A stretch of 64,000 nt of DNA, taken from contig JAJFUW010000146.1 of the NCBI GenBank assembly GCA_021372235.1, positions 322-64,321 on the forward strand. Reading direction: 5' to 3'. This stretch comes from Spirochaetia bacterium. Its GTDB lineage: Bacteria; Oederibacteriota; PGYV01; Palsa-1178. Of the stretch, positions 1 through 64,000 are shown piece by piece; position 1 is the first letter of the stretch; the number at the start of each line of letters is the position of its first letter. The position numbers and the translations under genes were made by a program. The notes under the pieces were generated by a model that was not told the origin of the DNA, did no database searches, and was given only the letters and a program-made list of their open reading frames with translations.

Positions 1-1533
1 GAAGGTGGACTCGTTGAAGGATATAATGTTCATGGAGTTACCCGTGGAACCAAAAAGGTTTGCTGACATATTGTTGTAGACAAAAAGCACAGGCGAGTCA
101 TTCGAGGTATCCATGGTTAGTGAACCGTTTTCACCGATATAGACCGTGCCGTAAATGCAGACGTTTGATGATGTGGATGAACCCACCCTGGGGCCGCCTA
201 TCCGCAGTTCGCCGTTTACATACATCAGGCCGTAGTGTTTCACCTTTGTGAGCTTGGAATTTGCAGGATTTGAGGTATCCCTGACATAGTGGTAACCGTC
301 GGTATTCTGAGGGAAGTACCAGTTGCCAGGAGGGGAAATATTGCTGATGCGGTCCGCATTTGTCCCGGTGCCGCTGCCGAGGTTCCATGTATATCCGCCG
401 GTGTAGGTGATATTTGACGGGGTGTCACCCTTGATGACAAGCGGGCCCATGATTATGCAGGTGCCCTGGGTCATGTACTGGTTGGAATTTGTTACATAAA
501 AATTCAGCGTGTTGGCAGTATAAGTCAGGCTGCCGCTGTAAGTGTTGCAGGTGGATCCACCTCTGACAGGCAGCCCGTCGGTAGTGTCTATGTACAGGAC
601 CGATGTCTGGCTCTTTAATTTTGACATCAACGTCAGTACGTTGGCCTGGGACACCTGTGCGATATTGCCCGGGCCGTAATAGGACCCTTGTTTTTTTGCC
701 TGACCTTTGTACCACTCAAAATCTATATCCGGGACATCGGCAAATTCGGAGAACGGGTGAGCGTTGGCAGTCGGGCTCATGTCATTATAGGTATAGCCAA
801 ATATCCAGTTGCCGGAGGCGCTGTTGTTTATGTGTGTGTAAATGTCGTTCTTTGCGAATACTTTCGGGAGCCATTGTTCTCGCCATCCAGTTGTTCCGCG
901 GCCAACGTCAATATCGGGTATGCGGCAGTAGCCGCTCATGGTATTGCCGGAAAATATGTCGCCCCAGAAGAAATTCGCCCTGAAAGTGGGGGATACGAGG
1001 TTCGCCGGCTGGATGCACGGTATGTCAATTTTGCCTTTTGACAGCAGCGGCCCGCTAAGTTTCATTCTTTCGATGACCGCGTAGTAAGAACCGCTGCAAT
1101 TCGATCTTGCGGTATTAACCTTGATGCCGACGGTTCGGAAATTTTGCTTGGCCTGTCTGGAGTATGGATCGCTGAGGGTGGTAAAAAAAAGATTTCCTTC
1201 GGTCAGGTGTATTTTGTAATTGCCTATTTTCTGCCCGCCGCTGTTTATTTCAAACTCGTGGCCGTAACCATTGTAATTGGCCATGCCCGTCAGGCCGACT
1301 TTGTACCAGTTGTCGCCCTGCTGCAATTTATAGATCACCTGCTCGAGGGCCATGGAAGCGAGTTCCTGTTTTTGCATAACACAGTTCTGCCTGACAGACA
1401 GTATGGATTCTTTTCTGAATAGCGACACCATGGTCATACCGAGCAGTGTCAGCACCGCGGCAAGCATCATGACAAAAACAAGTGTTTGGCCGGCTGAAGA
1501 TCCTGTCAACGTCCGTGTTTTCCTGTCGGGCAT
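1..1533 (-). CDS. PilX-like minor pilin / pilus assembly protein (partial, continues past left edge)
   Basis: Not in ORF track because no stop lies in the window. Hand translation of the minus strand from the ATG at 1533 gives MPDRKTRTLTGSSAGQTLVFVMMLAAVLTLLGMTMVSL..., a PilX_N-like hydrophobic N-terminus (GQTLVFVMML..LTLLG). It runs open to position 1, and the other five frames are fragmented there. Same strand and 11 nt downstream of the pseudopilin gene. Confidence 0.5.
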   Translation of the reverse strand, partial: MPDRKTRTLTGSSAGQTLVFVMMLAAVLTLLGMTMVSLFRKESILSVRQNCVMQKQELASMALEQVIYKLQQGDNWYKVGLTGMANYNGYGHEFEINSGGQKIGNYKIHLTEGNLFFTTLSDPYSRQAKQNFRTVGIKVNTARSNCSGSYYAVIERMKLSGPLLSKGKIDIPCIQPANLVSPTFRANFFWGDIFSGNTMSGYCRIPDIDVGRGTTGWREQWLPKVFAKNDIYTHINNSASGNWIFGYTYNDMSPTANAHPFSEFADVPDIDFEWYKGQAKKQGSYYGPGNIAQVSQANVLTLMSKLKSQTSVLYIDTTDGLPVRGGSTCNTYSGSLTYTANTLNFYVTNSNQYMTQGTCIIMGPLVIKGDTPSNITYTGGYTWNLGSGTGTNADRISNISPPGNWYFPQNTDGYHYVRDTSNPANSKLTKVKHYGLMYVNGELRIGGPRVGSSTSSNVCIYGTVYIGENGSLTMDTSNDSPVLFVYNNMSANLFGSTGNSMNIISFNESTF

Positions 1534-1544
1534 GTTATACTCTC

Positions 1545-2204
1545 CTAATTATTATAATAACCGGCAGAATTCATGTGCTTTACGACGGCAATATCTTTTA
1601 AAAAAACCGTTAGAATCGGTCTGTCGTTCATTACCAGCTTTGAGAGCCGAACGGCGGTCGATATCTTTGTGCCTTCGGGAGAATCAATAAAGGCAAATTC
1701 CAGCGAATCCGCATTTGCGGTGATTGTTATGGAAGTGTATTTGGTGTTGTTGCTGACAGCCGTAGAATCTGTCATGTCGGTACCCGGTTTCACCTGCGGG
1801 AAGGAGGCTACAATATAATTCCTGTCCTGGTAGATTTCGACAGGGGCGCCCTTAACGCCCACGGTCTCGATATCGTTCGACATGCCGCAACCGCATTTGA
1901 CCCTGTTGGACGACACAAAGATCGTTTCGCCCGCCAGACAGGAGAGGTAACTGTTGACAGGCGACGAAGTGTTGAGCCTTGAGATGGAAATCGTGGACCC
2001 CTGAGAAACCTGCACAATTTTTTTGATCATCAGCATTGTCATCCTGGCTTCGCTGTCAAGGGCCATCCTGGCGGTACCGTAATTCCACATATAGAGGCCG
2101 TTGTTTAAAAGGTTGTACAGCCCCACTGTCACGATGCCCATGAGGGTAGCCGTTAACATCAGTTCAATGAGGGTAAAGCCTTTTTTACGGCCGGATAGTT
2201 TCAT
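1545..2204 (-). CDS. prepilin-type N-terminal cleavage/methylation domain protein (pseudopilin/minor pilin)
   Basis: N-terminus MKLSGRKKGFTLIELMLTATLMGIVTV is a class III signal (G/FTLIE motif plus hydrophobic helix). 219 aa. Confidence 0.75.
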   Translation of the reverse strand: MKLSGRKKGFTLIELMLTATLMGIVTVGLYNLLNNGLYMWNYGTARMALDSEARMTMLMIKKIVQVSQGSTISISRLNTSSPVNSYLSCLAGETIFVSSNRVKCGCGMSNDIETVGVKGAPVEIYQDRNYIVASFPQVKPGTDMTDSTAVSNNTKYTSITITANADSLEFAFIDSPEGTKISTAVRLSKLVMNDRPILTVFLKDIAVVKHMNSAGYYNN

Positions 2205-2214
2205 TGTATGCCCC

Positions 2215-4839
2215 TTAATATGTTGTCCAGGATGATGAAGGGTCCCCGGTAAAATTATTCCCTGAAGTGTTTGGCGATATACCGGAGAGGACCTTGTAAT
2301 ATTTTTTAATAGTCCTCACAGGTTTCTGTACCGTACCTGTAATAGAGACCGAAGAGTAGTAGGCGTAAATATTATAAGTCGCGCCGACGGGCGCTTTGAT
2401 GCTGTATGAGGAATTCTGCCCGGATATGGAGCCGTAGTATGGCTGTGTCACGCGAAGCCTCTGAGTATGGCCCTGCATGTTTTGGTCAGCATTGGTCCTG
2501 GTGTATTTATCCGCAACAAGTGTTACGGACGAGGGATAAGCCAGAATCAAAAGCCCGCCGGCCGAATCCGCCTCTGTAAGGTTTATGGTCCCGGAAATTG
2601 TGCCGTATTTGGCCCTGATTTTGAAATCTTTACCGAATGTGGTGATGCCCTGTACTACGGATACGTTTGACCAGTACTGGCCTATCGGGTAGGTGATGAC
2701 GTACTCATCCTCGTCAACGGAAGGCTGGACCTTGTAACCGCTGCCTACAGGGATGTCGGCTATCTCGTAAATACCCGATGCGTTTGACAGCCCCGAACCC
2801 AAGACGGTTCCGGCGTTATTTTTGAGCTCCACGGTAATCCCCGAAACAGGGTCTCCTGTCACGTCGTCTGTTATCATGCCCGAGACCTTGCCTACGGGGT
2901 ACATCAGTATATCCGGTGCGTACTGCACACCGTTCTGGATGGAGGACAATGAGATGGGCTCGGATATCCTGTATCCCGATAGAGAGGCTGTCAATATGTA
3001 TGAACCCACCGTTGCAGGCATTATGGTGTAATTGCCTCCGCCGACGGTTGTCGGGCTCACATCAAGCGGGTCCGACAGGTATACTTCGGCGCCTATGAGG
3101 CCTAATCCGGTAAGCGCGTCCTTGACCCTGCCGTTTATAGTAGGCACATCTGAGGTTACGGTCAGGAAGATGTCCTGGTACGTTACGGTGCCTGCCGATA
3201 CCGGGACTCCGGTCAGGCGTGCATAATAGGATATGGGCGGGGAGTCGCTGGTCCTCCTGGTTGCCTCGAGCACGGTCTCACCGGTGGACGGGTCGATGTT
3301 GTCAACCCTGTAATAGCATGCGGTCGTCAGGTATGGCATGGACAGGCCGTCCAGGGATTTTATCGTGGCATTGTCCGCGCATGGCGACGGATAGGGTGTC
3401 GGCGTAACAGCAGGGGTGAATGTCGATGTGGGTACGGGTGTTGCGACCGCGTATTGCACCTCGAGGTACGCGTAATCCATGCCAATCCAGGCTATGAAGT
3501 TCGGGCTGGTATTGGCGCTTCTGAAGGCAACACCAAGGCTGTTGACCTTTGCCCAGGTCCAGGAGTCATAAAGCGGGGTCAGCGGGACTGAAAATTCCAG
3601 GTAGTCTGCCATGTTCGGTATGTTTGTACTGTTGTAAACAGTTGAAACGGTGCCAGTCCAGCCGCTTGGCACGGCGGTATCTGCCCAGACAGACCCGCCG
3701 TTGTTAGTCACATGCAGCCGCACGGTCGCGGAACCGTAGTAACAGTTAGCCCTGTATTTCAGGGTAACACTGCAGATATATGTGTTGGCCTCGGTATAGT
3801 CGGCGAATTGCGAATATAGCAGCCTGTTGTTGCGGTTAACCAGGAACCCAAGATCGGTATCAGAGTCATTGTTGTCCTGTACGGATATACGCGTAGGGTA
3901 GTTCCAGTTGGAGGTTTTACCAGACATGGAACCGGTGGCCCCCAGTATCTTTGTAATGCCACAGAAGGGCACGGGTGTCGGCGACGGCGTGACAACCGGC
4001 GTGGGGGTCGCTATGACGTCCCAAAAGACATTACCGGAAACCGAGCCGCAGTCAACGGCGGGGCATGTGATGTTTATGTTCGGGATTACAGTGGGGATGT
4101 CGGGGACTGTCAGGGGGTTGGATGTGTATTCAGTATCCTGGAGCCCTGCACCCTTTGCGACCAGGCTGTATGAGCCGGGCGCAACGTTGGATATGGAGTA
4201 ATTGCCCGCGTCATCCGCTATCCTCCCGGTATACTGCGGGTAGCCGATGAAATGTACCGAGGCGTTGGAACCCAGGCCCGGGTCCGTGACGGTCCCGTCG
4301 TTCAGAAGTTTGCGGACGCGGCCACTGACCGTTGAGCCCGATAGTGGCAGCTGCTTGTTCGAAACCAGCGTCGACATCCTGCTGGATTTCTCAAAACCGC
4401 CAGACATGTATGTCACCACAACAGTTATCATCTTCAGGTCGTGCTTGTTATCAGGCGGGAGCTCTGACTGTTTTGACGGGGTTATGTTGCCGTCGTTTTG
4501 TTCATACGCGTACTGGACATACCTGTAGACCTTGAATGGTTGGTTTCCTATCATTACGGACTCATAATAGTCGGGGTTCGATTCGAGTTTGGAAAGCGGG
4601 TCAGGCAGCAGGTTGTCGTCGGTAACGGCCAGCCCCTCAAAACTGTTCTGCCGCATCCTGTCGAGGTTTTCCGATACAAGGTTCATGGAGTATGTTTTCA
4701 TCTGGGAAGCTGTTATATCCCTGTAAACCCTCGTGATCAGGTTTACTGCGGCGACTATCATTATTGCGGTAATTGTGGAGGAAATGAGCAATTCTATTAA
4801 TGTGACACCTCTGGATCCAGAGATTTTTTTCATCATCAT
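2215..4839 (-). CDS. giant (874 aa) prepilin-type N-terminal domain protein with repeated beta-sandwich (CarboxypepD_reg/Cna-B-like) domains and PT-rich linkers
   Basis: N-terminus MMMKKISGSRGVTLIELLISSTITAIMIVAAV (GVTLIEL pilin motif). Body has several ~80-aa units with the G.V.D...G.pl.gA.V...P.....Yt....G.Y pattern typical of CarboxypepD_reg-like folds, plus TPTPVVTPSPTPVP and TPVPTSTFTPAVTPTPYPSP linkers. 10-nt gap to the downstream pilin gene. Confidence 0.7.
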   Translation of the reverse strand: MMMKKISGSRGVTLIELLISSTITAIMIVAAVNLITRVYRDITASQMKTYSMNLVSENLDRMRQNSFEGLAVTDDNLLPDPLSKLESNPDYYESVMIGNQPFKVYRYVQYAYEQNDGNITPSKQSELPPDNKHDLKMITVVVTYMSGGFEKSSRMSTLVSNKQLPLSGSTVSGRVRKLLNDGTVTDPGLGSNASVHFIGYPQYTGRIADDAGNYSISNVAPGSYSLVAKGAGLQDTEYTSNPLTVPDIPTVIPNINITCPAVDCGSVSGNVFWDVIATPTPVVTPSPTPVPFCGITKILGATGSMSGKTSNWNYPTRISVQDNNDSDTDLGFLVNRNNRLLYSQFADYTEANTYICSVTLKYRANCYYGSATVRLHVTNNGGSVWADTAVPSGWTGTVSTVYNSTNIPNMADYLEFSVPLTPLYDSWTWAKVNSLGVAFRSANTSPNFIAWIGMDYAYLEVQYAVATPVPTSTFTPAVTPTPYPSPCADNATIKSLDGLSMPYLTTACYYRVDNIDPSTGETVLEATRRTSDSPPISYYARLTGVPVSAGTVTYQDIFLTVTSDVPTINGRVKDALTGLGLIGAEVYLSDPLDVSPTTVGGGNYTIMPATVGSYILTASLSGYRISEPISLSSIQNGVQYAPDILMYPVGKVSGMITDDVTGDPVSGITVELKNNAGTVLGSGLSNASGIYEIADIPVGSGYKVQPSVDEDEYVITYPIGQYWSNVSVVQGITTFGKDFKIRAKYGTISGTINLTEADSAGGLLILAYPSSVTLVADKYTRTNADQNMQGHTQRLRVTQPYYGSISGQNSSYSIKAPVGATYNIYAYYSSVSITGTVQKPVRTIKKYYKVLSGISPNTSGNNFTGDPSSSWTTY

Positions 4840-4891
4840 ACCTTCATTTATTTAATATCTAACAATATAATTATACAATAAGCTGGTAAAA

Positions 4892-5650
4892 TTACAACTT
4901 TTTTGTAAAGTTTGATTTTATAAGATATACAATTATTGATACAAAAAATATGACGGCACAGGTGATCTGCACCGGGGTCGGGAAAGAGTATCTGTCCTGA
5001 TACCGCATCAATTCCAGGAAAAACCTTGCAGCGGAGTAAAAAAACGCCAGCAGGACCATAAGTTCGCCGCTGAATTTTTGGTTTTTTTTCCTTATGAGAA
5101 GTATAATCAATATAAATAACCAGACGGTTGACTCGAATAACTGGACAGGCAGCAATGGCATGCCCGCGAATATTGTATATGGGTATGAACCATAGGGGTA
5201 GTTTACGCAAAATTCCCATCCGTTGGATGGCGGGATGCCAAAACAGCAGCCGCGCAACTGACAGCCCATCTTGGCGAACATACACCCTGCGGCAATTGAC
5301 GGCGCGAAATAGTCTGAAGCAATCCACGGATCGGTCTTTAGCAGACGGGCAATTGGGAAGGCAAATAGCGTAGCGGTTATTAGGCCCGGTAAAAGAGAGA
5401 CATCTCCCCAAAAAGAGAGGAGGCATCCGGCCTTGCCGGAGAGCAGGCAGACAACCATCTCCCAGCCGCGTGCCCCGCAGTAAAACGGGATAATAATAAC
5501 AGCCGCAAAGAGGAGTAGTTTTATCCGTTCCTGCCTGTCAATCGGTCTGGTGGTGTAAATCAGGAGGGAAAAACCGCATATTATACCGGCAACGGCAAGT
5601 ATATTGTACGACGGGACCTGCAGTGTGGCAAAATAGAAATATGGTATCAT
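4892..5650 (-). CDS. Lgt-family (prolipoprotein diacylglyceryl transferase-like) membrane protein, divergent, Cys-rich signature
   Basis: By-eye alignment to E. coli Lgt. SDYFAPSIAAG matches SDFIAPLIPFG; LLPVQLFESTVWLFILIIL matches HPSQLYELLLEGVVLFIIL; FFYSAARFFLELMRYQD matches IGYGAFRIIVEFFRQPD (Y...R...E conserved). Canonical G-R-L-G-N-F-I-N-G-E signature replaced by AKMGCQLRGCCFG. Confidence 0.65.
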   Translation of the reverse strand: MIPYFYFATLQVPSYNILAVAGIICGFSLLIYTTRPIDRQERIKLLLFAAVIIIPFYCGARGWEMVVCLLSGKAGCLLSFWGDVSLLPGLITATLFAFPIARLLKTDPWIASDYFAPSIAAGCMFAKMGCQLRGCCFGIPPSNGWEFCVNYPYGSYPYTIFAGMPLLPVQLFESTVWLFILIILLIRKKNQKFSGELMVLLAFFYSAARFFLELMRYQDRYSFPTPVQITCAVIFFVSIIVYLIKSNFTKKL

Positions 5651-5841
5651 CAGCGCTCCACCTTTTTTCTATTATATCATAATTAAATCTGAAAAAAGGC
5701 ATAAAATGAATATTGTCCTGTATGATTACAGGATGAATGGCGGGAATGTCAATATATTGAAAAATAGAAAAATGAGATTTTTGTGATTTTTGGGAACAAC
5801 CGTATAAAGCAGAGTGTCATAATGGAATATATTTGATTAAA

Positions 5842-6571
5842 CTATACAGGCTTGCGTTTTACCCATACAAAAACAGCCAAAAGTATGGCCAATAAGCACC
5901 ACAACCGGCCAATGGAGAGTATTTGAACGCTGTCGTTGTGGCGGAAAAACTCGATTGTGAAGCGGAAAGTGCCGTAAATGAAGAAAACTGCGGCTATCAT
6001 CCTGCCAAAGACAGGCTTGTTTCTATATAATAATATAAGCAGGATGAACGTGACGAGCCATGCCGTGGATTCGTACAATTGCGCAGGGTACAGGGGCAGG
6101 TCCGGGTATATCTGCGAAGCGCCGCTGTTAAAGGGGAAGGTAACGGCAAAAGGCGTATCAACAGGGCACGGCGTTCCGAAACAACAGCCGATAAAAAAAC
6201 AACCGAGTTTGACGAAAAATCCGCCTATCGCGATAGAGGGAGCGTACAGGTCGGCGGTTTCCCAGACATCTATATTTAAAAATTTGGCTGCGGGGAATGC
6301 GCAGAGTACGGCTGTCGCGAGCCCCACACCACAGCGAATCGCCGGACGGCGTGGCCGCAATGTAATGGGAAATAATGCCGCCGAGGCGCGCGCCGATGAT
6401 GAACGGGATAAAGATAGCTGCGGATAACAAAAAAATATTTTTTCTATTGTGCGACCCTATGGAGCGTGTCAGGAAAAACAGCATGATAAACCCGGAGGCA
6501 GCGCCGAGCAGGTCAAAGAGATAAGCTGTCTTGAAAACAAACCTGTTGAATTCAAAAAGTATGGGATACAT
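5842..6571 (-). pseudogene. second Lgt-family paralog, apparent +1/-1 frameshift near 6320-6345 (or sequencing error)
   Basis: ORF 6571..6158 encodes the N-terminal TM part (..PFIIGARLGGIISHYIAA) then runs into nonsense. ORF 6360..5842 in another frame encodes the conserved continuation (AFPAAKFLNIDVWETADLYAPSIAIGGFFVKLGCFFIGCCFG...QLYEST...FIYGTFRFTIEFFRHND). The frame switch falls at the cccc run 6322-6325. Confidence 0.55.
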
Positions 6572-6654
6572 CCCGGCCGCCTTTCGTAAATTATTTTCTG
6601 ACGGACCATTATAGCATAAAGAAAAGTAATTTTTGGTTTGCGGGGTAATTTTAG

Positions 6655-6696
6655 TTACGAAAAATAATTGAAATCTGTCAAAAAATCTACTATAAT
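6655..6696 (+). promoter_or_regulatory. sigma70-like promoter (TTGAAA-17-TATAAT), copy 1 of a duplicated ~41-nt promoter block
   Basis: ttacgaaaaataattgaaatctgtcaaaaaatctactataat; -35 at 6668-6673, -10 at 6691-6696, 17-nt spacer. Near-identical copy at 12431-12472. Confidence 0.5.
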
Positions 6697-6730
6697 AGCC
6701 ATATAGTAATTAAATTTCAAGGACGGGAAA

Positions 6731-7168
6731 ATGAAGAAAATAAAAGCGGTCGCATTGTCATTATTGTTTGTTTTTATTTTTTTGCCATTCGTTTCAGCCG
6801 AGGTCAATACGGTAAGCGTAATCAGCCTGACCCCTCCAAACCCAAATCCCGGCGACTCTGTGGCTGTTGAGTTTAGTTACTGTGTTGGTGCAAATGAAGA
6901 GAGCAGGTTCATGCTCGCTGTTTCGTCATATCCGACTTTCCAGGCCGGAGGCACGACCGGACAAGATTTCAAAGTAAGCGAAGGCGGATTTGATATAGGA
7001 GGTACAGGCGGAGGGACGGCAAGTGTCAGCGGTGGTTATGACATGAACGACCAGCAGGGCGCGGCCCATTGCCAGACCCTGACATGGAACATCCATATAC
7101 CGAACACCATATCCGAAGGCGGCACCTATTATGTTGTGATCGGAGGCAAGACGGGTATAAAATTTTAA
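6731..7168 (+). CDS. small secreted protein; truncated paralog (N-terminal domain only) of the 12507..14786 protein
   Basis: Signal peptide MKKIKAVALSLLFVFIFLPFVSA. Residues 24-145 align with the N-terminus of the 759-aa protein, including the conserved Cys pair (FSYCVGANEES / AAHCQTLTWNIHIP). Stops exactly where AT-rich DNA begins. Confidence 0.7.
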   Translation: MKKIKAVALSLLFVFIFLPFVSAEVNTVSVISLTPPNPNPGDSVAVEFSYCVGANEESRFMLAVSSYPTFQAGGTTGQDFKVSEGGFDIGGTGGGTASVSGGYDMNDQQGAAHCQTLTWNIHIPNTISEGGTYYVVIGGKTGIKF

Positions 7169-7233
7169 TAAATTTAAATATTGATGTTGGGCGAAAATAT
7201 TTTGCAAAAAAAATTCTCGGCCGGGGGTATTCT

Positions 7234-10200
7234 TTGATTAAAAAAAATCTTTTTATTTTAAATTTTATTTTTTTTACTTGTGTGACTATATATGGTGCTG
7301 CAGAAGTAAGGAATATTACTCTTTCCACGCAATGTATTAATCCCGGTCAAAGTATAACAGTTTCATTTGAAGTTAAATGTAATGCATATTTGAGAGTATA
7401 TGGTGATATATTATTTTCATCAAACTCGGTTGCAGAATATAGTGATGATTGTGTGTTTGGAGAGAACGGTTATTATGAAACCCCGGTTATTACTGGCCAC
7501 AACGGAGGATTACTTTTTGAAAATAACTATTCAACTTCAAATTGGAGTACAATCACAAAAACAATCCAAGTTCCTGATTTTTATACAGACGGAAAGTATT
7601 TAATTATAAATGTTGCAGAAAATTATCAACAACTGTTCAATTGGGGAAGCCATATTGAAGGAAGCAGTAGCCTATATATAAATATCTGCGAAAATTACAC
7701 AAATACATTAACGCCAACAATCGTTTTTCCTAATAATTCATTCACTGTAACTCCTACTTGTTCTTATACTATGACACAAACATTGTCACCGACGTCCTCG
7801 AATATTATTGTACCGACAATTACATGTACTCCAACAATAACAATTGCATTACCAGAAGTATATAAAGTGAGAATCGACTATAAACCTGGAAGTGATGAAA
7901 CAAACATAATCAAACCCTATTTTAGATTATACAACGAGAATACAATACCATTAGATCTTTCGAAGGTTAAAATAAAGTATTGGTACTTAATTGAAGATGA
8001 TTCACAAAATGAGAATAGAGAAATTTATTGGGTTGGAAAAAATAGCGGCGCAATAGATGTAACAAATAGCACTTTTGCTGAAATTAGTAAGACCAATATG
8101 GAAGATCAAAATCGTTGCTACGAAATAACATTCAGCAGCAGCGCGGGGCTATTAGATCAAGGGCAGTTTGTTGAGGTTCAAAGTGGAATATTTAAAGTGA
8201 ATTATAGCGATTATGATCAAGATAATGACTGGAGCTATAACAGCAGAAATGCAACATCTTTCGAATCTAATGGTAAAATAACTGTGAATGTCGACGGGAA
8301 AAATATATATGGAATGGTACCTTTTGATAAAAATCAACCAGTAATTATTAACATGAACTGTGGTGGTGCTGGATTTAATGACCACTTGGGAATTTTATAT
8401 TTGCAGGGACGTAAATATGAAAAAGGAGGATGGGGCTCAGAGTATTTTCCTGATATTTTAAGTAAACCTCAATTACCAATTGCAGGTACAGTCGACCAGT
8501 ATATTTATCAAAATGCGGTATTAGGAAGTCCAACGAAACCATTGCATTATATCTATGATAACATTCCAGTTGGATTGTATGAAGTAAAATTCAAATTCGC
8601 TGAAATTGATGAAAATGTAACAAGTGCTGGACAAAATGTATTTTCAATAGATATCGAAGACAAAAGTATTTTTCAATATATCGATGTGTTTGCTTCCGCC
8701 GGATTTGCCTATGCATATGAATTAGTAACCAAAGTTGCCGTATATGACGGTCAATTAAATATTGATTTTAATGGATCGTTTGCCAATGGGATTACAGTAC
8801 AGCAGATTTATGAGCAGGCAACACCGCAAACCTCAAGTAGTGCTACTTGTGATGCATGGGTTGACATTGACGGAGTCGGGCAGAATAATATTAATGTATC
8901 AAACACTGGAGAAAATTCGAAAAACCCATGGTTTGAAATTGACAGCAATAATCATACACACATAATGTGGATGGAGTATGCTGCTATATTAAGATATGAG
9001 GAGTGGGATGGAACATCCTGGAGAGGAGTTGGCGGTATAGGAAGTGGTTATTCAGCAGTAAACACACTTGGGAAAAGTATGCATTCATATTCATTCACAA
9101 TGGACGGGTCAGGTTATCCAGTTGTTACATTTGCAGGTAAATCTAGCTATAATGGAATATTTGACATTTATTGTACTAGATGGAATGGGTCAACGTGGGC
9201 CGATGTTACAGGCTCAGGAACAAGTAAATTGTGTGTTTGGTGCGGTAAACCCATAAACTATAATCCTTATGTTAAAATGGACTCTTTAGGAAATCCGCAC
9301 ATCGCATTTCATAGCATACCGTCTTATGGTGGCAGAATGGGTTATATAAGATGGAACGGAGCAGACTGGACGGATATTGATGGAGCAGGGACGGAAAAAG
9401 TGGTTATAGATAGACCCGGATTAGAGAATTCATATAATAGACAATTTGTTTTTGATTCAGCAAACCATCCGCATTTAGTTTGGATGCAGGAATATGATGG
9501 AACAGGCGAAATAAATTATATGAATTGGAATGGAACTAACTGGGTTGATGTGACGGGTTCCTCATCATTAAGTAAAATTAACATATCAAATAATAGCACT
9601 TACTCTACTTGCCCACAAATTGTTCTTGATTCAAGCGAATATCCAAATATTATATGGGTGGATGGTTCTACAAGTTCCAACAGTTTTAAGATAAATTTTC
9701 TAAAATGGAATGGAACTGCCTGGGTGGATATAGATGGTGTTGGAAAAGAATCTCAAGTTTTAAGTTTTACAAATTGTTCATCACAATCAGTTTCTATGGT
9801 TCTCGATAATGAAGGTAATCCGCATGTTGCTTGGGTTGACAAAAGTACAAATGAGCCATATTACGTATATTGGAATGGAACGGCATGGGTTGATGTTAGG
9901 GGTTCTACATCATTATCTAGTATTAAGGTTTATCAAGATACTGAAAAATATTCTAGTGCAAGTAGTGCCCAATTATGTCTTGATAATGATGGCATACCGC
10001 ATATCGCATGGACTAATTATAGCAAAAATAATGGATTTAGTGGCGAAATATACTATCTTAAATGGGGTGGAGCATGCCCGCCAACACCTACGCCTACACC
10101 TATAATTTGTGTATTAACTGAAACATCATATGGAGATAATGGGGAATTACAGTTAGAAAATTTAGCAGCATCGATGACAATGGACAATACGGGGAAAATA

Positions 10201-12405
10201 GTCACATCAGGTAATTACAATAATAATTATTTGGAGATTGCAAGATATAATCAAAATGGCACAAAAGATTATACATTTGACGGAGATGGACAAGTTTTAA
10301 CATATATACCCGGACTCGCTGGCAATCATGCGGTAATAGCTGATGAAAACAATAAAATACTAGCAACAACAAGAAACAATATAGATGGGCGTGTAATGGT
10401 TAGATGTCTGCCAAACGGACAGATTGATACTACGTTTGGAACAAACGGATATGCAATGCCGCCTTCAGGCGTGGACTTTTATGCGTGGGACATGAAAATA
10501 GATTCAGAAGGAAGAATAGTGGCGGTAGGTGTAAGTTCGGGAAACAATTCTCCAATTATGACAAAAATGACAGTATGCAGATATAATCCGAATGGGACAT
10601 TGGATTTAAGTTTTAACGGAACAGGATATACAACGAATAATATAAGTACAACAAATCCGACATTAAATACAATAGGGTTTGGCATAACATTTGATCAAAA
10701 TAATAAGATTGTTATTGTCGGAGAGGGAAATAATCCAACAACCGGTATGGTGATATGGAGATTTAATGATAACGGCACATTGGATACGAGTTTTAATGCT
10801 ACCGGAACCAATCCGGGAACAATAGTAGAGACTAAATATGCTGGTTCTATAAGTGGAAGAGAAGCATATATCGACGGGTTGGGGAGAATATTAGTAACTG
10901 GAAGTTGTTATCTGGCAAGCTGCGAGATGGCGGCAATATACAGATATAATACAGATGGATCCCCGGATATGAGTTTTGGAACTGGAGGATATACAGCAAT
11001 AAAAGGAAATGGCAATAAAGGCATAACAACAGACAAATGCGGAAGAATACTAGTTTTGAATACTGAAGGAGGACTTATAAGTAGATTCAATGACGATGGG
11101 ACTCCGGATACGACATTCAATAATGGGCAATATAGTATATCTGTTGCAAATGTAATATATGGAGAAGATTTAATATTGGAAGAAGATGGCGATATATTTG
11201 TTTTAACTATGGAACGAAATATGACTGACATGTCAAGTAACAGCAAGATAAGGAAATATAAGAACAATAGTGTTTGTGTTTGCGCACAAGTTACATTTAC
11301 GCCAACGCCGACAATGAATTGTACACCATCTTGGCAGTATATTGGAACGCCGGGAATATCAATTGGTATTGCAAATAATGGAGGAATAGGTATTTCATAT
11401 GGTACTATATATATAGGATTTAATGACTATGGGAATGACGGTAAAACATCAGCAATGTTTTTTAATGGCTCAATATGGAATAACATTGGCGGAATTGGAT
11501 TTTCAAATACATCAACATCAAATCCTTCATTTTTTGTCTTTAATGGTATGCCATACATGGCTTATGCAGATAATACTAATGGTTTTAAGGCAAAGGTTAT
11601 GAAATATAAGTATGGAATCTGGATACCTGTCGGATCGACTAGTATATCAGATGGTGAAGCACAAAACCTGTGTCTTTATGTATACGATGATGGTACTGTA
11701 GATGGATTACCATATCTTGCATTTAGGGATATGTATAATCTTGGTAAGGCAACAGTAAAAAGATTTTATGGTTCAAGTTGGACTGATGTGGGTGGATATC
11801 CAGCCATTACTAATGCAACTGCATATTATATGTCTTTTTATGTATATAATAATGGTACGACTTTTGGAATGCCATATTTAGCTTTCGAAGACTCGGCATC
11901 AGGCAGCAAAGCAAGTGTAATGAAATTTAATGGTACTTGGACATACGTTGGAGGATCCCCGGGAGCATCAATTGTTGCAGGGACATATACATCAATATAC
12001 ATATATAATAATGGCACATTTGAGGGATTACCATATCTAGCTTTCAGTAATATGGACAATTCCTATAAGGCTAATGTGATTAAATTTGAGACTGGGATTT
12101 GGCAAGTTGTGGGAGTACAAAATTTTACAACTACTGGTTCATCGGAAAATAAAATAGAAGTGTATGATGATGGATTAACTATTGGAGGAATACCTTATCT
12201 TGCATATATTGATTTTGATACTACATTTAAAGCAAATGTAGTGAAACTGGTTGGTTCAAGTTGGCAAAGTGTTGGTAGTGCAAATTTCACACCAAGTAAT
12301 ATCGGCCAAATATTTTTTGATATATGCAAAGGAATACCTTATGTATCTTTTGTTGACTGGAATGCTGATGGAAAATTAAGTGTGATGAAATATGATTGCC
12401 AATAG
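7234..12405 (+). CDS. giant secreted multidomain carbohydrate-binding/repeat protein (CBM3-like, malectin-like, W-rich propeller, delta-60 repeats, second propeller)
   Basis: The track ORF 7069..12405 begins with TTG and overlaps the upstream gene. A TTG at 7234 preceded by GGGGG gives the signal peptide LIKKNLFILNFIFFTCVTIYGAA. Domains by eye: CBM3 (YKVRIDYKPGSDETNIIKPYFRLYNENTIPLDLSKVKIKYWY...DWSYN); malectin (VIINMNCGGAGF...YEVKFKFAEIDEN...); repeats ..NPHIAW...WNGTxWVDVxGS; PTPTPTP linkers; delta-60 (RYNxNGTxDxxFxGxG); final ~50-aa repeats (G.PYLAF.D....KAxVxK(F/Y)..g.W..VG). Gene GC is visibly much lower than the flanks. Confidence 0.8.
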   Translation: MIKKNLFILNFIFFTCVTIYGAAEVRNITLSTQCINPGQSITVSFEVKCNAYLRVYGDILFSSNSVAEYSDDCVFGENGYYETPVITGHNGGLLFENNYSTSNWSTITKTIQVPDFYTDGKYLIINVAENYQQLFNWGSHIEGSSSLYINICENYTNTLTPTIVFPNNSFTVTPTCSYTMTQTLSPTSSNIIVPTITCTPTITIALPEVYKVRIDYKPGSDETNIIKPYFRLYNENTIPLDLSKVKIKYWYLIEDDSQNENREIYWVGKNSGAIDVTNSTFAEISKTNMEDQNRCYEITFSSSAGLLDQGQFVEVQSGIFKVNYSDYDQDNDWSYNSRNATSFESNGKITVNVDGKNIYGMVPFDKNQPVIINMNCGGAGFNDHLGILYLQGRKYEKGGWGSEYFPDILSKPQLPIAGTVDQYIYQNAVLGSPTKPLHYIYDNIPVGLYEVKFKFAEIDENVTSAGQNVFSIDIEDKSIFQYIDVFASAGFAYAYELVTKVAVYDGQLNIDFNGSFANGITVQQIYEQATPQTSSSATCDAWVDIDGVGQNNINVSNTGENSKNPWFEIDSNNHTHIMWMEYAAILRYEEWDGTSWRGVGGIGSGYSAVNTLGKSMHSYSFTMDGSGYPVVTFAGKSSYNGIFDIYCTRWNGSTWADVTGSGTSKLCVWCGKPINYNPYVKMDSLGNPHIAFHSIPSYGGRMGYIRWNGADWTDIDGAGTEKVVIDRPGLENSYNRQFVFDSANHPHLVWMQEYDGTGEINYMNWNGTNWVDVTGSSSLSKINISNNSTYSTCPQIVLDSSEYPNIIWVDGSTSSNSFKINFLKWNGTAWVDIDGVGKESQVLSFTNCSSQSVSMVLDNEGNPHVAWVDKSTNEPYYVYWNGTAWVDVRGSTSLSSIKVYQDTEKYSSASSAQLCLDNDGIPHIAWTNYSKNNGFSGEIYYLKWGGACPPTPTPTPIICVLTETSYGDNGELQLENLAASMTMDNTGKIVTSGNYNNNYLEIARYNQNGTKDYTFDGDGQVLTYIPGLAGNHAVIADENNKILATTRNNIDGRVMVRCLPNGQIDTTFGTNGYAMPPSGVDFYAWDMKIDSEGRIVAVGVSSGNNSPIMTKMTVCRYNPNGTLDLSFNGTGYTTNNISTTNPTLNTIGFGITFDQNNKIVIVGEGNNPTTGMVIWRFNDNGTLDTSFNATGTNPGTIVETKYAGSISGREAYIDGLGRILVTGSCYLASCEMAAIYRYNTDGSPDMSFGTGGYTAIKGNGNKGITTDKCGRILVLNTEGGLISRFNDDGTPDTTFNNGQYSISVANVIYGEDLILEEDGDIFVLTMERNMTDMSSNSKIRKYKNNSVCVCAQVTFTPTPTMNCTPSWQYIGTPGISIGIANNGGIGISYGTIYIGFNDYGNDGKTSAMFFNGSIWNNIGGIGFSNTSTSNPSFFVFNGMPYMAYADNTNGFKAKVMKYKYGIWIPVGSTSISDGEAQNLCLYVYDDGTVDGLPYLAFRDMYNLGKATVKRFYGSSWTDVGGYPAITNATAYYMSFYVYNNGTTFGMPYLAFEDSASGSKASVMKFNGTWTYVGGSPGASIVAGTYTSIYIYNNGTFEGLPYLAFSNMDNSYKANVIKFETGIWQVVGVQNFTTTGSSENKIEVYDDGLTIGGIPYLAYIDFDTTFKANVVKLVGSSWQSVGSANFTPSNIGQIFFDICKGIPYVSFVDWNADGKLSVMKYDCQ

Positions 12406-12430
12406 TTGCAGATTATCTTCTACAAAAAAA

Positions 12431-12472
12431 TTACGAAAATAATTGAAATCTGCCAAAAAATCTACTATAATA
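12431..12472 (+). promoter_or_regulatory. sigma70-like promoter, copy 2 of the duplicated block
   Basis: ttacgaaaataattgaaatctgccaaaaaatctactataat; -35 at 12443-12448, -10 at 12466-12471. About 40/41 identical to 6655-6696. RBS aagga(c/g)(a/g)ggaaaATG is also conserved. Confidence 0.5.
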
Positions 12473-12506
12473 TTTATATATTAGTTATAATCCTAAGGAC
12501 AGGAAA

Positions 12507-14786
12507 ATGAAAAAAATCCTAAGAAGCTTATTAATGGTGTTGCTTGTAACTTTTACGCTTACACCTGTTTTTGCCACTGTTACATCAGTCAGCATTACAA
12601 GCGTGACACCGGCCAGCCCTGCTCCGGGTGATCTGGTGCAGGTTATTTTCAATTATTGCGCAGGCCCTTATGAAGATACTAAGATGGTGCTGGCGGTCTC
12701 AACAAACTCAAGTTTCATGGCGTGCAATACGGCCGGTCAGGAGTTTAAGGTAAGCGAGGGCGGAATGGATATTGGAGGGACCGGGCCCGGAGCGGCAACC
12801 GCCAATGGCGGTTACAATATGAGCGACAACCAGACTGTTGCTCACTGTCAGGATATTACATGGAGCATACATATTCCCACAACCGCAACGCCAGGCCTGA
12901 CATATTATATCCTTGTCGGAGGCAGGTCCTCTTATATAGGCTGCAATGATGCGCAGGCGTACGCGAACTATTCTTTTGTGGCACCGTTGCCGTCGCCGGC
13001 TGCAACAATATCCAAAACAGCCGAATCCTCAGTAGTCCAGCCGGGAGATCTTGTGCTTTTCAGTATCGATTACACTTTTGTCAATGGCACCAATTTTACC
13101 ATAACTGACAACATCCCTGCAGGCTGCGTGATTGAATCCGTAAGCAACGGCGGTATTGTCTCGGGTTCCACTGTTTCCTGGGCAACGGCATCCGTGCCGG
13201 GGCCGCAAGCAAGCGGGAGCGTGTGGTTCACCGCCAGGGTTAATACGGGCACCACACCCGGCACAGTGATCTCAAACACTGCCCACTGGGCCATGGACGA
13301 GATACCGGCAGGCGGTGACAGCAGCGCGGTGACGGTCACGGTAGGGCAGCCGTTTTCGATAACCAAAAGCCAGAACGTAACAACAGCTGCGATAGGAGAA
13401 ACGGTAACATATTCTTTTGATGTACGGGCCGGCGGATCGGCATTTCATTCACTGGATAATTTCGACGCCGACCTGAACGGTTTTACGGTTGCCGGTCCCG
13501 GGCCGGGCTTTATCTGGCAGTCTGACGCCGGCGGCGGACATATCTATTCATATGAGCAGACAGGCGGACAGTACCCGCATCTCTTGAGGACTGACCTGGG
13601 GAATTTTTGCTTCGGTGACATACAGGGAGACCTCTACATAATAAACAAGGCCAGCGGAGACAATGATGCATTGATAACATTCCGGGACAATGGTTTATAC
13701 GGGGCTGCGGGAGCCGCATACGGTGTTGGCATCTCTCCTGACGGTTCAAATTCCGTCGGCCAACAATTGTGGATACAAAAATATGTATCAGGCACGACCG
13801 GCGGCACGTTTGCGGGAGCGTTCATATCGATTTCTACGGATGCTTGGTATACCGTTAAGATCCATGTATCAGATACAGCCAGCGGTGTCAGGATACAGGC
13901 AAAGGCATGGCTGAGAGGCACTGCTGAACCGGCTGCTTATATGGCGGACTGGACCGATACGGCCGCAATCATCGCTCCATGCGGGTATGTTGGCGTTCAG
14001 GGTAACGCCAATAACGCGAACTACTACGACAATCTGAAAATAGTAAAGACCACAATGTCATATCCTGCCCTGTACGACACCCTCCCGACGGAACTGACTT
14101 TCGTGGGCGGGACCGGCGCTGACGCGACACACTCCGCAGCCACGCTGACGGGCAACACCGTGAAATGGTCCATATTTACATCGTTTGTTGACGCGGCTTA
14201 CCATCTGGACCTGTGGGCCGTTGTGAACGCCTGCGGCACTCTTTTGAACAGGGCAACGATAGACACCGAGGAATCCGCGCCTGTTGACTCAAACCAGGTA
14301 TCCATCAATGCTCTCTGCCCCGAGTCGCCGACGATAACCCCGACATTTACGATTACAGAGACATATACGGATACCGCAACACCGACAATAACGCTTACAT
14401 CAACCCTTACGCCGACCCTCACAGAGACGCTTACCCGCACCGTCACAATGACGTTAACCGCGACCCCGACGCCGACGGTGCCGCTCGAGCTGACACCGGT
14501 CACGAACTACCCCAATCCTTTCGGCACGTCCGACAAGCAGACAACCACGATTGTTTTCGAGCTCACAGCGGATGCGGACTGCACCATAACGGTATTTACC
14601 CTGTCAGGAGAGACCATATACAGGTCGGGGACATTTGCGGGGTTAAAGGGCAGGAACTCGTATCCATGGGACGGGAAAAATAACGGCAACAAATTCGCCG
14701 CATCAGGGGTCTATTTTTACAGGATAACCGCGGAAAATCCCTCCGGGAAAAAGTCGGCGATTTCAAGGCTTGCGGTTTTGAGGTAG
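12507..14786 (+). CDS. secreted 759-aa protein: conserved N-terminal domain, DUF11-like repeats, LamG-like region, Thr-rich linker, Por_Secre_tail-like C-terminal sorting domain
   Basis: Signal peptide present. N-domain paralogous to 6731..7168. DUF11-type segment (PGDLVLFSIDYTFVNGTNFTITDNIPAGCVIESVS...TVSW...NTAHWA). C-terminus TNYPNPFGTSDKQTTTIVFELTADADCTITVFTLSGETIYRSG...GVYFYRITAEN matches the T9SS-type CTD (YPNPF hallmark). Confidence 0.8.
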   Translation: MKKILRSLLMVLLVTFTLTPVFATVTSVSITSVTPASPAPGDLVQVIFNYCAGPYEDTKMVLAVSTNSSFMACNTAGQEFKVSEGGMDIGGTGPGAATANGGYNMSDNQTVAHCQDITWSIHIPTTATPGLTYYILVGGRSSYIGCNDAQAYANYSFVAPLPSPAATISKTAESSVVQPGDLVLFSIDYTFVNGTNFTITDNIPAGCVIESVSNGGIVSGSTVSWATASVPGPQASGSVWFTARVNTGTTPGTVISNTAHWAMDEIPAGGDSSAVTVTVGQPFSITKSQNVTTAAIGETVTYSFDVRAGGSAFHSLDNFDADLNGFTVAGPGPGFIWQSDAGGGHIYSYEQTGGQYPHLLRTDLGNFCFGDIQGDLYIINKASGDNDALITFRDNGLYGAAGAAYGVGISPDGSNSVGQQLWIQKYVSGTTGGTFAGAFISISTDAWYTVKIHVSDTASGVRIQAKAWLRGTAEPAAYMADWTDTAAIIAPCGYVGVQGNANNANYYDNLKIVKTTMSYPALYDTLPTELTFVGGTGADATHSAATLTGNTVKWSIFTSFVDAAYHLDLWAVVNACGTLLNRATIDTEESAPVDSNQVSINALCPESPTITPTFTITETYTDTATPTITLTSTLTPTLTETLTRTVTMTLTATPTPTVPLELTPVTNYPNPFGTSDKQTTTIVFELTADADCTITVFTLSGETIYRSGTFAGLKGRNSYPWDGKNNGNKFAASGVYFYRITAENPSGKKSAISRLAVLR

Positions 14787-14864
14787 CAGGCCATAGGCAT
14801 GTAAAACGTAGACAGGGGAATGACGTCCAATAATAAAGCAAAAAAATTACAAGAGGAGGTAAAG

Positions 14865-15551
14865 ATGAAAAGAGTGACCGTGGTTTTAATGTTTTTATTG
14901 ATGGCCGGAGCGGTGACCGCAGCGCAGAGAAATGCCCCGATGGACAATATGAACGGTTTTGACAACAAGATCAAGGAACTGGACCAGAGGCTCGCGAGCC
15001 TCGAGGCAAAAGTTGTTGTGACACCGGAAGCGCAGAAAGAACAGGGCTTCAGGTTCGGCAAGGTGGAAGAGCGCATAATGAGGCTCGAGGAGAGGATCAA
15101 TAAACTCGAGGCCAGACTGAACAAACTCGCCGACAGCGTCATAGCCGTAGAGGACAAGGTAGATGCCAGGAAGGGAAAGAGGCCGCCAACAGAGACTCCT
15201 ACATTTACCCCGGTACCGACAAACACGCCCGCAGCGTCCAAAACGACAATAAAAAAAGTGCGTATAACCGTGAAAGATACGACAACAAAAAGGCTGGGCA
15301 AGGCGGGAGAAAAAGGCAGGGTTGCGTTCGCGTATAAGGTCAATGTGGAAAACGACGAAGCGCGCGAGGCAAAGTCGTTTAAGGTAAAGATAATGTTAAA
15401 GGACTCCGACGGATTTACCCTGGATACCTATATAGCAGGCCCGTTCACGCTGACCCGCTGGGAGGAAAAAACGCTCGAGGGCGAAGGCACTATAAGGGCT
15501 GACAGGGCGGACAAAGTATCATCATCGGAATCGGAAATAATTTGGGAATAA
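14865..15551 (+). CDS. secreted coiled-coil protein, hypothetical
   Basis: Start taken at MKRVTVVLMFLLMAGAVTAA (RBS aggagg upstream). Heptad-like LEERINKLEARLNKL. No recognisable catalytic domain. Confidence 0.55.
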   Translation: MKRVTVVLMFLLMAGAVTAAQRNAPMDNMNGFDNKIKELDQRLASLEAKVVVTPEAQKEQGFRFGKVEERIMRLEERINKLEARLNKLADSVIAVEDKVDARKGKRPPTETPTFTPVPTNTPAASKTTIKKVRITVKDTTTKRLGKAGEKGRVAFAYKVNVENDEAREAKSFKVKIMLKDSDGFTLDTYIAGPFTLTRWEEKTLEGEGTIRADRADKVSSSESEIIWE

Positions 15552-15597
15552 GTAACAGCGAGACAGGAGACAAAAGCAGACAGTAAAATAATACAAA

Positions 15598-15635
15598 ACA
15601 GGGCGGGAGAAATCCCGTCCTGTTGCTTTATATAA
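15598..15635 (+). terminator. rho-independent terminator-like hairpin
   Basis: acagggcgggag-aaa-tcccgtcctgt followed by tgctttatat. Confidence 0.45.
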
Positions 15636-15795
15636 AGAAAATGAAATACAGATAGCTCGGTTTGGAGTTTGGAGATATGCCTTAACATTGCATAAAACGG
15701 CAGTATGTGGTATTTTCTAATGGGTTTGTATGGATTATATTCAAACTCCAAACTCAAAAGTCTAAACTGATTTTATCTATTTTTAAAGGAGACCT

Positions 15796-16824
15796 ATGAA
15801 GGAAAAAACATGCATCGCCCTTTACTCCGGCGGGCTTGATTCCCTGCTTGCCGCTAAAGTAATGATGGACCTGGGTTTCAAGGTTATCATACTTAATTTT
15901 TCCACGGGTTTTTTCTTTAATGCCTACACAAAAGACGCAGACGGGGGATTAAAATACAAGGCGCCCGCCCCGGATGGCTACGACATACGTGTGGTGGATA
16001 TATCAAAGGACTTTTTTGAGATGATAAAGAACCCGGCCCACGGTTACGGCTCCAACATGAACCCGTGCATAGACTGCAAGATAATGATGCTCAGGAAGGC
16101 AAAGTCCATGATGGAGGAACTGGGTGCAGGTTTTGTCGTAACCGGCGAGGTCCTGGGCCAGAGGCCCATGAGCCAGAACGGCCATGCCATGATAGAGATA
16201 GAAAAAGAGGCCGGACTGCAGGGATGGCTCCTGCGGCCGCTGTGTGCAAAAAATTTACAGCCCACGGAACCGGAAAATTTGGGATGGGTGGACAGGGAAA
16301 AACTGCTGGATTTTAAGGGCCGCACCCGCAAACCTCAATTGGCAATGGCAAGGTTGCTGGGGTGGCAAAAATACATACAGGCGCCCGCGGGCGGCTGCAT
16401 ACTGACGGATGAGAGCTACTCAAAAAAACTAAAGGATCTTTTTAAACATAAGGGCCGCTCCGAACTCCAAACTTCGAACTCCGAACTGACTTCTGAGGAT
16501 GTCCTCCTCCTCACCCTGGGCCGGCAGTTCCGCAGGGACGGGGTGAAATTCATAATAGGAAGGGACCAGGAAGAGAACAAAAAGATAGCGGAGTTTAAAG
16601 GCAAGGGGACCACGTTTGACACAAAAGGAATATCGGGGCCGACAGGGTTCACACTCGATGCAATTAGCGACGAAATGAAAACATATATAGCGTGCGCAGT
16701 AGCGGGATTTTCCAAGGTCGCGGGGTATTGTGAAGTGGCGGTTGTGGAACAGGGAGAGGAAGAGGTTATCAAGGTGAAACCGCTTAAAAGGGAAGAACTG
16801 GCCCCGTATAGAATAGACGCATAG
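15796..16824 (+). CDS. ThiI-family PP-loop ATPase (tRNA sulfurtransferase-like), THUMP-less, with C-terminal extension
   Basis: PP-loop ALYSGGLDSLLAA. NPCIDCKIMMLRKAKSMMEELGAGFVVTGEVLGQRPMSQ aligns with ThiI PCLKCKRTMYRIAEKIA..AIVTGESLGQVASQT. No THUMP domain. A ~130-aa C-terminal tail holds an in-frame heptad-repeat insertion (SELQTSNSELTSE). Confidence 0.7.
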   Translation: MKEKTCIALYSGGLDSLLAAKVMMDLGFKVIILNFSTGFFFNAYTKDADGGLKYKAPAPDGYDIRVVDISKDFFEMIKNPAHGYGSNMNPCIDCKIMMLRKAKSMMEELGAGFVVTGEVLGQRPMSQNGHAMIEIEKEAGLQGWLLRPLCAKNLQPTEPENLGWVDREKLLDFKGRTRKPQLAMARLLGWQKYIQAPAGGCILTDESYSKKLKDLFKHKGRSELQTSNSELTSEDVLLLTLGRQFRRDGVKFIIGRDQEENKKIAEFKGKGTTFDTKGISGPTGFTLDAISDEMKTYIACAVAGFSKVAGYCEVAVVEQGEEEVIKVKPLKREELAPYRIDA

Positions 16825-16829
16825 AACCG

Positions 16830-16964
16830 CCGTTGTAGCGGAAGTAAAGAGCCCGAAGCGCGACCGCAGGGGTCGCGGCTACGAGAGCGGTTTGTTGATT
16901 AGAGGTGTTTTAAAAGCAGTCGTTGTAGCCGCGACCTTCATGGTCGCGGAAGTGGCAGTGAAAG
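16830..16964. repeat. modular direct/inverted repeat block (CGTTGTAGC..GGAAGT x2 with GCGACC-loop-GGTCGCGG hairpins x2)
   Basis: 16830-16851 ccgttgtagcggaagtaaagag. 16859-16875 gcgacc-gcagg-ggtcgc. 16920-16964 cgttgtagc[cgcgaccttcatggtcgcg]gaagtggcag, i.e. copy 2 is copy 1 with a hairpin inserted. Confidence 0.5.
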
Positions 16965-16973
16965 GATGGTTCT

Positions 16974-17351
16974 ATGAAGTTAATTATAGACGGTTATAAC
17001 CTGATGTACAGGCTGGAACTGGAAGGCTCACTTGAACAGAAGCGCGACGAGATGTTTGAACTGCTCTCCGAGTTCAAAAGCGTCAACCCATGCGACATAA
17101 CAGTTGTTTTTGACGGCAGCCGCAACCCATCCACGCAGAGGGGCAGGGAATTCAAACTCGGAATAAATGTCATATACTCTGCACGGGGCGAAACAGCCGA
17201 TGATATCATAATGGAAATGGCTGAAAAGCACACCATGGGCAAGGCAAAGGAAAACATCGTGGTCTCCTCGGATAACCGCGTCCGTAATTTTGCCGTGGAA
17301 CATTTCATGAAAGGGATGACGAGCGACGAGTTTGCGGAGTACCTGATATGA
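16974..17351 (+). CDS. NYN-domain (YacP/Rae1-like) putative ribonuclease
   Basis: LIIDGYNLM...DITVVFDG...INVIYSARGETADDIIMEMAE...IVVSSDNRVRN parallels B. subtilis YacP (LLVDGYNMI, VIVVFDA, VEVIFTKENETADERIE, IHVATSD). Confidence 0.7.
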   Translation: MKLIIDGYNLMYRLELEGSLEQKRDEMFELLSEFKSVNPCDITVVFDGSRNPSTQRGREFKLGINVIYSARGETADDIIMEMAEKHTMGKAKENIVVSSDNRVRNFAVEHFMKGMTSDEFAEYLI

Positions 17352-17545
17352 GGCGAAGAGACTGAAGACAGGAGACAGGAGTACTTCAAAACATAAAACA
17401 GGTCTTGTTTGTTCTACTTTTATCTCCGGTCTCCTTCCTACCGCCCAAAACCCATCCAAATTTTGCTTGACTTTCAGGGAAAATTTGTTATATTTAGGCA
17501 TCCTATTTATTTATTAGGCTTAAAAATAATTAGAGGCAAAAACAA

Positions 17546-18022
17546 ATGGACAGGAACACTGCAGAGATTATTGAGTGCATCAAATTTATGGGAAAGATAA
17601 ACAAACCCATGATGCCGCACCATTTCAAAAAGAGAGGCGTCATGGACCTGACGCTTTCCCAGCTTGACGTTATGGGATATATGTATGAGGTGAACACGGA
17701 GAAGCCCAGGCGTGTCAAGATGAGCGATCTTGCCAGGCATGCCGGGGTTAAGATGCCTACAATGACCGATATGGTAAACAAACTGGTAAATGCCGGGCTG
17801 GTTATGCGGGAACATGATGAGGCGGACCGCAGGACCGTCTGGGTGAGCGTTTCCAGAAATATGGAAAAGATGGTATGCGGCCACATAAAGGAAAGGGACA
17901 ACGAAATATCGTGCATCATGGACTGCCTGACGGAGAAAGAGAAAAAGCAGGCGGCGGTCATATTGAAAAAAATTAAAAACTCTATGGAAGAGAGGATGAC
18001 AAAATGGGCAAAAAGTCACTGA
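17546..18022 (+). CDS. MarR-family transcriptional regulator
   Basis: LTLSQLDVMGYMYE...MSDLARHAGVKMPTMTDMVNKLVNAGLVMREHDEADRRTVWVSVS is a winged-HTH MarR pattern. First gene of an efflux operon. Confidence 0.75.
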   Translation: MDRNTAEIIECIKFMGKINKPMMPHHFKKRGVMDLTLSQLDVMGYMYEVNTEKPRRVKMSDLARHAGVKMPTMTDMVNKLVNAGLVMREHDEADRRTVWVSVSRNMEKMVCGHIKERDNEISCIMDCLTEKEKKQAAVILKKIKNSMEERMTKWAKSH

Positions 18023-18603
18023 TATTTATGCTCCTTGCACTGGTTCTGACGGTACCGGCTTTTGCCGGAAACAGGATATTTTTCACGGAATACGGGATTT
18101 CATACGCAAGTCCCCTGGAACCGTCAAACATGGAGAACAACACGACGGGGACATACGACACGGCCGCGTTTGACATCAAGGCGGGTGTGAACATATTGAA
18201 ATGGGCGGGTGTTTACGGGCTGACCGGATTCCAGATGTTCGTCGACAGGACGGGGACACAGCAGCACTATTCATTCTTCCCGATAGGTATAGGAGTCAGA
18301 GCAAACATATTTCCGGAATGGCCCGTATATCCGGATTTTATTTTTGAGTACGGCAGGGCTTTTGCCAACAGGCACACCCGCTGGACGGTGCCGGCGCCGG
18401 CGCCCTATTACACAGCGGTTGTCACTAACGACGGGCCGTGGACGGCGGATTATTACTCGTTCGGATTCGGCGTTAACTGGAACATCACCTATGTTTCGGT
18501 CATCTCGCTCAGGTTCGAGAGGCCTTCGTTTTCGAATACAGATTCTTCAGGCGGCGAGATACACATAGCAAAACTCGGCCTTGCCTGGAAACTATTTTAT
18601 TAA
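18004..18603 (+). CDS. small outer-membrane beta-barrel protein, hypothetical
   Basis: Signal peptide MGKKSLIFMLLALVLTVPAFA. Alternating hydrophobic pattern. C-terminal ...LAWKLFY. Confidence 0.55.
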   Translation: MGKKSLIFMLLALVLTVPAFAGNRIFFTEYGISYASPLEPSNMENNTTGTYDTAAFDIKAGVNILKWAGVYGLTGFQMFVDRTGTQQHYSFFPIGIGVRANIFPEWPVYPDFIFEYGRAFANRHTRWTVPAPAPYYTAVVTNDGPWTADYYSFGFGVNWNITYVSVISLRFERPSFSNTDSSGGEIHIAKLGLAWKLFY

Positions 18604-18614
18604 GGAGTGCCATA

Positions 18615-19961
18615 ATGGAAAACAGATCAAAGATAACAAATCCAAAATTAACGGCAATGTTGGCAGCGATGGTTCTTACAGCGCTTCCGGTCATGGCAAT
18701 GGAGGCAAATACCGTCACCGCGCAGGCGGCGCCGGAAACCATAGTTCTGACATACGACGAAGCCTATAAACGCGCGTCGGAATTTAACAGGGAATACAGG
18801 TCTGCAAAACTTGACAAGGAGATATCGGAGGCGCAGCTGCAGAAAGCCGCGGCAGGTTTCGGGCCTACGGTCTCCCTGGTAGGGCAGGCGGAACCGTGGG
18901 GCAAACCGACAACCATGAATTTGGGGGGGATGTCGATGAGCTCTTCGATTTACAACTACTATGCGAAACTCTCGCTCTCGCAGCCGGTCTTCACTTTCGG
19001 CAAGTCACTATTTGGCTACAAGATGGCGGAAGAGGGATACAATATCGGGCAGATAAAGTTCAAGCAGGCCTCCGAGAAGCTGGAACTGGACGTCATCTCC
19101 GCGTTTTACGGCGCACTCATTGCAGGACAGATGGACGACACCATGCAGGAAACGCTGAAAGCCAACGAGGAGTATCTGCGCATAACAAAGACGAAATATA
19201 AGAACGGACAGGCTTCCAATTTTGATGTTCTGCAGGCTCAGGTAAAATACGCCAACGCCATACCGGACGCGCAGAAGGCCGCGGATGGCGCCAAACTTGC
19301 CATGCAGATGCTGAAAAATACCATCGGGCTTCCTATGGACGCGCCGGTTGAGTTATCGGGAGCGCCCGAATACAAAAAGATAACCATGACCTATGACGAG
19401 ATGAAAAAACGGTTTTCGGAAAAGAACGACGAGCGCAACATGATCAACTCGGCGGCCAACATAGCCGAGTATTCGCACCTGCTCGCCGGAGCCATGCTGC
19501 TGCCAAACATAGCGCTTTCCGCAAACTACACATGCTATTCCACGGATACGGCTTTCCACACTGAATCCTCATACTGGACCAATTCCTGGGACATAGCGAT
19601 AGGGCTGCAATGGACAATATACAGCGGGTTCAAGAACGTCGCGGCCATAAAAGAGGCATCTGCAAACAGGGAAAAGGCCAGGCTGACAGAGGAGAACACG
19701 GAAAACCTGCTCACCATACAGCTCGACCAGCTATATACGTCGCTGGAACAGTCGGGTAAGGTCATCGAGGCTGCCGGAGACATCATAAAGCAGGCCGAAG
19801 AGGGCTACAGGATAGCGGAGGAGTCCTACAAAAACGGGCTTATCCAGTCCGTGGACCTGCTGCAGGCCCAGACAGGGCTGCTGCAGGCAAAGATTAACTA
19901 CCTATCAGCGCTTATGAACTATACCACGACCGCGCAAAAACTGAAAAATTTCATCGAATAA
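18615..19961 (+). CDS. TolC-family outer membrane efflux protein
   Basis: Signal peptide, two repeated OEP-like halves (e.g. LTYDEAYKRASEFNREYRSA.. and ..GYRIAEESYKNGLIQSVDLLQAQTGLLQAK), 448 aa. Confidence 0.8.
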   Translation: MENRSKITNPKLTAMLAAMVLTALPVMAMEANTVTAQAAPETIVLTYDEAYKRASEFNREYRSAKLDKEISEAQLQKAAAGFGPTVSLVGQAEPWGKPTTMNLGGMSMSSSIYNYYAKLSLSQPVFTFGKSLFGYKMAEEGYNIGQIKFKQASEKLELDVISAFYGALIAGQMDDTMQETLKANEEYLRITKTKYKNGQASNFDVLQAQVKYANAIPDAQKAADGAKLAMQMLKNTIGLPMDAPVELSGAPEYKKITMTYDEMKKRFSEKNDERNMINSAANIAEYSHLLAGAMLLPNIALSANYTCYSTDTAFHTESSYWTNSWDIAIGLQWTIYSGFKNVAAIKEASANREKARLTEENTENLLTIQLDQLYTSLEQSGKVIEAAGDIIKQAEEGYRIAEESYKNGLIQSVDLLQAQTGLLQAKINYLSALMNYTTTAQKLKNFIE

Positions 19962-20002
19962 AACAAAGCCGGTCAACCGGCGATACAAAAGGAGGAAATT
20001 TA

Positions 20003-20920
20003 ATGAAGAACGACACGATCAAAAAGATAGGTTTATGGACTGTCATAATTTTGGCAGCCATAATAGTCGTAAGGATAGGTATATCGTTGGAAAAAAGCAG
20101 GAAAAAACCTTCGGACGTGATATTTAGCGTCAATACCGTTAAACTCGCGAAACAGAATATAACCCGCGTCATGTCGATACAGGGGATAGTCGAGGGCGAC
20201 CCTCAGGTAAAAGTGTACCCGCAGGTGCCGGGTAAGTTCGCAAGGAACAATGTGAGCGAAGGTCAGATGGTAAACAGGGATGATGTCATAACCTATATAG
20301 ACCGCGACATTGTCGGCGCCAGTTACGAACTTGCGCCGGTCAAGGCGCCGGTATCCGGCATGGTGACTAAACTATATTACATAGACAGAGGGGACAGCGT
20401 TTCCCCGCAGATGCCGGTGGCCGAGATAGCCAACCAGGACAGCATCAAAGTGGTGTTCAATGTCGGCCAGGATGACCTGTTAAAACTGAAAAAGGGAGAC
20501 AGGGTCGTCATATCGTATATCAATGACAGCGCAATATCAATGGAGGGCGAGGTCGTATCAGTGCCCCCTGTTGTGGACAAGGATATCATGGCCGGTACGG
20601 TAGTCGTGAAGGCACCGAACAAGGGCAGGACGATGAAAATCGGTATGTCGGTCAATGTGGACATCAGTTATTCGCAGGGAACAGCGTTCATGGTGCCTGA
20701 AAAGGCGGTCCTGCTCGGGGACCAGAGATCATACGTGTACGTGAATAAAAGCGGTACGGCTCAGAGTGTTGACGTGAACCTGGATTACAGGCTCAATGAT
20801 ACCATCGAAATAACGGGCGCGCTGGCAGAAGGCGACGAGGTCATAACTGACGGCAGTTATAAATTGTATGACGGCGCGAAAGTCTCAACGGCCGCGTTCG
20901 AACCAAAAGAAAAAAAGTAG
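20003..20920 (+). CDS. RND efflux periplasmic adaptor (membrane fusion protein, HlyD family)
   Basis: N-terminal TM segment, then lipoyl/beta-barrel pattern (YPQVPGKFARNNVSEGQMVNRDDVI...APVSGMV). Confidence 0.8.
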   Translation: MKNDTIKKIGLWTVIILAAIIVVRIGISLEKSRKKPSDVIFSVNTVKLAKQNITRVMSIQGIVEGDPQVKVYPQVPGKFARNNVSEGQMVNRDDVITYIDRDIVGASYELAPVKAPVSGMVTKLYYIDRGDSVSPQMPVAEIANQDSIKVVFNVGQDDLLKLKKGDRVVISYINDSAISMEGEVVSVPPVVDKDIMAGTVVVKAPNKGRTMKIGMSVNVDISYSQGTAFMVPEKAVLLGDQRSYVYVNKSGTAQSVDVNLDYRLNDTIEITGALAEGDEVITDGSYKLYDGAKVSTAAFEPKEKK

Positions 20921-20967
20921 TTTGGCAAAAATACTGACAGCGTGACGAAAATACAAAGGAGCGGTTT

Positions 20968-23900
20968 ATGAATATAGCAGGATTGGCGATAAAAAAGCCG
21001 GTGTTTGTAGTGATGATAGTGTTTTCTGTCATCACCCTCGGACTTTTGGGATTCTCGAGCCTACCGTGGGACCTGATGCCAAACGTTGAGTTACCGTCAA
21101 TGACGGTCAGCGTTATTTATCCGGGAGCCTCGGCCGAGGAGATGGAAAACCTGGTTGCAAAACCACTTGAGGATTCTTTCATGGTTCTGGAGGGCATAGA
21201 TACTGTGACCACGTCGTGCTACGAGTCGATGGCGATGGTGACAACAGCGTTTAAAATGGGAGATGACATAAAGTTTGCCGAGATAAAAGTGCGCGAAAAA
21301 GTGGATCTCGTTAAACCCAAACTGCCGGAGGATATACAGGATCCCACAATACGGCGCATAACACTCGAGGATATACCTATTATGTACATGTCACTGACGG
21401 GCCAGCGCGATTCCGCGACCCTGCGCGACATAATGGAAAACGACATAAAACCACACATAGAAACAGTCCCGGGAGTGGGTTCCATATCGATAATCGGAGG
21501 CAGGGACAGGGAAGTAAAGATAACCGTCAACAAAGCAATGCTGCTGGCAAAGGGAATATCAATAGGCCAGATACAGAATGCCCTAAATATGCGCAACATG
21601 AACTTCCCTGTGGGAGTTATCGAAGGGGTGGAAAAGGACATATCTGTCAGGGTTGTAGGGCAGTTCAAGTCAACGGATGAAATAGCGAACCTTACCATGA
21701 CATCCACGACCGGCAAGATAGTCAGGATAAAGGACGTGGCGAAGGTGCAATTTGGCTTCGCGGACGAGGACGCCAAAGTACGGGTGGATAACAAGCAGGC
21801 TGTCATGGTCATGCTCTATAAACAGTCGGGGGCCAACTCGGTCAAGGTGGCGGACGATGTCAATTATGAGGTCAACAGGATAAACAAGACTCTGCCGCAG
21901 GATATTAAACTCAAAATCGCGGGAGATACAACCACAAGCATCAAGCGTTCCGTGTCCGGAGTGCTCGAGAACATCATATTGGGAGCCTTACTGGCAATTG
22001 TCATAGTGTTTTTGTTCCTCGGAAATTTCAGGTCGGCCATAATCACGGCGGTTGCACTGCCAAACTCCATAATTGGCGCTTTCTTCCTGATATGGGTAAG
22101 CGGCTTTACAATCAATACAATCACGTTGCTCTCACTGGCGCTGGCTGTCGGGCTTTTGATTGACGACTCGATAGTCGTCCGCGAGAACATATTCAGACAT
22201 ATAGAGGAGGGAATGGGCCCGAAAGAGGCGGCGGAAAAGGGCACAAACGAGGTGGCGCTCGCGGTCATATCAACGACGCTTTCCGTCATGGCCGTGTTTT
22301 TGCCGATATCGTTTTTAACCGGAATGGCCGGCCAGGTATTCAGGCAGTTCGGGTTGACCGTTGCTTTCTCACTGCTCATATCGCTGCTGGACGCTTTCAC
22401 CACGGCCCCGATGCTTTCCGCTTACTGGTATAAAAAACGGGACGAGGGAAAGAAGCGCACGGGTTTCACAAAATGGCTCTACAACGACATGATAGGCGCA
22501 TGGAACAGGTTCTATGACGGACTGACCGTATATTACAAACAACTCGTCGGCTGGGCAATGGAAAACAAGTCAAAGGTATGGCTCTCCGTGGGAGTATTGC
22601 TCGTGGTCAGTCTGACATCGTTCGGATTTGTCGACAAGTCTTTCATGAACAGCAATTCGGGTGTGTTCATGGTGAACATAGAAACCTACCAGGGTTGTCC
22701 GCTTGAAAAAACGGACAGCTATCTGAAGGAACTGGAGCAATATATTGGAACCCTGGATTCGATCGAGTCCTATTTCGTGCTGGCAGGTACCAACGGCCGG
22801 TCGGCCTCGTCAAACCAGGGAATGGTATTCGTTTCCATGAAAAAATTGTCCGAGAGGAAGCACACGGAAGAACAGCTGAAACAGATGATAAGGGATTACA
22901 TTGACAAAAATCAACTCAACAAATATTTCAACTATTCCATAGGCAGCGGCATGGGCGGGATGTCAACCTCACCTATCCTCATAAGCATAACAGGGCCCGA
23001 ACTCGGGGTATTGGAGGAAATGTCGCTCAAAATCAAAAAGGTGGTTATGGAAACACCCGGAACAGCGGATGTAGATATGACATTAAAGCCGGGCAAACCC
23101 GAGATAGTCCTGCACGTGGACGGTATCAAGTCGGAGAAACTGGGTATTTCCGCGGCAGAGGTCGGCATGATGATACGTACTCTGGTCCAGGGATCCACGG
23201 TAACAACCCTGAAACAGGGTGAGAAAGAGTATGACATAAACATCAGGCTTGACGAAAAGAGCCGCAGCAGTGTTGACAACTTAAAGAACCTGACCATAAC
23301 AAACAGGATGGGCAAAAAAATACCTCTGACTGCTGTCTGCGAATTTGCTTACGGGTCGGGTTCCACGGAAATACGCAGGGAAAACAAGCAGAGGATAGCC
23401 CGCATATCTGCCAACGCGGCAAAAGGTTACAGCGCGGGAATGTTGAACGACAGGATAAAGAAAAAACTTAATGAAGAGGTCAAATTGCCGGACGGCTATT
23501 CGTACGTAGAGGGAGGCATGTCAAAGCAGTTCATGGATTTGACAAAGGAGATGGTAAAGGCAATGGTGCTGGCGGTCCTTTTCATGTACATGATCCTGGC
23601 GTCACTTTACAACTCATTTACCCAGCCTCTCATTATTATGGTGGCCGTGCTTCTGGCGCTGCTGGGCGGGCCGATAGCACTGCTCGTCACGGGCTCGCCG
23701 CTTGACATGTTTGGGTACATAGGGCTTTTGATGGTGCTCGGGCTCGCGGCAAAAAATGGTATTTTGCTCATTGATTTTGCGAACAAAAAACGAGAGCAGG
23801 GGCTTGGTATACGCGAGGCAATCCTGGAGGCGGCGCCCGTGCGCCTGCGCCCGATACTCATGACAACGCTGGCCATGATATTCGGAATGCTCCCGATAGC

Positions 23901-24081
23901 CCTTTCAATGGGTGAAGGGTCAAAAGGCAGGGAAGGGATGGCCATAATAGTCATAGGCGGCCTGATAACCTCCACTTTGTTCACGCTTGTGGCGGTGCCG
24001 ATAGCCTATGAATGGATGGAGAATAAGAAACTTGCGAGAAAAAAGAAGAAAGCGGATGTGCTTAAGTTAAAACATAAATAG
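20968..24081 (+). CDS. RND efflux transporter permease (AcrB/CzcA family)
   Basis: 1037 aa, 12-TM architecture with two large periplasmic loops. Conserved VVRENIFRH, LLIDDSIVV and GIREAILEAAPVRLRPILMTTLAMIFGMLP motifs. Confidence 0.9.
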   Translation: MNIAGLAIKKPVFVVMIVFSVITLGLLGFSSLPWDLMPNVELPSMTVSVIYPGASAEEMENLVAKPLEDSFMVLEGIDTVTTSCYESMAMVTTAFKMGDDIKFAEIKVREKVDLVKPKLPEDIQDPTIRRITLEDIPIMYMSLTGQRDSATLRDIMENDIKPHIETVPGVGSISIIGGRDREVKITVNKAMLLAKGISIGQIQNALNMRNMNFPVGVIEGVEKDISVRVVGQFKSTDEIANLTMTSTTGKIVRIKDVAKVQFGFADEDAKVRVDNKQAVMVMLYKQSGANSVKVADDVNYEVNRINKTLPQDIKLKIAGDTTTSIKRSVSGVLENIILGALLAIVIVFLFLGNFRSAIITAVALPNSIIGAFFLIWVSGFTINTITLLSLALAVGLLIDDSIVVRENIFRHIEEGMGPKEAAEKGTNEVALAVISTTLSVMAVFLPISFLTGMAGQVFRQFGLTVAFSLLISLLDAFTTAPMLSAYWYKKRDEGKKRTGFTKWLYNDMIGAWNRFYDGLTVYYKQLVGWAMENKSKVWLSVGVLLVVSLTSFGFVDKSFMNSNSGVFMVNIETYQGCPLEKTDSYLKELEQYIGTLDSIESYFVLAGTNGRSASSNQGMVFVSMKKLSERKHTEEQLKQMIRDYIDKNQLNKYFNYSIGSGMGGMSTSPILISITGPELGVLEEMSLKIKKVVMETPGTADVDMTLKPGKPEIVLHVDGIKSEKLGISAAEVGMMIRTLVQGSTVTTLKQGEKEYDINIRLDEKSRSSVDNLKNLTITNRMGKKIPLTAVCEFAYGSGSTEIRRENKQRIARISANAAKGYSAGMLNDRIKKKLNEEVKLPDGYSYVEGGMSKQFMDLTKEMVKAMVLAVLFMYMILASLYNSFTQPLIIMVAVLLALLGGPIALLVTGSPLDMFGYIGLLMVLGLAAKNGILLIDFANKKREQGLGIREAILEAAPVRLRPILMTTLAMIFGMLPIALSMGEGSKGREGMAIIVIGGLITSTLFTLVAVPIAYEWMENKKLARKKKKADVLKLKHK

Positions 24082-24095
24082 GATTTCCGTAAAAT

Positions 24096-24130
24096 AAAAA
24101 GGCGCGGGTTTCCCCGCGCCTTTTTATTTT
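24096..24130. terminator. bidirectional rho-independent terminator
   Basis: aaaaaggcgcggg-tttc-cccgcgccttttt-atttt between convergent RND and queH genes. Confidence 0.7.
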
Positions 24131-24281
24131 AGGGTGACAGGAAGCGGGATACAGGACAAAAAGGGCCCCGTCGTATTTGAAGAGGAACTACCGGCGGTTA
24201 ACGCAGACGGGATACGGCCGGAGCAGCCTTTCCGGAATCTAACATGAAACGTGATGAAGCTTTCCGGCAGGGAGCAGCCGG

Positions 24282-24881
24282 TTATAACGATTGGCGCGCG
24301 CAGGACCGATGTGTGTTAGTTTTTGTATTACTCCGCCTGAGTTTTTCCCTTAACGAATATGCGCACCCGCAATAATCCTGCCTGTAGAGCCCGTATTTTT
24401 TTGAAAGCTCGATGGATTTTTTAAACCCGTCCTTTTTTTTGAAATCAGACATCAGGTAATTGACCCCGTATTTTTCAGCGGCCTCCGCCCCGAGTTTGTT
24501 AATCAGTTTTGCGTCCTTATGCGGGGATATGGTGAGCGTGGTGGCAAAAGTTTCATAGCCGGAAACTTTTGCCGCCTGCGCGCTTTTGTCCATGCGCATT
24601 CTGAAACACTCCTCGCACCGTTTACCGCGTTCGGGTTCGTTTGCGTGGGGCCTGCACCGTTCAAACCATTCTTTAATATCGTAGGGGACATCGGGGATAT
24701 TTTTTACCGCAACGGCGGCTGCAAGTTTTTCCATGTCCGCGACGCGTTTGTGGTACTCGTCGCGCGGGTGTATGTTCGGGTTGTAGAACCACGTCTCGGG
24801 TTCGTACCCGTCCTCACGCAGCGCGTTTATGGAGTGCGTCGCGTCCGGCGCGCAGCAGACGTTCAAAAGTATTTTTTTCAT
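24282..24881 (-). CDS. queH: epoxyqueuosine reductase QueH (DUF208)
   Basis: LLNVCCAPDATHSI and RQDYCGCAYSL motifs characteristic of QueH. C-terminal ~25 aa look like run-on to the next stop. Confidence 0.75.
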   Translation of the reverse strand: MKKILLNVCCAPDATHSINALREDGYEPETWFYNPNIHPRDEYHKRVADMEKLAAAVAVKNIPDVPYDIKEWFERCRPHANEPERGKRCEECFRMRMDKSAQAAKVSGYETFATTLTISPHKDAKLINKLGAEAAEKYGVNYLMSDFKKKDGFKKSIELSKKYGLYRQDYCGCAYSLREKLRRSNTKTNTHRSCARQSL

Positions 24882-25366
24882 GGCTATATTTTACCATAAA
24901 ACAGTCTAAAATTCCCGCAGGTTCCGACCGGTCGTTTTTTTGTAGTTGTGTTTTGAACGGCCGGCGCCCCTGTTTTTCCGGCCGTTCCGGTTTGGTGTGT
25001 TCGTGTTTAACCTTGCACTTGCATGCAAGCGTAGTGGAGGCTCCGCGTAACGCGTTTAATAGACGTCGCATGCGGCGGTTTGAAGGCCTGCTGTTGAGGG
25101 CAAGAGTTATCTTGAGTCCCTTGCGACCGGAAAAACAGTGGTGCCGGCCGTTCCGTGGTTATGCTGTGGTTGTGTCGCCTACATTATTATATAGTAACAT
25201 AAAATCTAATGTTTGTTTATTGGCCAAAAGGCTATGAGGATATTGGATAAAAACAACTCGGCAAATTTATACTTGACATATTTGATAGACTTTGTTATAT
25301 ATTAAATGTATATAAAAAAGACAGACAATGTAGAGTATTAAATAGTGAAAGAGGAGTATATATAAT

Positions 25367-25837
25367 ATGAAGATATCATTCAAAGGCGACTACGCGATCA
25401 AGACGCTGGTCTTCCTCGCGCTCAGGCACAGCGACAGTGCGGAGGAGAACCGCTATTGCCAGATATCGGAAATATCCCGGAGCCAGGATATCCCAAAAAA
25501 ATTCCTCGAGCAGATACTGCTGACGTTAAAGAACGCGGGTTACGTCAACAGCCAGCGCGGGGTGAACGGCGGTTATGTCTTTGCCAAGGACCCGCGCGCG
25601 GTGACCCTCGGCGAGATAATAAGACTAATGGACGGGACAACGGCTCCAATCGCGTGCGTCTCGCGTTCATGTTACCAGGCGTGTGACTATGAAAAGAGAT
25701 GCGTTTTGAAACCGGTATGGGAAAATGTCCGCGAAGCGGAGAATAACATAGTGGACAGGGTTACGTTCTATGGACTGGCAAAGGAACAGGCGGAGCTGGA
25801 CAGGAAGAGCGTTGAGACGTTTGTGTACAACATATAG
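25367..25837 (+). CDS. Rrf2-family transcriptional regulator (IscR/CymR-like), likely regulator of the downstream Cys/Met genes
   Basis: Rrf2 N-terminal HTH (ISEISRSQDIPKKFLEQILLTLKNAGYVNSQRGVNGGY) and a C-terminal Cys cluster ACVSRSCYQACDYEKRC. TTGACA-17-TATATA promoter at ~25273-25301. Confidence 0.8.
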   Translation: MKISFKGDYAIKTLVFLALRHSDSAEENRYCQISEISRSQDIPKKFLEQILLTLKNAGYVNSQRGVNGGYVFAKDPRAVTLGEIIRLMDGTTAPIACVSRSCYQACDYEKRCVLKPVWENVREAENNIVDRVTFYGLAKEQAELDRKSVETFVYNI

Positions 25838-25844
25838 AGTGGCA

Positions 25845-25913
25845 GAGACTGGAGATTGGAGACTGAAGTACGGCAAGAGCGTGTCTGTTTTACTATAGTC
25901 TCCAATCTCCAGT
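25845..25913. repeat. GGAG-heptad inverted repeat hairpin (likely terminator of the Rrf2 gene)
   Basis: agactggagattggagact (25845-25863) pairs with agtctccaatctccagt (25897-25913); ~33-nt loop. Confidence 0.45.
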
Positions 25914-26071
25914 TTCTTAAACTCGCAACAACAAATGAAAGCAGGAACAACACATGACAAAAAAAGAACAAAGATGCAAAACCCGGGCGGAGAACTGCTT
26001 CATGCGACAATTAATTTGATCGGCTGCGCAAGTATATTCAAAAATACCACAAAAAAAAAGGAGAAACAAAG

Positions 26072-27346
26072 ATGAGCAAATACAAATTTGAAACACTGCA
26101 GCTGCACGCGGGACACACGCCTGACAGGGACACACATTCAAGGGCGGTACCGATTTACCAGACAACTTCTTATACGTTTGAGGGAACACAGGATGCGGCG
26201 GATCTTTTCGCGCTGAAAAAGCCCGGCAACATCTATGCCAGGCTCCAGAACCCCACAACAGGCGTGCTGGAAGAAAGGATAGCGGCGCTGGAGGGCGGCG
26301 CGGCCGCGCTTGCTTTTTCGTCGGGAATGGGCGCTATCACGGCCGCGATAATCGGACTGGCCTCGGCCGGCGACGAGATAGTATCCGCGTCAAACCTGTA
26401 CGGCGGAACAGTGACGCTTTTCGCTCACACACTGCGCAAGCTGGGCATAAATGTTAATTTTGTGGATGCCAAAGACCCGGAAAATTTTAGAAGGGCAATT
26501 ACGCCAAAAACAAAAGCCCTCTATGCGGAGACTCTCGGCAATCCGGAACTGAACATACTGGACATAGAAGCCGTCGGAAAGATAGCACGAGAGGCTAAGA
26601 TACCGCTCATAGTGGATTCGACGATGACCCCGCCTTCGATTCTCAGGCCATTGGAACACGGCGCGGACATCGTGGTGCATTCGCTGACAAAGTATATGGG
26701 CGGACATGGCACGTCGCTGGGCGGCATAGTCGTTGACTCCGGAAAATTTGACTGGGCCAACGGAAAATTCAACGGCCTCGTTGAGCCGGACGAGTCATAT
26801 CACGGGTTGAAGTTTTATGAAACATTCGGGCCTCTGGCGTACATCGTCAGGCTCAGGGTATCGACGCTCCGTGATACCGGAGCGGCTTTGAGCCCGTTCA
26901 ACGCGTTTTTGATACTGCTGGGAGTGGAGACGCTCTCCCTGCGCATGGAAAGGCACTGCGAGAACGCGTTAAAGGTAGCGAAATGGCTCGAAAAGAACCC
27001 GAATATAGGCTGGGTAAACTATCCGGGCCTGCCTTCCTCGCCGTCATATAAGCTCGCGCAAAAATACATGCCGGGAGGCGCTTCAGGAATGATAGCCTTT
27101 GGCATAAAGGGCGGAGTGAAAGCGGGGGTGAGTTTTATAAATAACGTAAAACTCCTCTCGCACCTGGCCAATATCGGCGATGCAAAAACGCTCGTGATAC
27201 ATCCGTGGACAACAACGCACCAGCAGTTGACGGACGAGCAGAAGCGGGGCGCGGGTATTACCGAGGATTTTATCAGGCTGTCAGTGGGTATTGAGAACGC
27301 GGACGACATCATTGCCGATATGGAACAGGCTTTAAACAAGAACTAA
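26072..27346 (+). CDS. metY: O-acetylhomoserine sulfhydrylase (PLP-dependent, Cys/Met metabolism family)
   Basis: FETLQLHAGHTPDRDTHSRAVPIYQTTSYTF and the PLP-lysine region VVHSLTKYMGGHG. 424 aa, typical MetY length. Confidence 0.85.
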   Translation: MSKYKFETLQLHAGHTPDRDTHSRAVPIYQTTSYTFEGTQDAADLFALKKPGNIYARLQNPTTGVLEERIAALEGGAAALAFSSGMGAITAAIIGLASAGDEIVSASNLYGGTVTLFAHTLRKLGINVNFVDAKDPENFRRAITPKTKALYAETLGNPELNILDIEAVGKIAREAKIPLIVDSTMTPPSILRPLEHGADIVVHSLTKYMGGHGTSLGGIVVDSGKFDWANGKFNGLVEPDESYHGLKFYETFGPLAYIVRLRVSTLRDTGAALSPFNAFLILLGVETLSLRMERHCENALKVAKWLEKNPNIGWVNYPGLPSSPSYKLAQKYMPGGASGMIAFGIKGGVKAGVSFINNVKLLSHLANIGDAKTLVIHPWTTTHQQLTDEQKRGAGITEDFIRLSVGIENADDIIADMEQALNKN

Positions 27347-27415
27347 GAAACTGTTCCGGGTTCCAAAGTGTTTCGCTGTTTTTTGGAACCTGTAACAAAA
27401 ACAAGGAGGTCTTAA

Positions 27416-28351
27416 ATGGCAATATACAGCGACATAACAAAAACGGTGGGCAACACTCCGCTTGTGCGGTTGAATCGAGTTACAGAGGGGACAAAAGCCG
27501 CAAATGTCTACGCAAAAGTCGAGTCATTTAACCCGTTATCGAGCGTCAAGGACAGGATAGGTGTGGCAATGGTGGACGACGCGGAAAAGAGGGGCCTGCT
27601 AAAAACCGGCGGGACAATAGTCGAGCCCACCAGCGGCAACACCGGTATAGGGCTGGCTTTCACAGCAGCAGCCCGCGGTTACAGGCTGATTCTCACCATG
27701 CCGGACACCATGTCGATGGAACGCAGACAGCTTTTGAGGATACTCGGCGCGGCTATAGTATTGACGCCGGGTGCTGAGGGCATGAAGGGCGCGGTCGACA
27801 GGGCGGAACAGCTGGTAAAAGAGACGCCGGGCGCGGTATCAATGAGGCAGTTTGACAACCCCGCCAATCCGGATATACACCGGAAAACTACGGCAATTGA
27901 AATATGGAATGACCTGAACGGAAAGGTTGATTATTTTGTCAGCAGCGTGGGCACAGGCGGGACGCTGACAGGCGTTGGCGAGGTGCTAAAGGAAAGAAAC
28001 AAAGGGGTAAAGATTGTGGCTGTGGAGCCTGATGGTTCGCCACTGCTCTCCGGAGGCAAAGCCGGGCCGCACAAGATACAGGGCATAGGCGCAAACTTCA
28101 TACCATCCGTACTGAACCGCGGGATAATAGACGAAACAGTCAGGGTAAAAGACGACGATGCCGGTGAGATGGCGCGCAGGCTTGCCCGCGAAGAGGGGCT
28201 GCTGGTCGGCATATCATCAGGTGCCGCTGCATGGGCGGCCATCGAAACGGCTAAAAAACCAGGGGCATTGGGGAAAAATATAGTGGTACTGCTGCCGGAC
28301 ACGGGCGAGAGATATCTTTCGACATGGCTGTTCAAGGAATACCCGGGGTAG
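27416..28351 (+). CDS. cysK: cysteine synthase A (O-acetylserine sulfhydrylase)
   Basis: [35 protein letters not shown] and GIGANFIP motifs. Confidence 0.9.
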
Positions 28352-28354
28352 AGG

Positions 28355-28395
28355 AGAGGAAACGAGCCAGGAGCCAGAAGCCAGGAGGAAAAAGG
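28355..28395 (+). repeat. 3-prime GGAGCC(A)G heptad repeat element, copy A
   Basis: aggagaggaaacgagccaggagccagaagccaggaggaaaa, 4 nt after the cysK stop. ~85% identical to 60193-60228. Followed by further short tandem repeats (ggcagaaggcagaaag; gtgcaagtaaaagtgcaagcc). Confidence 0.5.
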
Positions 28396-28653
28396 CAGAA
28401 GGCAGAAAGTGCAAGTAAAAGTGCAAGCCATAAGTAAAGTTTAGGAAAAATTGGGAAAGTATGGAAGGTATTAAAGGAAACCTTTGCCACTTTTGAATTT
28501 TTGTATTTTAATACTTAATTTGTGGGTTATAACTTGTGGCTTGTTCTTATACTTAATCGCACACTTCTCCCTCAAAAAAACCACCACAAATTCACCAGAT
28601 TTATGATATAATTTTTTTCAGATAAAAAAAACGACAGGAGAAAACGCGAAAAA

Positions 28654-29844
28654 ATGGAGAAACAGCCCGCAGATTCGGTGGGTATTGTAAAGACCCAGTA
28701 TTTTACCTTTGCGGAAGCTCCTAACGAGTTCATCCTGGAGCGGGGCGGCAGGCTCGGGCCCGTAACACTCGCCTATGAAACCTATGGCACCCTCAACAAG
28801 GACAAGTCCAACGCCATACTGGTCTGCCATGCCCTGACCGGCTCCGCACACGCGGCCGGATATTTTACCGACGATGATATCAAAGGGCCAAAAAAGAACA
28901 CGGGCTGGTGGGACCTCATGATAGGCCCGGGCAAGGCCATGGACACGAACAAATATTTTATCATCTGTGTCAACGTGATAGGCTCGTGTTACGGCTCAAC
29001 AGGGCCGAATTCCATAAATCCGGCCACGGGAAAACTGTACGGGATGTCATTCCCGGAAGTGACGATACCCGACATGGTAAAGACGCAGAAGATACTGCTG
29101 GACTATCTGGGAATAAACAGGCTCGTGACCGTCATCGGCGGTTCCATGGGCGGCATGCAGGCGCTCGAGTGGGCCCTGCAATTTCCCGACATCCCGAAGT
29201 CAGTAATAATAATCGCGGCATCCGCCGCGCTCTCGGCGCAGGAAATAGCTCTCGACGCCGTCGGCCGCAACGCCATTAAAATGGACGCCGAGTGGAAGGA
29301 CGGCAATTATGCACCCGGCACGAAGTTAAAGGGGCTGGCCGTGGCGAGGATGGTGGGACACATTTCCTACCTCTCCGAGGAAGGCATGGAAAAAAAGTTC
29401 GGCCGCAGGCTCGAGGACCCGGCATTTGCCTCAAGGGTTGGGGAGTTTGAGAAGTCGTTCGACAACTATTTCGCGGTAGAGGGTTACCTGGCACACCAGG
29501 GGAAAAAGTTCGTTGACCGTTTTGACGCGAACTCATACATGTATATAACAAAGGCCATGGATTATTTTGATGTGGATTTAAAATACGGCGGAGGGTCGCT
29601 GACCAAAGCCATGAAAAGGGTAAAAGCCGAGGTGCTGATGGTATCGTTCAGTTCGGACTGGCTCTTTTCCCCGGAAACAGCCAAAGAAATGGTGCAGGCG
29701 CTGACCTTGAACAACAAGGACGTTTCATACATTGAGATAGAGTCCATACACGGACACGACGCATTTCTGCTGGAAAAGAAAACAGTGGCCGAGAACAAGA
29801 TACTGGGACAGGCGTTCAAGAATTTCCTGGCAAACATCAAGTAA
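28654..29844 (+). CDS. metX: homoserine O-acetyltransferase
   Basis: AILVCHALTGSAHAAGY, active-site GGSMGGMQALEW, ..HGHDAFLLE. Confidence 0.85.
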   Translation: MEKQPADSVGIVKTQYFTFAEAPNEFILERGGRLGPVTLAYETYGTLNKDKSNAILVCHALTGSAHAAGYFTDDDIKGPKKNTGWWDLMIGPGKAMDTNKYFIICVNVIGSCYGSTGPNSINPATGKLYGMSFPEVTIPDMVKTQKILLDYLGINRLVTVIGGSMGGMQALEWALQFPDIPKSVIIIAASAALSAQEIALDAVGRNAIKMDAEWKDGNYAPGTKLKGLAVARMVGHISYLSEEGMEKKFGRRLEDPAFASRVGEFEKSFDNYFAVEGYLAHQGKKFVDRFDANSYMYITKAMDYFDVDLKYGGGSLTKAMKRVKAEVLMVSFSSDWLFSPETAKEMVQALTLNNKDVSYIEIESIHGHDAFLLEKKTVAENKILGQAFKNFLANIK

Positions 29845-29936
29845 GGGCGAAATTAACAATGAATAATTAATAATTGAAACGAAAGCCTTTCATCACTAAT
29901 TGTTAATTATTAATTTGTAAAAAGAAAGGTTGTCAA

Positions 29937-30593
29937 ATGTACAAAGAGATCTACTTAAGGCACAGTTACGAAGAGATTGTAAAAATGATAACGGAGAACA
30001 GCCGCGTCATGGACCTCGGATGCGGGGACGGCGAATTACTGGCCCAGCTCATCGGCCGCAAACAGGTCTACGGCCTGGGTGTGGATATAAACACGGAGGA
30101 AATTTTGAAATGTATTAAAAAAGGGGTATCGGTCATACAGGAGGACATAAACGAGGGGCTTTACAAGTACAAGGACAAGTCATTTGACTACGTGATACTC
30201 TCCGAGACACTGCAGGCCGTGCGCAGGCCGGACCACGTCCTGAACCAGATGGTGCGCATAGGCAAACAGGCTGTCGTGACGTTCCCGAATTTCGCGTATG
30301 GACCCATCAGGACAAAATTTTTGCTGACAGGCATGATGCCAAAATCCGATGTCCTGCCATTTGACTGGTACAGCACTCCAAACATCCATCTCCTGACAAT
30401 AAAGGATTTCAAAAAATTCTGCAGGGACACGAACATAAAAATACTGAAGGAAGTCTATTTTCAGGGAAAAGGCAACAGGATAAACGCGGGGCTTGGTTTT
30501 GAAAACTGGCTCGCCGAAGAGGCGGTATTCCTCATACAAAAAGAGGCGGAACAAAAAATCACGGTAAAAGAGGTTTCTGTGGCAAAAAAATGA
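29937..30593 (+). CDS. metW: methionine biosynthesis protein MetW (SAM-MTase fold)
   Basis: VMDLGCGDGELLAQL methyltransferase motif. Immediately follows metX as in canonical metXW pairs. Confidence 0.8.
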   Translation: MYKEIYLRHSYEEIVKMITENSRVMDLGCGDGELLAQLIGRKQVYGLGVDINTEEILKCIKKGVSVIQEDINEGLYKYKDKSFDYVILSETLQAVRRPDHVLNQMVRIGKQAVVTFPNFAYGPIRTKFLLTGMMPKSDVLPFDWYSTPNIHLLTIKDFKKFCRDTNIKILKEVYFQGKGNRINAGLGFENWLAEEAVFLIQKEAEQKITVKEVSVAKK

Positions 30594-30871
30594 ATAATTA
30601 GTATAATTAGCAATGAATAATATCCTTCCATAAATACCTTCCAAACAAACAATTGCTTTAAAATCCAAAAATACGGATGTTTTTTAAAAAAATCCGATTA
30701 TTCCTTTAAAATAAGGGGTATTTTTATTAAAACCCCGTTATTTTCGCATAATAACGATGTTTTTTATTGACACCATATCTATAGTGTGTTATAAATGACC
30801 AAAATACAATATATGGTATAAATTGATAAGGGGAAACGCGGGAAAAGCGCATTAATTAAAAGGAGGAGTAA

Positions 30872-31450
30872 ATGAAAAATTTTGTTTTGTTTTTGGCGGT
30901 TGTTTTTGCACTTTTTTGTGCTTTCCCGGTAATGGCTGAGGATATCGCCACACAACCTGCAGGCGATACGGCGGCGGTAAAAGGGACAACCGCTTCAGCA
31001 GACAATATTATCTCGGTCAACGTTTGGCCGATGGTCGGAGGTTTTTTTAACCTCGGGTACGAGAGGAAAATAGCCGACATCATGAGCGTCCGCGTCAGGG
31101 GATTGTACTGGTCGCTTTTCAACATGTTCCTGGCCGGAAACGCCAATTTTGTCGGCACGGGAGTGGATATGTTCTTCTACCCGGCAGGTAAAGCATGCAA
31201 GGAATTTTTCGCGGGGCCCAGGCTGGATTATTTTTATATAGGCAATCAGGACTGGAACCTGCAGATCATGATGGCGGGCGGACAGATAGGTTACAGGTGG
31301 CTGTTCGAAGGCGGATTTGAAATAGCACTCATTCTCGGAGCATGGTGCAATGTGAGCAACAAAGCGAGCGACGGAGCTGAGATAACGAGTATAGGGGTCT
31401 TAAGCGGCGTACTTCCCACGTTTGATTTTGAACTCGGATGGGCATTCTAA
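30872..31450 (+). CDS. outer-membrane beta-barrel protein, hypothetical
   Basis: Signal peptide MKNFVLFLAVVFALFCAFPVMA, amphipathic strand pattern, C-terminal FELGWAF. Confidence 0.55.
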   Translation: MKNFVLFLAVVFALFCAFPVMAEDIATQPAGDTAAVKGTTASADNIISVNVWPMVGGFFNLGYERKIADIMSVRVRGLYWSLFNMFLAGNANFVGTGVDMFFYPAGKACKEFFAGPRLDYFYIGNQDWNLQIMMAGGQIGYRWLFEGGFEIALILGAWCNVSNKASDGAEITSIGVLSGVLPTFDFELGWAF

Positions 31451-31481
31451 AATATTTTTAAAAACCTCAAGGAGGAAAAGC

Positions 31482-31754
31482 ATGACGAAATCGGAAATGG
31501 TAACAGCGATCGCGGACAAGGCCGGAGTGGCAAAGAAAGAGACAAAGAAAGTGTTAGATGCTTTCACGGTGGTAATAGTCGCGACGCTCAAGAAAGAGAA
31601 AAAGGTAAAACTCCCGGGACTCGGCATTCTCGCTGTTAAGCACCGCAAGGCGCGCACAGGCAGGAACCCGATGACGGGCGAGACAATACAGATACCGGCC
31701 AAAAAGGTCGTGAAAATGAGGATAGCAAAGGACCTGAAAGCGTCAGTCCTATAG
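31482..31754 (+). CDS. hup: HU/IHF-family DNA-binding protein
   Basis: MTKSEMVTAIADKAGVAKKETKKVLDAFT...LPGLGILAVKHRKARTGRNPMTGETIQIPAKKVVKMRIAKDLK; RBS aggagg 8 nt upstream. The track ORF start at 31422 is rejected. Confidence 0.85.
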   Translation: MTKSEMVTAIADKAGVAKKETKKVLDAFTVVIVATLKKEKKVKLPGLGILAVKHRKARTGRNPMTGETIQIPAKKVVKMRIAKDLKASVL

Positions 31755-31771
31755 TATCCAAATAAACACCG

Positions 31772-31810
31772 GAAGCCCGGGGAAACGTCCCCGGGCTTCT
31801 TAATTTCTAA
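31772..31810 (+). terminator. rho-independent terminator
   Basis: gaagcccgggg-aaacgt-ccccgggcttc then ttaatttct. Confidence 0.6.
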
Positions 31811-31877
31811 AAACCCCTGTCCACCCTCCCGGTCCTTTTCCTTGTTTTTCGCAAGGTTTTATCCTATAATTATTCCT

Positions 31878-34232
31878 ATGGGAATAATTAAAAAGGGAAA
31901 ACAGGGACTGTTCCGCCTGACGGTATTGTCGGCGTTTCTATTGTCCGGCGCGGCCTTATATGCCGAGCCTGTAAAAGAGAATATCCTGAAATCAACCGGC
32001 GCGCGGGCTTCCGGCATGGCGGGCGCTTTTACGGCTGTCGCCGACGACTATTCCGCTTTTTACTGGAACCCTGCAGGGCTCGTACTCATGGACAGAATTA
32101 CCGGTTCGGTATTTTTTGATTCCGTATACCACGGTAAACAGACCGATTTCGGTTTCAACTACACACACCCGGTCATGGACACCATGTCCGCGGCTTTTAC
32201 CTATTACAAAGGGATATACGCGGACTCAAAATATGCGGACGACATCCTCTATTTCTCGTTTGCCTCCTTCCTGGACGCGGGAAAAAAATACGCCCTCGGC
32301 GCGAACCTGAAGTTCAATAACACCGGCCTCACGGAGGGGCCTCAGAGTTACGGCCGCGGCGGAGGCCTCGACATGGGGCTCATGATATTCCCGGATTTCC
32401 TCGAAAAAAAAATGAGGTTCGGGTTCCTGGCACAGGACATGGAGTCCGTCATAGAATGGAACAACGGGACAAAACAGAGAGTCCCGCTGTTGTTTAAGAT
32501 GGCGGTTTCATATTCCATAGACCCGACAGCAATCGTTGCGCTTGATATCGACATGCTCCAGTACACGGCGTCAACGCGCGAGGCGAGGACGGGAGTGCAC
32601 CTGGGCGGTGAGAAATGGTTTCTGCTGACGGATATCGGGAACTTCGGGGTGCGCGGCGGGTTCATGTGGCGCGAGGCCATGGAACAGAACCACAGGTTTA
32701 CTTTCGGGCTCTCCTACGGCAGGGAAGATTTCGTGGCCGATTATGTCTACATACTGCCGGTGGGGGATTTCGGGGAATCGCACAAACTAAATTTTTCCTG
32801 GTTCTTCGCGCCGAGGCAGAAATACGAGTACAAAGAGCCATCCGGGGACGGGGTTGTAAAGGTTGACGGGAAGGCTAAAGAGTTAAAAATAACCGCGGAC
32901 GAGCAGGCGGTCGAGGAACGGTATAAATACATGGAATTGTGGCTGTCAAATAAATATTTATCGCCCAACAAGGACACGGTGCAGGACTCAGTCGAGTTAC
33001 GGCTGAAAAACATGCCGCCGGACCCGGAAGGCGCGCAATGGTCGCTCTCTTTTATAAACGCGGCAGGGGCCGCGGTTTACGATATGAACGGGAAATTACC
33101 GTTGCCGGAATCATTTACGTGGACGGGGGAAACAAAGGACGGGGGACAGGCCAACGACGGGGATTATGCCGCGGTTTTTTCGGTCTATTACGGCGGGGTG
33201 GAGGTCTGGAAAAAGGCACGCGTGGTGACTGTGGATACCGGCGTCCCGCAGTTTGACGCAAACCTGTACCCAAAAGTATTCGCCCCGCATAAAAAATCAG
33301 CGGTAAAAGAACTTAATGTGGACATACAGCCGAATATTACCGATGTGAAATCATGGACATTTACGGTGCAGGACTCAGCCGGCCAGGCCGTGCGCAGGAT
33401 TTCAGGCGACGGGTTCGCCAGACAGATATCATGGAACGGCAGGGACGCGTCGGGTAACACGGTAAAGGACGGAAAATACAGGGTTGAACTGATATTGCGG
33501 GATTTTGCCGGCAACAAATACGGGATTACGGAACCGTTCACGGTGGATACGTACGTGGCCGGGATGAGCGTAAAACCCGGACTCAGGATATTTTCCGCCG
33601 GAAAACAGACCGTATCGTTTGAACCTGATTTCCCGGAGCCCGCGAGGATAAAATCGTGGGACCTTGAGATATACGCTCCGGACGGTTCGGTGATAAAGAG
33701 CTGGAAAGACAGGAACATGGCGGTTAAAAATATCACCTGGGACGGCACGGACAACCTGAAAAACACGGTCAGGGCAGGGACGGTTTACCGCTACAGGTGC
33801 ACGGCTCTGCAGAAAAACGGGATATCAACCGAGGACACCGGCTTTATACAGTCAGCGCTGCCCGAGTTCAAGGACGCGGGAATAGAACTGACGCTGGCGG
33901 CTGTGGATTTCGAAAAAGGCGACATAGCGATACCGGCCGGGGAGTACGGGTATTTAAACCAGGCGGCCGAGGCCATAAAAAAATATGCCAGGGACTATTT
34001 TGTGTATATCAAATCATATTCGACAGACGATGCCAATCCGGAAAAAAATGTACAACTGTCAGTCAGCAGGGCCGCCGCTGTCATGGATTACCTGGTGAAC
34101 TCACAGGGCGTGCCGGCAAAAAATATCTATTGCATAGGGTACGGCGACGGCGAGTATGTCTTAGGGACAGAGATAAAACAGGAAATGCCAAAAACGGGCG
34201 GACGCGTGGAGGTGGATCTTCTGACCAGGTAA
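31878..34232 (+). CDS. outer-membrane protein: FadL/PorV-like N-terminal barrel, FlgD-Ig-like repeats, C-terminal OmpA-like peptidoglycan-binding domain
   Basis: Start MGIIKKGKQGLFRLTVLSAFLLSGAALYA. GARASGMAGAFTAVADDYSAFYWNPAGL is the FadL/PorV-type N-terminus. Three repeats of ..W.L.I.d..G..V.....g.......WdG.d.......G.Y. C-terminal YIKSYSTDDANPEKNVQLSVSRAAAVMDYLV..GVPAKNIYCIGYGDGEYV is OmpA_C-like. Confidence 0.65.
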   Translation: MGIIKKGKQGLFRLTVLSAFLLSGAALYAEPVKENILKSTGARASGMAGAFTAVADDYSAFYWNPAGLVLMDRITGSVFFDSVYHGKQTDFGFNYTHPVMDTMSAAFTYYKGIYADSKYADDILYFSFASFLDAGKKYALGANLKFNNTGLTEGPQSYGRGGGLDMGLMIFPDFLEKKMRFGFLAQDMESVIEWNNGTKQRVPLLFKMAVSYSIDPTAIVALDIDMLQYTASTREARTGVHLGGEKWFLLTDIGNFGVRGGFMWREAMEQNHRFTFGLSYGREDFVADYVYILPVGDFGESHKLNFSWFFAPRQKYEYKEPSGDGVVKVDGKAKELKITADEQAVEERYKYMELWLSNKYLSPNKDTVQDSVELRLKNMPPDPEGAQWSLSFINAAGAAVYDMNGKLPLPESFTWTGETKDGGQANDGDYAAVFSVYYGGVEVWKKARVVTVDTGVPQFDANLYPKVFAPHKKSAVKELNVDIQPNITDVKSWTFTVQDSAGQAVRRISGDGFARQISWNGRDASGNTVKDGKYRVELILRDFAGNKYGITEPFTVDTYVAGMSVKPGLRIFSAGKQTVSFEPDFPEPARIKSWDLEIYAPDGSVIKSWKDRNMAVKNITWDGTDNLKNTVRAGTVYRYRCTALQKNGISTEDTGFIQSALPEFKDAGIELTLAAVDFEKGDIAIPAGEYGYLNQAAEAIKKYARDYFVYIKSYSTDDANPEKNVQLSVSRAAAVMDYLVNSQGVPAKNIYCIGYGDGEYVLGTEIKQEMPKTGGRVEVDLLTR

Positions 34233-34297
34233 ATCGATATTGTAAAAATAGCGCCCGGGTATTATAATTAACCAAATATTTAACCGAGAGGTTTCGC

Positions 34298-35947
34298 GTG
34301 GACGTAGAAGAAAAAAAATTATACATAAAACTGGCATACGGTTACTACCAGAACAAAGAGTATAAGAAAGCGCTCGACCTGTATGAACGAATATACAGGG
34401 ATGACCAGGACGATTTTAACGTCCTGAACATGCTCGGAGACACCTACCTGAAGGCTAATTTCAAGGACAAAGCCCTGGAAGCGTATATTTCGACACTGTC
34501 CATACTGGAGAGGAAGGAACAGCCCGAGAAACTTATCAGGCTCGCCAAAAAGGTATCAAAAACGTGGCCGGAAGAATCCCGCATAAAATCAAAATTGAAG
34601 AACGCTCTGCGCATGGTATTCCGCGACGCGGAGAAAAAAGTCTCCGAGCACGATTATGCCGGGGCAAAAGCCCTGTATGAGTCCATAGAGGAGTTCAACA
34701 GCGACGATTACCCGGTGAATTTCAAACTGATGGAGTTAAAGGACGAGGCGGAGAAGTACGCCGCGCGTTCACGCAAGGCTCAGGAAATAAAAAAAGAGGT
34801 AACAGAGGACCCTCAAAAGGACATAATATCAAAGTTTGACAGGATGGCCCGGGGGTATATGGAGAGCGGGGATTATGACGGGGCCGTGGAGACCTACATA
34901 ACGGCCCTGAAACTCGCGCCGGGCAACGATGAACTGCGGACAAAACTGCACGCGGTATACACAAAGATAGCCTCCGCGAGCGTGGGCGAAAAGGTCTGGG
35001 AAAAGATTGACCGCTCGCCCGTTGACCGCCTCGCGGAGATAAAGAAAAAAGCGCTCGAGGAGCGCCAGGCGCAGATAATGAAAGATGAAGAGGAGCGGGC
35101 CCGCAGGCTAATTGATGAGGAACAGAGAATACAGGATGAGTACGAATCGCAGGAAGCGGCCATCATACAGGCGGCGGCCGTGGAACTCAAATCAAAACTC
35201 GATGAGGCGCAGAAGAGCGAGCAGTTGAAGGCCGAGGAGATGCAGAAGATAATAAGGGAACAGGAGGACAAAAAGAAGGAACTGCTCGAGAGGATAAAAA
35301 GAGAAGCGATAGACAAATGGAAAAAGCAGAAAGACGCTATCATAGCCATGGCAAAAGGCGCTCCGTCGCCGGTGGAGCAAAAAGCATCGGCAACGGCGGA
35401 AGAAAAGCCGTTTGAACCGAAAAACCGGAGTTCCGCCGACCTCATGATAAACCTGAAAAAGGCATACGAGGCCCCGAAAGTCTCTGGCAATGAGCCGGAT
35501 GAGGATGCGGTCAAACAATCCTTGCAGGACAGGGTGCGGGAGGCAAAGGAAGAGGAAGCACAGCAGTCGAATAACCCGCCGGTCCCGGAAAAGAAAGAGG
35601 CACTCATTGACCTGCCTCAGAGGCCGGAACCGGAACCAATACCCGCTCCAGAGCAGGAACCGGACGCAGCGATAAACCCGCCGCCGGTTGTGGCGCCGCC
35701 TCCGGCACCGCCAAAACAGGAAGAGGCCATGACCGAGGATATAGGAGAGGCCGAAAAAAAACCCATGAACGAGCTTGTGGTGAACGACGAAACAATGGAC
35801 TCGCTCATTACAATGTCATATATTTACATCAACCAGGGTGTTTACAAGGAAGCCATGCACATATACAACAAACTCTCCGAGAAGTACCCGGCCAACCGCG
35901 AAGTAAAGGCGATACTGGACGAGATTACAAAACGGCAGGGGTCCTAA
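34298..35947 (+). CDS. TPR repeat / charged coiled-coil / Pro-rich protein, hypothetical
   Basis: GTG start. N- and C-terminal TPR-like helices (AYGYYQNKEYKKALDLYERI..; ..YINQGVYKEAMHIYNKLSEKYPANREVKAILDEI) flank an E/K/Q-rich coiled coil and a PEPEPIPAPEQEP..PPPVVAPPPAPP segment. Confidence 0.55.
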   Translation: MDVEEKKLYIKLAYGYYQNKEYKKALDLYERIYRDDQDDFNVLNMLGDTYLKANFKDKALEAYISTLSILERKEQPEKLIRLAKKVSKTWPEESRIKSKLKNALRMVFRDAEKKVSEHDYAGAKALYESIEEFNSDDYPVNFKLMELKDEAEKYAARSRKAQEIKKEVTEDPQKDIISKFDRMARGYMESGDYDGAVETYITALKLAPGNDELRTKLHAVYTKIASASVGEKVWEKIDRSPVDRLAEIKKKALEERQAQIMKDEEERARRLIDEEQRIQDEYESQEAAIIQAAAVELKSKLDEAQKSEQLKAEEMQKIIREQEDKKKELLERIKREAIDKWKKQKDAIIAMAKGAPSPVEQKASATAEEKPFEPKNRSSADLMINLKKAYEAPKVSGNEPDEDAVKQSLQDRVREAKEEEAQQSNNPPVPEKKEALIDLPQRPEPEPIPAPEQEPDAAINPPPVVAPPPAPPKQEEAMTEDIGEAEKKPMNELVVNDETMDSLITMSYIYINQGVYKEAMHIYNKLSEKYPANREVKAILDEITKRQGS

Positions 35948-36033
35948 AGGGAACCATTTGATACAATTAATAACAATAACGACAAAACGGTCATTATTGT
36001 TGTTAATTAGTCGCAGTATAAAGGGAGAAGTAC

Positions 36034-38037
36034 ATGGACCAGTTCAAGCTAAAGACGCCCTACTCCCCCCGGGGCGACCAGCCCGCTGCCGTTAAAAAAC
36101 TGGCCGCCGGTGTTGCCCATGGTGAAAAATTCCAGACCCTGCTCGGGGTCACGGGTTCGGGCAAGACATTTACCATGGCAAAGGTAATAGAAGAGGTCAA
36201 CAGGCCTTCCATAATAATATCCCACAACAAGACCCTCGCGGCTCAGCTCTACATGGAGTTCAAGGAGTTTTTCCCGGAAAATGCTGTGGAATATTTCGTA
36301 TCCTACTACGACTACTACCAGCCAGAGGCTTACCTGCCGCACCGCGATATGTTCATAGAAAAAGATTCGGCGATAAACGACGAACTCGAGCGGCTGCGCC
36401 TCGCAGCCACTCAGAAAATCCTGACGCGCAGGGATGTTATAATAGTGGCTTCGGTCTCGTGTATTTACGGCCTGGGCTCGCCGGAGAACTACAAGAACAT
36501 GAGGCTGTTCATGGAAGAGGGGGGCAGGATATCCATAAACGACATTGCGGACAGCCTCACACAGATGCAGTACAGGCGTAACGAGTTCGAGTTTACCCAG
36601 GGCATATTCAGGGTCAAGGGCGACATAGTGGAGATATGGCCCGCATATTCCACAACGGCCCTGCGTATCGAACTCCTTGGCGATGAGATAGAGAAGATAT
36701 CCGAAATAGATCCGGTCTCAAAGAACACCGTGAACAGGCTCCGCAGGACCGCGGTCTATTCCGCAAGCCATTACGTGATGCCGCCCGAGGCCATGGGCAG
36801 GGTCATAAAGGAGATAAAAGCCGAGCTTGAAGAGCGGCTCAGGTTCTACAAGGACAGGCCCGTCGAGTATGAGAGGCTGAAATCGCGCACCAACTACGAC
36901 ATCGAGATGCTCGAGGAGATGGGCTACTGCAAGGGCATAGAGAACTATTCCCGCATCATGGATGGCCGCAAGCCGGGAGAACCGCCATTCACGCTTCTGG
37001 ACTATTTCCCGGAAGATTACCTGATGTTTGTGGACGAATCGCACGTGACCCTGCCGCAGTTCCACGGTATGCACGCGGGTGACCGCTCGCGCAAGCAGAA
37101 CCTCGTTGACTACGGTTTCCGCCTGCCTTGCGCCTACGACAACAGGCCGCTGAAATTTGAGGAGTTTGAGGAAAAAATGAACCAGGTGGTGTTTGTATCG
37201 GCAACGCCCGAAGAGTACGAACTGGAAAAATCAGGCGTGGAAAACGTGGCCGAGCAGATAGTCAGGCCCACGGGACTGGTCGATCCGGAAATAGAGGTCA
37301 GGCCCACAAAGGGACAGGTGGACGACCTGATGGAGGAGATAAAAAAACGGGCGGAAAAAGGGGAGCGCGTGCTGGTCACCGTACTGACGAAAAAAATGGC
37401 CGAATCTCTGACAACCTACCTGAAGGAACACGACGTGAAATGCCGGTACCTGCACTCAGATGTGGTCACCCTTGACCGCATACAAATTATTAGGGAACTG
37501 CGAGAAAAAAAATTCGACGCGCTCATCGGCATTAATCTGCTGAGGGAGGGCCTCGACATCCCGGAGGTATCGCTGGTGGCAATACTGGACGCGGACAAGG
37601 AGGGTTTCCTGCGTTCGGATACGGCCCTCATACAGACCACGGGCAGGGCGGCCAGAAACGTGAACGGACGCGTTATCATGTACGCCGACGTGATGACAGG
37701 CTCCATGAAACGCGCCATAAGCGAAACAAACCGCCGCCGCGAAAAACAGACGGCATATAATAAGGAACATCACATAACGCCGAAGTCGGTGGTAAAAGAG
37801 ATAAAAAATATAATGGGTTCCATATATGAAATGGATTACTATACGGTGCCGCTGCCGGACGAGGATGCCGAGTACCGCTATAAAAACGTGGACGACCTGA
37901 TAAGGCAGATGGAGACGCAGATGGTGCGGGAGGCAAAGGACCTGAATTTCGAAAAGGCGGCAAAACTGCGGGATAAGATAGAGGACATAAGGATAGGCGG
38001 GGTGAGGAAGGGAAAGAAGAAAAAGTATAAATTCTGA
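36034..38037 (+). CDS. uvrB: excinuclease ABC subunit B
   Basis: [24 protein letters not shown] Walker [11 protein letters not shown] beta-hairpin, DESHVT box, C-terminal UvrB/C interaction helix. Confidence 0.95.
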
Positions 38038-38371
38038 AGATAAACAACTTTCACCCTCAACACTTGTATTTTTTGTTTTTATTTAACTTGAGGTTTATGG
38101 CTTATAGTTTGCTTTAGGGATACGTTTTCTTTATAGCTCTTTCTTCAAAAAACAAACATGGGCAAAAAGACTTATTGCGCAATTGCCGTCAACGTGAGAG
38201 AATATATCCGGCCGGACAGTCCGGCAGGTGAGATAAGTGAAGTTGAAAGAATCAGTATCGCGTAAGGCGACATATGGACCCTTCAGCCACAACCTATCGC
38301 TTGAACCAGCTGTTTTTGCCGAACTATTTTCCATATTATAGTGCCGTCTATTACGGCAAAGGATGTGTAAG

Positions 38372-39970
38372 ATGAAAAAGATAAAATTCTCGGAACTGAA
38401 CCTCTCCGCTGAGGTCATGAAAGGCGTGGAGGAGATGGGATTTGAAGAGGCAACACACATACAGACAGAGGCAATCCCCGCCATGATGAAGGGCACAGAC
38501 ATCATAGGACAGGCTCAGACAGGCACCGGTAAGACAGCCGCGTTTGGTATACCGATATTGGAAATGATCGATGCCGGGGACCGTGCGGTACAGGCCCTCA
38601 TACTGTGTCCCACCAGGGAACTGGCGGTGCAGGTGGCAGAGGAGATACGCAACATCGGCAGGTACAAAAAGGGCATAACCGTGCTGGCGGTCTACGGTGG
38701 CCAGCCCATAGACAGGCAGATACAGGTATTGCGGCGCGGCGCGCAGGTCATCATCGGGACGCCGGGCAGGCTCATGGACCACATGGAGAGGCGGACCATT
38801 TCACTGGCAAAGGCAAAGATAGTCGTGATGGACGAGGCCGACGAAATGCTCAACATGGGGTTCATCGAGGACGTGGAACTCATACTGAAACAGGCGCCGG
38901 CAGAGAGGCAGACCGTGTTATTTTCCGCGACCATGCCCGGGCCGATACTCGCGCTCACCAAAAAATACCAGAAAGAACCCAAACTCATAAAAATAACCCA
39001 CGAGGTGCTGACCGCGCCGTCCATAGAGCAGAGTTATTACGAGTTAAAACGCGGCACAAAAGTGGACGCGCTGTGCAGGTTGTTGGATTTGAACTCCTTT
39101 AAAAGCGTCCTCGTTTTCTGTAACACCAAAATGATGGTGGATGAGTTGACCACAAAAATGTACTCCCGCGGCTATACGGCGGAGGCGCTCCACGGCGACA
39201 AATCGCAGGCCCAGCGCGACAGGGTCATGGACAAGTTCCGCAACGCCAGGATAGACATGCTGATAGCAACCGACGTGGCTGCGCGGGGCATAGACGTCGA
39301 CAACATCGACGCCGTGTTCAACTATGACGTCCCGCAGGACGAGGAGGACTACGTCCACAGGATAGGCCGTACGGGCAGGGCCGGCAAATCAGGCAAAGCC
39401 TATACGTTCGTATACGGAAACGAGATGCACAAACTGCGCGAGATAATGAAATACGCCAGGGTTAAAATCAAGCCCGAGATGGTGCCGGCACAGTCAGTCA
39501 TAGAGGAAAAAAAATCAGGCCTGTTTCTGGATAAAATAAAGGAAGTGCTCGCGGCAGGAAAATTGGAGGAGCAGGTAAGCGCGGTCGAGAAACTCATGGA
39601 GCAGGATTACTCCTCGGTCGAGATAGCCGCGGCCCTAATGAAAATGGTTGTCGGCGGCAAACAGGGCAGGGAAGAGGCCGCGACAGAGGATTTGAACGCG
39701 CCTGTCAGGAGGCCCGGCCACGAGATGACGGGCAACATGGTGAGGCTCTTCGTTTCCACCGGCAGGCAGGACCGCGTCGGAGTGAAAGAGATACTGAAAG
39801 CCATCACCTTAAAGACCGGGATAAAGGGCGCGCTCATCGGCAGGATAGACCTTTTTGACAAATACTCCTTTGTCCAGATAGATTCGTCAGCCGCGGATAA
39901 CGTGGTCCTAAAAATGAACAACGCCAGGATAAACGGGATAAAAATTCATGTGGAAAGGGCAAAGATATAA
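38372..39970 (+). CDS. DEAD-box ATP-dependent RNA helicase with C-terminal DbpA-type RNA-binding domain
   Basis: Q-motif GFEEATHIQ, AQTGTGKT, PTRELA, DEAD, SAT, HRIGRTGRAG. Long (~330 nt) 5-prime leader as in cold-shock helicase genes. Alternative start 38363. Confidence 0.9.
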   Translation: MKKIKFSELNLSAEVMKGVEEMGFEEATHIQTEAIPAMMKGTDIIGQAQTGTGKTAAFGIPILEMIDAGDRAVQALILCPTRELAVQVAEEIRNIGRYKKGITVLAVYGGQPIDRQIQVLRRGAQVIIGTPGRLMDHMERRTISLAKAKIVVMDEADEMLNMGFIEDVELILKQAPAERQTVLFSATMPGPILALTKKYQKEPKLIKITHEVLTAPSIEQSYYELKRGTKVDALCRLLDLNSFKSVLVFCNTKMMVDELTTKMYSRGYTAEALHGDKSQAQRDRVMDKFRNARIDMLIATDVAARGIDVDNIDAVFNYDVPQDEEDYVHRIGRTGRAGKSGKAYTFVYGNEMHKLREIMKYARVKIKPEMVPAQSVIEEKKSGLFLDKIKEVLAAGKLEEQVSAVEKLMEQDYSSVEIAAALMKMVVGGKQGREEAATEDLNAPVRRPGHEMTGNMVRLFVSTGRQDRVGVKEILKAITLKTGIKGALIGRIDLFDKYSFVQIDSSAADNVVLKMNNARINGIKIHVERAKI

Positions 39971-39990
39971 AAGGCAAAGGCAGATAAAAA

Positions 39991-40053
39991 CAGTTTGGAG
40001 TTTGGAAACAAGGCCAAACTCCAAACTGAAGTTATTTGTTTTTAATATTTTTT
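39991..40053 (+). terminator. rho-independent terminator built from a GGAGTTT heptad inverted repeat
   Basis: cagtttggagtttgg-aaacaaggc-caaactccaaactg (perfect 15-bp stem) followed by aagttatttgtttttaatattttttt. Confidence 0.7.
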
Positions 40054-40067
40054 TAGGGGAGGCTTTT

Positions 40068-40745
40068 ATGAAGATGGTTGTATCTGTCCTTTTGGTTTTA
40101 TCCGTCGCTCTATTTTTTGTTTCCTGCGGCGACAGTATTGCTCCGACAGGTTCCTCAGGTTCCACGGGGATTGTTGTCATGCAGTTCCTCGACGGTGTGT
40201 ATCCGTCCAATGGTTATACGGGAACTGAGGATACCATGGTATACAGCGCCCACCCTTATGACAATTCAGGAACAGCCGCGGGCGGGTATATAGGATACTC
40301 CGGCGGCGGCATGGGAAAGTCGAGGATGTTCATAAAATTTGACGTTTCAAACATAGTGCCTTCCGACGCGCACGTCGTGTCCGCGTACCTCAAAGTAAAC
40401 CTGGCAGGGGCAAAAAATAACACGATCAATGCCTGCGCCATAACAAGCCGGTGGGACGAAACCGGGTGCTCATGGATCAGCAGGACCGCTTCTGACCTGT
40501 GGACAACGCCGGGCGGCGATTACGGCGTTGCCATGGGCGCGAAGTACATGTCAGCCACCGAATGCGAAATATTCCTGAACGAGGATATTGTGGAGGGCTG
40601 GATATCGTCACCTTCCACCAACTATGGCATGGTGCTTGCAGCGTCAGATGAAACAACAGACAGCACTGAATACAATACGGTTTATACATCCGACAATGCT
40701 TCTTTCGGGGTCAGGCCGAGCCTGACGGTATACTATACGCCGTAA
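40068..40745 (+). CDS. lipoprotein with DNRLRE-type (CBM96-like) domain
   Basis: Lipobox LFFVSC. DTMVYSAHPYDNSGTAAGGY...RMFIKFDVSNIVPSDAHVVSAYLKVNL...RWDETGCSW pattern matches the DNRLRE domain logic (..yLkFDls.ip....v.sA.L.l...W.E...tW). Confidence 0.6.
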   Translation: MKMVVSVLLVLSVALFFVSCGDSIAPTGSSGSTGIVVMQFLDGVYPSNGYTGTEDTMVYSAHPYDNSGTAAGGYIGYSGGGMGKSRMFIKFDVSNIVPSDAHVVSAYLKVNLAGAKNNTINACAITSRWDETGCSWISRTASDLWTTPGGDYGVAMGAKYMSATECEIFLNEDIVEGWISSPSTNYGMVLAASDETTDSTEYNTVYTSDNASFGVRPSLTVYYTP

Positions 40746-40987
40746 ATAGGCGGTAAAATGGAAGGGTTGCCTATAGGAATTTGAAATATGTTTTAATATC
40801 CGTTATATAAAAAAATAACAAAAAAACTTGACAATCTTTATTATATTGATATATTATTATGTCAAATGGGTGGTTATTATGATTTTTTAAGATACCTCTA
40901 CACACAGGAGGTGCGCGGGGTTAAAAAAATTTTTGTTTTTGCATTACCGGTTTGAGGTTTCACAACAAAAAAATGGAGGAAAGCAGA

Positions 40988-42229
40988 ATGAAGAAATTAG
41001 TCATGGTTCTGGCAATAACCGCGTTTTTTGCCGCTTCGGCGTTCGCGGGCGTAACAACTCTCACCAAAAGCAACGTTCTCACCGGGGGTAACAGCATTTT
41101 TGGTATTATGATACCCGGCAATCTGGAAACACTCAACATGGTTCCGACGGATCTCAATATCATTGGAAACGCAGCGGTTATCGAATATAACAATAGCGGC
41201 GAAGGCTCGGCGGCGGTTTTGTTAAAGACAGATTTTGGTATGCTCGGCGTAACGTTCCTTTACGATATAATCGGTCTGCATTATTCCACTATTGGCACGG
41301 ACATGGCCATCGGTGCCACGGTCAATTTCGGAACGGATTCGAATTCCTACGACAACAAGGAGATAATAGACAATCCTCAGTCTACGGATAAATCAAACGA
41401 TGGCTGGACGGATGTTGCCCTGACACTCAACCTGGCAATGCCGGAATCCAACATGAACTTCATGCTCCTCGGCAGTTTCTATACAAACTATAACAACTGG
41501 AAGGACTACAACAACGGCAACGAAATACTGGAAGACACTTTCGATTACAGCAACAATTATGTCAATGTCCTCGGCGGAGCAAAAATTGGACTGGGCGGCG
41601 TAACACTGGCTCCTTTTGCGGGTTATGCTATGTCCTCCGGGAAAACAGTTACGACAGCCGACACCAACACAGACGGTACGCTTGAAACTGATAATGAAGA
41701 CACCTCCGACCAATCGTCATGGAATGCGGGCGCGCTGGTCGGCAAGGAATTCAAGGCCAACGACAACATCACTTTGAGGCTTGCGGCAGGCATCGCGTCC
41801 TACGGCAACAGTGGGAGTTACAGCAAGTCGATAAACAACGTCACAGACACAACGGTTTACAGCACGGGGATCAACACGGGATTGAGCCTGTACATACCTT
41901 TCAACGTTAATTTTGAGGCAAAACTCAACGACACATGGGCGTTCTTTGCCGGTGTTTCATGCGACGTGTTCGACATGAGCAACTCAACGTACAAGTATAA
42001 CGAAGACACAACAGCAGATAACTACACTGACTGGTACAACAACGGCGGCATGACAGTAGAGCCGGAGATAGACTACAGCATCGGCGCGACAATGACAGTC
42101 GGAGACTTCAAACTTGACGCATGCCTGGACCCGTCGGTCCTTATCAGTGGCGGCTATCTCGTCACCGGCAGCAGCACTGACAGCGGTGACATGGCTTACA
42201 GCGTGGGCATAAGCTACGGCTGGAAATAG
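40988..42229 (+). CDS. outer-membrane beta-barrel protein, paralog 1 of 3 (porin-like)
   Basis: Signal peptide MKKLVMVLAITAFFAASAFA, N-terminal GVTTLTKSNVLTGGNSIFG, C-terminal DFKLDACLDPSVLISGGYLVTGSSTDSGDMAYSVGISYGWK. Clear paralogy with 42293.. and 43667... Confidence 0.6.
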   Translation: MKKLVMVLAITAFFAASAFAGVTTLTKSNVLTGGNSIFGIMIPGNLETLNMVPTDLNIIGNAAVIEYNNSGEGSAAVLLKTDFGMLGVTFLYDIIGLHYSTIGTDMAIGATVNFGTDSNSYDNKEIIDNPQSTDKSNDGWTDVALTLNLAMPESNMNFMLLGSFYTNYNNWKDYNNGNEILEDTFDYSNNYVNVLGGAKIGLGGVTLAPFAGYAMSSGKTVTTADTNTDGTLETDNEDTSDQSSWNAGALVGKEFKANDNITLRLAAGIASYGNSGSYSKSINNVTDTTVYSTGINTGLSLYIPFNVNFEAKLNDTWAFFAGVSCDVFDMSNSTYKYNEDTTADNYTDWYNNGGMTVEPEIDYSIGATMTVGDFKLDACLDPSVLISGGYLVTGSSTDSGDMAYSVGISYGWK

Positions 42230-42292
42230 TATGAACCCATACTGCCTGGCTTTTGGGTCCGGCTGTGATGAACAACAAAAAAACGGAGGACG

Positions 42293-43627
42293 TTGATGAA
42301 AAAGATACTTGCTTTCGCGGTTAGCTGTATGTTTTTTGCCGGCTCCGCCTTTGCCGCTACTGCAGACAAAGCGCCCGACAAAAGCACGGCTGATACCGTA
42401 GAACTCACAACACTTACAAAGTCACTGTCCGAGGCGGATTATCCGGTCGTCCTGGACAGGGGCAACATACAGGGAACGGGCGTATTTGTAGGCGACTACG
42501 CGCTGATGCCGAACTTTATTTTGATAGAGAGGCTTTCGTTCCTTGATTCGACATATGCAATGGGCTCCGTCATGACAGACTACGGCAGGTTCGGGCTGGC
42601 TATGAAGCCCGCGCCGTTCGATGAACTGATGGACATAGATGTGGATATAACCCATGATTTTTACATATACAGCGGCCACTATGCGGGCAAAATTTTCGGC
42701 ATGGGCATGGGCATACAGCTGGACTACGGGACATACAGGAAAAACTACGAGTGTAAGGACCCGGCAAATTTCTATGCGTCCTCCGCGTCCCCCGTTAAGA
42801 GCGATGAATCGTTGCAGTATATGGGCGTAAAATTGGGGACCACAATTGATGTGGGTCTGCCGCTTGACATCGCATTTGGCGCGGCGCTGGCAAACGAAAT
42901 TGACGATGAGGTGTACTACTACGTATATTCGAGCTACTGGGACTATGATTACAGGATGGATAACAACAAGTACATCTACAACCTTGACGCCAGGGCTGAT
43001 TTTGGCGGAGGACTTTCCGCAACAGCCGGTTTAAAGTGGATCAAGGGCGGTGAAAAAGAATATTATGCCTATCAGTGGAGTGAGGAGTATTACAATTATG
43101 AAAATGGAAGGCTTGCATTTGACGCGTATGTTGGCAAGGCAGGCAAAGCTACCGAATGGCTGAACGTAAAGACAAGTCTTGGACTGAACATAGCAGGTGA
43201 CGCGAGCGCAAAGCATACCTACTGGTACCATGATGACGAAGATGAGTATATCGTCTATGATTCCGGTTCTTTTTACGAGGATTCGGTATTTTCCATGCCA
43301 CTCAACGTCGCTGTTGAGGCAAAGATCAACGAAAACTGGAAGGTCAATGCGGGTATAAAGTTGACGGCGCTTCTGGCCCGTAATGAAAAGACAATTTTCA
43401 ACAGGGACACGAGCGGATGGACATGGCGGCCGGCTGATGAGGATGCGACTTCTTATCTGGAAATCAACCCGGGTGTAGAGTACACGCTCGGCATCAGCGG
43501 CAGGATCGGGCCGGTCATACTCGACCTGTTTGTCAACCCGGATATCCTGACCGACGGACCTTACATGCTGACAGGCAACTCGATAGGCGACCTGAACTCG
43601 GGCGTTGCCATACACTATGAGTGGTAA
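42293..43627 (+). CDS. outer-membrane beta-barrel protein, paralog 2 of 3 (most divergent)
   Basis: Signal peptide MMKKILAFAVSCMFFAGSAFA. C-terminal VNPDILTDGPYMLTGNSIGDLNSGVAIHYEW ends in an aromatic residue. Confidence 0.6.
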   Translation: MMKKILAFAVSCMFFAGSAFAATADKAPDKSTADTVELTTLTKSLSEADYPVVLDRGNIQGTGVFVGDYALMPNFILIERLSFLDSTYAMGSVMTDYGRFGLAMKPAPFDELMDIDVDITHDFYIYSGHYAGKIFGMGMGIQLDYGTYRKNYECKDPANFYASSASPVKSDESLQYMGVKLGTTIDVGLPLDIAFGAALANEIDDEVYYYVYSSYWDYDYRMDNNKYIYNLDARADFGGGLSATAGLKWIKGGEKEYYAYQWSEEYYNYENGRLAFDAYVGKAGKATEWLNVKTSLGLNIAGDASAKHTYWYHDDEDEYIVYDSGSFYEDSVFSMPLNVAVEAKINENWKVNAGIKLTALLARNEKTIFNRDTSGWTWRPADEDATSYLEINPGVEYTLGISGRIGPVILDLFVNPDILTDGPYMLTGNSIGDLNSGVAIHYEW

Positions 43628-43666
43628 GCAATTGCACCGAAAAATCTTGAAAGAAGGAGAAGCGCA

Positions 43667-44908
43667 ATGAAGAAAACAGCGTTGGTACTGGCATTAACGG
43701 CACTCTTTGCGGTGTCCGCTTTTGCCGGATTGACGACCTATACCAAAGAAATGGCGCTCACTGCCGGTAGTAATTTGTTCGGCGTCCTGACGCCGGGAAG
43801 CCTGTCTTCTGTCAGGTACCTGGCAACGGACCTGAATCTCATCGGCAATGCGGTTGACCTGGAGTATTCGGATGGCGGTGCAAACGTTTTTGCGTCTGTA
43901 ATAACAGGTATGGGTATCGTCGGTATTTCGATTGATGATGAAAATGTGTTAAACATCGCATATTCCACCACCGGGGATGACATGCGCCTCGGAGGATCGC
44001 TTATTGTGGGATGGGACGGAAATTCCTACGAGAACAAGCAGGTTGTAGACAACCCGAATAACCCGGACAGGACAACCAATAACGAAATGAACATGGGTGC
44101 TGTATTTAACATTGACATGCCGAAAGCGGGCATGACGTTCATGGGTTATCTGGGCGTGTACGGGGAGTACGATATCACCAGGGATTTTGACAACACTGCC
44201 AACGTGCTCATCACAAGCGAGGATGACGCGGAGACAGACTGGACGTTCATGGCGGTTGCCAGGCTGAACCCGGGCGGATTCAATGTAATCCCGGTGATCG
44301 GTTACATGCTGGATACCAGCGTTGACAGGGACTGGGCGGACATTAACATGGACGGAACGCTTGAGATCGATACGGTAACAACCTATAGTTCATCCTACTA
44401 TTTGGGCGGCATTTTTGCGGGAAGGGACTTTAACGTCACTGACATCATCACTGTCAAGGGCGGAGCCGCCCTGATAGTGACCGGCCGGCCGGGTGAAACT
44501 ACAAAGACCGAAGACAGGGTTGCTGATACGCTGGTTTACAACGGCTCCAGGAGTACAGGCTACTATGTCAACGTCCCGATGTATGTGGGTGTCGAGGCAA
44601 AACTTAACGACACATGGAGCCTCTATACCAGCGCCGGCACCGAAGGCCTGTCGATGAATGGCAACACCGACCAGTTTAATCAGGAAATATCCTCGGCAAG
44701 CTTCACGGATTATCAGGTTAATGGAGACCTGTCAGTAACACCGAATGTTTATTATGCCATTGGAGCCAACATGACCGTCGGGGATTTCAAACTCGACGTA
44801 TGTTTTGACCCCAGCATATTTACATCCGGAACATACGCCATAACAGGAAACAGCACGGACAGCAACGACCTCGTCTACAGGATAGCGGTCAGTTACGGCT
44901 GGAAATAG
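43667..44908 (+). CDS. outer-membrane beta-barrel protein, paralog 3 of 3
   Basis: MKKTALVLALTALFAVSAFAGLTTYTKEMALTAGSNLFG...DFKLDVCFDPSIFTSGTYAITGNSTDSNDLVYRIAVSYGWK is near-colinear with paralog 1. Confidence 0.6.
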   Translation: MKKTALVLALTALFAVSAFAGLTTYTKEMALTAGSNLFGVLTPGSLSSVRYLATDLNLIGNAVDLEYSDGGANVFASVITGMGIVGISIDDENVLNIAYSTTGDDMRLGGSLIVGWDGNSYENKQVVDNPNNPDRTTNNEMNMGAVFNIDMPKAGMTFMGYLGVYGEYDITRDFDNTANVLITSEDDAETDWTFMAVARLNPGGFNVIPVIGYMLDTSVDRDWADINMDGTLEIDTVTTYSSSYYLGGIFAGRDFNVTDIITVKGGAALIVTGRPGETTKTEDRVADTLVYNGSRSTGYYVNVPMYVGVEAKLNDTWSLYTSAGTEGLSMNGNTDQFNQEISSASFTDYQVNGDLSVTPNVYYAIGANMTVGDFKLDVCFDPSIFTSGTYAITGNSTDSNDLVYRIAVSYGWK

Positions 44909-44924
44909 AGGTAAAGCAATCCCC

Positions 44925-44958
44925 AAAAACCCCGGCGGAAGCCGGGGTTTTTTTTATT
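44925..44958 (+). terminator. rho-independent terminator
   Basis: aaaaccccggc-ggaa-gccggggtttttttt. Confidence 0.75.
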
Positions 44959-45011
44959 TATAGGTGAATTAATTCCGGTACGGGTGTATAATTATTACAA
45001 ACAGATAAAAC

Positions 45012-45902
45012 GTGAGGGGAAGTGTGCGGAAAAATACAGCGGGAAAAATCACCATTGCCTTTGTCAGCGGCAGGATAGGGTCTGTGTTCAACTCCGCGGT
45101 CGCGCGCGGTGTTGAGGAGCGTGTGGCCGTGCTCGGCATGGACAGGCACTCAATCAGTTTCCACTCGCCCAGGGATAATTCCGATAAAGCCAGCAGTAAT
45201 GAACTGAAGGATATAATAAGAAAAAAAAGCGCCGACGCCGTTATAGCACTGAGTTTTCTTCCAGACGCCGCAACCGCGGCGCTCGCAAAAAAAAGCGGCA
45301 TACCCGTGGTGTTTATAGAGCGGCGCGTCAGGGGGCTCTCTTCCGTCACGGTGGACAATTACAGGGGCGGTTTTATGGCAGGCTCCCACCTCGCCGCCAT
45401 CGGACGTACAAAACCCGGGCTCATACTGGACAGACAGGTTGTGGATGAAAATTCGGCCTCATTTGAGAGGCTCTCGGGGTTCAAGGATTCCCTGAAAAAG
45501 CACGGTGTAAAACCTGTGCGCGGCGCGTTTGCGAGGGTCAGGACCCACGATATTGAAAACGGACGCATGGCTTTTGACGCTTTTGAGAGGCACATAAAAA
45601 AAGTGGACTCTATTTTCAGCGTGGCAGGCGACCTGGCAGCCGTCGGGTTCATGGCAGAGGCTCGCGCCGCAGGCATCAGGATACCAGATCATCTCGCGGT
45701 CATAGGGTTTGACGGCATGGACATAGCCGAGGCGGTCGAACCGCCGCTTACTACTGTGCGCCAGCCTATTGGAGAAATGGGAAGAGAGGCGGTTGATATG
45801 ATAATTAAAGCACTCAAGAATGGGAAAAAAGAGGCACAGAACCTGGTGATGCAGGCCGAACTGCTTGTCAGAAAATCAGCTCCAAAGAGAGTGACAGAAT
45901 GA
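45012..45902 (+). CDS. LacI-type periplasmic-binding-fold (sugar-binding) domain protein lacking the N-terminal HTH
   Basis: GTG start 55 nt after a strong terminator. ITIAFVSGRIGSVFNSAVARGVEE, VDNYRGGFMAGSHLAAIG, AVIGFDGMDIAEAVEPPLTTVRQPIGEMGREAVDMII are LacI/GalR ligand-binding-domain signatures. No room upstream for a DNA-binding domain. Confidence 0.55.
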   Translation: MRGSVRKNTAGKITIAFVSGRIGSVFNSAVARGVEERVAVLGMDRHSISFHSPRDNSDKASSNELKDIIRKKSADAVIALSFLPDAATAALAKKSGIPVVFIERRVRGLSSVTVDNYRGGFMAGSHLAAIGRTKPGLILDRQVVDENSASFERLSGFKDSLKKHGVKPVRGAFARVRTHDIENGRMAFDAFERHIKKVDSIFSVAGDLAAVGFMAEARAAGIRIPDHLAVIGFDGMDIAEAVEPPLTTVRQPIGEMGREAVDMIIKALKNGKKEAQNLVMQAELLVRKSAPKRVTE

Positions 45903-46270
45903 AAAAAGTATTCCTGTTTTTTGTATTTGTACTTGTCCTGTGCCCGGCCGGCTATTGTGATGAGGCGGAAGACCTGGCGGCGCAGATACAGGCGATTACA
46001 AATCCGACAACCGCCACCGCTTCCGCGGCAGTTCCGTCCGCCGCAAGCGGGTTGACAGGCGGGTTCTCCATAGCCGCACTTTTTGGAGGCCTGCTGTTCG
46101 GCACGTTAGGCATATACGTATTTGGCAGGGGTAAAAAGAGGCAGAACGCGTGGCTCATGGTAACAGGCGTGCTGATGATAGTTTTCCCATATTTTATCAG
46201 GGAAGCGTTTATAATATTTCTAATCGGGGCGCTGTTATGCGGGGTGTTTTACTGGAAGAGAAACGGATAA
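45899..46270 (+). CDS. small membrane protein, hypothetical
   Basis: Signal/lipobox-like LVLCPAGYC plus two TM helices. 4-nt overlap with the upstream gene. Confidence 0.45.
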   Translation: MKKVFLFFVFVLVLCPAGYCDEAEDLAAQIQAITNPTTATASAAVPSAASGLTGGFSIAALFGGLLFGTLGIYVFGRGKKRQNAWLMVTGVLMIVFPYFIREAFIIFLIGALLCGVFYWKRNG

Positions 46271-46303
46271 AATCTGACACCAACGGAAATCACGGGAAAC
46301 ACC

Positions 46304-46597
46304 TTATATTTTTGAGATTTTGTCCATTATTTTCAGCGCCTCTTCGTGGTCCGTATCCTCATGCCCCGGGCCAGAGGAAACGGCAACGCGCAGGCTGAAT
46401 ATGCCGTTCACGCTCGAGAGGTCGACCATGAGGGCCATGATACCTCTGGCGGCTTCCCGGCCGTTGATGAAATATTTGACCTGTTTTTTATCCAGGTCAT
46501 AGGCGTTCTGTATGCGGGTCAGTTCCGCGCAGAACCTCATCGGGTTAACCGCGGTCATGTTCTTTTCAACTGCTGCAGCGGTGCCGTGCTCGCTCAT
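46304..46597 (-). CDS. hypothetical protein (97 aa)
   Basis: ORF on the minus strand with a promoter-like region upstream. No family recognised by eye. Confidence 0.4.
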   Translation of the reverse strand: MSEHGTAAAVEKNMTAVNPMRFCAELTRIQNAYDLDKKQVKYFINGREAARGIMALMVDLSSVNGIFSLRVAVSSGPGHEDTDHEEALKIMDKISKI

Positions 46598-46775
46598 ATA
46601 AACCTCCTCATAATCAATTCCAAATTACAAATAAATACCAAATCATTACAAACTTATTTTAGCAGAAAAAAGGGTTTATTACACATAAAAAAACAGCATC
46701 CGCCTTGCTTTTGTCTCAGCACTTGTATACTACCTTATATGTGCTATAATATTAAAAAAGTTACAGGAGGGCCAC

Positions 46776-46976
46776 ATGGCTGACGAAAAAAAGGATGTAA
46801 AACCTGCGGAAACAACCGAACACAATGAAGGCGCCCCGCTTGAGACAAAGGCAAAAGAGTTCAAGGAAAAAAAGATGGCGCCCTGGGAACATTTCAAGCA
46901 GTCGGCGCATTTCAAAAAATTTAAAAGCCACGGTTCTGCCCACATGAACCGCAGGACGGGCGGCAAGGGCGGATAG
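46776..46976 (+). CDS. small basic hypothetical protein (66 aa)
   Basis: RBS aggaggg 6 nt upstream; TATAAT-like -10 at ~46746. Confidence 0.35.
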   Translation: MADEKKDVKPAETTEHNEGAPLETKAKEFKEKKMAPWEHFKQSAHFKKFKSHGSAHMNRRTGGKGG

Positions 46977-47010
46977 AAATCGGGACAACATTTTATATAG
47001 AGGGATTATT

Positions 47011-47307
47011 ATGCTTAATATGGAAAGGTTGAGGTCTGAATTGATGTCAGAACGGGCCTATCTTCAGGACCGTTTTAAAGTCGGGGAAATCGGCATTTTC
47101 GGTTCGTTTGCCAGGGGAGACCAGGATGAAAAAAGTGATATGGATATTTTGGTTGACTTTTCGGATGACACAATGAGTTTGTTTGATGTAATAGAAATGA
47201 AACACTATCTCGAGGATAAACCGGGAGCCAAAGTCGATATAGTGACCAGGATAGCCCTAAAACCGGAAATCGGCAAATGCATTATGGAAGAGGTAATGTA
47301 TATATGA
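47011..47307 (+). CDS. nucleotidyltransferase (MNT/Pol-beta superfamily) antitoxin-like protein
   Basis: GIFGSFARGDQDEKSDMDILVDF is the GS...D.D minimal nucleotidyltransferase motif. A 22-codon ORF (47306-47374) sits where the HEPN partner would be. Confidence 0.7.
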   Translation: MLNMERLRSELMSERAYLQDRFKVGEIGIFGSFARGDQDEKSDMDILVDFSDDTMSLFDVIEMKHYLEDKPGAKVDIVTRIALKPEIGKCIMEEVMYI

Positions 47308-47384
47308 AGGTAAAAGAAAAGGAACTGCCAACGCTCCGCCCTTTGATAGTGCAATTGGTAAAAAAATAGGCTGCGGGGTAACAT

Positions 47385-49169
47385 TTGGATAAGGATATTC
47401 TGAGTTCCCTCCCCGAAAAACCCGGCGTTTATATATTTAAAAACTCATCCGGCGATATAATCTACATCGGCAAAGCAAAGGTTTTGCGCAACCGCGTGCG
47501 TTCATATTTCTCCTCCTCCAAAAAGGACATCAAGACAGAACAGCTCTCCGGCAATATCGCGGACCTTGATTTTATAGTGACCCTGACCGAACTCGAGGCG
47601 TTCATACTCGAGAATACCCTCATCAAACAGCACAAACCAAAATACAACATCCTGTTAAAGGACGACAAGTCATATCCTTTCATAAAAATAGCGTACGGCG
47701 ATAAATATCCCGGGGTCTATGTAACCCGCAACGCCAGGGGCAGAGGTGACGTCTATTTCGGGCCCTATTACGCCCTCGACGCCAAAAGGGTGGTCCAACT
47801 CATCTACAGGATGTTCAGGATACGGCAGTGCACGCTCGACCTCACCGGCAAGCCGCTGAAACGGCCGTGCATTTATTATGACACAGGCCTGTGCGCGGCC
47901 CCGTGCGTCGGCTATGTGACGGGTGAGCAGTATGACGACCGGGTAAAATTGGTGAGGGAGTTCCTCGACGGCAATTACAAGCCGGTGCTGGAGGAACTGA
48001 AAAAAGAGATGGAGGAGTCAGCGGCCGCGAAAAAATATGAGAAAGCGGCCGAGGCCCGCGATTCCATAAAGGCAGTGGAAGAGATAATGAAGGAACAGAA
48101 GGTCGTGACGCAGGACGAGACGGACACGGACGTGGTCAATTTCCTTTACCGTAACGGGTCTTATTATTTCGGGGTTTTCAACATAAGGCGCGGCAGGCTT
48201 GTGGGCAAGTCAGTGAATGTTTTTAACGGTATGCCTGAGAACGAAAATCCTCTCGAGATATTCCTCGCACAGTATTACTCCAGAAACATATCCACTGCAC
48301 GGGACGTGGTCCTGCCTGAGGGCGCGGTCGAGACCGAAGTAGCGAAATACATTTTCAGAGACAGGGGCGTTAAGCTGCGGTTCTGCAAAAAGGACAGATT
48401 GCTCGATATGGTAATGGAAAACCTGGTTGAGAGGTCAAAAAGCACGGAAAAGATGGAGGAAAAAAAGACGAACATAAAAAAGGAGTATCTCCTGCAGATG
48501 GAGGCACTCAAAGAGAGCCTGAAACTGGAGGCTATGCCTTCCGTGATCGAGGCGGTGGATATCTCGCACTCATCAGGCGATCATATGGCGGGTTCGCTTG
48601 TGGTGTTCAAAAACGGCGAACCTGACAGGGCGCAGTACAGGCATTTTAAGATAAAGACGGTCGGGCAGGTGGATGATTTTGCATCAGTGGCAGAGGTTGT
48701 ACAGCGCAGGTATTCAAGATTGAAGGCCGAAGGCGGGAAATTCCCGGACCTGCTCATGATAGACGGCGGCATAGGCCAGGTGAACGCCGCAAAGCACGCG
48801 CTGGATACGGTGGGCGTGGATATACCGGTCATAGGCCTGGCAAAAGAGCATGAAATGGTTTTTTTCCCCCATGACAACGAAGCAAAGGATCCGGGCACCA
48901 GGGGCAGATTCCTGCTGATGAGGGCGCGCGACGAGGCACACAGGTTCGCGAACTCTTTGCGCACGAAGCTGGCAAATAAAAAGATGAAAAAGTCGGTTTT
49001 TGACGACATCAAGTTTATTGGGGAAAAAACGCTCTATATGATATATAATGAGTTTAAGGACCGTTCAGACCTGGTCGGGGCAATCCAATCGGGGGATAAG
49101 AGGGCGGACTTCCTCAATAAACGTCAGAAGGATGAGATACTAAAGGCGCTAAAAACAATTAATAATTGA
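47385..49169 (+). CDS. uvrC: excinuclease ABC subunit C
   Basis: TTG start. GIY-YIG LPEKPGVYIFKNSSGDIIYIGKAKVLRNRVRSYF, UvrBC-binding region, RNaseH-like endonuclease domain, C-terminal (HhH)2. Confidence 0.9.
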   Translation: MDKDILSSLPEKPGVYIFKNSSGDIIYIGKAKVLRNRVRSYFSSSKKDIKTEQLSGNIADLDFIVTLTELEAFILENTLIKQHKPKYNILLKDDKSYPFIKIAYGDKYPGVYVTRNARGRGDVYFGPYYALDAKRVVQLIYRMFRIRQCTLDLTGKPLKRPCIYYDTGLCAAPCVGYVTGEQYDDRVKLVREFLDGNYKPVLEELKKEMEESAAAKKYEKAAEARDSIKAVEEIMKEQKVVTQDETDTDVVNFLYRNGSYYFGVFNIRRGRLVGKSVNVFNGMPENENPLEIFLAQYYSRNISTARDVVLPEGAVETEVAKYIFRDRGVKLRFCKKDRLLDMVMENLVERSKSTEKMEEKKTNIKKEYLLQMEALKESLKLEAMPSVIEAVDISHSSGDHMAGSLVVFKNGEPDRAQYRHFKIKTVGQVDDFASVAEVVQRRYSRLKAEGGKFPDLLMIDGGIGQVNAAKHALDTVGVDIPVIGLAKEHEMVFFPHDNEAKDPGTRGRFLLMRARDEAHRFANSLRTKLANKKMKKSVFDDIKFIGEKTLYMIYNEFKDRSDLVGAIQSGDKRADFLNKRQKDEILKALKTINN

Positions 49170-49213
49170 TGATGAAGTGCAGAACTTTTTTTGGCTCATA
49201 AATAGGGGAGAAT

Positions 49214-49573
49214 ATGAAAGACAATGTTATTTTGCGTAAAAGTTACGCCTTTGCTTTGGCCATCATTGAGATTTACAAATACCTTTGTTTTGAAAGAAAA
49301 GAATATGTGCTTTCAAAACAACTGCTCAAAGCAGGCACATCAAGCGGTGCTAATGTGTAAGAACCAACAGGCGGACAAACAGGCAGGGATTTCTTTACCA
49401 AGATATCAATCGCCTATAAAGAAGCAAGGGAGACACATTATTGTCTGAGGCTGCTTCGTGACAGTGGCTTTATTATGAAGGAAAGGGCGGCAACGCTCAT
49501 CGATGATTGCGAGGAATTGATAAGAATATTAACGGCGATTAAGAATATGGTTCAAAAGAGACAAAAGGGCTGA
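49214..49573 (+). pseudogene. four-helix-bundle protein (TIGR02436-like) gene with an in-frame TAA at 49358-49360
   Basis: MKDNVILRKSYAFALAIIEIYKYLCFERKEYVLSKQLLKAGTSSGANV-*-EPTGGQTGRDFFTKISIAYKEARETHYCLRLLRDSGFIMKERAATLIDDCEELIRILTAIKNMVQKRQKG. The stop replaces a usually conserved Glu (GANVEEA), so GAA to TAA. The reading frame is otherwise intact. Confidence 0.6.
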
Positions 49574-49635
49574 AATAATGGAGGTTGTATTATTAATTAT
49601 TCATTATTAATTATTAATTGTCCTGAGCGGCAAAG

Positions 49636-51039
49636 ATGTCAATAAAAACAATCCGTTCCAGGATAATGCTCTATTTCATCGGCGGTTCGGCCGTCATCAT
49701 AACCGTTTACGGCCTGTTTACCTTTAACATGATCCGCAACAAAATGGAACAGGAGATGGAGAACAGGCTGGTAACTGCCGGCGAGCTCATCGCCAACACA
49801 ATAAAGCAGGACGATATAATAACATTTGCCGGACGGGGGCAAGTTTACGCGCAATACATGAAAAAAATGACGCGGTTAAAAGAGATAACCCGGGCCAGGG
49901 ACATATTGATAATCGGGGACAACAGAAAGATAGTGCTTTCGACCCTCGGTAAGCAGGAAAAACAATTCCTCAACCTGAACCGGTCCGCCATAGACAGGGC
50001 GTTTGAAGGAAAAGTCACATCGTCGCCGGCGTACCCCGGAGAAGGAAGGAAATTTTACAAAACAGGCTATGTTCCTTTCGTGGACGATGGAGAGGAGATG
50101 GCGGTAAAATGGGTCATCGGCATCGAGGCTGAGGCGGATTATGTCGCGTACCTGGAGGAATACGGCAGGTTTATCTTTTTTATGGGGCTTCTTGCGGTCG
50201 TGTTTGCCATGTTTTTGAGCTTCACTGTCTCCCGCGGCATAACCGGCAGGATTGAGAAACTGGTAAAAAAGGCAAACGAGATAGCAAAACGCAATTTCAG
50301 CGAGAACATTTCGGTAGAAGGCGGGGACGAGATATCACAGCTCGCGGGCAACCTGGACGTGATGAAACTGGAGCTAAAGGCATACTTTGAGGAGAGGGAA
50401 AAGATGGCCACCGTCGGAGAATTCTCGGCAGGCGTTGCGCATGAGATACGCAATTCGCTCGGGGTTATATCCGGTTACGGAGAACTCATCAGGGAAAAAA
50501 CAGCGGACGAGGCAATAAGGAAAAAGGCGGATGACATAGTAAAAAACACGATAAAAATGAACGAATTTTTGAACAACTTTTTGGCTTATACCAGGGAATT
50601 CACCCCGGATTGGCAGGATGTCAGCCTGTCTTCGCTTATTGATTCACTCATGGAGGAACTGCCGCAGGAGGCAAGGAAAGTGGCGGTAAAAAATTACGGC
50701 CCGACGCAGGATAAAAAAAGGGTGGACCCGTACTTGCTGAAAAAGGCGCTTTACAATATAATAACAAACGGGTGGCAGGCGCTCGGCCCGGCCGGAGGCA
50801 GGGTGGAGATTTCGATAAAGGAAGAGTCCGGCAGGAGCGTGATAACCGTAAAGGACAACGGCAGAGGCATGCCCGAGAACGTAAAACAGAGGGTATTCCA
50901 GCCGTTTGTCTCGGGCAAAAAGGACGGCACGGGCCTGGGTCTCGCAATATCATACCGGATAATCAAGGAGATACACGGTGGGGACATAACGGTGCAATCC
51001 GCCGGAGGCACGGGGACAGAGGTCACGATAACACTGTAA
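49636..51039 (+). CDS. sensor histidine kinase (2 TM, HAMP-like, HisKA, HATPase_c)
   Basis: H-box GVAHEIRNSLGVISGYGELI. N, G1 and G2 boxes (ITNGWQALGPAGG; GRGMPE; GTGLGLAISYRII). Confidence 0.85.
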   Translation: MSIKTIRSRIMLYFIGGSAVIITVYGLFTFNMIRNKMEQEMENRLVTAGELIANTIKQDDIITFAGRGQVYAQYMKKMTRLKEITRARDILIIGDNRKIVLSTLGKQEKQFLNLNRSAIDRAFEGKVTSSPAYPGEGRKFYKTGYVPFVDDGEEMAVKWVIGIEAEADYVAYLEEYGRFIFFMGLLAVVFAMFLSFTVSRGITGRIEKLVKKANEIAKRNFSENISVEGGDEISQLAGNLDVMKLELKAYFEEREKMATVGEFSAGVAHEIRNSLGVISGYGELIREKTADEAIRKKADDIVKNTIKMNEFLNNFLAYTREFTPDWQDVSLSSLIDSLMEELPQEARKVAVKNYGPTQDKKRVDPYLLKKALYNIITNGWQALGPAGGRVEISIKEESGRSVITVKDNGRGMPENVKQRVFQPFVSGKKDGTGLGLAISYRIIKEIHGGDITVQSAGGTGTEVTITL

Positions 51040-51053
51040 TAACGGAGGCAATT

Positions 51054-52379
51054 GTGTACGATATACTGGTAGTCGAGGACAATGACGCACTGCGCGGGGT
51101 TCTGAAAGAGGCGCTCTCAACACAGGGATATTCGGTATCGGAAGCTCAATCCGCCGAGGAGGGGTTTGAGAAGCTCAATGCAGCCTCGTTTGACCTCGTC
51201 ATCACGGATTTAAAACTCCCCGAAGCCGACGGCATTGAGGTCCTAAAGGCGGCCAGGAGGGAGAATCCCTCGTGCGAGGTGATCGTCGCAACAGCCTATG
51301 GGACCGTTGATAAGGCCGTGGAGGCCATGAAACAGGGTGCGGCGGATTTCATCACAAAACCATTTTCTATTGACCAGATCAGGCTGCAGGCCGCGAAGAT
51401 ACTGCGGTCCAAAAAAATAAAGGAAGAGAACGCGTATTTAAGGTCTCTGTCCAAACGGCAGATAACAGGGGCTTCCGGAATAATAGCCACGGTGCTGGAG
51501 AGGGCGCGCAAGATTGCGGCCAGCGACGCGGCCGTGCTCATCACCGGAGAGTCCGGTACGGGCAAGGAATTGATAGCCGAGGAGATACACCGCCTCTCGG
51601 AGCGCAGGGAAAGTCCGGTCATAAAAGTGAACTGTGCCGCTCTCGCGCCGGGCGTGCTGGAATCGGAACTTTTCGGCCATGAAAAAGGGGCTTTTACCGA
51701 CGCGTTCTCCGCAAAAAAAGGAAGGTTCGAACTGGCGGACAAAGGCACTATATTCCTCGACGAGATAGCGGATTTGCCGCTGGAACTGCAGGTAAAACTC
51801 CTGCGCGTACTGCAGGAAAAGGAGTTCGAACGGGTCGGCGGAGAAAAGACGATAAAGATAGACGTGCGCGTCATCGCGGCCACCAACAAGAACCTAAAGG
51901 CCATGACTGCCGAGGGGAAATTCAGGCAGGACCTATACTACAGGCTCAACGTTGTGGAGATAAACATGCCGGCGCTGCGCGAGCGCAGGGAGGACATCCC
52001 GGCGCTGATAGAGAACTTCATAATAAAATACGCGGAACACTCGAATTACAGTGTCAAAGGTATTACAAAAGAGGCGCTCGATATCATGACTGCCTACCCG
52101 TACCCGGGCAACATCAGGGAACTCGAGAACATAATACAGAGGATGCTCGTCATGGCCGAAGGCGAGATGCTGGACGCGCATGACGTGCCCTACGACGTCC
52201 GGGCGTCCGGCAGCAACCCGGTAGCGGGAGAGGGATTGAACGCCAGGATGGACGAGTACGAAAAGAAACTGCTGGAGCAGGCGCTCAAAGAGACCGGGGG
52301 CAACAAACTGAAAGCCGCGGAACTTTTAAAGATAAACAGGGCCACATTCATGGCCAGAGTAAAAAAATACGGTTTATAA
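51054..52379 (+). CDS. sigma-54-dependent response regulator (NtrC family: REC, AAA+, Fis-HTH)
   Basis: GTG start after ggagg. DLVITDLKLP receiver Asp, GESGTGKE Walker A, GAFTDA (GAFTGA variant), C-terminal KLKAAELLKINRATFMARVKKYG. Confidence 0.85.
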   Translation: MYDILVVEDNDALRGVLKEALSTQGYSVSEAQSAEEGFEKLNAASFDLVITDLKLPEADGIEVLKAARRENPSCEVIVATAYGTVDKAVEAMKQGAADFITKPFSIDQIRLQAAKILRSKKIKEENAYLRSLSKRQITGASGIIATVLERARKIAASDAAVLITGESGTGKELIAEEIHRLSERRESPVIKVNCAALAPGVLESELFGHEKGAFTDAFSAKKGRFELADKGTIFLDEIADLPLELQVKLLRVLQEKEFERVGGEKTIKIDVRVIAATNKNLKAMTAEGKFRQDLYYRLNVVEINMPALRERREDIPALIENFIIKYAEHSNYSVKGITKEALDIMTAYPYPGNIRELENIIQRMLVMAEGEMLDAHDVPYDVRASGSNPVAGEGLNARMDEYEKKLLEQALKETGGNKLKAAELLKINRATFMARVKKYGL

Positions 52380-52391
52380 ACGGAGGGTAAG

Positions 52392-52691
52392 ATGAAGGCA
52401 AAAGACGTAGTGTTTGGCTTACTGTTTTTGGTGTTTGAATCCCTGGCCGCTTTTGCGTACATAAAATTTGACAAACTTTACATCATTGCCCTGATAGCAG
52501 GCGGCGTATTGGCGCTTCTCTGGATATTGCTGCGCGTGGAGAGCATACTAATGCCGTCAGGCAAGGTCTGCCCGGCATGCGGCGCCATGGTAAAACACGG
52601 GGCAAAATTTTGCGGCACATGCGGGGCAAGGGTAAAAAGCTCAAGCCCGCTGTCAAAAGTCATAGACATATTGCTGTTCAGGTTGATGTAG
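52392..52691 (+). CDS. small membrane protein with C-terminal zinc ribbon (CPACG...CGTCG)
   Basis: Two TM helices then CPACGAMVKHGAKFCGTCGARV. Starts 12 nt after the regulator stop. Confidence 0.45.
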   Translation: MKAKDVVFGLLFLVFESLAAFAYIKFDKLYIIALIAGGVLALLWILLRVESILMPSGKVCPACGAMVKHGAKFCGTCGARVKSSSPLSKVIDILLFRLM

Positions 52692-52913
52692 GTTGGGAAA
52701 AGGCGGCACTATTGCGGCAACTGCAATCGGCGTGACAGCGATGGCGGTGCCGGGTTATTTTTTACCGGTCGGCAGTCTTAATACAGGTTTTATTATTTTG
52801 TTTTTAGGCCTGACAACCTTAATTTTCGTCCTAAAAACAGCATAAAAATAAGGCTTTTTTTGGGCGTAACGCCATCCGAAACAATTCCACGGCCTGTTTT
52901 GTCAAAAAAAACC

Positions 52914-52942
52914 TTGAACAAAAGCGTTATTTTTGTTATTAT
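52914..52942 (+). promoter_or_regulatory. candidate sigma70 promoter of the rpsB-tsf operon (TTGAAC-17-TATTAT)
   Basis: ttgaac aaaagcgttatttttgt tattat, followed by a structured GC-rich leader (gccggc...gccggc 53005-53052) before rpsB. Confidence 0.4.
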
Positions 52943-53084
52943 CGTTCGGAATTACAAAAGGCGGCATTAGCCGCCTTAAAAAACGCATGTTTCCGGATAG
53001 GCCGGCATGGTCCTTGGGGCTTTGAGTTCCGAGGCGCCGGCAGTGTGAAGGGAACAGAGGTGAAAACCTTAAGGAGGAATTACC

Positions 53085-53957
53085 ATGCCCCAGATTTCCA
53101 TGAAAGCCCTGCTCGAATCCGGCGTCCATTTCGGACACCAGACCAAACGCTGGAATCCCAAGATGAAGCCTTACATTTTCGCGGCGCGTATCGGCATCTA
53201 CATCATCGACCTTCAGAAGACACTGAAGTACACCAAGGACGCCGTCACCTATGTCAAAAACATCATCCGCAAGAACCAGGTCATCCTTTTTGTCGGCACC
53301 AAGAAACAGGCAAAGGACGCCATCAAGGAAGAGGCCATGCGCTGCGGCATGCCTTACGTCTGCTCGCGCTGGCTGGGCGGCACGCTCACCAACTACACAA
53401 CCATCAGCAAAAGGATTGACCGTTTAAAACAGCTCGAGGACATGGAAACGCGCGGCGAGTTCGAGCGCTATCCAATCAAGGAAAAAATGAACATGCAGAA
53501 AGAACTCAAAAAGCTGAAGGAAAACCTTGACGGATTAAAGGACATGAAAGGCATGCCCGGAGCGATATTCGTAATAGACACCAAGAGGGAAGAGAACGCG
53601 ATCCGCGAGGCCAACAGGCTCAAGGTCCCGACCATCGCGATAGTCGACACCAATTGTGACCCCGACCCGATTGACTGCCTCATCCCCGGCAACGACGACG
53701 CCATACGCGCCGTCCGCCTGATGTGCAAGATAATCGCAGACACCATCATCGAGGAAAAAGTGGCGATGGAAAAGGAAAAGGAACTGGTATTAAAACAGGA
53801 AGCCGAAGCCGCGGCGATAGCCGCTGATGCGGCGGCCGCGGAATCAGCCGAGGAAAAAGACAAGATATCGGCCCAGAAAAAGGACACGACCGATTACAGC
53901 CAGGTATTCGTGGAAAAACCCGAGACACCGGCGGCAAAACCGGAAGAAACGAAGTAA
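53085..53957 (+). CDS. rpsB: 30S ribosomal protein S2 with ~50-aa acidic/Ala-rich C-terminal extension
   Basis: [74 protein letters not shown]. Confidence 0.95.
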
Positions 53958-54022
53958 AGGCAGATTAAAACTGAAATCTGAAACATTAAAAATATAATTA
54001 CAATATTCCAAGGAGAAGTGTC

Positions 54023-54622
54023 ATGGCTGAAATATCAAAGGATCTGGTCAAGGACCTGCGCGAAAAAACCGGCGCGGGCATGAACGATTGCCTGAATGCG
54101 TTAAAGCAGACCAACGGTGACATGGAAAAAGCCACCGAAGTACTGAGGCAGAAGGGCATAGCCTCTGCCGACAAAAAGACCTCCCGCAAGGTAAAAGAGG
54201 GGCTTGTGTACGCCTATATCCACGGCGGCGGCAGGGTCGGAACAATGGTGGAAATAAACTGCGAGACCGACTTTGTGGCGCGCACCGTCGAGTTTGAGGA
54301 ACTCTGCAAAGAGGTCGCCATGCAGGTCGCGGCGATGTCGCCGCGCTGGGTAAGGCGTGAAGATGTTCCGGCAGAGGTGGTAGCGAAGGAAAAAGAGATA
54401 TACGCGGCCCAGATGGCGGACCAGAAGAAACCGCCGCAGGTCATAGCCAAAATAATCGACGGCAAACTTGAAAAATTCTATAAGGATTTCTGCCTGCTGG
54501 AACAGCCGTACATAAAGGACGACACAAAGAGCGTCGACACACTCGTGAAGGAAAAGATAGGCACGATAGGCGAGAACATAGTGGTAAAAAGGTTCGCGAG
54601 GTTCGTGTTAGGGGAGATATAG
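54023..54622 (+). CDS. tsf: elongation factor Ts (short form)
   Basis: ISKDLVKDLREKTGAGMNDCLNALKQTNGDMEKATEVLRQKG (UBA-like), TDFVARTVEFEELCKEVAMQVAA. Confidence 0.9.
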   Translation: MAEISKDLVKDLREKTGAGMNDCLNALKQTNGDMEKATEVLRQKGIASADKKTSRKVKEGLVYAYIHGGGRVGTMVEINCETDFVARTVEFEELCKEVAMQVAAMSPRWVRREDVPAEVVAKEKEIYAAQMADQKKPPQVIAKIIDGKLEKFYKDFCLLEQPYIKDDTKSVDTLVKEKIGTIGENIVVKRFARFVLGEI

Positions 54623-54633
54623 GAGCGGATATC

Positions 54634-54742
54634 AGAGACCGGAGACCGGAGACGGGAGCATTGCCCCGGATCCATCTCCGGACCTTATAATGCGCAAGTG
54701 ATACGGCCGGGAAATGGGACGGGTGTTTTTTCAGCCTCCGGT
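54634..54742. repeat. long-range GGAGACC-heptad inverted repeat between tsf and pyrH
   Basis: agagaccggagaccggagacggg (54634-54656) pairs with cctccggtttccggtctct (54724-54742), one mismatch, ~70-nt loop. Confidence 0.45.
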
Positions 54743-54780
54743 TTCCGGTCTCTATCACTACGCTACTGCGGAGGTTCTGC

Positions 54781-55506
54781 ATGACAAAAGGTAAATCCGC
54801 AACAAAGTACAAACGTATAATGCTCAAAATCTCAGGGGAAGCTCTGGCCGGGGATAAAAGTTCGGGCATTGATTACGACACCGTTTACTCCATAGCCTGC
54901 GATATAAAAGAAGTGAGCGAAATGGGTGTTTCGGTGGCCGTTGTCATAGGCGGCGGGAACATATTTCGCGGCGGCCGGGGGAAAAATTTCAAAATAGAAC
55001 GCGTTGTGGGAGATTATATGGGTATGCTCGCAACCGTTATAAACGGCATGGCCCTGCAGGATGTCCTGGAACAGATGGGCGTCAAAACGCGTCTTTTGAC
55101 CGCAATCGAGATGCAGGAGATAGCAGAGCCTTACATACGACGCAGGGCGGTGCGCCATCTCGAAAAAGGGCGTGTTGTGATATTTGGCGGCGGCACGGGC
55201 AATCCGTATTTTACCACTGACACGGCGGCGGCACTGCGCGCCACGGAGATAAACGCCGAGGTAGTGCTGAAAGCCACCAGGGTGTCGGGCGTCTACACGG
55301 GCGACCCGGAACTGGACAAGAACGCGAAAAAATTCGATGAATTAAAATATATCGAGGTCCTGAACAAAAACCTCAAAGTGATGGATTCGGCGGCCATATC
55401 GCTCTGCATGGACAACCACATACCGCTCATTGTGTTTAATCTGAATGAAAAAGGTTCGATAAAAAAGGCAGTTGAGGGGAAAAAGATAGGCACGATAATA
55501 AGGTAG
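54781..55506 (+). CDS. pyrH: UMP kinase
   Basis: [43 protein letters not shown]. Confidence 0.95.
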
Positions 55507-55519
55507 AGGAGGGTCTCTG

Positions 55520-56074
55520 ATGGAAAAGATATACGCGGAACTTGAAACAAAGATGAAAAAATCAGTCGAGCATTTCCACAAGGAACTCGGGAACATAAGG
55601 ACGGGCAGGGCGTCGACAGCCGTTCTGGACGGCGTGAGGGTCACGTATTACGGCAACCAGATGCCAATAAATCAGGTGGCGTCAGTGGCTGTCATAGAGG
55701 CCAAGACCATAGATATAAAGCCATGGGACAAAGGCTCAGTATCCGAGATAGAAAAAGCCATCATGGCAGCTAACCTCGGCCTGTCGATAGTGAACACCGG
55801 AGACTCGCTGAAAGTGAAATTCCCTGATTTGACCGAAGAGACCAGGAAAGACATGGTCAAGAAGGTCAAAAAAATGGCGGAAGAGTCAAAAGTTGACCTG
55901 CGCAACATACGCAGGGAATCAAATGAGGCGGCCAAGGCAAAGGAAAAGGCCAAACAGATATCCGAGGATGACCTGAAGAACGCGGAGGCCCGCATTCAGA
56001 AGGTAACGGACAAATACATAACTGACATTGACAACATGGTAAAGGAAAAAGAAAAGGAACTGATGACTATATAA
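55520..56074 (+). CDS. frr: ribosome recycling factor
   Basis: HFHKELGNIRTGRASTAVLDGVRVTYYG, PDLTEETRKDMVKKVKKMAEESKVDLRNIRRE. Confidence 0.95.
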   Translation: MEKIYAELETKMKKSVEHFHKELGNIRTGRASTAVLDGVRVTYYGNQMPINQVASVAVIEAKTIDIKPWDKGSVSEIEKAIMAANLGLSIVNTGDSLKVKFPDLTEETRKDMVKKVKKMAEESKVDLRNIRRESNEAAKAKEKAKQISEDDLKNAEARIQKVTDKYITDIDNMVKEKEKELMTI

Positions 56075-56122
56075 ATTTTTTCCCGTGCCGGTTAAAAGAA
56101 CCGGCACGGAAAAAAATGGGAA

Positions 56123-56851
56123 GTGGCTGCAGTGACCAAACGTTTTAAGATTCCGGTACATCTGGCCGTCATCATGGACGGCAACGGCAGGTGGGCTAAA
56201 AAAAGGAATATGCCGCGTTTTATGGGGCATGTTGAGGGCGCAAAATCGGTACGCGCCGTCACAGAAGCATGCGTTGAACTCGGAATCAAATACCTCACGT
56301 TTTACGCCTTTTCGACGGAAAACTGGAAACGGCCGAAAAAAGAGATCGGTTTTCTGATGAAACTCCTCAACAATTATATAGACTCCGAATTTTCCACAAT
56401 GATGAAAAACAACGTCAGGTTCCACACCATCGGCGACATTTCAAGGCTGCCCGGAGGACTGGCGAAAAAACTGGAAGAGACAAAGAAAAAAACATCAAAA
56501 AATACCGGTTTAAACCTCATACTGGCGTTGAATTACGGTTCCCGCATGGAGATACTGGCCGCGGTCAGGCAGGTTGCCGATGATGTTAAAAATGGAAGGT
56601 TGAGCCCGGACGCACTCGATGAAAAGGCCATAACGGAAAGGCTCTATACAAAAGGCATGCCGGACCCCGACCTTATGATCCGCACAAGCGGCGAGATGAG
56701 AATATCGAATTTTTTGCTGTGGCAGCTGGCTTACTCGGAACTCTATGTGACCAGGGTTCTGTGGCCAGATTTCCGTAAAAAAGAGCTTTTGAAAGCCCTG
56801 AAAGAATATTCCGGCCGTGAAAGGCGTTACGGCGGGGTGGAGGCAAAATGA
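56123..56851 (+). CDS. uppS: undecaprenyl diphosphate synthase (cis-prenyltransferase)
   Basis: PVHLAVIMDGNGRWA, YLTFYAFSTENWKRP, ELYVTRVLWPDF. Confidence 0.9.
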   Translation: MAAVTKRFKIPVHLAVIMDGNGRWAKKRNMPRFMGHVEGAKSVRAVTEACVELGIKYLTFYAFSTENWKRPKKEIGFLMKLLNNYIDSEFSTMMKNNVRFHTIGDISRLPGGLAKKLEETKKKTSKNTGLNLILALNYGSRMEILAAVRQVADDVKNGRLSPDALDEKAITERLYTKGMPDPDLMIRTSGEMRISNFLLWQLAYSELYVTRVLWPDFRKKELLKALKEYSGRERRYGGVEAK

Positions 56852-57663
56852 AAACAAGGCTGCTGCTCTCTCTTTTCCTCGTACCGGCGCTGGCGTTTTT
56901 GATATTTTTCAACAGCCCGTATCCGTTCATAATAACCGCGGTGGCCGCACTGACGGCGGCGCTCGTCGAAGTCTACAACATGCTCATGAAAAAAGGGCTC
57001 AAACCCTACAGGTCCCCGGGCGCCCTGTTCGGCATCATCATGTACATCATCATCATCATGGACTACCCAAAAATGCTTTTTATCTCGGCATGGGCCTGCC
57101 TGATACTGCTGCTGTTCATACTCGTAATATTTTCGCGCAAACCGGACAATTTTACGCGCACGGGAGCCACGGCCTTCCCGCTCATGTACATATCGATACT
57201 TGGTTCCTTTGCCCTGCAGTTGCGCCTGATGGAAAACGGGTACTACTGGATTTTCCTGCTGTTCTTTTTGACTCTCATATATGACGCCGGCGCTTATTTT
57301 GCAGGGTCTTTTTTTGGCAAACACAAACTCATACCCGAGATATCGCCCGGCAAATCAATAGAAGGCTGCCTGGGCGGCGTCATAATAAACGTCATCGCCA
57401 CGGTCATCGCAAAATATGCCTGGTTGCCGCAGGACATACTGGGGCCAAATACGCTCATCCACCTCATCATACTCGCGGTTCTGCTGGCGGTCATGGGTCA
57501 GTTAGGAGACCTGACCGCTTCCGTCATCAAGCGTTACTGCGGTGTAAAGAATTCCTCAAATCTGCTGCCGGAAATGGGAGGCGTGCTGGACAAGATCGAC
57601 TCGGCGTTGTTCAACAGCCCGGTGCTTTACCTTTACATCGTATACGTTACGCAGTTATTCTGA
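56848..57663 (+). CDS. cdsA: phosphatidate cytidylyltransferase
   Basis: Multi-TM; C-terminal SVIKRYCGVKNSSNLLPEMGGVLDKIDS matches the CdsA signature (S..KR..g.KD.g..lPGHGG.lDR.Ds variant). Confidence 0.85.
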   Translation: MKTRLLLSLFLVPALAFLIFFNSPYPFIITAVAALTAALVEVYNMLMKKGLKPYRSPGALFGIIMYIIIIMDYPKMLFISAWACLILLLFILVIFSRKPDNFTRTGATAFPLMYISILGSFALQLRLMENGYYWIFLLFFLTLIYDAGAYFAGSFFGKHKLIPEISPGKSIEGCLGGVIINVIATVIAKYAWLPQDILGPNTLIHLIILAVLLAVMGQLGDLTASVIKRYCGVKNSSNLLPEMGGVLDKIDSALFNSPVLYLYIVYVTQLF

Positions 57664-57698
57664 TATCAAAAGTTTAAAACTTTATACCCGGAGTTTTT

Positions 57699-58847
57699 AT
57701 GAAAAGCGTAGTGATCCTCGGCTCCACAGGCTCCATAGGAAAGTCCGCACTTGACCTTTTTACCAACGGCCCGCTGAAAGACTGCAGGGTATTGGCGCTT
57801 TCCGCCAACGAGAACGCGCAGGAACTGGCCGCGCAGGTGAAAAAATTCAGGCCAAAATACGCCGTGATAGGGAACCCGGAAAAGGCCGGAGTCATAAAAA
57901 AGGCGTCCCGCTCCACAAAGGTGCTCGCCGGGACCGAAGGGCTCATCAAAATAGCGGCTCTAAAAGAAGCCGACATTATACTTCTGGCGGTTGTCGGGGC
58001 CGTAGGGATACTGCCGCTATTGTCCGCGGTGCGTGCCGGCAAAAAAATAGCCATGGCAAACAAAGAGGCGCTGGTAATGGCGGGCTCGATAGTGATGAAG
58101 GCGGCGCAAAAATACGGCGCGCGCATCATACCGGTGGATTCCGAACATTCGGCAATATTCCAGGCGTTGCAGGGCAACAGGCCGCAGGATGTCAAACGGC
58201 TCATCATAACGGCGTCGGGCGGGCCGTTCAAGGACATGGAGCCGTCGCAGTTAAAGTCCATAACCCCGGCGCAGGCATTGCGGCACCCGACGTGGAAAAT
58301 GGGCAAAAAAATAACCATAGACTCCTCGACGCTCATGAACAAGGGGCTCGAGGTGATAGAGGCGCATCACCTGTTCGGCCTGCCTTTTGAAAAAATAGAG
58401 GTGGTCATCCATCCGCAGTCGGTGATACATTCCATGGTGGAATACATCGACGGTTCTATCATAGCCCAGATGTCGCACCCGGACATGAGGCTGCCGATTC
58501 TCTATGCGCTGACATACCCGGAGCGCAGGCAGGGCGTGATAAAACCCATGGCGCTGTACGATATCCAAAAACTCGAGTTCTTTAGGGTGGATTTCTCGCG
58601 TTTCCCGTGTTTCAAACTGGCGTTAAAGGCCGGTATCGCGGGCGGGACCATGCCGGCGCGCATGAACGCGGCAAACGAAACGGCCGTACGCAGTTTCCTG
58701 AACAACAGGATAAAATATAACGACATACCATATTACGTCAGGCGCGCGATGCAAAAGCACGTGAATGTAAAAAATCCGGACCTGCAGGCCATACTAAAGG
58801 CGGACCTTGCGGCGCGCGCGGACACGGAGGCAATGATAGATGCTTGA
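57699..58847 (+). CDS. dxr: 1-deoxy-D-xylulose 5-phosphate reductoisomerase
   Basis: ILGSTGSIGKSALDL, MANKEALVMAG, PVDSEHSAIFQAL, GGPF. Confidence 0.95.
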   Translation: MKSVVILGSTGSIGKSALDLFTNGPLKDCRVLALSANENAQELAAQVKKFRPKYAVIGNPEKAGVIKKASRSTKVLAGTEGLIKIAALKEADIILLAVVGAVGILPLLSAVRAGKKIAMANKEALVMAGSIVMKAAQKYGARIIPVDSEHSAIFQALQGNRPQDVKRLIITASGGPFKDMEPSQLKSITPAQALRHPTWKMGKKITIDSSTLMNKGLEVIEAHHLFGLPFEKIEVVIHPQSVIHSMVEYIDGSIIAQMSHPDMRLPILYALTYPERRQGVIKPMALYDIQKLEFFRVDFSRFPCFKLALKAGIAGGTMPARMNAANETAVRSFLNNRIKYNDIPYYVRRAMQKHVNVKNPDLQAILKADLAARADTEAMIDA

Positions 58848-60189
58848 GATAATTTACATAGTTGTAACGATAGGACTGACCATATTTGTGCACGAACTGG
58901 GCCATTTTCTGACGGCAAAAAGACTCGGGATAACCGTGGAGAAATTCGCCATAGGCTGGGGACCCACGCTGTGGTCGTTTAAAAAAAACGGGACCGAGTA
59001 TATCATTGCCCTGTTTTTTTTCCTCGGAGGTTACGTCAAGATGGCCGGCGAGAACCCGGCTGAGGCATCCGCGGCACCGGTGGAAGGCGGGTTCCTGCAG
59101 CAGCCGATCTGGAAAAAAATCGCCATATCTGTTGCGGGCGTCACCATGAACGCGGTATTTGCCGTGTTCCTCATGTGGGTCGTATATCTGGCGGGCACGG
59201 AGACATTAAAACCCGTCATAGACGAGGTCAAGGAAGGGTACCCCGCGTATGCGGCCGGGATGCAGAGAGGCGACACGATAACAGAGGTGAACGGCACGAA
59301 GATCAGGTACTGGAACGAGATAAGCGAGCGGGTCGCGGAGTCAAAAGGGGAGATATCCGTCAGGGCATTGCGCGGCGGAAAGGAAATCGCTTTCACCATA
59401 ATCCCGAAGACCGAGGAGTATGAGGACCTGCTGAAGGAAAAAAAGACAAAACCCGTCATAGGCATATCGCCGCTGGCATACATACCGGTTGTGGAAGAAC
59501 TGAAAAAAGGTTATCCGGCCGAGGCTGCGGGTATGAAAAAAGGGGACAGGATAATTTCCATAGACGGCAAAAAGATACAATACTGGGAAGATGTCACGGC
59601 CGCGGTCAACGCCTCAAAAGGCTCTGAGATTACGGTTGAACTGGAATCGCAGAACGGCGATTTTGGGGCCGTAACACGGAAGATAAAATTGAGCCCAAAA
59701 AAAGAAGTGACACAGGACAGGGATAAAAAAAACACGGAGTCCTATCTGCTGGGCATAATACCGGCCGGCAGCGTCGTAAAAGAAACATACGGACCGCTCA
59801 AGTCGCTCGAAAAAGGCGCGGCACAGTGTTGGTACTTCACCGAGTTGACCGTGAAATCAGTCGGCAAGATGATCACCCGCAAGATAGAGCCTGACGTGGC
59901 GGGCCCCATAGGCGTGGCGCAGATAGCCTACAAAGTAGCCAAAACAGGAATCGTGAACCTGTTGCTTTTAATAGCCATAATAAACATAAACCTCGCTATT
60001 TTTAACCTGCTCCCGCTGGTCCCTTTTGACGGAGGTCTGATACTCATGTTCCTGATAGAGGGCGTAACCGGCAGGATGGTGCCGCTCAAGGTGCAGGAAG
60101 TCATGATGGAAATAGGATGGTTTTTGGTCATGGCACTCATTGTATTTGTTACTTACAGCGATATAATGAGGATTATCAGCGGCGGATAG
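58840..60189 (+). CDS. rseP: RIP metalloprotease RseP (site-2 protease, two PDZ domains)
   Basis: HELGHF zinc motif in TM1, two PDZ-like segments (GYPAYAAGMQRGDTITEVNG; GYPAEAAGMKKGDRIISIDG), C-terminal LPLVPFDGG. Confidence 0.9.
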   Translation: MLEIIYIVVTIGLTIFVHELGHFLTAKRLGITVEKFAIGWGPTLWSFKKNGTEYIIALFFFLGGYVKMAGENPAEASAAPVEGGFLQQPIWKKIAISVAGVTMNAVFAVFLMWVVYLAGTETLKPVIDEVKEGYPAYAAGMQRGDTITEVNGTKIRYWNEISERVAESKGEISVRALRGGKEIAFTIIPKTEEYEDLLKEKKTKPVIGISPLAYIPVVEELKKGYPAEAAGMKKGDRIISIDGKKIQYWEDVTAAVNASKGSEITVELESQNGDFGAVTRKIKLSPKKEVTQDRDKKNTESYLLGIIPAGSVVKETYGPLKSLEKGAAQCWYFTELTVKSVGKMITRKIEPDVAGPIGVAQIAYKVAKTGIVNLLLLIAIININLAIFNLLPLVPFDGGLILMFLIEGVTGRMVPLKVQEVMMEIGWFLVMALIVFVTYSDIMRIISGG

Positions 60190-60192
60190 CAA

Positions 60193-60260
60193 CAGGGAAC
60201 GAGCCGGAGCCGGAAGCCGGGAGGAAAACCGGGACCGGCTCCGTTGTTGCTTTACTTTTG
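60193..60260 (+). repeat. 3-prime GGAGCCGG heptad repeat element, copy B, with partial hairpin
   Basis: agggaacgagccggagccggaagccgggaggaaaa begins 4 nt after the rseP stop. ~85% identical to copy A (28355-28395). Followed by ccgggaccggctccgttgttgct, which partially pairs back. Confidence 0.5.
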
Positions 60261-60284
60261 GCTTAAATATTCCAAGAGGTATTT

Positions 60285-61352
60285 ATGACAACACGCAAGG
60301 TACGCATCGGCAGCATGGAGATTGGAGGCGGAAACCCCGTTGCCGTCCAGTCCATGTGCAGTACGAAAACAAAGGATGTAAAAAAAACGGTTGCCCAGAT
60401 AAGGCGGCTCCAGGAAGCCGGCTGTGAGATTATACGCTGCGGCATCCCGGACATGGAATCGGCCGCTGCGCTTTCAAAGATAAAAAAGGACATAAAGATA
60501 CCCCTGGTCGCCGATATTCATTATGACTATAAACTGGCGCTTGCGGCCATAGAGCACGGCGCGGACAAGATACGCATAAACCCGGGAAACATAGGTTCGG
60601 TTGAAAAGTTGGAAGCCGTGATAAAGGCCGCAAAAAAAGCAGGTATCGCCATCAGGGTCGGGGTTAACTCCGGTTCGCTGAAGGAAAACGCGGCATTTAA
60701 ACTGACACACCGTTCCGGCAACGGCAGGGCCGACCGTATGGTCGCTTCGCTGATGGAGTCCCTGGGATTTTTTGAAAAGAACGGCTTCCGGGACATTGTA
60801 ATATCACTGAAATCCTCCGACATTATTACCACCATAGACGCGTATAAACTCGCGGCAAAATACACGGACTGCCCCATGCACATCGGTATAACAGAGGCGG
60901 GAACGGAGCTGGGAGGCATCATAAAATCCTCCATCGGGCTCGGGGTTCTGCTTTACTCGGGCCTCGGCGACACGCTGCGCGTCTCGCTCACCGCGGAACC
61001 GGAAAAAGAGGTCTATGCGGCCTACCGCATCCTGGGAGCCCTGAACCTGCGCCGGCGCGGCGTCGAGATAATATCGTGCCCGACATGCGCGCGCACGGAG
61101 ATAGACGTCATAAAACTGGCCCACAGGGTCGAAGAGATGACGATGAACGTGGATAAAAGTCTGAAAATAGCTGTCATGGGATGCTCGGTCAACGGGCCCG
61201 GCGAAGCAAGGGAGGCCGACATAGGCGTGGCCGGAGGCCGCGGCATAGGGTTGATTTTCAAAAAAGGAATCATAATAAAAAGGGTGCCGAAAAATGACCT
61301 GTTGAAAGTTTTCGGAAGCGAGCTCAATAAATTGCTGAAAAGCCGGGATTAA
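60285..61352 (+). CDS. ispG: 4-hydroxy-3-methylbut-2-enyl diphosphate synthase
   Basis: VRIGSMEIGGGNPVAVQSM, RINPGNIG, the three Fe-S cysteines in SCPTCARTE...MGCSVNGPGEA. Confidence 0.95.
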   Translation: MTTRKVRIGSMEIGGGNPVAVQSMCSTKTKDVKKTVAQIRRLQEAGCEIIRCGIPDMESAAALSKIKKDIKIPLVADIHYDYKLALAAIEHGADKIRINPGNIGSVEKLEAVIKAAKKAGIAIRVGVNSGSLKENAAFKLTHRSGNGRADRMVASLMESLGFFEKNGFRDIVISLKSSDIITTIDAYKLAAKYTDCPMHIGITEAGTELGGIIKSSIGLGVLLYSGLGDTLRVSLTAEPEKEVYAAYRILGALNLRRRGVEIISCPTCARTEIDVIKLAHRVEEMTMNVDKSLKIAVMGCSVNGPGEAREADIGVAGGRGIGLIFKKGIIIKRVPKNDLLKVFGSELNKLLKSRD

Positions 61353-61634
61353 ATGGACGATAAAACAAAGGCCGTACTGCTGCGTTGCGCGAGGGTTTAT
61401 ATAAGCACGAAAAACTGGCAAAAGGCCCTTGTGGAATACCGGTCGCTTTACGCGGATTTCCCTGACGACCCTCTAATAACGGAGCCGCTGGCAAGGTGCT
61501 ACCTGGAGACAGGGAACCTGTTCAAGGCCAGGGAAATGTATGACAGAGTAGCGGCGGAATACACGGCAAAGGGCGACACGATAAAGGCAGACAGGGTAAA
61601 GGCGGACATAGCAAAGTATTTCCCTAATGTATAA
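61353..61634 (+). CDS. small TPR-like helical protein, hypothetical
   Basis: ATG overlaps the ispG stop (taaATGg). Helix-turn-helix TPR-like pairs (WQKALVEYRSLYADFPDD / LFKAREMYDRVAAEY). Confidence 0.5.
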   Translation: MDDKTKAVLLRCARVYISTKNWQKALVEYRSLYADFPDDPLITEPLARCYLETGNLFKAREMYDRVAAEYTAKGDTIKADRVKADIAKYFPNV

Positions 61635-61637
61635 AGT

Positions 61638-61672
61638 GGCGCGGGCATATTGCGGCCCGCGCTATTTTATAC
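61638..61672 (+). terminator. rho-independent terminator
   Basis: ggcgcgggc-atattgc-ggcccgcgc then tattttat. Confidence 0.55.
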
Positions 61673-61747
61673 AAATTAAAAATATAAGTTAAAGGCAGAA
61701 TCTATTAAGGACAAAAATGCCGTTCCGGCAAATACAGGAGAATCTAT

Positions 61748-63493
61748 ATGAGATGGAAGAACGCGCTTATCAACACCATAAGGGAAACCCCGAAAGAGGC
61801 CGAGACGGTCTCGCATAAATATATGCTGCGCGCGGCCATGATAAAAAAACTGGGAGCCGGCATATACGACCTGCTTCCGCTGGGGTTGAGGTCCGTGTCA
61901 AAGGTCATGAACATCATCAGACAGGAGATGAACTCATCAGGGGCGCAGGAAGTGATGTTGCCCGTGTTATCCCCGGCGGAGTTGTGGCAGGAGACCGGGC
62001 GCTGGGCTGTGTACGGCAGGGAGATGATGAGGATAACTGACAGGCACGATAATCAGTTCGCACTGGGGCCGACCCACGAGGAGGTCATCACGGACCTCGT
62101 GCGCAGGGAGATAAATTCCTATAAACAACTGCCCGTGAATCTCTACCAGATACAGGTAAAGTTCCGCGACGAGATCAGGCCGCGTTTCGGCGTGATGCGC
62201 GCCCGCGAATTCATAATGAAGGACGCCTATTCATTTGACCGCGACGAAAAGGCGGCGATGGAAAGTTATAAGATAATGTTTGACACTTATAACAGGATAT
62301 GCAAAAGGATAGGGTTCAAATACCGTCCTGTCGAGGCGGATTCCGGAGCCATAGGCGGGAACATGTCGGCCGAGTTCATGGTTCTGGCCGAGACCGGAGA
62401 GGACACCATAATCTACTGTGAAAATGAAAAATGCGGCTATGCCGCGAACATGGAAAAGGCCGTATTTGCAAAACCTGAACCGCAAACCGCGGCGGAAGAA
62501 CCGCTCACAAAGGTACACACGCCAAATATAAAAACGGTCGGGGAACTGGCGGCATTTTTGGGGAAGAAACCGGAAGAGACGGCCAAGACCATTCTCTACA
62601 TAGTCGATGAAAAAAAGATGGCGGGCGCGGTTATGCGCGGCGACAGGGAGATAAACGAGGTCAAGTTAAAGAACGTCCTGGGAGCCAATGAGATAAGGCT
62701 CGCAACGCCAGAGGAGATACTGGAAAAAACAGGGGCGCCCGTCGGTTTTGCCGGGCCGATAAACCTGCGTGAAAAGGGCATCCGGCTGGCCATTGATGAT
62801 ACAGTGGCCGGGTTAAAGAACACGGTCACGGGCGGCAACGAGCAGGATTACCATTATACCGGGGTCAACCGCGGCAGGGATTACCAGGAAAACCTTGCGG
62901 CTGATTTTGCAAAGGCGCAAAAGGGCGACAGGTGCGCCAAATGCGGCGGCATACTGAACGAGCAGAAGGGCATAGAGGTGGGGCATGTTTTTTATCTCGG
63001 AACAAAATATTCCAAATCCATGAAGGCAACTTACCTCGACGAGACGGGAAAATCTCAGCTGATGGTGATGGGGTGCTACGGAATAGGGGTAACGCGCGTC
63101 GTGGCCGCGGCCATAGAGCAGAACAACGACGAGAACGGCATTATCTGGCCCATGGCAATTGCGCCCTACGAAGTGGCCGTGGTGCCGGTTAACGTGAAAT
63201 ACGCCGAGGGAATGGAATATGCGGAGAAACTATACACGGATTTAAAAGCCGCCGGCGTTGACGTCATCATAGACGACCGCGACATATCACCCGGGGTGAA
63301 ATTCAAGGACGCGGACCTGATAGGGTTCCCCCTGCGCGTGGTGGTGGGGGAAAAGAACTTCAAGGACGGCAAGGTGGAGGTAAAGCTCCGCAGGGAAAAG
63401 AATTTCGAACTGGCGGACAAAGACGCGGTTTTTGGCATGGTGGCGGAGACCGTCAGGAGGGAAAAAACGGTTGACACGGGCGCTCTACGGTGA
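61748..63493 (+). CDS. proS: proline--tRNA ligase (bacterial type)
   Basis: Class II motifs (FRDEIRPRFGVMRAREFIMKDAYSF; GCYGIGVTRVVAAAIE), C-terminal anticodon-binding domain. 581 aa. Confidence 0.95.
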   Translation: MRWKNALINTIRETPKEAETVSHKYMLRAAMIKKLGAGIYDLLPLGLRSVSKVMNIIRQEMNSSGAQEVMLPVLSPAELWQETGRWAVYGREMMRITDRHDNQFALGPTHEEVITDLVRREINSYKQLPVNLYQIQVKFRDEIRPRFGVMRAREFIMKDAYSFDRDEKAAMESYKIMFDTYNRICKRIGFKYRPVEADSGAIGGNMSAEFMVLAETGEDTIIYCENEKCGYAANMEKAVFAKPEPQTAAEEPLTKVHTPNIKTVGELAAFLGKKPEETAKTILYIVDEKKMAGAVMRGDREINEVKLKNVLGANEIRLATPEEILEKTGAPVGFAGPINLREKGIRLAIDDTVAGLKNTVTGGNEQDYHYTGVNRGRDYQENLAADFAKAQKGDRCAKCGGILNEQKGIEVGHVFYLGTKYSKSMKATYLDETGKSQLMVMGCYGIGVTRVVAAAIEQNNDENGIIWPMAIAPYEVAVVPVNVKYAEGMEYAEKLYTDLKAAGVDVIIDDRDISPGVKFKDADLIGFPLRVVVGEKNFKDGKVEVKLRREKNFELADKDAVFGMVAETVRREKTVDTGALR

Positions 63494-63557
63494 TAATATT
63501 TTACACACGTTGTAGAATTCGTTCTACAAGATTTTTAAATTTTTTGGAGGCAGTCGT

Positions 63558-63758
63558 ATGGCAAAAGGAAAAGTGAAATGGTTCAATGACAAGAAAGGGT
63601 ACGGTTTTATCGAACAGGAAGGCGGAAAAGACGTATTTGTCCACTACCAGGCTATCCAGGGTGACGGCTTCAAGACCCTAAAAGAGGGCGAAGAGGTCAA
63701 CTTTGACGTAGTTGAGGGCGCAAAAGGACCGCAGGCAGCCAACGTAACCAAAGCTTAA
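63558..63758 (+). CDS. cspA: cold-shock protein (CspA family)
   Basis: [15 protein letters not shown] (RNP1) and VFVHYQAI (RNP2). Confidence 0.9.
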
Positions 63759-63776
63759 TCTGATAACAACACTCAC

Positions 63777-63810
63777 AACCGGCGGGCTTTAAGCCCGCCG
63801 GTTTCATTTT
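63777..63810 (+). terminator. rho-independent terminator
   Basis: aaccggcgggc-ttta-agcccgccggtt then tcatttt. Confidence 0.7.
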
Positions 63811-64000
63811 GAGGGTATGTGAAAAGTATAAAAGAGATGAGAGTAAAGCAAAAGTACAAAATCGGGGTTCTACTTTTGTTTCTTGTCTTTTGTCTCCGCT
63901 GTTCAACGGAAAACAACCGCAAAAATCCTTTTATAATACAACACAAAAACCAAATCATTAACCGCACTTATTAACTGGAGTTTCTCCAGTTTTTTCGGGG

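What the first reader, a model, noticed from the sequence alone, without database searches (positions are those of the whole stretch)
1..4839. Pilin-like operon with an 874-aa prepilin-type protein carrying multiple beta-sandwich adhesin-like domains
Three consecutive minus-strand genes encode class III signal peptides (KGFTLIELM; RGVTLIELL; PilX-like GQTLVFVMML..LTLLG). The middle one is unusually large for a pilin-fold protein. It carries repeated CarboxypepD_reg/Cna-B-like modules and Pro/Thr linkers, suggesting a pilus-tip or pilus-displayed adhesin. No pilus motor or secretin genes are in the window, so these may be minor pilins of a type IV pilus or T2SS encoded elsewhere.
Basis: partly seen in the sequence, partly recalled or inferred. 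Interest (0 to 1): 0.5.

Follow-up and report, generated by a model that had tools for sequence, protein, structure and literature searches.

The report
Minor-pilin tip set with giant pilin
Three adjacent genes encode the small "tip" subunits of a type IV pilus-like filament, one of which has grown a long multi-domain stalk that probably acts as an adhesin; this is a lineage-specific example of a design already described in other bacteria.

Summary
Minus-strand ORFs 2215-4839 (874 aa, SRG|VTLIELL), 1545-2204 (219 aa, KKG|FTLIELM) and 1-1533 (511 of 520 aa, SAG|QTLVF..., no Glu5) are a tight operon. AlphaFold models give the first and third a pilin fold: a ~50-residue N-terminal helix plus a 4-stranded sheet.

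The 874-aa protein then carries six beta-sandwich domains. Three are CarboxypepD_reg. One is a rare ~170-aa module with no family, flanked by two Pro/Thr linkers.

Gene order matches GspI-J-K / PilV-W-X. The trio is conserved in about 20 uncultured species (Goldiibacteriota, FCPU426, "Spirochaetia" MAGs). There it sits between an lgt gene and a Wzy_C+TPR membrane enzyme, and it is duplicated in tandem once.

No pilus motor, secretin, peptidase or major pilin lies in the window or within 10 kb of the homologous loci that carry Pfam annotation. Whether the genome encodes them could not be tested.

Modular pilins, including ones with PF13620 modules, and solenoid-bearing PilX/ComZ caps are already described. 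This is a new member of a known kind, of moderate-to-low interest.

The parts
2215..4839 (-). 874-aa modular minor pilin in the PilV/GspI slot: prepilin leader, pilin module and about 700 aa of beta-sandwich stalk
   Evidence: ORF. N_methyl 20.9 bits; CarboxypepD_reg 73.3 bits. PilV N-terminus E 1e-6. AF2 model, mean pLDDT 70. 13 full-length homologues at 40-48% identity.
4651..4839 (-). Class III signal peptide (MMMKKISGSRG|VTLIE, Glu at +5) and the alpha-1 helix, residues 1-63
   Evidence: Sequence. Helix 14-63 in the model. Glu16 and Thr13 are invariant in 13 homologues. G|[FLVM]T[FLY][IV]E is found in 22 loci.
4336..4650 (-). Globular pilin sheet, residues 64-168 (strands 92-97, 100-113, 135-146, 149-160)
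   Evidence: AF2 secondary structure.
4021..4335 (-). First beta-sandwich domain (D2, residues 169-273), CarboxypepD_reg/fn3_3-like; conserved in all orthologues
   Evidence: Pfam. AF2. Domain-wise BLAST.
3967..4011 (-). Pro/Thr linker 1 (ATPTPVVTPSPTPVP, residues 277-291)
   Evidence: pLDDT below 50 for residues 275-292.
3442..3963 (-). Rare unclassified beta-sandwich module (residues 293-466); absent from the 680-725-aa orthologues
   Evidence: No Pfam or PDB sequence match. Only 23 cluster representatives among 1.84 billion. Also found at the N-terminal tips of long Thr/Pro-rich surface proteins. Variable presence.
3382..3444 (-). Pro/Thr linker 2 (residues 466-486)
   Evidence: pLDDT below 50 for residues 467-484.
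2608..3384 (-). Three further beta-sandwich domains: D4 (486-565, conserved Cys487/Cys508), D5 (566-642) and D6 (643-744), the last two CarboxypepD_reg
   Evidence: Pfam stretches 568-631 and 652-705. AF2. Invariant cysteines.
2218..2607 (-). Conserved C-terminal beta-sandwich domain (745-874) ending in the invariant W-T-x-Y
   Evidence: Alignment. Present in every full-length orthologue; only L016, a 636-aa ORF from a fragmented locus, lacks it. No family match.
1545..2204 (-). 219-aa minor pilin in the PilW/GspJ slot (MKLSGRKKG|FTLIELM)
   Evidence: N_methyl 30 bits; TIGR02532 25 bits. A profile of 16 orthologues hits pilin N-termini in the PDB. The fold itself was not modelled.
1..1533 (-). 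ComZ/GspK/PilX-type capping pilin (511 of 520 aa; SSAG|QTLVF, no Glu5) with an inserted beta-solenoid
4870..4897 (-). Promoter-like site (TTGTAA-16-TATAAT) just upstream of the 874-aa gene; consensus match only
4892..5650 (-). lgt-family gene, the conserved upstream neighbour of the trio; a functional link is not shown
   Evidence: Pfam LGT 86.5 bits. lgt lies upstream in most related loci.

Best explanation
The three genes are a co-transcribed set of type IV-filament minor pilins that form the priming/tip complex. Their order is GspI/PilV-type, then GspJ/PilW-type, then GspK/PilX/ComZ-type.

Shown or predicted here:
- The first two proteins have canonical prepilin leaders with Gly-1 and Glu+5.
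- The first and third are predicted to have the pilin fold.
- The third lacks Glu5 and is predicted to combine a GspK-like pilin domain with an ice-binding-protein-like beta-solenoid, as ComZ does.
- The first carries a ~700-aa C-terminal chain of six beta-sandwich domains. Two Pro/Thr linkers in it flank a rare, variably present module.

Inferred mechanism:
- A prepilin peptidase encoded elsewhere cleaves after the Gly.
- The three hydrophobic helices bundle in the inner membrane into an I-J-K-like heterotrimer.
- A major pilin encoded elsewhere polymerises beneath that trimer.
- The complex ends up at the distal tip of the filament.
- There the solenoid subunit caps or plugs the filament, taking the role PilY1 has in Proteobacteria.
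- The beads-on-a-string stalk of the I-type subunit holds out the variable module to bind a surface ligand, most plausibly a polysaccharide.

In related genomes the operon continues into a Wzy_C (O-antigen-ligase family) + TPR membrane protein and a second polytopic membrane protein. These may glycosylate the Pro/Thr linkers. This last step is speculative.
For: - Leaders and Glu5 are conserved in 22 loci.
- N_methyl and PilV profile hits.
- AF2 pilin folds: helix 14-63 plus 4 strands; helix 18-71 plus 4 strands.
- Third protein: ComZ is the only significant Foldseek hit in the PDB.
- Absence of Glu5 in the cap subunit is the known hallmark of PilX/GspK (bioRxiv 10.64898/2026.02.12.705559).
- 10-11-bp intergenic gaps.
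- The trio is syntenic in 19 GTDB species and tandemly duplicated as a unit in L020.
- The stalk resembles adhesin and pilus stalks of tandem Ig-like domains.
- The mid module is variable, and elsewhere it sits at the tips of long surface proteins.
- The conserved Cys487/Cys508 pair fits an extracytoplasmic location.
- Modular pilins, including ones with PF13620 modules, are documented (PMC8179133).
Against: - No major pilin, FimU/GspH-type fourth subunit, PilB/C/D/M-Q or secretin lies in the 64-kb window.
- None lies within 10 kb of the five relatives' loci that carry Pfam annotation.
- The conserved neighbours are instead lipid and glycan membrane enzymes.
- The 874-aa protein's N_methyl and TIGR02532 scores fall just under their cut-offs.
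- Some orthologues have Ala or Ser at position -1.
- The third protein matches no PilX_N or T2SSK sequence model.
- The Foldseek TM-score to ComZ is only about 0.2.
- The 219-aa protein's fold was not modelled.
- The large model has pTM 0.40, so its inter-domain arrangement is unknown.
- No binding activity is shown for any domain.
Confidence: 0.68

Rival explanations
1. The trio is an 'EPS-type' minor-pilin set. It primes a type IV-filament-like machine whose job is export or surface attachment of a polysaccharide. It works with the downstream Wzy_C+TPR and polytopic membrane proteins, like the pilin-like Hps proteins of filamentous cyanobacteria. On this reading the large subunit binds the cell's own glycan, not a foreign surface.
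For: - The trio is invariably followed by a Wzy_C+TPR gene and usually by another multi-pass membrane protein.
- The Wzy_C protein weakly matches a putative O-glycosylation ligase (TIGR03097, E 2e-9, below the cut-off).
- Cyanobacterial PilX-EPS subunits with large solenoids are encoded in the hps polysaccharide-secretion locus.
Against: - No glycosyltransferase, Wzx/Wza or sugar-nucleotide genes are in the conserved block.
- Synteny within one lineage can be inherited without any functional coupling.
- The Wzy_C gene is not in this window.
Confidence: 0.15
2. The trio is the tip of a competence pilus. The solenoid subunit is a DNA receptor like ComZ of Thermus thermophilus, and the set serves DNA uptake, not adhesion.
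For: - ComZ is the closest solved full-length structure.
- ComZ, with the GspI-like PilA2, binds DNA at the pilus tip.
Against: - Sequence identity to ComZ is only 9-11%. The DNA-binding lysines could not be mapped.
- A 700-aa carbohydrate-binding-like stalk on the I-type partner has no counterpart in the Thermus locus.
- Solenoid PilX subunits also occur in motility and EPS sets.
- No comEA/comEC-type genes are nearby.
Confidence: 0.08
3. The three proteins are GspI/J/K pseudopilins of a type II secretion system. They form the tip of a periplasmic piston and are not surface-displayed.
For: - Weak GspH/I/J profile hits on the N-termini.
- JGI annotates two homologues as 'pseudopilin PulG'.
Against: - GspK carries an alpha-helical insertion, not a beta-solenoid. 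Solenoid caps are known from extracellular pili.
- An 874-aa multi-domain GspI has no precedent among the T2SS minor pseudopilins named in the papers consulted.
- No gspC-F, L, M or D genes are adjacent, although T2SS genes are usually clustered (my own knowledge).
Confidence: 0.07
4. The proteins are not filament subunits. They stay anchored in the inner membrane by an uncleaved pilin-like helix and form an envelope complex together with the Lgt, Wzy_C and other membrane proteins of the block.
For: - No pilus machinery lies near the block in any genome whose flanks carry Pfam annotation.
- Ala or Ser at -1 in some orthologues.
- Sub-threshold N_methyl score for the large protein.
Against: - Invariant Glu5 in two of the three proteins, and its specific absence in the third, is the pattern of an assembling tip complex.
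- The GspK-like fold of the third protein.
- Minor-pilin operons are commonly unlinked from the motor genes (my own knowledge).
Confidence: 0.05

Closest known systems
Thermus thermophilus competence-pilin locus pilA1-pilA2-pilA3-comZ (ComZ, PDB 6qvi)
   Same: - Gene order is GspI-like, GspJ-like, then a ~520-aa cap.
- The cap has a GspK-like pilin domain plus a large ice-binding-protein-like beta-solenoid.
   Different: - About 10% sequence identity.
- No GspH-like pilA1 and no adjacent major pilin here.
- The I-type subunit is 874 aa here instead of a small pilin.
- DNA binding was not tested.
T2SS GspI-GspJ-GspK tip trimer (PDB 3ci0) and P. aeruginosa PilV-PilW-PilX core minor pilins
   Same: - Same order of three subunits.
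- The last subunit lacks Glu5.
- The PilV profile hits the N-terminus of the first protein.
   Different: - No sequence-profile membership: T2SSK and PilX_N do not hit, and PilV scores 29 bits against a cut-off of 52.
- The inserted domain is a solenoid, not an alpha-helical domain.
- No H/FimU subunit and no PilY1.
Cyanobacterial PilX homologues with a beta-solenoid (Schuergers et al., bioRxiv 2026)
   Same: A cap pilin with a bulky solenoid, proposed to plug the tip in organisms without PilY1, and encoded with PilV and PilW partners.
   Different: - A different phylum.
- The cyanobacterial gene order is given as PilX-PilV-PilW-FimT.
- The preprint passages I read mention no giant PilV. I saw only search excerpts.
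Modular type IV pilins (S. sanguinis PilB and PilC; ETEC CofB; the InterPro survey of Raynaud et al. 2021)
   Same: - A pilin module, then a linker, then grafted functional modules.
- PF13620 (CarboxypepD_reg) is among the frequent grafted modules.
- Multi-domain examples of about 860 aa exist.
   Different: - Here the modular protein sits in the core I-type slot.
- It has six extra domains, including one that belongs to no family.
Pilin O-oligosaccharyltransferases TfpO/PilO and PglL (Wzy_C family). This relates to the downstream gene in related loci, not to the window.
   Same: A Wzy_C-family membrane protein is encoded directly after the pilin genes. The known enzymes glycosylate Ser/Thr in pilins (my own knowledge).
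   Different: - It has an extra C-terminal TPR domain.
- It matches no equivalog model.
- Activity and substrate are unknown.

Membership tests
Type IV pilin / class III signal peptide proteins (PF07963, TIGR02532) | Short basic leader ending in Gly, then about 20 hydrophobic residues with Glu at +5 | tested here: met
   874-aa protein: SRG|VTLIE. 219-aa protein: KKG|FTLIE. Conserved in 22 loci. The third protein has Gly/Ala-1 but no Glu5.
Type IV pilin / class III signal peptide proteins (PF07963, TIGR02532) | Profile score above the curated cut-off | tested here: inconclusive
   219-aa protein: 30.0 against 21.2 bits and 25.0 against 16.3, both met. 874-aa protein: 20.9 against 21.2 and 15.6 against 16.3, just under. 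Third protein: no hit.
Type IV pilin / class III signal peptide proteins (PF07963, TIGR02532) | Long N-terminal alpha-helix packed on an antiparallel beta-sheet | tested here: met
   AF2 models of the 874-aa protein (helix 14-63, 4 strands) and of the third protein (helix 18-71, 4 strands). The 219-aa protein was not modelled.
Type IV pilin / class III signal peptide proteins (PF07963, TIGR02532) | Cleavage and methylation by a prepilin peptidase, and incorporation into a filament built by PilB/PilC-type machinery | not testable with these tools
   No machinery in the window or in the annotated 10-kb flanks of relatives.
GspK / PilX / ComZ-type capping pilin | Lacks Glu5 and is encoded last in the I-J-K order | tested here: met
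   Consensus [GA]|Q[ST][LF]P.V in 22 orthologues; it is the third gene of the trio.
GspK / PilX / ComZ-type capping pilin | GspK-like pilin fold carrying a large inserted domain | tested here: met
GspK / PilX / ComZ-type capping pilin | Sequence-profile membership (Pfam T2SSK, PilX_N) | tested here: not met
   None of 32 family members hits either model at E <= 1. A profile search of PDB sequences finds nothing.
PilV / GspI | Equivalog-level profile match and small size (about 100-190 aa) | tested here: not met
   TIGR02523 scores 29.2 bits against a cut-off of 52.2 and covers residues 10-66 only. GspI E 0.089. The protein is 874 aa. Only the position before J and K, and the small pilin module, fit.
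Modular pilins (sensu Raynaud et al. 2021) | An N-terminal pilin module followed by at least one domain not specific to pilus biology | tested here: met
   Pilin module 1-168, then CarboxypepD_reg domains and others.
CarboxypepD_reg (PF13620) | Score above the gathering cut-off | tested here: met
   73.3 bits against 32.3, in three stretches.
Cna-B / SdrD_B / SpaA isopeptide-type domains | Score above the gathering cut-off | tested here: not met
   SdrD_B 28.7 against 29.7; SpaA 20.8 against 23.1; no Cna_B hit. Only a fold-level resemblance to such stalks.
Pilin O-oligosaccharyltransferase (TfpO/PglL), for the downstream gene of related loci | Wzy_C domain, and demonstrated transfer of glycan to a pilin | not testable with these tools
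   Wzy_C is present in precomputed Pfam. There is only a weak TIGR03097 hit. The gene lies outside the window and its activity is unknown.

The most novel reading that the evidence does not exclude
In this uncultured lineage the core I-type minor pilin has itself become the tip adhesin. On this reading it is a 70-95-kDa stalk, possibly O-glycosylated, that presents a rare and unclassified beta-sandwich module. It works with a solenoid cap in place of PilY1. It is genetically tied to a dedicated Wzy_C+TPR enzyme and not to the pilus motor. Some members of the lineage are reported to bind and degrade cellulose, so the module could be a new carbohydrate-binding family used for pilus-mediated attachment to plant polysaccharide.
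Probability: 0.2. Interest if true: 0.55.

Novelty: new member of a known kind. Interest (0 to 1): 0.33.

Why it matters
The finding gives a concrete, phylum-wide candidate for how Goldiibacteriota/FCPU426-type bacteria attach to surfaces. These bacteria are uncultured, and some were captured on cellulose.

It adds a case in which a core minor pilin, not an accessory one, carries the grafted modules.

It extends the ComZ/solenoid-PilX cap beyond Thermus and cyanobacteria.

It flags a ~170-aa surface module that has no family assignment and very few relatives. That module could be expressed and tested for glycan binding.

None of this changes current concepts of type IV filaments.

Tried and rejected
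- **Extending the contig by exact-protein look-up.** The 874-aa protein is not on record. The 219-aa protein is on record only on a 788-bp contig. The missing C-terminus of gene 3 came instead from P0029.
- **Sequence-level placement of the third protein.** Pfam on 32 members and a PDB profile search gave nothing.
- **Sequence-level placement of the mid module.** Pfam at E <= 10 and a PDB profile search gave nothing except spurious Rab hits.
- **Fold search with the whole 874-aa model.** It returns only generic tandem Ig-like stalks: TIE, SdrD, PitA, SpaA, FimD.
- **Literature on Goldbacteria pili.** No paper mentions them.
- **Pilus machinery in the genome.** This was not possible. The tools give only 10 kb around a known protein.
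- **Lipoprotein reading.** Considered because of the lgt neighbour and rejected. The proteins begin with prepilin-type leaders and I saw no lipobox by eye; I ran no lipoprotein predictor.
- **T9SS or sortase cargo.** Rejected because I saw no C-terminal sorting domain or LPXTG in the 874-aa protein.
- **Sigma-54 two-component pair at 49.6-52.4 kb.** Considered as PilS/PilR-like, but there is nothing specific to support this.

Full report
**Observation**

The three minus-strand ORFs exist as described.
- 2215-4839: 874 aa, starting MMMKKISGSRG|VTLIELL.
- 1545-2204: 219 aa, starting MKLSGRKKG|FTLIELM.
- 1-1533: starts MPDRKTRTLTGSSAG|QTLVFVMMLAAVLTLLG and leaves the window.

The complete third protein is P0029 (520 aa, NCBI tag LLG37_06725), so only nine residues are missing. 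The genes are 10 and 11 bp apart. A promoter-like site sits in the 52 bp between the upstream lgt gene and the large gene; it is a consensus match only.

Pfam N_methyl scores 30.0 bits for the 219-aa protein and 20.9 bits for the 874-aa protein, against a cut-off of 21.2. CarboxypepD_reg scores 73.3 bits in three stretches. SdrD_B and SpaA stay just below their cut-offs, so 'Cna-B-like' is a clan-level statement. NCBIfam adds a PilV match on residues 10-66 (E 1e-6, below the equivalog cut-off) and faint N-terminal GspI/J/H hits.

Within the whole 64-kb window, only these two ORFs carry a G|[FV]TLIE motif.

**Origin and distribution**

The window is almost all of a 64.5-kb contig of an NCBI MAG labelled 'Spirochaetia bacterium'. 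Relatives are labelled Candidatus Goldiibacteriota, candidate division FCPU426, or 'uncultured Spirochaetia'.

The large protein has only 13 full-length homologues (40-48% identity) in the 5.8-billion-sequence collection at the sensitivity of that search. The third protein has 48. A scan of one genome per species found the cluster in 19 species.

In all of them the arrangement is the same:
- an lgt gene;
- the large pilin (680-913 aa);
- a ~220-aa pilin;
- a ~510-600-aa protein;
- a Wzy_C+TPR membrane protein (~590 aa);
- usually another polytopic membrane protein.

In L020 the trio is duplicated in tandem, one copy with a long and one with a short large subunit, ahead of a single Wzy_C gene. 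The three genes therefore behave as a unit.

The N-termini are conserved across 22 loci.
- Large protein: G|[FLVM]T[FLY][IV]E.
- ~220-aa protein: G|[FW]TL[IVLM]E.
- Third protein: [GA]|Q[ST][LF]P.V, without Glu5.

**The 874-aa protein**

The AF2 model was built from 13 sequences (mean pLDDT 70, pTM 0.40). It shows a helix at 14-63 and a four-stranded sheet at 92-160, which is a pilin module of about 165 residues. Beta-sandwich domains follow at about 170-273, 295-465, 486-561, 567-640, 644-743 and 745-874. They are separated by low-confidence Pro/Thr linkers at 277-291 and 466-486.

Cys487 and Cys508 are invariant, as is the C-terminal W-T-x-Y.

A fold search with the whole model returns only stalks of tandem Ig-like domains from Gram-positive adhesins and pilins. 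That fits a rod-like spacer but is not specific.

Domain-wise BLAST over 22 orthologues shows the pilin module and D2 everywhere. D6 and the C-terminal domain are in nearly all: D6 gave no hit in L005 and L024, and the fragmentary 636-aa ORF of L016 has neither. The 293-466 module and its neighbours D4 and D5 are absent from the 680-725-aa variants.

The 293-466 module has no Pfam family and no PDB sequence relative. An exhaustive profile search of 1.84 billion cluster representatives found just 23 proteins at E <= 1e-3. Apart from orthologues, these fall into two groups, neither with a Pfam family for the region:
- signal-peptide proteins with the module at the extreme N-terminus, followed by hundreds of residues of Thr/Pro-rich repeats (P0073, P0075). 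P0073 ends in what looks like a T9SS-type sorting domain;
- proteins with three or four tandem copies (P0079, P0082).

A variable, distally placed, aromatic-rich module suggests a ligand-binding head. This is an inference from architecture, not a demonstrated activity.

**The third protein**

No member of its family hits PilX_N, T2SSK or any other informative Pfam model. A profile search of PDB sequences also finds nothing.

The AF2 model was built from 32 sequences (pLDDT 78, pTM 0.69). It shows a helix at 18-71, four strands at 93-157, and a large beta-rich domain.

Foldseek against the PDB gives one significant target, ComZ of Thermus thermophilus (6qvi). The match has E 1e-4 and covers the full length, but TM is only about 0.2.

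- lower down, tapirins, GspI, PilX and other pilins.

This is the pattern Salleh et al. reported for ComZ itself: a GspK-like pilin domain plus an ice-binding-like solenoid, argued to fit only at the pilus tip together with the GspI-like PilA2 (PMC6561018).

A 2026 preprint reports the same solenoid in cyanobacterial PilX subunits and proposes that it plugs the tip where PilY1 is absent. It also restates that the cap subunit characteristically lacks Glu5.

**The 219-aa protein**

It is a bona fide class III signal peptide protein. A profile of 16 orthologues hits only pilin N-termini in the PDB. I assign it to the J/PilW slot from its position and size only; its fold was not modelled.

**Interpretation**

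The order matches GspI-J-K, PilV-W-X and Thermus PilA2-PilA3-ComZ:
- an I-type N-terminus;
- a ~220-aa pilin;
- a Glu5-less GspK/ComZ-type cap.

The best explanation is a type IV-filament priming/tip complex in which the I-type subunit is a modular pilin with a long stalk. The solenoid cap and the size of the stalk favour an extracellular pilus over a periplasmic T2SS pseudopilus.

The following steps are inferred from established knowledge of these families and are not shown here:
- cleavage by a prepilin peptidase;
- trimer formation;
- polymerisation of a major pilin beneath the trimer;
- display at the tip;
- ligand binding.

The Wzy_C+TPR neighbour belongs to the family that includes the pilin O-oligosaccharyltransferases TfpO and PglL (my own knowledge). 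The Pro/Thr linkers are plausible targets. The only computed support is the Wzy_C domain and a weak hit to a putative O-glycosylation ligase, and the gene lies outside the window. An alternative is an EPS-linked set like the cyanobacterial hps locus.

**What argues against**

- There is no major pilin, no H/FimU-type subunit and no motor, platform, peptidase or secretin in the window. I checked 42 ORFs.
- None of these lies within 10 kb of the annotated relatives' loci either.
- Some orthologues have Ala or Ser at position -1.

**Comparison and novelty**

Raynaud et al. catalogued more than 1,200 modular pilins in 264 architectures. PF13620 is among the frequent modules, and multi-domain examples reach about 860 aa (PMC8179133). 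ComZ and solenoid PilX caps are also described. The finding is therefore a new member of a known kind.

Its particular features are:
- the modular protein occupies the core I-type slot;
- it carries a rare, unclassified module;
- the trio is fixed next to lgt and Wzy_C+TPR genes throughout an uncultured lineage.

Cells of this lineage were recovered on cellulose (PMC7031533; that paper says nothing about pili).

I rate interest at about 0.33.

Noticed in passing
window 5842-6571 (-): A second lgt-like gene directly upstream of the intact lgt is split over two frames. ORF 5842-6360 matches LGT profile positions 89-239. ORF 6158-6571 looks like the N-terminal part, though it was not scanned. It is either a frameshifted paralogue or an assembly error.
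   Followed up: partly
window 7069-12405 (+), with 6731-7168: A 1778-aa secreted protein with CBM_3, Malectin and delta-60/DUF5122 propeller repeats lies in a marked GC dip (36% against about 50%), which suggests acquisition by transfer. By eye, the small ORF before it resembles its N-terminal domain.
   Followed up: partly
window 12507-14786 (+) and 31842-34232 (+): Surface proteins that carry FlgD_ig / T9SS type-A sorting-like domains (C-terminal in the first, mid-protein in the second). One has DUF11 repeats and the other an OmpA domain. This points to a T9SS-like export route in this organism.
   Followed up: no
L020 (CAYGHG010000042.1) 6611-14270: The pilin trio is tandemly duplicated. 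One copy has an 829-aa large subunit and the other a 687-aa one. Both lie ahead of a single Wzy_C+TPR gene.
   Followed up: partly
L002 18180-19970 (-) and its counterparts in most related loci: A ~595-aa protein with no Pfam or NCBIfam hit lies next to a cNMP-binding protein. It is 58-92% identical across these genomes, far more conserved than the pilins beside it.
   Followed up: no
window 1545-2204 (-), residues ~104-107: The 219-aa pilin family has a conserved C-G-C-G motif (the first Cys is present in at least 90% of 16 orthologues). Its role is unknown.
   Followed up: no
L005 5960-7108 and 16445-18076; L002 and L003 about 8150-9110: UbiA-family prenyltransferases flank the lgt-pilin block in several genomes. 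In L005 a geranylgeranyl-reductase-like gene (weak DAO/GGR_cat hits) flanks it too. These may belong to an isoprenoid-lipid pathway unrelated to the pilins.
   Followed up: no
window 40952-44908 (+): Three consecutive proteins of 413-444 aa have no Pfam family. One has a faint outer-membrane-protein hit.
   Followed up: no
whole window: The MAG is labelled 'Spirochaetia bacterium' at NCBI. Its closest relatives for these genes are labelled Goldiibacteriota or FCPU426, so the taxonomic label is doubtful.
   Followed up: partly

Follow-up and report, generated by a model that had tools for sequence, protein, structure and literature searches.

A cassette-linked subfamily of Lgt-like proteins as candidate lipid transferases for a pilin-like gene cluster

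Lgt is regarded as a housekeeping enzyme with one purpose, conserved universally, and as a target for antibiotics. Why, then, do two Lgt-like genes lie in tandem beside a group of pilin-like genes, and what do they encode? The question arises from a 64,000-nucleotide stretch of Spirochaetia bacterium contig JAJFUW010000146.1 (the window). An earlier note, made from the letters alone, had described the pair there as divergent Lgt paralogs with a Cys-rich motif, and had raised the possibility of a lineage-specific transferase acting on the adjacent proteins.

Copy 1 (4892 to 5650, minus strand) is intact, encodes 252 residues and is identical to database protein P0001. Copy 2 (5842 to 6571, minus strand) carries a +1 frameshift and encodes 242 residues once repaired. 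Both belong to the Lgt family, as had been proposed: against Pfam LGT (PF01790; gathering cut-off, 24.9 bits), copy 1 reaches 86.5 bits with a match that spans profile positions 5 to 239 of 240, and the C-terminal open reading frame (ORF) of copy 2 (5842-6360, minus strand) scores 101.5 bits. The translations contain the motifs AKMGCQLRGCCFG, SDYFAPS, VQLFES and YSAARFFLE in copy 1, and VKLGCFFIGCCFG, ADLYAPS, AQLYES and YGTFRFTIE in copy 2. An AlphaFold (AF2) model of copy 1 (pLDDT 81.4, pTM 0.77) has the seven-TM Lgt fold, and its only significant match in the PDB (Foldseek) is E. coli Lgt, 5azb, at E 2.7e-7 and TM 0.73. A profile of the family matched 5azb at E 6e-11. A PDB search with copy 1 as a single sequence did not recover Lgt (5azb), so the family profile and the structure model were required for this match. 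The view of the pair as atypical for Lgt also holds, as copy 1 (61.1 bits) and the C-terminal part of copy 2 (71.0 bits) both fall below the curated cut-off of 118.9 bits for the NCBIfam lgt equivalog, TIGR00544.

Copy 1 has equivalents of E. coli residues Y26, D129, R143 (as K), G145, G150, G154, Y235, R239, E243 and R246. Six residues are absolutely required in E. coli Lgt: Y26, H103, R143, N146, G154 and R239 (PMC13251419). Copy 1 keeps Y26, G154 and R239, has Lys for R143 and Cys for N146, and aligns L/P to position 103; copy 2 likewise has Cys for N146, and WC in the H103 block. Thus, the His of the HGGL block is indeed substituted in copy 1, but not in copy 1 only, as had been thought: the block reads LLPGL in copy 1 and LWCGL in copy 2. 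Compared with E. coli Lgt (5azb/5azc), which shares its Pfam family and seven-TM fold, copy 1 has Cys at all of N146, E151 and L152, lacks the G98-G99...H103-G104 block, has a shorter periplasmic head and has its gene in a pilin-like cassette, not in a housekeeping context. Judged from sequence, the departures from the six required residues lower the chance of Lgt activity. Activity is still possible, because N146C and non-His residues at 103 both occur among Lgts regarded as functional (PMC13251419).

At first sight, the most unusual feature of the pair is the GCxxxGCCFG motif, which in E. coli numbering amounts to N146C, E151C and L152C. Both copies have this Cys-type signature, [GA]-[RK]-x-[GA]-C-x3-G-C-C-x-G, instead of G-R-L-G-N-F-I-N-G-E-L-W-G. 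However, G-R-x-G-C-x3-G-C-C-x-G occurs in nearly all of the best 150 representatives of a 13,601-match family, and a scan of genome contigs found the Cys motif in more than 500 species-level genomes from many phyla. C146, C151 and C152 are present in 23/23 subfamily sequences (see below) and in 58-60/60 wide-clade sequences. Wide-clade proteins score 117-153 bits on TIGR00544, reaching the lgt equivalog cut-off, and their genes lie in varied, often housekeeping, contexts, adjoining lspA or mreBCD-rodA (ileS-lspA-lgt; mreBCD-rodA-lgt). The clade has the same C-x3-G-C-C-x-G and includes the Lgts of L. interrogans, M. smegmatis (MSMEG_5408), Zixibacteria, Ignavibacteria, Omnitrophota and Deltaproteobacteria metagenome-assembled genomes (MAGs). 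The N146C/E151C substitution was described in 2026, with the L. interrogans Lgt, which partly complements E. coli, among the examples (PMC13251419). The Cys signature therefore marks a very large, multi-phylum Lgt clade that is already known and ordinary. The idea that it marks a rare, lineage-specific enzyme was dropped, and the signature alone is no flag for unusual function. The earlier note had counted two findings together as fatal to its proposal, a standard motif and no pilin synteny elsewhere; the motif is standard, but the synteny recurs.

What is distinctive is a cassette-linked subfamily within this clade, not the Cys motif. The subfamily comprises about 26 clusters at 50% identity. 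In a representative search, 26 representatives score at least 165 bits and, below a gap, the rest form a continuum from 141 bits down; on the subfamily HMM, cassette-linked genes score 267-353 bits and all 77 other Cys-type genes in genome loci score 174 bits or less. Copy 1 scores 267 bits on this HMM (leave-one-out) versus 153 on the wide-clade HMM; the cassette-linked genes outside the window score 275-353 bits on the former. Members score 52.9-78 bits on TIGR00544, about half of its cut-off. R/K143, the three Cys residues, G154 and R246 are kept in 23/23 members, D129 in 22/23 and R239 in 19/23, the other four having N or T. The wide clade keeps G142-R143 and a G-G-x-x-F-Y-G-G block (G98, G99, Y103, G104), with G99 in 59/60, G104 in 60/60 and Y103 in 43/60 sequences, whereas the subfamily has lost G99, H103 and G104: positions 99 and 103 are variable and 104 is W, P, C or G. 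R239 is essential in E. coli Lgt. Because it is replaced in 4/23 members and position 103 is variable, classical catalysis may be lacking in some members. The subfamily is best seen as a separate branch of the Cys-type Lgt clade, and one that evolves fast.

The frameshift that had been noticed in copy 2 was traced to a single surplus G. As deposited, copy 2 is split over two overlapping frames, 6158-6571 and 5842-6360, and its gene call is a 161-residue fragment (P0024). If the GGGG run at 6322-6325 (minus strand) is shortened by one G, a full-length ORF of 242 residues is restored; it keeps all family-invariant residues, agrees with the family consensus, SLxWGL, where the two frames meet, and reaches 279 bits with the subfamily HMM. 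The approximately 40 long ORFs of the window showed no further broken gene. The frameshift may therefore be a pseudogenisation that is genuine and very recent, or else one isolated error of assembly. Copy 2 is 35% identical to copy 1 and 40-50% identical to P0004, P0012, P0015 and P0020, and the two copies fall in different halves of a star-like tree (neighbor joining only). A recent tandem duplication is thus ruled out; copy 2 would instead be a second, anciently diverged subfamily member, freshly inactivated or mis-assembled.

Downstream of copy 1, the gap of 52 nt to the next gene was measured exactly as claimed (4840-4891). Of the three genes there that had been called prepilin-type, the label suits two, one of them at a borderline score, and is plausible for the third, without HMM support. 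The first, p877 (2215 to 4839, minus strand), encodes a PilV-like pseudopilin of 874 residues with CarboxypepD_reg/Ig-like domains (CarboxypepD_reg, 73 bits) and Thr/Pro-rich linkers. Its start reads ...SGSRG|VTLIELL; N_methyl gives 20.9 bits, just below the cut-off of 21.2, and there is a weak match to TIGR02523 PilV. The second, p220 (1545 to 2204, minus strand), encodes a PilW/GspJ-like pseudopilin of 219 residues with the start KKG|FTLIELM, N_methyl at 30 bits and TIGR02532 at 25 bits (cut-off, 16.3). The third, p521 (1 to ~1491, minus strand, its 3' end beyond the window edge), has a hydrophobic PilX/GspK-like N-terminus, G|QTLVFVMML..., without Glu5, and is 52% identical over residues 6-510 to a 521-residue protein of locus L001 (tblastn); it gave no N_methyl or other HMM/Pfam match and no meaningful PDB profile match.

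A classical lipobox, the usual mark of an Lgt substrate, is present in none of the cassette proteins. The three pilin-like proteins do have invariant Cys residues, but these are far from the N-terminal helix, and the surroundings of the N-terminal membrane segment are free of Cys; the closest of the invariant residues, in p521, comes ~12-15 residues past that segment. A regex lipobox scan of the window gave no strict match. The loose candidate in the window is ...LFFVSC, in the ORF at 39948-40745.

Is the neighborhood conserved? The cassette core consists of the Lgt-like gene and genes for PilV-like (~875 residues), PilW-like (~220 residues), PilX-like (~520 residues) and Wzy_C-TPR proteins. 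The usual accessories are a DGGGPS/ChlG-type UbiA prenyltransferase and a UbiA-fold membrane protein, p415. Seen from the Lgt side, a p877 gene follows the Lgt-like gene, directly or past UbiA, in 10/10 informative loci (L001, L004, L009, L010, L011, L013, L018, L020, L121 and the window). Seen from the PilX-like side, with a p521 profile search, a subfamily gene is present in 15/15 informative metagenome loci. At most UbiA or one inserted gene separates the Lgt-like gene from the ~875-residue PilV-like gene downstream. p220 orthologues occur in every cassette, and p877 orthologues after the Lgt-like gene in all informative loci. The association of Lgt with pilin-like genes is thus conserved, and it is specific to the subfamily: near the 77 wide-clade Cys-type Lgt genes the cassette is absent (0/77 loci examined), with only weak TPR-driven Wzy matches. 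A literature search for a Lgt-UbiA-pilin system or Goldbacteria pili found nothing relevant.

The internal order of the cassette varies. UbiA can precede the Lgt-like gene, follow it or follow Wzy_C; some loci contain an inserted toxin-antitoxin pair or GGR-like gene; and in L115 one Lgt-like gene is flanked by two divergent cassettes. Shuffled order with kept content argues for selection rather than inertia. The flanks are conserved as well, in the form of unrelated genes (ThiI/NFACT, CLIPPER, MarR-OEP-RND), and every cassette locus seems to derive from a single lineage, so part of the synteny could be inheritance. The Lgt-like protein is 36-44% identical between loci, which is the cassette's rate, versus 51-73% for the flanking ThiI-like and x595 genes between the same loci. 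x595, a conserved neighbor, encodes a soluble protein on the opposite strand and has no evident link to the cassette.

The Wzy_C protein, of ~590 residues, has a Wzy_C domain (66.7 bits) and a periplasmic C-terminal TPR array. It is a putative membrane ligase of the O-antigen-ligase/PglL type, and we presume a likeness to the Wzy_C family members PglL and TfpO(PilO), which are pilin O-oligosaccharyltransferases, and to the LTA ligase TacL. The cassette protein is encoded with pilin-like proteins with Thr/Pro-rich linkers; it differs from these enzymes in its TPR array. We saw no genes for glycan synthesis in the cassette.

Taken together, these findings suggest, with a probability of roughly 0.55, that the subfamily is an Lgt-derived lipid transferase dedicated to the pilin-like cassette. 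The observed basis is the Lgt fold, the strict co-localisation with the cassette, and the retention of Arg/Lys143, Asp129, Gly154, Tyr235, Arg239 (in most members), Glu243 and Arg246. Counting against this reading are the missing lipobox and N-terminal Cys in the pilin-like proteins, the apparent origin of all loci in one lineage with conserved flanks, and the variation at R239 and position 103. Copy 1 would still work as an Lgt-type enzyme on the outer side of the inner membrane, where its conserved basic residues would bind a glycerophospholipid headgroup and the glyceryl-lipid moiety would be transferred to an acceptor specific to the cassette, not to the general lipoprotein pool. Candidate acceptors are a Cys of a pilin-like protein, or an acceptor that would then be decorated by the Wzy_C ligase. 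Copy 1 is likely the cognate enzyme of the pilin-like genes in the window, because these are closest to loci with a copy-1-group Lgt-like gene. Extra lgt copies linked to a particular system have been described, namely plasmid lgt beside lipoproteins of conjugative T4SS in Firmicutes (PMC13251419). As in the cassette, an extra Lgt-family gene there stands beside the surface machinery that it presumably serves; its partners, however, are classical lipobox lipoproteins, whereas those of the cassette are prepilin-type proteins without a lipobox. If the subfamily is indeed dedicated to the cassette, the chemistry of Lgt would have been co-opted to serve one particular surface structure, and pseudopilin-type proteins, or the glycans on them, would be expected to carry an as yet unknown lipid.

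The main competing reading, possible though in our view doubtful, is that the subfamily is simply the sole, housekeeping Lgt of a Goldbacteria-like or "Spirochaetia MAG" lineage, and that its pilin adjacency is inherited gene order, as the syntenic but unrelated flanking genes would suggest. Cys-type Lgts elsewhere are bona fide, to judge from their lspA or cell-wall neighbors, their equivalog scores and the partial complementation by the L. interrogans enzyme, and the subfamily keeps the headgroup-binding R/K143, R246, D129 and G154. Moreover, neither the 64-kb window nor the ±10-kb flanks of the related loci contain another LGT gene, and among the best 120 of at least 2,699 matches to the wide-clade profile none could be attributed to the lineage. 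A search of the window for a canonical lgt, lspA or T4P machinery found none of them. A housekeeping role fits poorly with scores of about half the equivalog cut-off, with the loss of the G99/H103/G104 block and, in some members, of R239, or with a divergence that is cassette-like and faster than that of neighboring genes. Nor does it account for a gene whose link to its cassette has survived a duplication of the cassette and several rearrangements within it, and which is never adjacent to lspA and is present in the window as two copies from different sub-branches. Another reading, in which the subfamily is a non-catalytic structural membrane partner, or a relic being lost in the window genome, is very improbable. 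It draws on the variable position 103, the lost G99 and G104, the replacement of R239 in 4/23 members, the frameshift in copy 2 and the rearranged region just upstream of the pair, with its truncated CLIPPER-like duplicate and low-GC insertion. Yet 22 members at 30-45% identity share ten fully invariant positions, among them R246 and the entire C-x3-G-C-C-x-G block, full-length ORFs are kept in more than 25 loci, and repaired copy 2 has every invariant residue.

A further proposal concerns the lipid itself: UbiA and p415, with a GGR-like enzyme in one locus, would make an ether/prenyl glycerolipid that the Lgt-like enzyme transfers to a protein or glycan of the cassette, as a bacterial counterpart of archaeal diphytanylglyceryl lipoproteins. 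UbiA is found in most cassettes with its NxxxDxxxD and KDxxDxxGD motifs intact, and the PDB entries that it matches best are AfUbiA, chlorophyll synthase and DGGGP synthase; L114 has a gene for a GGR-domain oxidoreductase between the Lgt-like and p877 genes. However, the UbiA subtype scores are weak and all far below equivalog cut-offs, the GGR-like gene was seen in that locus alone (31 bits), there was no sign of a GGGP synthase, and a PDB profile search with p415 gave no meaningful match. Minimal cassettes (L110, L115 and L121) have neither UbiA nor p415 within 10 kb, which makes the Lgt-pilin link independent of both. We therefore regard isoprenoid-glyceryl lipidation as unlikely. Equally slim are the chances of a new kind of bacterial surface-assembly module in which a lipid, maybe an isoprenoid-glyceryl one made by UbiA, p415 and, in one locus, the GGR-like enzyme, is put on a pseudopilin-type protein or its glycan by the Lgt-derived enzyme. 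Such a module would yield lipid-anchored pilin-like proteins, chemically reminiscent of archaeal lipoproteins; to our knowledge, lipid anchoring is not known for type IV pilin-like proteins. Archaeal lipoproteins carry diphytanylglyceryl thioethers (PMC12462473), and their lipidation proteins, AliA/AliB, have no homology to Lgt according to PMC12462473 and PMC13251419. The parallel with AliA/AliB and DGGGP synthase is conceptual only, a putative glyceryl-lipid transferase encoded with a DGGGPS-like UbiA.

A consensus scan alone also picked up two sigma-70-like hexamer pairs on the minus strand. TTGTAA-16-TATAAT (4870 to 4897) covers the copy 1 stop and the 52-nt spacer and matches 10/12 consensus positions, a resemblance in sequence only, and TTGAAA-17-TATTAT (6692 to 6720) lies upstream of copy 2.

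In upstream-to-downstream order, the minus strand of the window has Lgt-like copy 2 (5842-6571, split over two frames), Lgt-like copy 1 (4892-5650, 252 aa), an 874-aa ORF (p877, PilV-like; 2215-4839), a 219-aa ORF (p220, PilW-like; 1545-2204) and a long PilX-like ORF (p521; 1-~1491) that runs past the window start. Copy 2 is separated from copy 1 by 191 nt, and copy 1 from the 874-aa ORF by 52 nt. The earlier note had placed both paralogs in the Lgt family, and the Pfam LGT profile (cut-off 24.9 bits) agrees, giving copy 1 86.5 bits and the C-terminal ORF of copy 2 101.5 bits; all the motifs that the note quoted are found in the translated copies. The composition of both copies looks native (GC 0.47-0.50, GC3 0.55-0.62). 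A single-sequence search of the PDB did not find Lgt; a six-sequence family profile matched Escherichia coli Lgt (E 6e-11). Moreover, the AlphaFold model of copy 1 (pLDDT 81.4, pTM 0.77) has a sole significant PDB match, 5azb, which is E. coli Lgt (E 2.7e-7, TM 0.73). In the family profile alignment, the three signature Cys residues align with N146, E151 and L152 of that enzyme.

The Cys-rich motif had been taken as the mark of an unusual enzyme, a reading that did not survive wider searches. A profile search run exhaustively over 1.84 billion representatives found 13,601 matches, and among the best 150 of these, 147 have the signature [GA]-[RK]-x-[GA]-C-x3-G-C-C-x-G. The motif C[LF][LF][NRY]GCC[FI]G, scanned in one genome per species, occurs in at least 600 stretches, 518 of those listed encoding Lgt relatives; the phyla among the matches listed include Zixibacteria, Ignavibacteria, Eisenbacteria, Omnitrophota, Latescibacteria, Fermentibacteria, KSB1, Calditrichota, WOR-3, Gemmatimonadota, Planctomycetes, Verrucomicrobia, Bacillota and Coatesbacteria. 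Proteins of this wide clade score 117-153 bits on the NCBI lgt equivalog model TIGR00544 (cut-off 118.9) and stand in contexts such as ileS-lspA-LGT-LGT and mreBCD-pbp2-rodA-LGT. Indeed, Cys in place of N146 and E151 has been described in distant Lgts, N146C in MSMEG_5408, and N146C with a second Cys nearby in the Leptospira interrogans Lgt, which partially complements E. coli (2026 mBio, PMC13251419). Being both widespread and already described, the signature is ordinary and is no evidence of novelty. In a deltaproteobacterial MAG (GCA_002731275.1; L014/L015, 5976-9062), ileS-lspA is followed by two tandem LGT genes of ~350 aa, the second with the Cys-type signature GRLGCFSAGCCHG and the first with a degenerate one, GMLGSYAAGFSYG, that lacks R143 yet scores above the equivalog cut-off.

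What is distinctive is a subfamily linked to a gene cassette. In the representative search, 26 representatives at 165-392 bits are separated by a gap from a continuum at or below 141 bits. An HMM built from 22 full-length members of this subfamily gives cassette-linked genes 275-353 bits, while no other Cys-type gene in 77 genome loci exceeds 174. Copy 1, which was outside the model, scores 267 bits and repaired copy 2 scores 279; the wide-clade HMM gives them 153 and 167.

At every locus that was found from subfamily proteins and reaches far enough downstream (L001, L004, L009, L010, L011, L013, L018, L020 and L121), the Lgt-like gene is followed by the cassette genes. These encode a protein of ~875 aa that combines a PilV-like prepilin N-terminus with CarboxypepD_reg domains, an N_methyl protein of ~220 aa, a PilX/GspK-like protein of ~520 aa and a protein of ~590 aa with Wzy_C and TPR domains. 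At L006 and L119, the locus ends or an IS256-like transposase interrupts just after the Lgt-like gene. The reverse search, with a PilX-like profile against JGI metagenomes, gave 21 loci; the 15 with enough upstream sequence all have a subfamily gene there (212-330 bits on the subfamily HMM, 14 of them at 289-330, and 141-202 on the wide-clade HMM; the 212-bit copy, in L112, is cut by the contig end). The cassette is absent from all 77 wide-clade loci examined. The Lgt-pilin synteny that the earlier note proposed to look for in relatives is thus real and conserved; a limited literature search found no description of it.

A UbiA prenyltransferase and a UbiA-fold membrane protein (p415, 415-494 aa) are usually also present. 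UbiA varies in position: it precedes the Lgt-like gene in L001, L009 and L018, follows it in L004 and L118, and comes after Wzy_C in L010, L020, L101 and L103. Since L110, L115 and L121 have neither UbiA nor p415 within 10 kb, the cassette core is the Lgt-like gene, the three pilin-like genes and Wzy_C-TPR, with UbiA and p415 as an accessory pair. With the contig ending within the PilX-like gene, any Wzy_C, UbiA and p415 genes of the window's cassette lie beyond view; no UbiA was found elsewhere in the window. In L115 (1-13385), two divergent cassettes, both with complete pilin-like and Wzy_C genes, flank a single Lgt-like gene (5902-6678, minus strand), so that one enzyme gene apparently serves both. 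L006 9003-9721 and L008 1141-2187 show a HEPN/nucleotidyltransferase pair (inserted in L006) between UbiA and the Lgt-like gene, and an IS256-like transposase just downstream that probably explains the contig breaks at these cassettes.

Part of this adjacency may simply be inherited. Unrelated neighbors are also conserved across the cassette loci (ThiI/NFACT-R_2, a CLIPPER/DUF11 protein, MarR-OEP-MFP-RND and a soluble 595-aa protein, x595), and the loci therefore all appear to come from one lineage, variously labeled Goldbacteria, Spirochaetia or "bacterium". However, the content has been kept through changes of internal order, which argues against pure inertia. So does divergence: identity of the Lgt-like protein between paired loci is 36-44%, similar to that of UbiA, p877, p220, p521, Wzy and p415 (32-56%), whereas the flanking ThiI-like protein (51-54%) and x595 (59-73%) have diverged less. 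The x595 gene, far better conserved than the cassette genes and without a Pfam match, is convergent to the cassette 3' end in most related loci (minus strand; L001 18768-20552, L010 4018-5802, L114 13386-15173, L121 17368-19155, also L104 and others).

The tandem Lgt-like pair is absent from every other locus examined. The frameshift noted earlier in copy 2 is due to a single surplus G within the run 6322-6325; deleting it gives a 242-aa protein that keeps all family-invariant residues, and the join, SLWCGLATA, agrees with the family consensus SLxWGL. Some 40 further long ORFs of the window appear intact, and one of them, a 1,037-aa AcrB, is matched over its whole length, so the frameshift is not one sign of a generally error-ridden assembly; it may be a lone homopolymer error. 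Copy 2 is either freshly inactivated or mis-assembled. It is 40-50% identical to subfamily proteins P0004, P0012, P0015 and P0020 and 35% to copy 1, and a star-like NJ tree places the two copies in different halves, both of which include cassette-linked members. Because p877, p220 and p521 of the window are closest to those of L009 (46, 48 and 52% identity), whose Lgt-like protein P0007 groups in copy 1's half, copy 1 is probably their cognate gene. Directly upstream of copy 2, the DNA shows rearrangement. A 145-aa ORF (6731-7168, plus strand), 52% identical to residues 1-141 of a 759-aa CLIPPER/DUF11 protein (orf759; 12507-14786, plus strand), looks like a truncated duplicate of it, marking a rearrangement hot spot. 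Between them lies a 5.3-kb ORF of 1,778 aa (7069-12405, plus strand; DUF5122 propeller, Malectin, CBM_3) that is probably acquired DNA, judging from its GC of 0.355 and GC3 of 0.25 against GC 0.488 for the whole window. Copy 2 may be a remnant imported by, or left from, such rearrangement.

Copy 1 combines the Lgt family and fold and the headgroup-binding residues with strict cassette linkage. We put the probability that the function of the Lgt-like subfamily is dedicated to the cassette at roughly 0.55. Copy 1 would then act at the periplasmic face, moving a glyceryl-lipid from a phospholipid of the membrane onto an acceptor specific to the cassette. No lipobox was found in the cassette pilin-like proteins; the Cys residues that are invariant in them, three in p877, one or two in p220 and three in p521, are distant from the N-terminal helix. 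Alternatively, the acceptor might be the molecule that is decorated by the Wzy_C ligase-like protein; the targets of glycan ligation by Wzy_C enzymes are lipid A-core, pilins (PglL/TfpO) or a glycolipid anchor (TacL). That the subfamily is instead the housekeeping Lgt of its lineage is a doubtful but still serious reading. In its favor, the subfamily retains those residues, basic and acidic, through which E. coli Lgt binds the phospholipid headgroup; against it, TIGR00544 gives subfamily members just 53-78 bits. We give least credence to a non-catalytic protein or relic. At E. coli positions, the subfamily has lost G99 and G104 and has W/L/P/C/G at H103 (the wide clade has G99 in 59/60, G104 in 60/60 and Y at 103). 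It retains Y26 in 18/23 members, D129 in 22/23, R/K143 and R246 in 23/23, G145/A, G150, G154, Y/F235, and R239 in 19/23, with N or T in the other four. The subfamily is best filed as a system-linked branch of a known enzyme family.

Isoprenoid chemistry is suggested by the accessory genes. Lipidation with an isoprenoid-glyceryl group is nevertheless improbable: the Asp-rich motifs of the cassette UbiA are intact and its best PDB matches include DGGGP synthase (6m31), with AfUbiA (4tq3) and chlorophyll synthase, but the L110, L115 and L121 cassettes have neither UbiA nor p415. NCBIfam matches of UbiA (ChlG, homogentisate phytyltransferase and DGGGPS models) are all far below cut-offs. Fusion of p415 to a UbiA domain in L114 (16406-18037, 543 aa) and in six database proteins, one also with TPRs, supports a putative two-component prenyltransferase module; given the minimal cassettes, Lgt-like and pilin-like genes do not need this module for their linkage. 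L114 also has, between the Lgt-like and p877 genes, an FAD oxidoreductase (5921-7069) with a geranylgeranyl-reductase domain (PF22578, 31 bits).

Elsewhere in the window, the RND outer-membrane factor and membrane-fusion protein lack a lipobox, and the sole lipobox-like N-terminus among the larger ORFs (...VALFFVSC) belongs to a CBM96/disaggregatase-repeat protein (39948-40745, plus strand). Three tandem paralogous ORFs at 40952-44908 (plus strand), without Pfam matches, encode secreted proteins of 425, 444 and 413 aa with similar signal peptides and 24-38% mutual identity.

Follow-up and report, generated by a model that had tools for sequence, protein, structure and literature searches.

The analysed window is a stretch of 64 kb from a contig of an uncultured bacterium of candidate division FCPU426, labelled 'Spirochaetia bacterium' at NCBI. 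Two genes related to prolipoprotein diacylglyceryl transferase (LGT-a and LGT-b) lie on its minus strand, followed on the plus strand by a short gene (copy 1), a very large AT-rich gene and a full-length gene (copy 2) whose beginning resembles copy 1. The features of the locus are reported in table 1.

Table 1. Features of the locus in the 64 kb window.
Feature	Position	Strand	Description
LGT-a	4892..5650	-	prolipoprotein diacylglyceryl transferase, intact; Pfam LGT, E 2e-24
LGT-b	5842..6571	-	second, deeply diverged LGT; two overlapping ORFs jointly span the whole LGT
family promoter, copy 1	6655..6696	+	-35 TTGAAA 6668-6673, -10 TATAAT 6691-6696, 17-nt spacer
copy 1 (MCE5300553.1)	6731..7168	+	145-aa stub; signal peptide and complete Ig-like beta-sandwich N-domain
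AT-rich leader of the foreign segment	7157..7233	+	GGGGG ribosome-binding site 5 nt ahead of TTG
foreign gene (MCE5300554.1)	7234..12405	+	1723 aa; single ORF filling the stretch
signal peptide and N-terminal domain, aa 1-177	7234..7764	+	common to P0025 and P0027
CBM_3 cellulose-binding module, aa 220-284	7891..8085	+	PF00942, E 7e-7
malectin domain, aa 370-528	8341..8817	+	PF11721, E 3e-15
first repeat array, BNR_4-like (sialidase-type propeller)	8902..10260	+	PF15892, E 7e-10
delta-60 repeat/DUF5122 beta-propeller array	10261..11328	+	TIGR02608, E 3e-51; PF17164, E 3e-26
C-terminal 7-bladed beta-propeller	11329..12402	+	AF2 model, pLDDT 90.9, pTM 0.90
right junction	12406..12430	+	25 nt, foreign stop codon to copy 2 promoter
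family promoter, copy 2	12431..12471	+	-35 at 12443-12448, -10 at 12466-12471
copy 2 (MCE5300555.1)	12507..14786	+	full-length family gene, 759 aa; Pfam DUF11, FlgD_ig; TIGR04183

The locus was compared with nine syntenic loci of FCPU426 relatives (L003/L004/L010, L006, L007/L017, L008, L009, L015/L016 and L018), a comparison already proposed in the initial annotation. The gene order of the relatives is pseudopilin genes, one LGT, one family gene, ThiI-like, YacP, MarR, OMP, TolC, HlyD and AcrB. At all nine loci, a single full-length family gene sits between the LGT and the ThiI-like/YacP genes, and the AT-rich insert is absent. A second family paralogue downstream occurs among the relatives only in L003/L004 and is much more distant (27% identity). 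The nearest relatives with data are themselves distant (approx. 45–65% protein identity) and date neither the duplication nor the acquisition discussed below.

The LGT is doubled in the window; the relatives have one at this position. LGT-a is 33–44% identical to their single LGT. In LGT-b, a +1 frameshift within the GGGG run at 6322–6325 separates the two ORFs, reflecting either a pseudogene or an assembly error. With only 36–42% identity between them, LGT-a and LGT-b can be regarded as old paralogues.

Composition and domains of the large gene

The stretch 7157–12430 has a GC content of about 35 per cent, compared with about 50 per cent elsewhere in the window, and is the sole long GC dip within the 64 kb. 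Every 500-nt window from 7251 to 12500 has a GC content of 0.30–0.41, against approximately 0.44–0.58 elsewhere. The coding part (7234–12405) has a GC of 0.353 and a GC3 of 0.248; in the 41 other genes GC3 is 0.51–0.73 (mean 0.631, s.d. 0.048), which places the large gene at z = -8.0. The tetranucleotide distance between 7501–12500 and the rest of the contig is 0.58, and that of other 5 kb windows clear of the region 0.11–0.23. The sharply AT-rich character described in the initial annotation is thus borne out by the computed GC profile, which is not uniform, by GC3 and by the tetranucleotide signature. The base composition of the large gene is that of another genome. Deviating composition and absence from the relatives' locus together support its classification as a horizontally acquired islet.

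The real start of the gene is the TTG at 7234, and the product matches the 1723-aa NCBI entry, in agreement with the single gene of about 1720 codons proposed earlier. Its N-terminal domain is 33–34% identical to those of P0025 and P0027 (BLASTP, E 2e-23). Alignment with the N-domain of the flanking family gives an hhalign probability of 77% (E 2e-5, 101 columns), and pairwise BLASTP against copy 2 gives E 0.006; this Ig-like domain is probably a distant homologue of the family N-domain.

The rest of the protein had been described as a secreted mosaic of CBM3, malectin, delta-60 and two other propeller-type arrays, and the profile scores, all above the curated cut-offs, confirm this composition. 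The CBM_3 match (30–33 bits; cut-off 22.4) is partial and covers profile positions 9–70 of 83. The malectin match (56.8–60.7 bits; cut-off 23) covers positions 1–157 of 163; Malectin is family CBM57 of CAZy. The BNR_4-like array comprises at least six units of about 57–60 aa with the motif W(N/D)GxxW (DNA repeat family D1); when aa 557–1009 were scanned alone it scored 39.1 bits (cut-off 27.3), the best stretch matching only the C-terminal part of the profile. The delta-60 array (DNA repeat family D2, DNA period of approx. 180 nt) matches TIGR02608 in five stretches (171 bits; cut-off 76.5) and PF17164 (DUF5122) with 91.7 bits (cut-off 27). The C-terminal array is built of blades of about 53 aa with the motif PY(L/M/V)A(F/Y)...KAxVxKF.G..W..VG. 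It matched no Pfam family in the profile search, and a Foldseek search with its model returned generic 7-bladed propellers and lectins (TM approx. 0.65). The model thus predicts a 7-bladed propeller of a new, unclassified type. The protein ends in a propeller blade with the sequence ...SVMKYDCQ, an end conserved in P0025.

Profile searches detected neither a catalytic domain nor a T9SS type A sorting domain (TIGR04183/PF18962) in the 1723-aa protein. Judging from its sequence, it would be a non-catalytic multi-lectin protein exported by Sec, and it may travel beyond the inner membrane. Surface display in the FCPU426 host is uncertain because the protein lacks the T9SS sorting domain used by the family that it appears to have displaced. 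One organism of the FCPU426/Goldbacteria cluster is bound to cellulose and encodes cellulases (PMC7031533). The glycan-binding function suggested in the initial annotation holds as a prediction from domain content and the propeller model: the protein probably binds cellulose or other plant or microbial glycans, as an adhesin or in substrate capture.

Copy 1, copy 2 and their promoters

Copy 2 consists of the N-domain, DUF11/CLIPPER repeats, a central domain, a TP-rich linker and a T9SS type A C-terminal sorting domain. TIGR04183 scores 31.7 bits (cut-off 23), as in T9SS cargo, and copy 2 is 43–50% identical to its family homologues. The initial annotation took copy 1 and the beginning of copy 2 for paralogues. 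This is confirmed by 52% identity over residues 1–141 of copy 2 (E 1e-47), and copy 1 retains all family-invariant residues.

The 21 family homologues are all 747–982 aa long, with the N-domain at the start. A phmmer search of 1.84 billion representatives with the N-domain revealed no other complete protein of about 145 aa that consists of this domain alone; the matches are at the start of larger proteins or in contig-end fragments, and complete proteins are all at least 650 aa long. The 145-aa copy 1 is therefore a stub. It is truncated at a domain boundary, with everything beyond residue 141 missing: in the AF2 model (pLDDT 73) the final strand comprises residues 134–141, and the cut falls directly after it.

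Both copies are preceded by promoter blocks that read TTGAAA-17-TATAAT, the sigma-70 consensus. The blocks (6655–6696 and 12431–12471) had been described as near-identical, and indeed agree at 41 of 42 positions, the differences being a single substitution and an indel in an A run. A search with a 36-mer, allowing up to three mismatches, found exactly these two sites, and none in 100 shuffled sequences. The conserved family promoter, TTGAAATCTGNCAAAAAATCTANTATAAT, is present before copy 1, copy 2 and the orthologues in L007 and L015–L018. The identical promoter sequence of 29 nt, including the spacer, is found ahead of orthologues with an identity of only 43–49%, and the 29-mer has four exact matches in 241 million metagenome records, all four upstream of orthologues. 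Since the same 29-mer precedes orthologues with less than 50% identity, the identity of the two promoters reflects constraint and not recent duplication. Copy 1 also shows no greater identity to copy 2 (54%) than to orthologues from other genera, where it reaches 66%. The duplicated module recognized earlier thus stands as two paralogous copies, which are best read as old paralogues.

Terminators were sought on the plus strand. None is present from 6916 to 10456, and so none between the stub and the large gene, nor is there one after the large gene, in 12406–12430. The copy 1 promoter is the likely driver of the stub. As the large gene has its own ribosome-binding site and no terminator separates it from the stub, its transcription most likely results from read-through that starts at this captured promoter.

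Origin of the AT-rich segment

The left junction lies at approximately 7153–7157, where copy 1 loses family similarity after codon 141 and runs to a stop three codons further on. The initial annotation had noted that copy 1 ends exactly where the AT-rich sequence starts, and the two coincide at about 7153–7156. No repeat shared with the left junction was found, and the right junction (12406–12430) contains no remnant of the copy 1 body. There is no transposase, integrase, terminal inverted repeat or flanking direct repeat at the segment, the sole repeat at its ends being the family promoter; the ORF list and the repeat search agree with the earlier statement that no transposase or integrase was left behind. 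The 64 kb contain no tRNA genes and no phage match, and plasmid matches are limited to the domain level. Such hallmarks of mobility are not obligatory for islets.

We consider it probable that the AT-rich gene was acquired horizontally by replacing the body of the upstream one of two old tandem paralogues, a clear-cut but unremarkable instance of horizontal gene transfer. The earlier proposal of a duplicated locus truncated by a foreign gene is upheld as to foreign origin and truncation. The event was a replacement and not a simple insertion; copy 1 has lost some 1.9 kb. The acquisition would have caused the truncation. As the LGT and the family gene are both single in the relatives, the starting state of tandem paralogues is inferred.

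The events may have been as follows. In the relatives, this conserved site on the chromosome has a single gene encoding a T9SS-sorted surface protein, with a consensus sigma-70 promoter in front of it that is strongly conserved, whereas the lineage of the window would have possessed a tandem of two old paralogues. The body of the upstream copy, from just past codon 141 up to just before the downstream copy's promoter, would then have been replaced by a segment of about 5.27 kb that came from a genome of approximately 30–35% GC. The recombination would have been illegitimate or anchored by short homology, with no mobile element involved. The upstream copy would have been left with its promoter, ribosome-binding site, signal peptide and complete Ig-like N-domain (145 aa). 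The incoming gene, which is intact and has a ribosome-binding site and a signal peptide of its own, would be expressed by read-through from the captured promoter. Its product would be exported by Sec and, with CBM3, malectin and three beta-propellers, may bind glycans in a lineage linked to cellulose degradation.

No close homologue of the foreign protein was found, the best match having 28% identity over 45% of its length, and no donor; the source of the gene is thus inferred from its composition only. On contigs L001 and L002 the family gene has a GC3 of 0.17–0.23, so that a donor-like composition is present in the wider lineage.

The gene order could alternatively reflect a composite import, an unlikely origin in our opinion, in which the whole of approximately 5842–12430 (LGT-b, promoter, stub and AT-rich gene) came from another FCPU426-type genome, where the replacement had already taken place, and landed between the native LGT-a and the native copy 2 promoter. 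The right crossover would lie in the conserved promoter block, and the right junction does adjoin this block; yet, at 42 nt, the block is short for an anchor of homologous recombination. Both the LGT and the family gene are doubled where relatives have one each, and the order LGT-a/LGT-b, promoter, stub, foreign gene/promoter, copy 2 fits one intergenic insertion; a tandem duplication of the unit would not yield it. The identities between LGT-a and LGT-b and between copy 1 and copy 2 (54%) are those of orthologues from different genera. In a neighbour-joining tree, which has just 118 columns, the N-domain of copy 1 falls together with P0004/P0009. The GC3 of copy 1 (0.507, z = -2.6) is the lowest of the native-like genes, but both copy 1 and LGT-b (0.58) are host-like and not donor-like. 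Furthermore, both window copies have a short derived 5' UTR that lacks a hairpin, approximately 50 nt in size, which the relatives have (promoter and UTR are 87–91% identical), which points to a common origin in this genome, or to gene conversion.

Still less probable is an assembly artefact, that is, an AT-rich stretch from another low-GC organism in the sample joined at short sequences that related genomes share, such as the promoter. The contig comes from a MAG, and the three proteins of the locus, the foreign one included, are singletons among 15 billion sequences, present in a single assembly. The 29–42-nt promoter conserved between genera could provide a k-mer for a false join, and low-GC genomes with the same gene family exist (L001 and L002). 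However, both flanks are syntenic with the relatives, so that two precise misjoins 5.3 kb apart would be required, and the left junction has no shared repeat. The stretch corresponds exactly to a single complete gene, its ribosome-binding site included, and copy 1 would still be truncated after its removal, which a chimera leaves unexplained.

Finally, that the gene is native and owes its low GC to amino-acid composition (Asn, Tyr, Ile, Lys-rich repeats) or repetitiveness is highly improbable: N, Y, I, S and T are abundant in the protein, which has three repeat arrays, but the deficit is largest at synonymous third positions (GC3 0.25 versus 0.63), GC1 (0.40 versus approx. 0.50 in native genes) and GC2 (0.42, inside the native range) being far closer, GC3 is uniformly low (0.21–0.27) throughout the six domain segments and no higher in CBM3 and malectin, which are not repetitive, and the gene is missing from all syntenic relatives.

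Comparison with known systems

The flanking family is named 'T9SS type A sorting domain-containing protein' at NCBI and 'uncharacterized repeat protein, TIGR01451 family' at JGI. Copy 2 is a full member of this FCPU426 cargo family; copy 1 has the promoter, signal peptide and N-domain only. The foreign protein shares with the family a probable N-domain homology alone and lacks the T9SS C-terminal domain.

The protein P0025 (2476 aa; metagenome assemblies ERZ27247823 and ERZ27247803, loci L011 and L012) is collinear with the foreign protein in the N-terminal domain (33% identity), CBM3, the delta-60 propeller and the C-terminal 7-bladed propeller; both share the C-terminal sequence noted above and lack a T9SS tail. 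P0025 differs in being 750 aa longer and only 28% identical overall, no malectin or BNR_4 match is reported for it, and its gene is preceded by a small 132-aa gene missing from the window. The P0025 gene was ruled out as donor, having 48% GC within a 45% GC contig.

The foreign protein resembles the non-catalytic multi-CBM/lectin surface proteins of cellulolytic bacteria in its signal peptide, TP-rich linkers, CBM_3 and malectin, in having no detected catalytic domain and in its host lineage, which is linked to cellulose degradation (PMC7031533). Unlike them, it lacks an anchoring module of the cohesin, dockerin, SLH or T9SS type, and two-thirds of it consists of three different beta-propellers.

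As to the locus, the closest parallel is with small genomic islets. These can be acquired horizontally in the absence of mobility genes, through illegitimate recombination with or without facilitation by homology. Like them, the segment is a lone gene of foreign composition in a conserved syntenic core locus, absent from relatives and without integrase, transposase, tRNA or flanking repeats, and one of its junctions adjoins a short, highly conserved sequence that may have served as an anchor. In contrast to such islets, the incoming DNA took the place of a paralogous gene's body, with the break precisely at a domain boundary, and left a promoter, signal peptide and domain stub ahead of the new gene.

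The AT-rich stretch and the locus in relatives

The sliding GC profile of the window has a single long trough: all 500-nt windows between 7251 and 12500 have a GC content of 0.30–0.41, as compared with roughly 0.44–0.58 elsewhere. One ORF fills this trough. Its real start is the TTG at 7234, preceded by a GGGGG ribosome-binding site and followed by a typical signal peptide, and the product is the same 1723-aa protein as in the NCBI annotation (MCE5300554.1). The GC content at third codon positions (GC3) of this gene is 0.248, against 0.507–0.725 in 41 further window genes (mean 0.631, s.d. 0.048; z = −8.0). First and second codon positions deviate far less; the anomaly is synonymous, and amino acid content is not its cause. 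The strand-symmetric tetranucleotide distance between 7501–12500 and the rest of the contig is 0.58 (0.11–0.23 for windows outside the region). GC3 is 0.21–0.27 in all six domain segments of the gene, which is therefore one compositional unit. The initial annotation had described one gene of foreign composition, and both the GC profile and third-position GC bear this out.

The possibility that the short upstream gene (copy 1) and the large ORF are a single frameshifted gene is ruled out: the extension 7069–7233 translates to nonsense and overlaps copy 1 in a different frame, and the TTG start gives a proper signal peptide in agreement with the N-terminus of P0025, a 2476-aa metagenome protein.

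One genome per GTDB species was scanned with a six-sequence alignment of the flanking gene family. Five loci were returned, two titled candidate division FCPU426 and three, of the same gene order, from MAGs called 'uncultured Spirochaetia bacterium'. Window genes were then compared by tblastn with these and with metagenome loci, giving nine syntenic loci, some of the same species (L003/L004/L010, L006, L007/L017, L008, L009, L015/L016 and L018). The conserved order starts with two pseudopilin-like genes, one prolipoprotein diacylglyceryl transferase (LGT) gene (−) and one full-length family gene (+), and continues with ThiI-like/NFACT-R, YacP, MarR, outer-membrane barrel, TolC-like, HlyD and AcrB genes. 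The AT-rich gene, the truncated family copy and the second LGT are absent from all nine loci. The comparison with sister genomes proposed initially thus finds the locus without the insert, in relatives that are distant (neighbouring proteins about 45–65% identical to those of the window). The name 'Spirochaetia bacterium' that NCBI gives to the MAG (locus-tag prefix LLG37) seems to be a placeholder; in comparison with loci L006–L010, both synteny and protein identity put the window closest to genomes titled candidate division FCPU426.

A membrane-protein gene (about 270–320 aa) lies between LGT and the family gene in relatives and is missing from the whole window, so this interval is a variable spot in the lineage. 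The coiled-coil protein gene 3′ of copy 2 has host-like composition and no counterpart at the locus in the closest relatives; L003 carries an unrelated 178-aa coiled-coil gene at the corresponding position.

Coordinates of features in the window, in the foreign protein and in loci from relatives and metagenomes
Feature	Sequence	Position	Remark
LGT-a	window	4892–5650	intact
LGT-b	window	5842–6571 (−)	frameshifted
Copy 1	window	6731–7168	145 aa, MCE5300553.1
Foreign gene	window	7234–12405 (+)	1723 aa
Copy 2	window	12507–14786	759 aa, MCE5300555.1
Coiled-coil protein gene	window	14820–15551 (+)	243 aa
Terminator-like hairpin	window	15597–15624	+ strand
Promoter sites	window	6655–6696; 12431–12471	copy 1; copy 2
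5′ UTRs	window	6697–6730; 12472–12506	copy 1; copy 2
Promoter site	L007	9860–9888
Promoter site	L018	25–53
Promoter site	L015	10385–10413 (−)
Promoter site	L016	3297–3325 (−)
Promoter site	L017	2416–2444 (−)
Signal peptide and Ig-like N-domain	foreign protein	aa 1–177
TP-rich linker	foreign protein		between N-domain and CBM3
CBM_3	foreign protein	aa 220–284 matched	30 bits, cut-off 22.4
Malectin	foreign protein	aa 370–528	56.8, cut-off 23
BNR_4-matching array	foreign protein	about aa 557–1009	at least 6 'W(N/D)GxxW' repeats; 39.1, cut-off 27.3
Delta-60/DUF5122 propeller	foreign protein	about aa 1010–1365	TIGR02608, 171, cut-off 76.5
C-terminal blades of about 53 aa	foreign protein	aa 1366–1723	window 11329–12402; no Pfam family
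Membrane-protein gene	L009	8838–9812 (−)
Membrane-protein gene	L008	8866–9783 (−)
Membrane-protein gene	L007	7307–8128 (−)
Small secreted-protein gene	L011	996–1394	upstream of P0025
Small secreted-protein gene	L013	9499–9912	upstream of P0026

The two family copies and their promoter

The foreign gene is flanked by two members of a family of FCPU426 surface proteins composed of an N-domain, DUF11 repeats and a T9SS type A C-terminal sorting domain. As proposed initially, they are paralogous: copy 1 is 52% identical to residues 1–141 of copy 2 (E = 1e-47). Its similarity to the family ends after codon 141 (about 7153–7156), with a stop three codons on, and this end coincides exactly with the onset of AT-rich sequence, the point at which the initial annotation had placed the truncation. 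Modelled with AlphaFold on the basis of the family alignment (pLDDT 73), the N-domain forms a beta-sandwich of seven strands, the last of them residues 134–141; copy 1 is therefore cut exactly at the domain boundary. A Foldseek search with this domain found only generic Ig-like sandwiches (TM below 0.45, no E-value ≤0.001).

All 21 family homologues are 747–982 aa long and start with the N-domain. Copy 1 (145 aa) was compared exhaustively by phmmer with 1.84 billion cluster representatives, giving 42 matches with the domain N-terminal in all. The complete proteins among them have 650–1400 aa, copy 1 alone being complete at about 145 aa; the short matches end within the N-domain, like contig-end fragments. 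A word-indexed homologue search with the stub found only copy 1 itself. All family-invariant residues are kept in copy 1, compatible with either a recent truncation or a retained function.

The missing body of copy 1 (about 1.9 kb) has left no remnant between the stub and the copy 2 promoter, which follows the foreign stop codon after only 25 nt. The event is thus a replacement and not a simple insertion: the truncation of the first copy to a stub, as initially described, stands, but about 1.9 kb was probably exchanged for the foreign gene.

The two promoter blocks, reported initially as near-identical, are one substitution and one A-run indel apart, share the layout TTGAAA-17-TATAAT, and were the only window sites in a 36-mer search allowing up to three mismatches (none in 100 shuffles). 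The pattern TTGAAATCTGNCAAAAAATCTANTATAAT also precedes the L007 orthologue; L009 has a degraded version of it. An exact 29-mer search of 241 million metagenome records gave four matches, every one directly upstream of a syntenic orthologue (43–49% identical to copy 2). The 17-nt spacer TCTGNCAAAAAATCTAN is conserved to the same degree as the hexamers of the consensus sigma-70 promoter, which suggests an operator or other constraint inside the spacer; a regulator may bind TCTGNCAAAAAATCTA. Judged by this conservation, the near identity of the two blocks is due to purifying selection acting on a promoter or operator specific to the family. Since the promoter is kept before distant orthologues, it is uninformative on the age of the duplication.

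The 5′ UTR has about 35 nt in both window copies and about 80–100 nt in relatives (L007, L015, L017, L018), where a GC-rich hairpin separates the −10 element from the start codon; this hairpin-containing stretch of about 50 nt is missing from both window UTRs. Promoter and UTR together are 87–91% identical between the copies. The shared short UTR points either to one origin of the two copies within this lineage or to gene conversion between them.

The N-domain of copy 1 is 54% identical to that of copy 2 and 59–66% identical to several orthologues from other genera. A recent tandem duplication as the source of the identical promoters is ruled out both by these identities, copy 1 being nearer to other-genus orthologues than to copy 2, and by the promoter conservation in distant orthologues. 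By their sequences, the two copies are old paralogues. The duplicated locus of the initial annotation holds in so far as there are two paralogous copies, but not its reliance on promoter identity, which reflects constraint. LGT is also present twice (once in relatives), the two versions being only 36–42% identical. LGT-b is split by a +1 frameshift at a GGGG run (6322–6325); either the gene is a pseudogene or the frameshift is a homopolymer assembly error.

The foreign protein and its homologues

Profile searches found the CBM3 and malectin modules, one of the propeller-type arrays (BNR_4) and the delta-60 array of the initial annotation, all above cut-offs. The C-terminal array, which has no Pfam family, was modelled as a 7-bladed propeller (pLDDT 90.9, pTM 0.90), the nearest solved folds being generic 7-bladed propellers and lectins (TM about 0.65). 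Its repeat type also occurs in P0025, in two further proteins, P0027 and P0030, and, with 36% identity over 282 aa, in an Acidovorax plasmid protein annotated 'choice-of-anchor U domain-containing'. The foreign protein has no recognisable catalytic domain and no recognisable T9SS C-terminal domain, although the latter is present in copy 2. We infer a Sec-exported, non-catalytic, multivalent glycan-binding protein, serving as an adhesin or in substrate capture; the domain content thus supports the glycan-binding or adhesion function suggested initially. Such a role fits the lineage: a cellulose-bound organism, with cellulases validated by experiment, belongs to its 16S cluster (PMC7031533).

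A terminator scan gave no hit in the interval from the stub to the foreign gene, nor in the 25 nt that lead from the foreign stop codon to the copy 2 promoter; the first convincing terminator on the + strand, after the coiled-coil gene, is the strongest terminator-like hairpin of the region. Because a terminator is lacking behind the stub, the foreign gene is probably transcribed with it from the captured family promoter.

The foreign protein has no close homologue; in a set of 15 billion sequences, each of the three window proteins is a singleton. The best match, P0025 (loci L011 and L012), is 28% identical over 45% of the length. The two are collinear, with an N-terminal domain (33% identity), CBM3, delta-60 propeller and C-terminal propeller, and both end in ...SVMKYDCQ. 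P0025 is ruled out as donor, its gene having 48% GC in a contig of 45% GC. A profile–profile comparison of the N-terminal domain of the foreign protein group with the family N-domain gave a probability of 77% (E = 2e-5, 101 columns), and the pairwise E-value is 0.006; the two domains may be distantly related.

P0025 and P0026, the two best homologues, are each preceded by a gene for a small secreted protein (132–137 aa), and these small proteins look mutually related. A conserved module of a small N-domain gene and a giant CBM3 gene was rejected, the genes upstream of P0025 and P0026 being unrelated to copy 1. The P0026 gene is directly upstream of a complete T2SS-like operon (L013 14953–24260); the upstream neighbours in the window (1545–4839) are pseudopilin-like proteins.

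Possible source and mode of acquisition

Two low-GC contigs, L001 (GC 0.32) and L002 (GC 0.30), carry full-length members of the flanking family with GC3 of 0.17–0.23. These are 44–46% identical to copy 2, and their N-domains are nearest to copy 1 (62–66% identity). The family therefore spans genomes of about 30% to about 50% GC. The source of the foreign gene may plausibly lie among low-GC members of this broad lineage.

There is no transposase or integrase ORF, as the initial annotation had stated, and no tRNA in the window. Apart from the promoter block, the insert ends show only chance-level AT-rich matches as terminal inverted or direct repeats. Phage collections gave no match, and plasmid collections only domain-level matches. 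In the best-supported model, illegitimate or short-homology-anchored recombination would have put the foreign segment in place of the body of the upstream paralogue.

In a rival model, everything from LGT-b through the foreign gene came in as one piece from another FCPU426-type genome, which would fit the order LGT-a / LGT-b, promoter, stub, foreign gene / promoter, copy 2; however, LGT-b and copy 1 are host-like in GC3, and the derived short UTR is common to both window copies. In a broader reading, the promoter, signal peptide and N-domain would be a platform on which incoming genes land and are expressed time and again in this phylum, and the locus a site of adhesin cassette swapping and not of a one-off accident. 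Large surface or secreted genes headed by versions of the N-domain would then be exchanged among FCPU426-type genomes of very different GC, through recombination anchored in the ultra-conserved promoter or the N-domain. The probable distant N-domain homologue heading the foreign protein, the N-domain at the head of proteins of many lengths and architectures, the right junction at the promoter block and the low-GC genomes with the family speak for it; with a single such event seen and the plain arrangement in nine of nine relatives, we consider it improbable. An exact-protein look-up of copy 2 in an assembly index returned no record and so no independent assembly of the junctions. A chimeric assembly is improbable: it would require two precise misjoins in a locus with both flanks syntenic in relatives, and leaves the stub unexplained.

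Under the replacement model, a core locus can receive a 5-kb gene without a mobile element, and the newcomer can displace a paralogue and take over a strong native promoter. The encoded near-orphan multi-lectin, with CBM3, malectin and three propellers (one 7-bladed without a Pfam family), is a candidate glycan-binding adhesin. The ultra-conserved promoter of the flanking family is perhaps a more unusual observation than the transfer itself: 29–38 nt, spacer included, are kept across species with proteins less than 50% identical, a possible handle on FCPU426 regulation. The case is mainly of descriptive value. It is probably a recent horizontal acquisition, which shows both in base composition and against the loci of relatives, in a candidate phylum that has been little studied. 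As such it is a clean instance of an event of known type and not a new kind of system.
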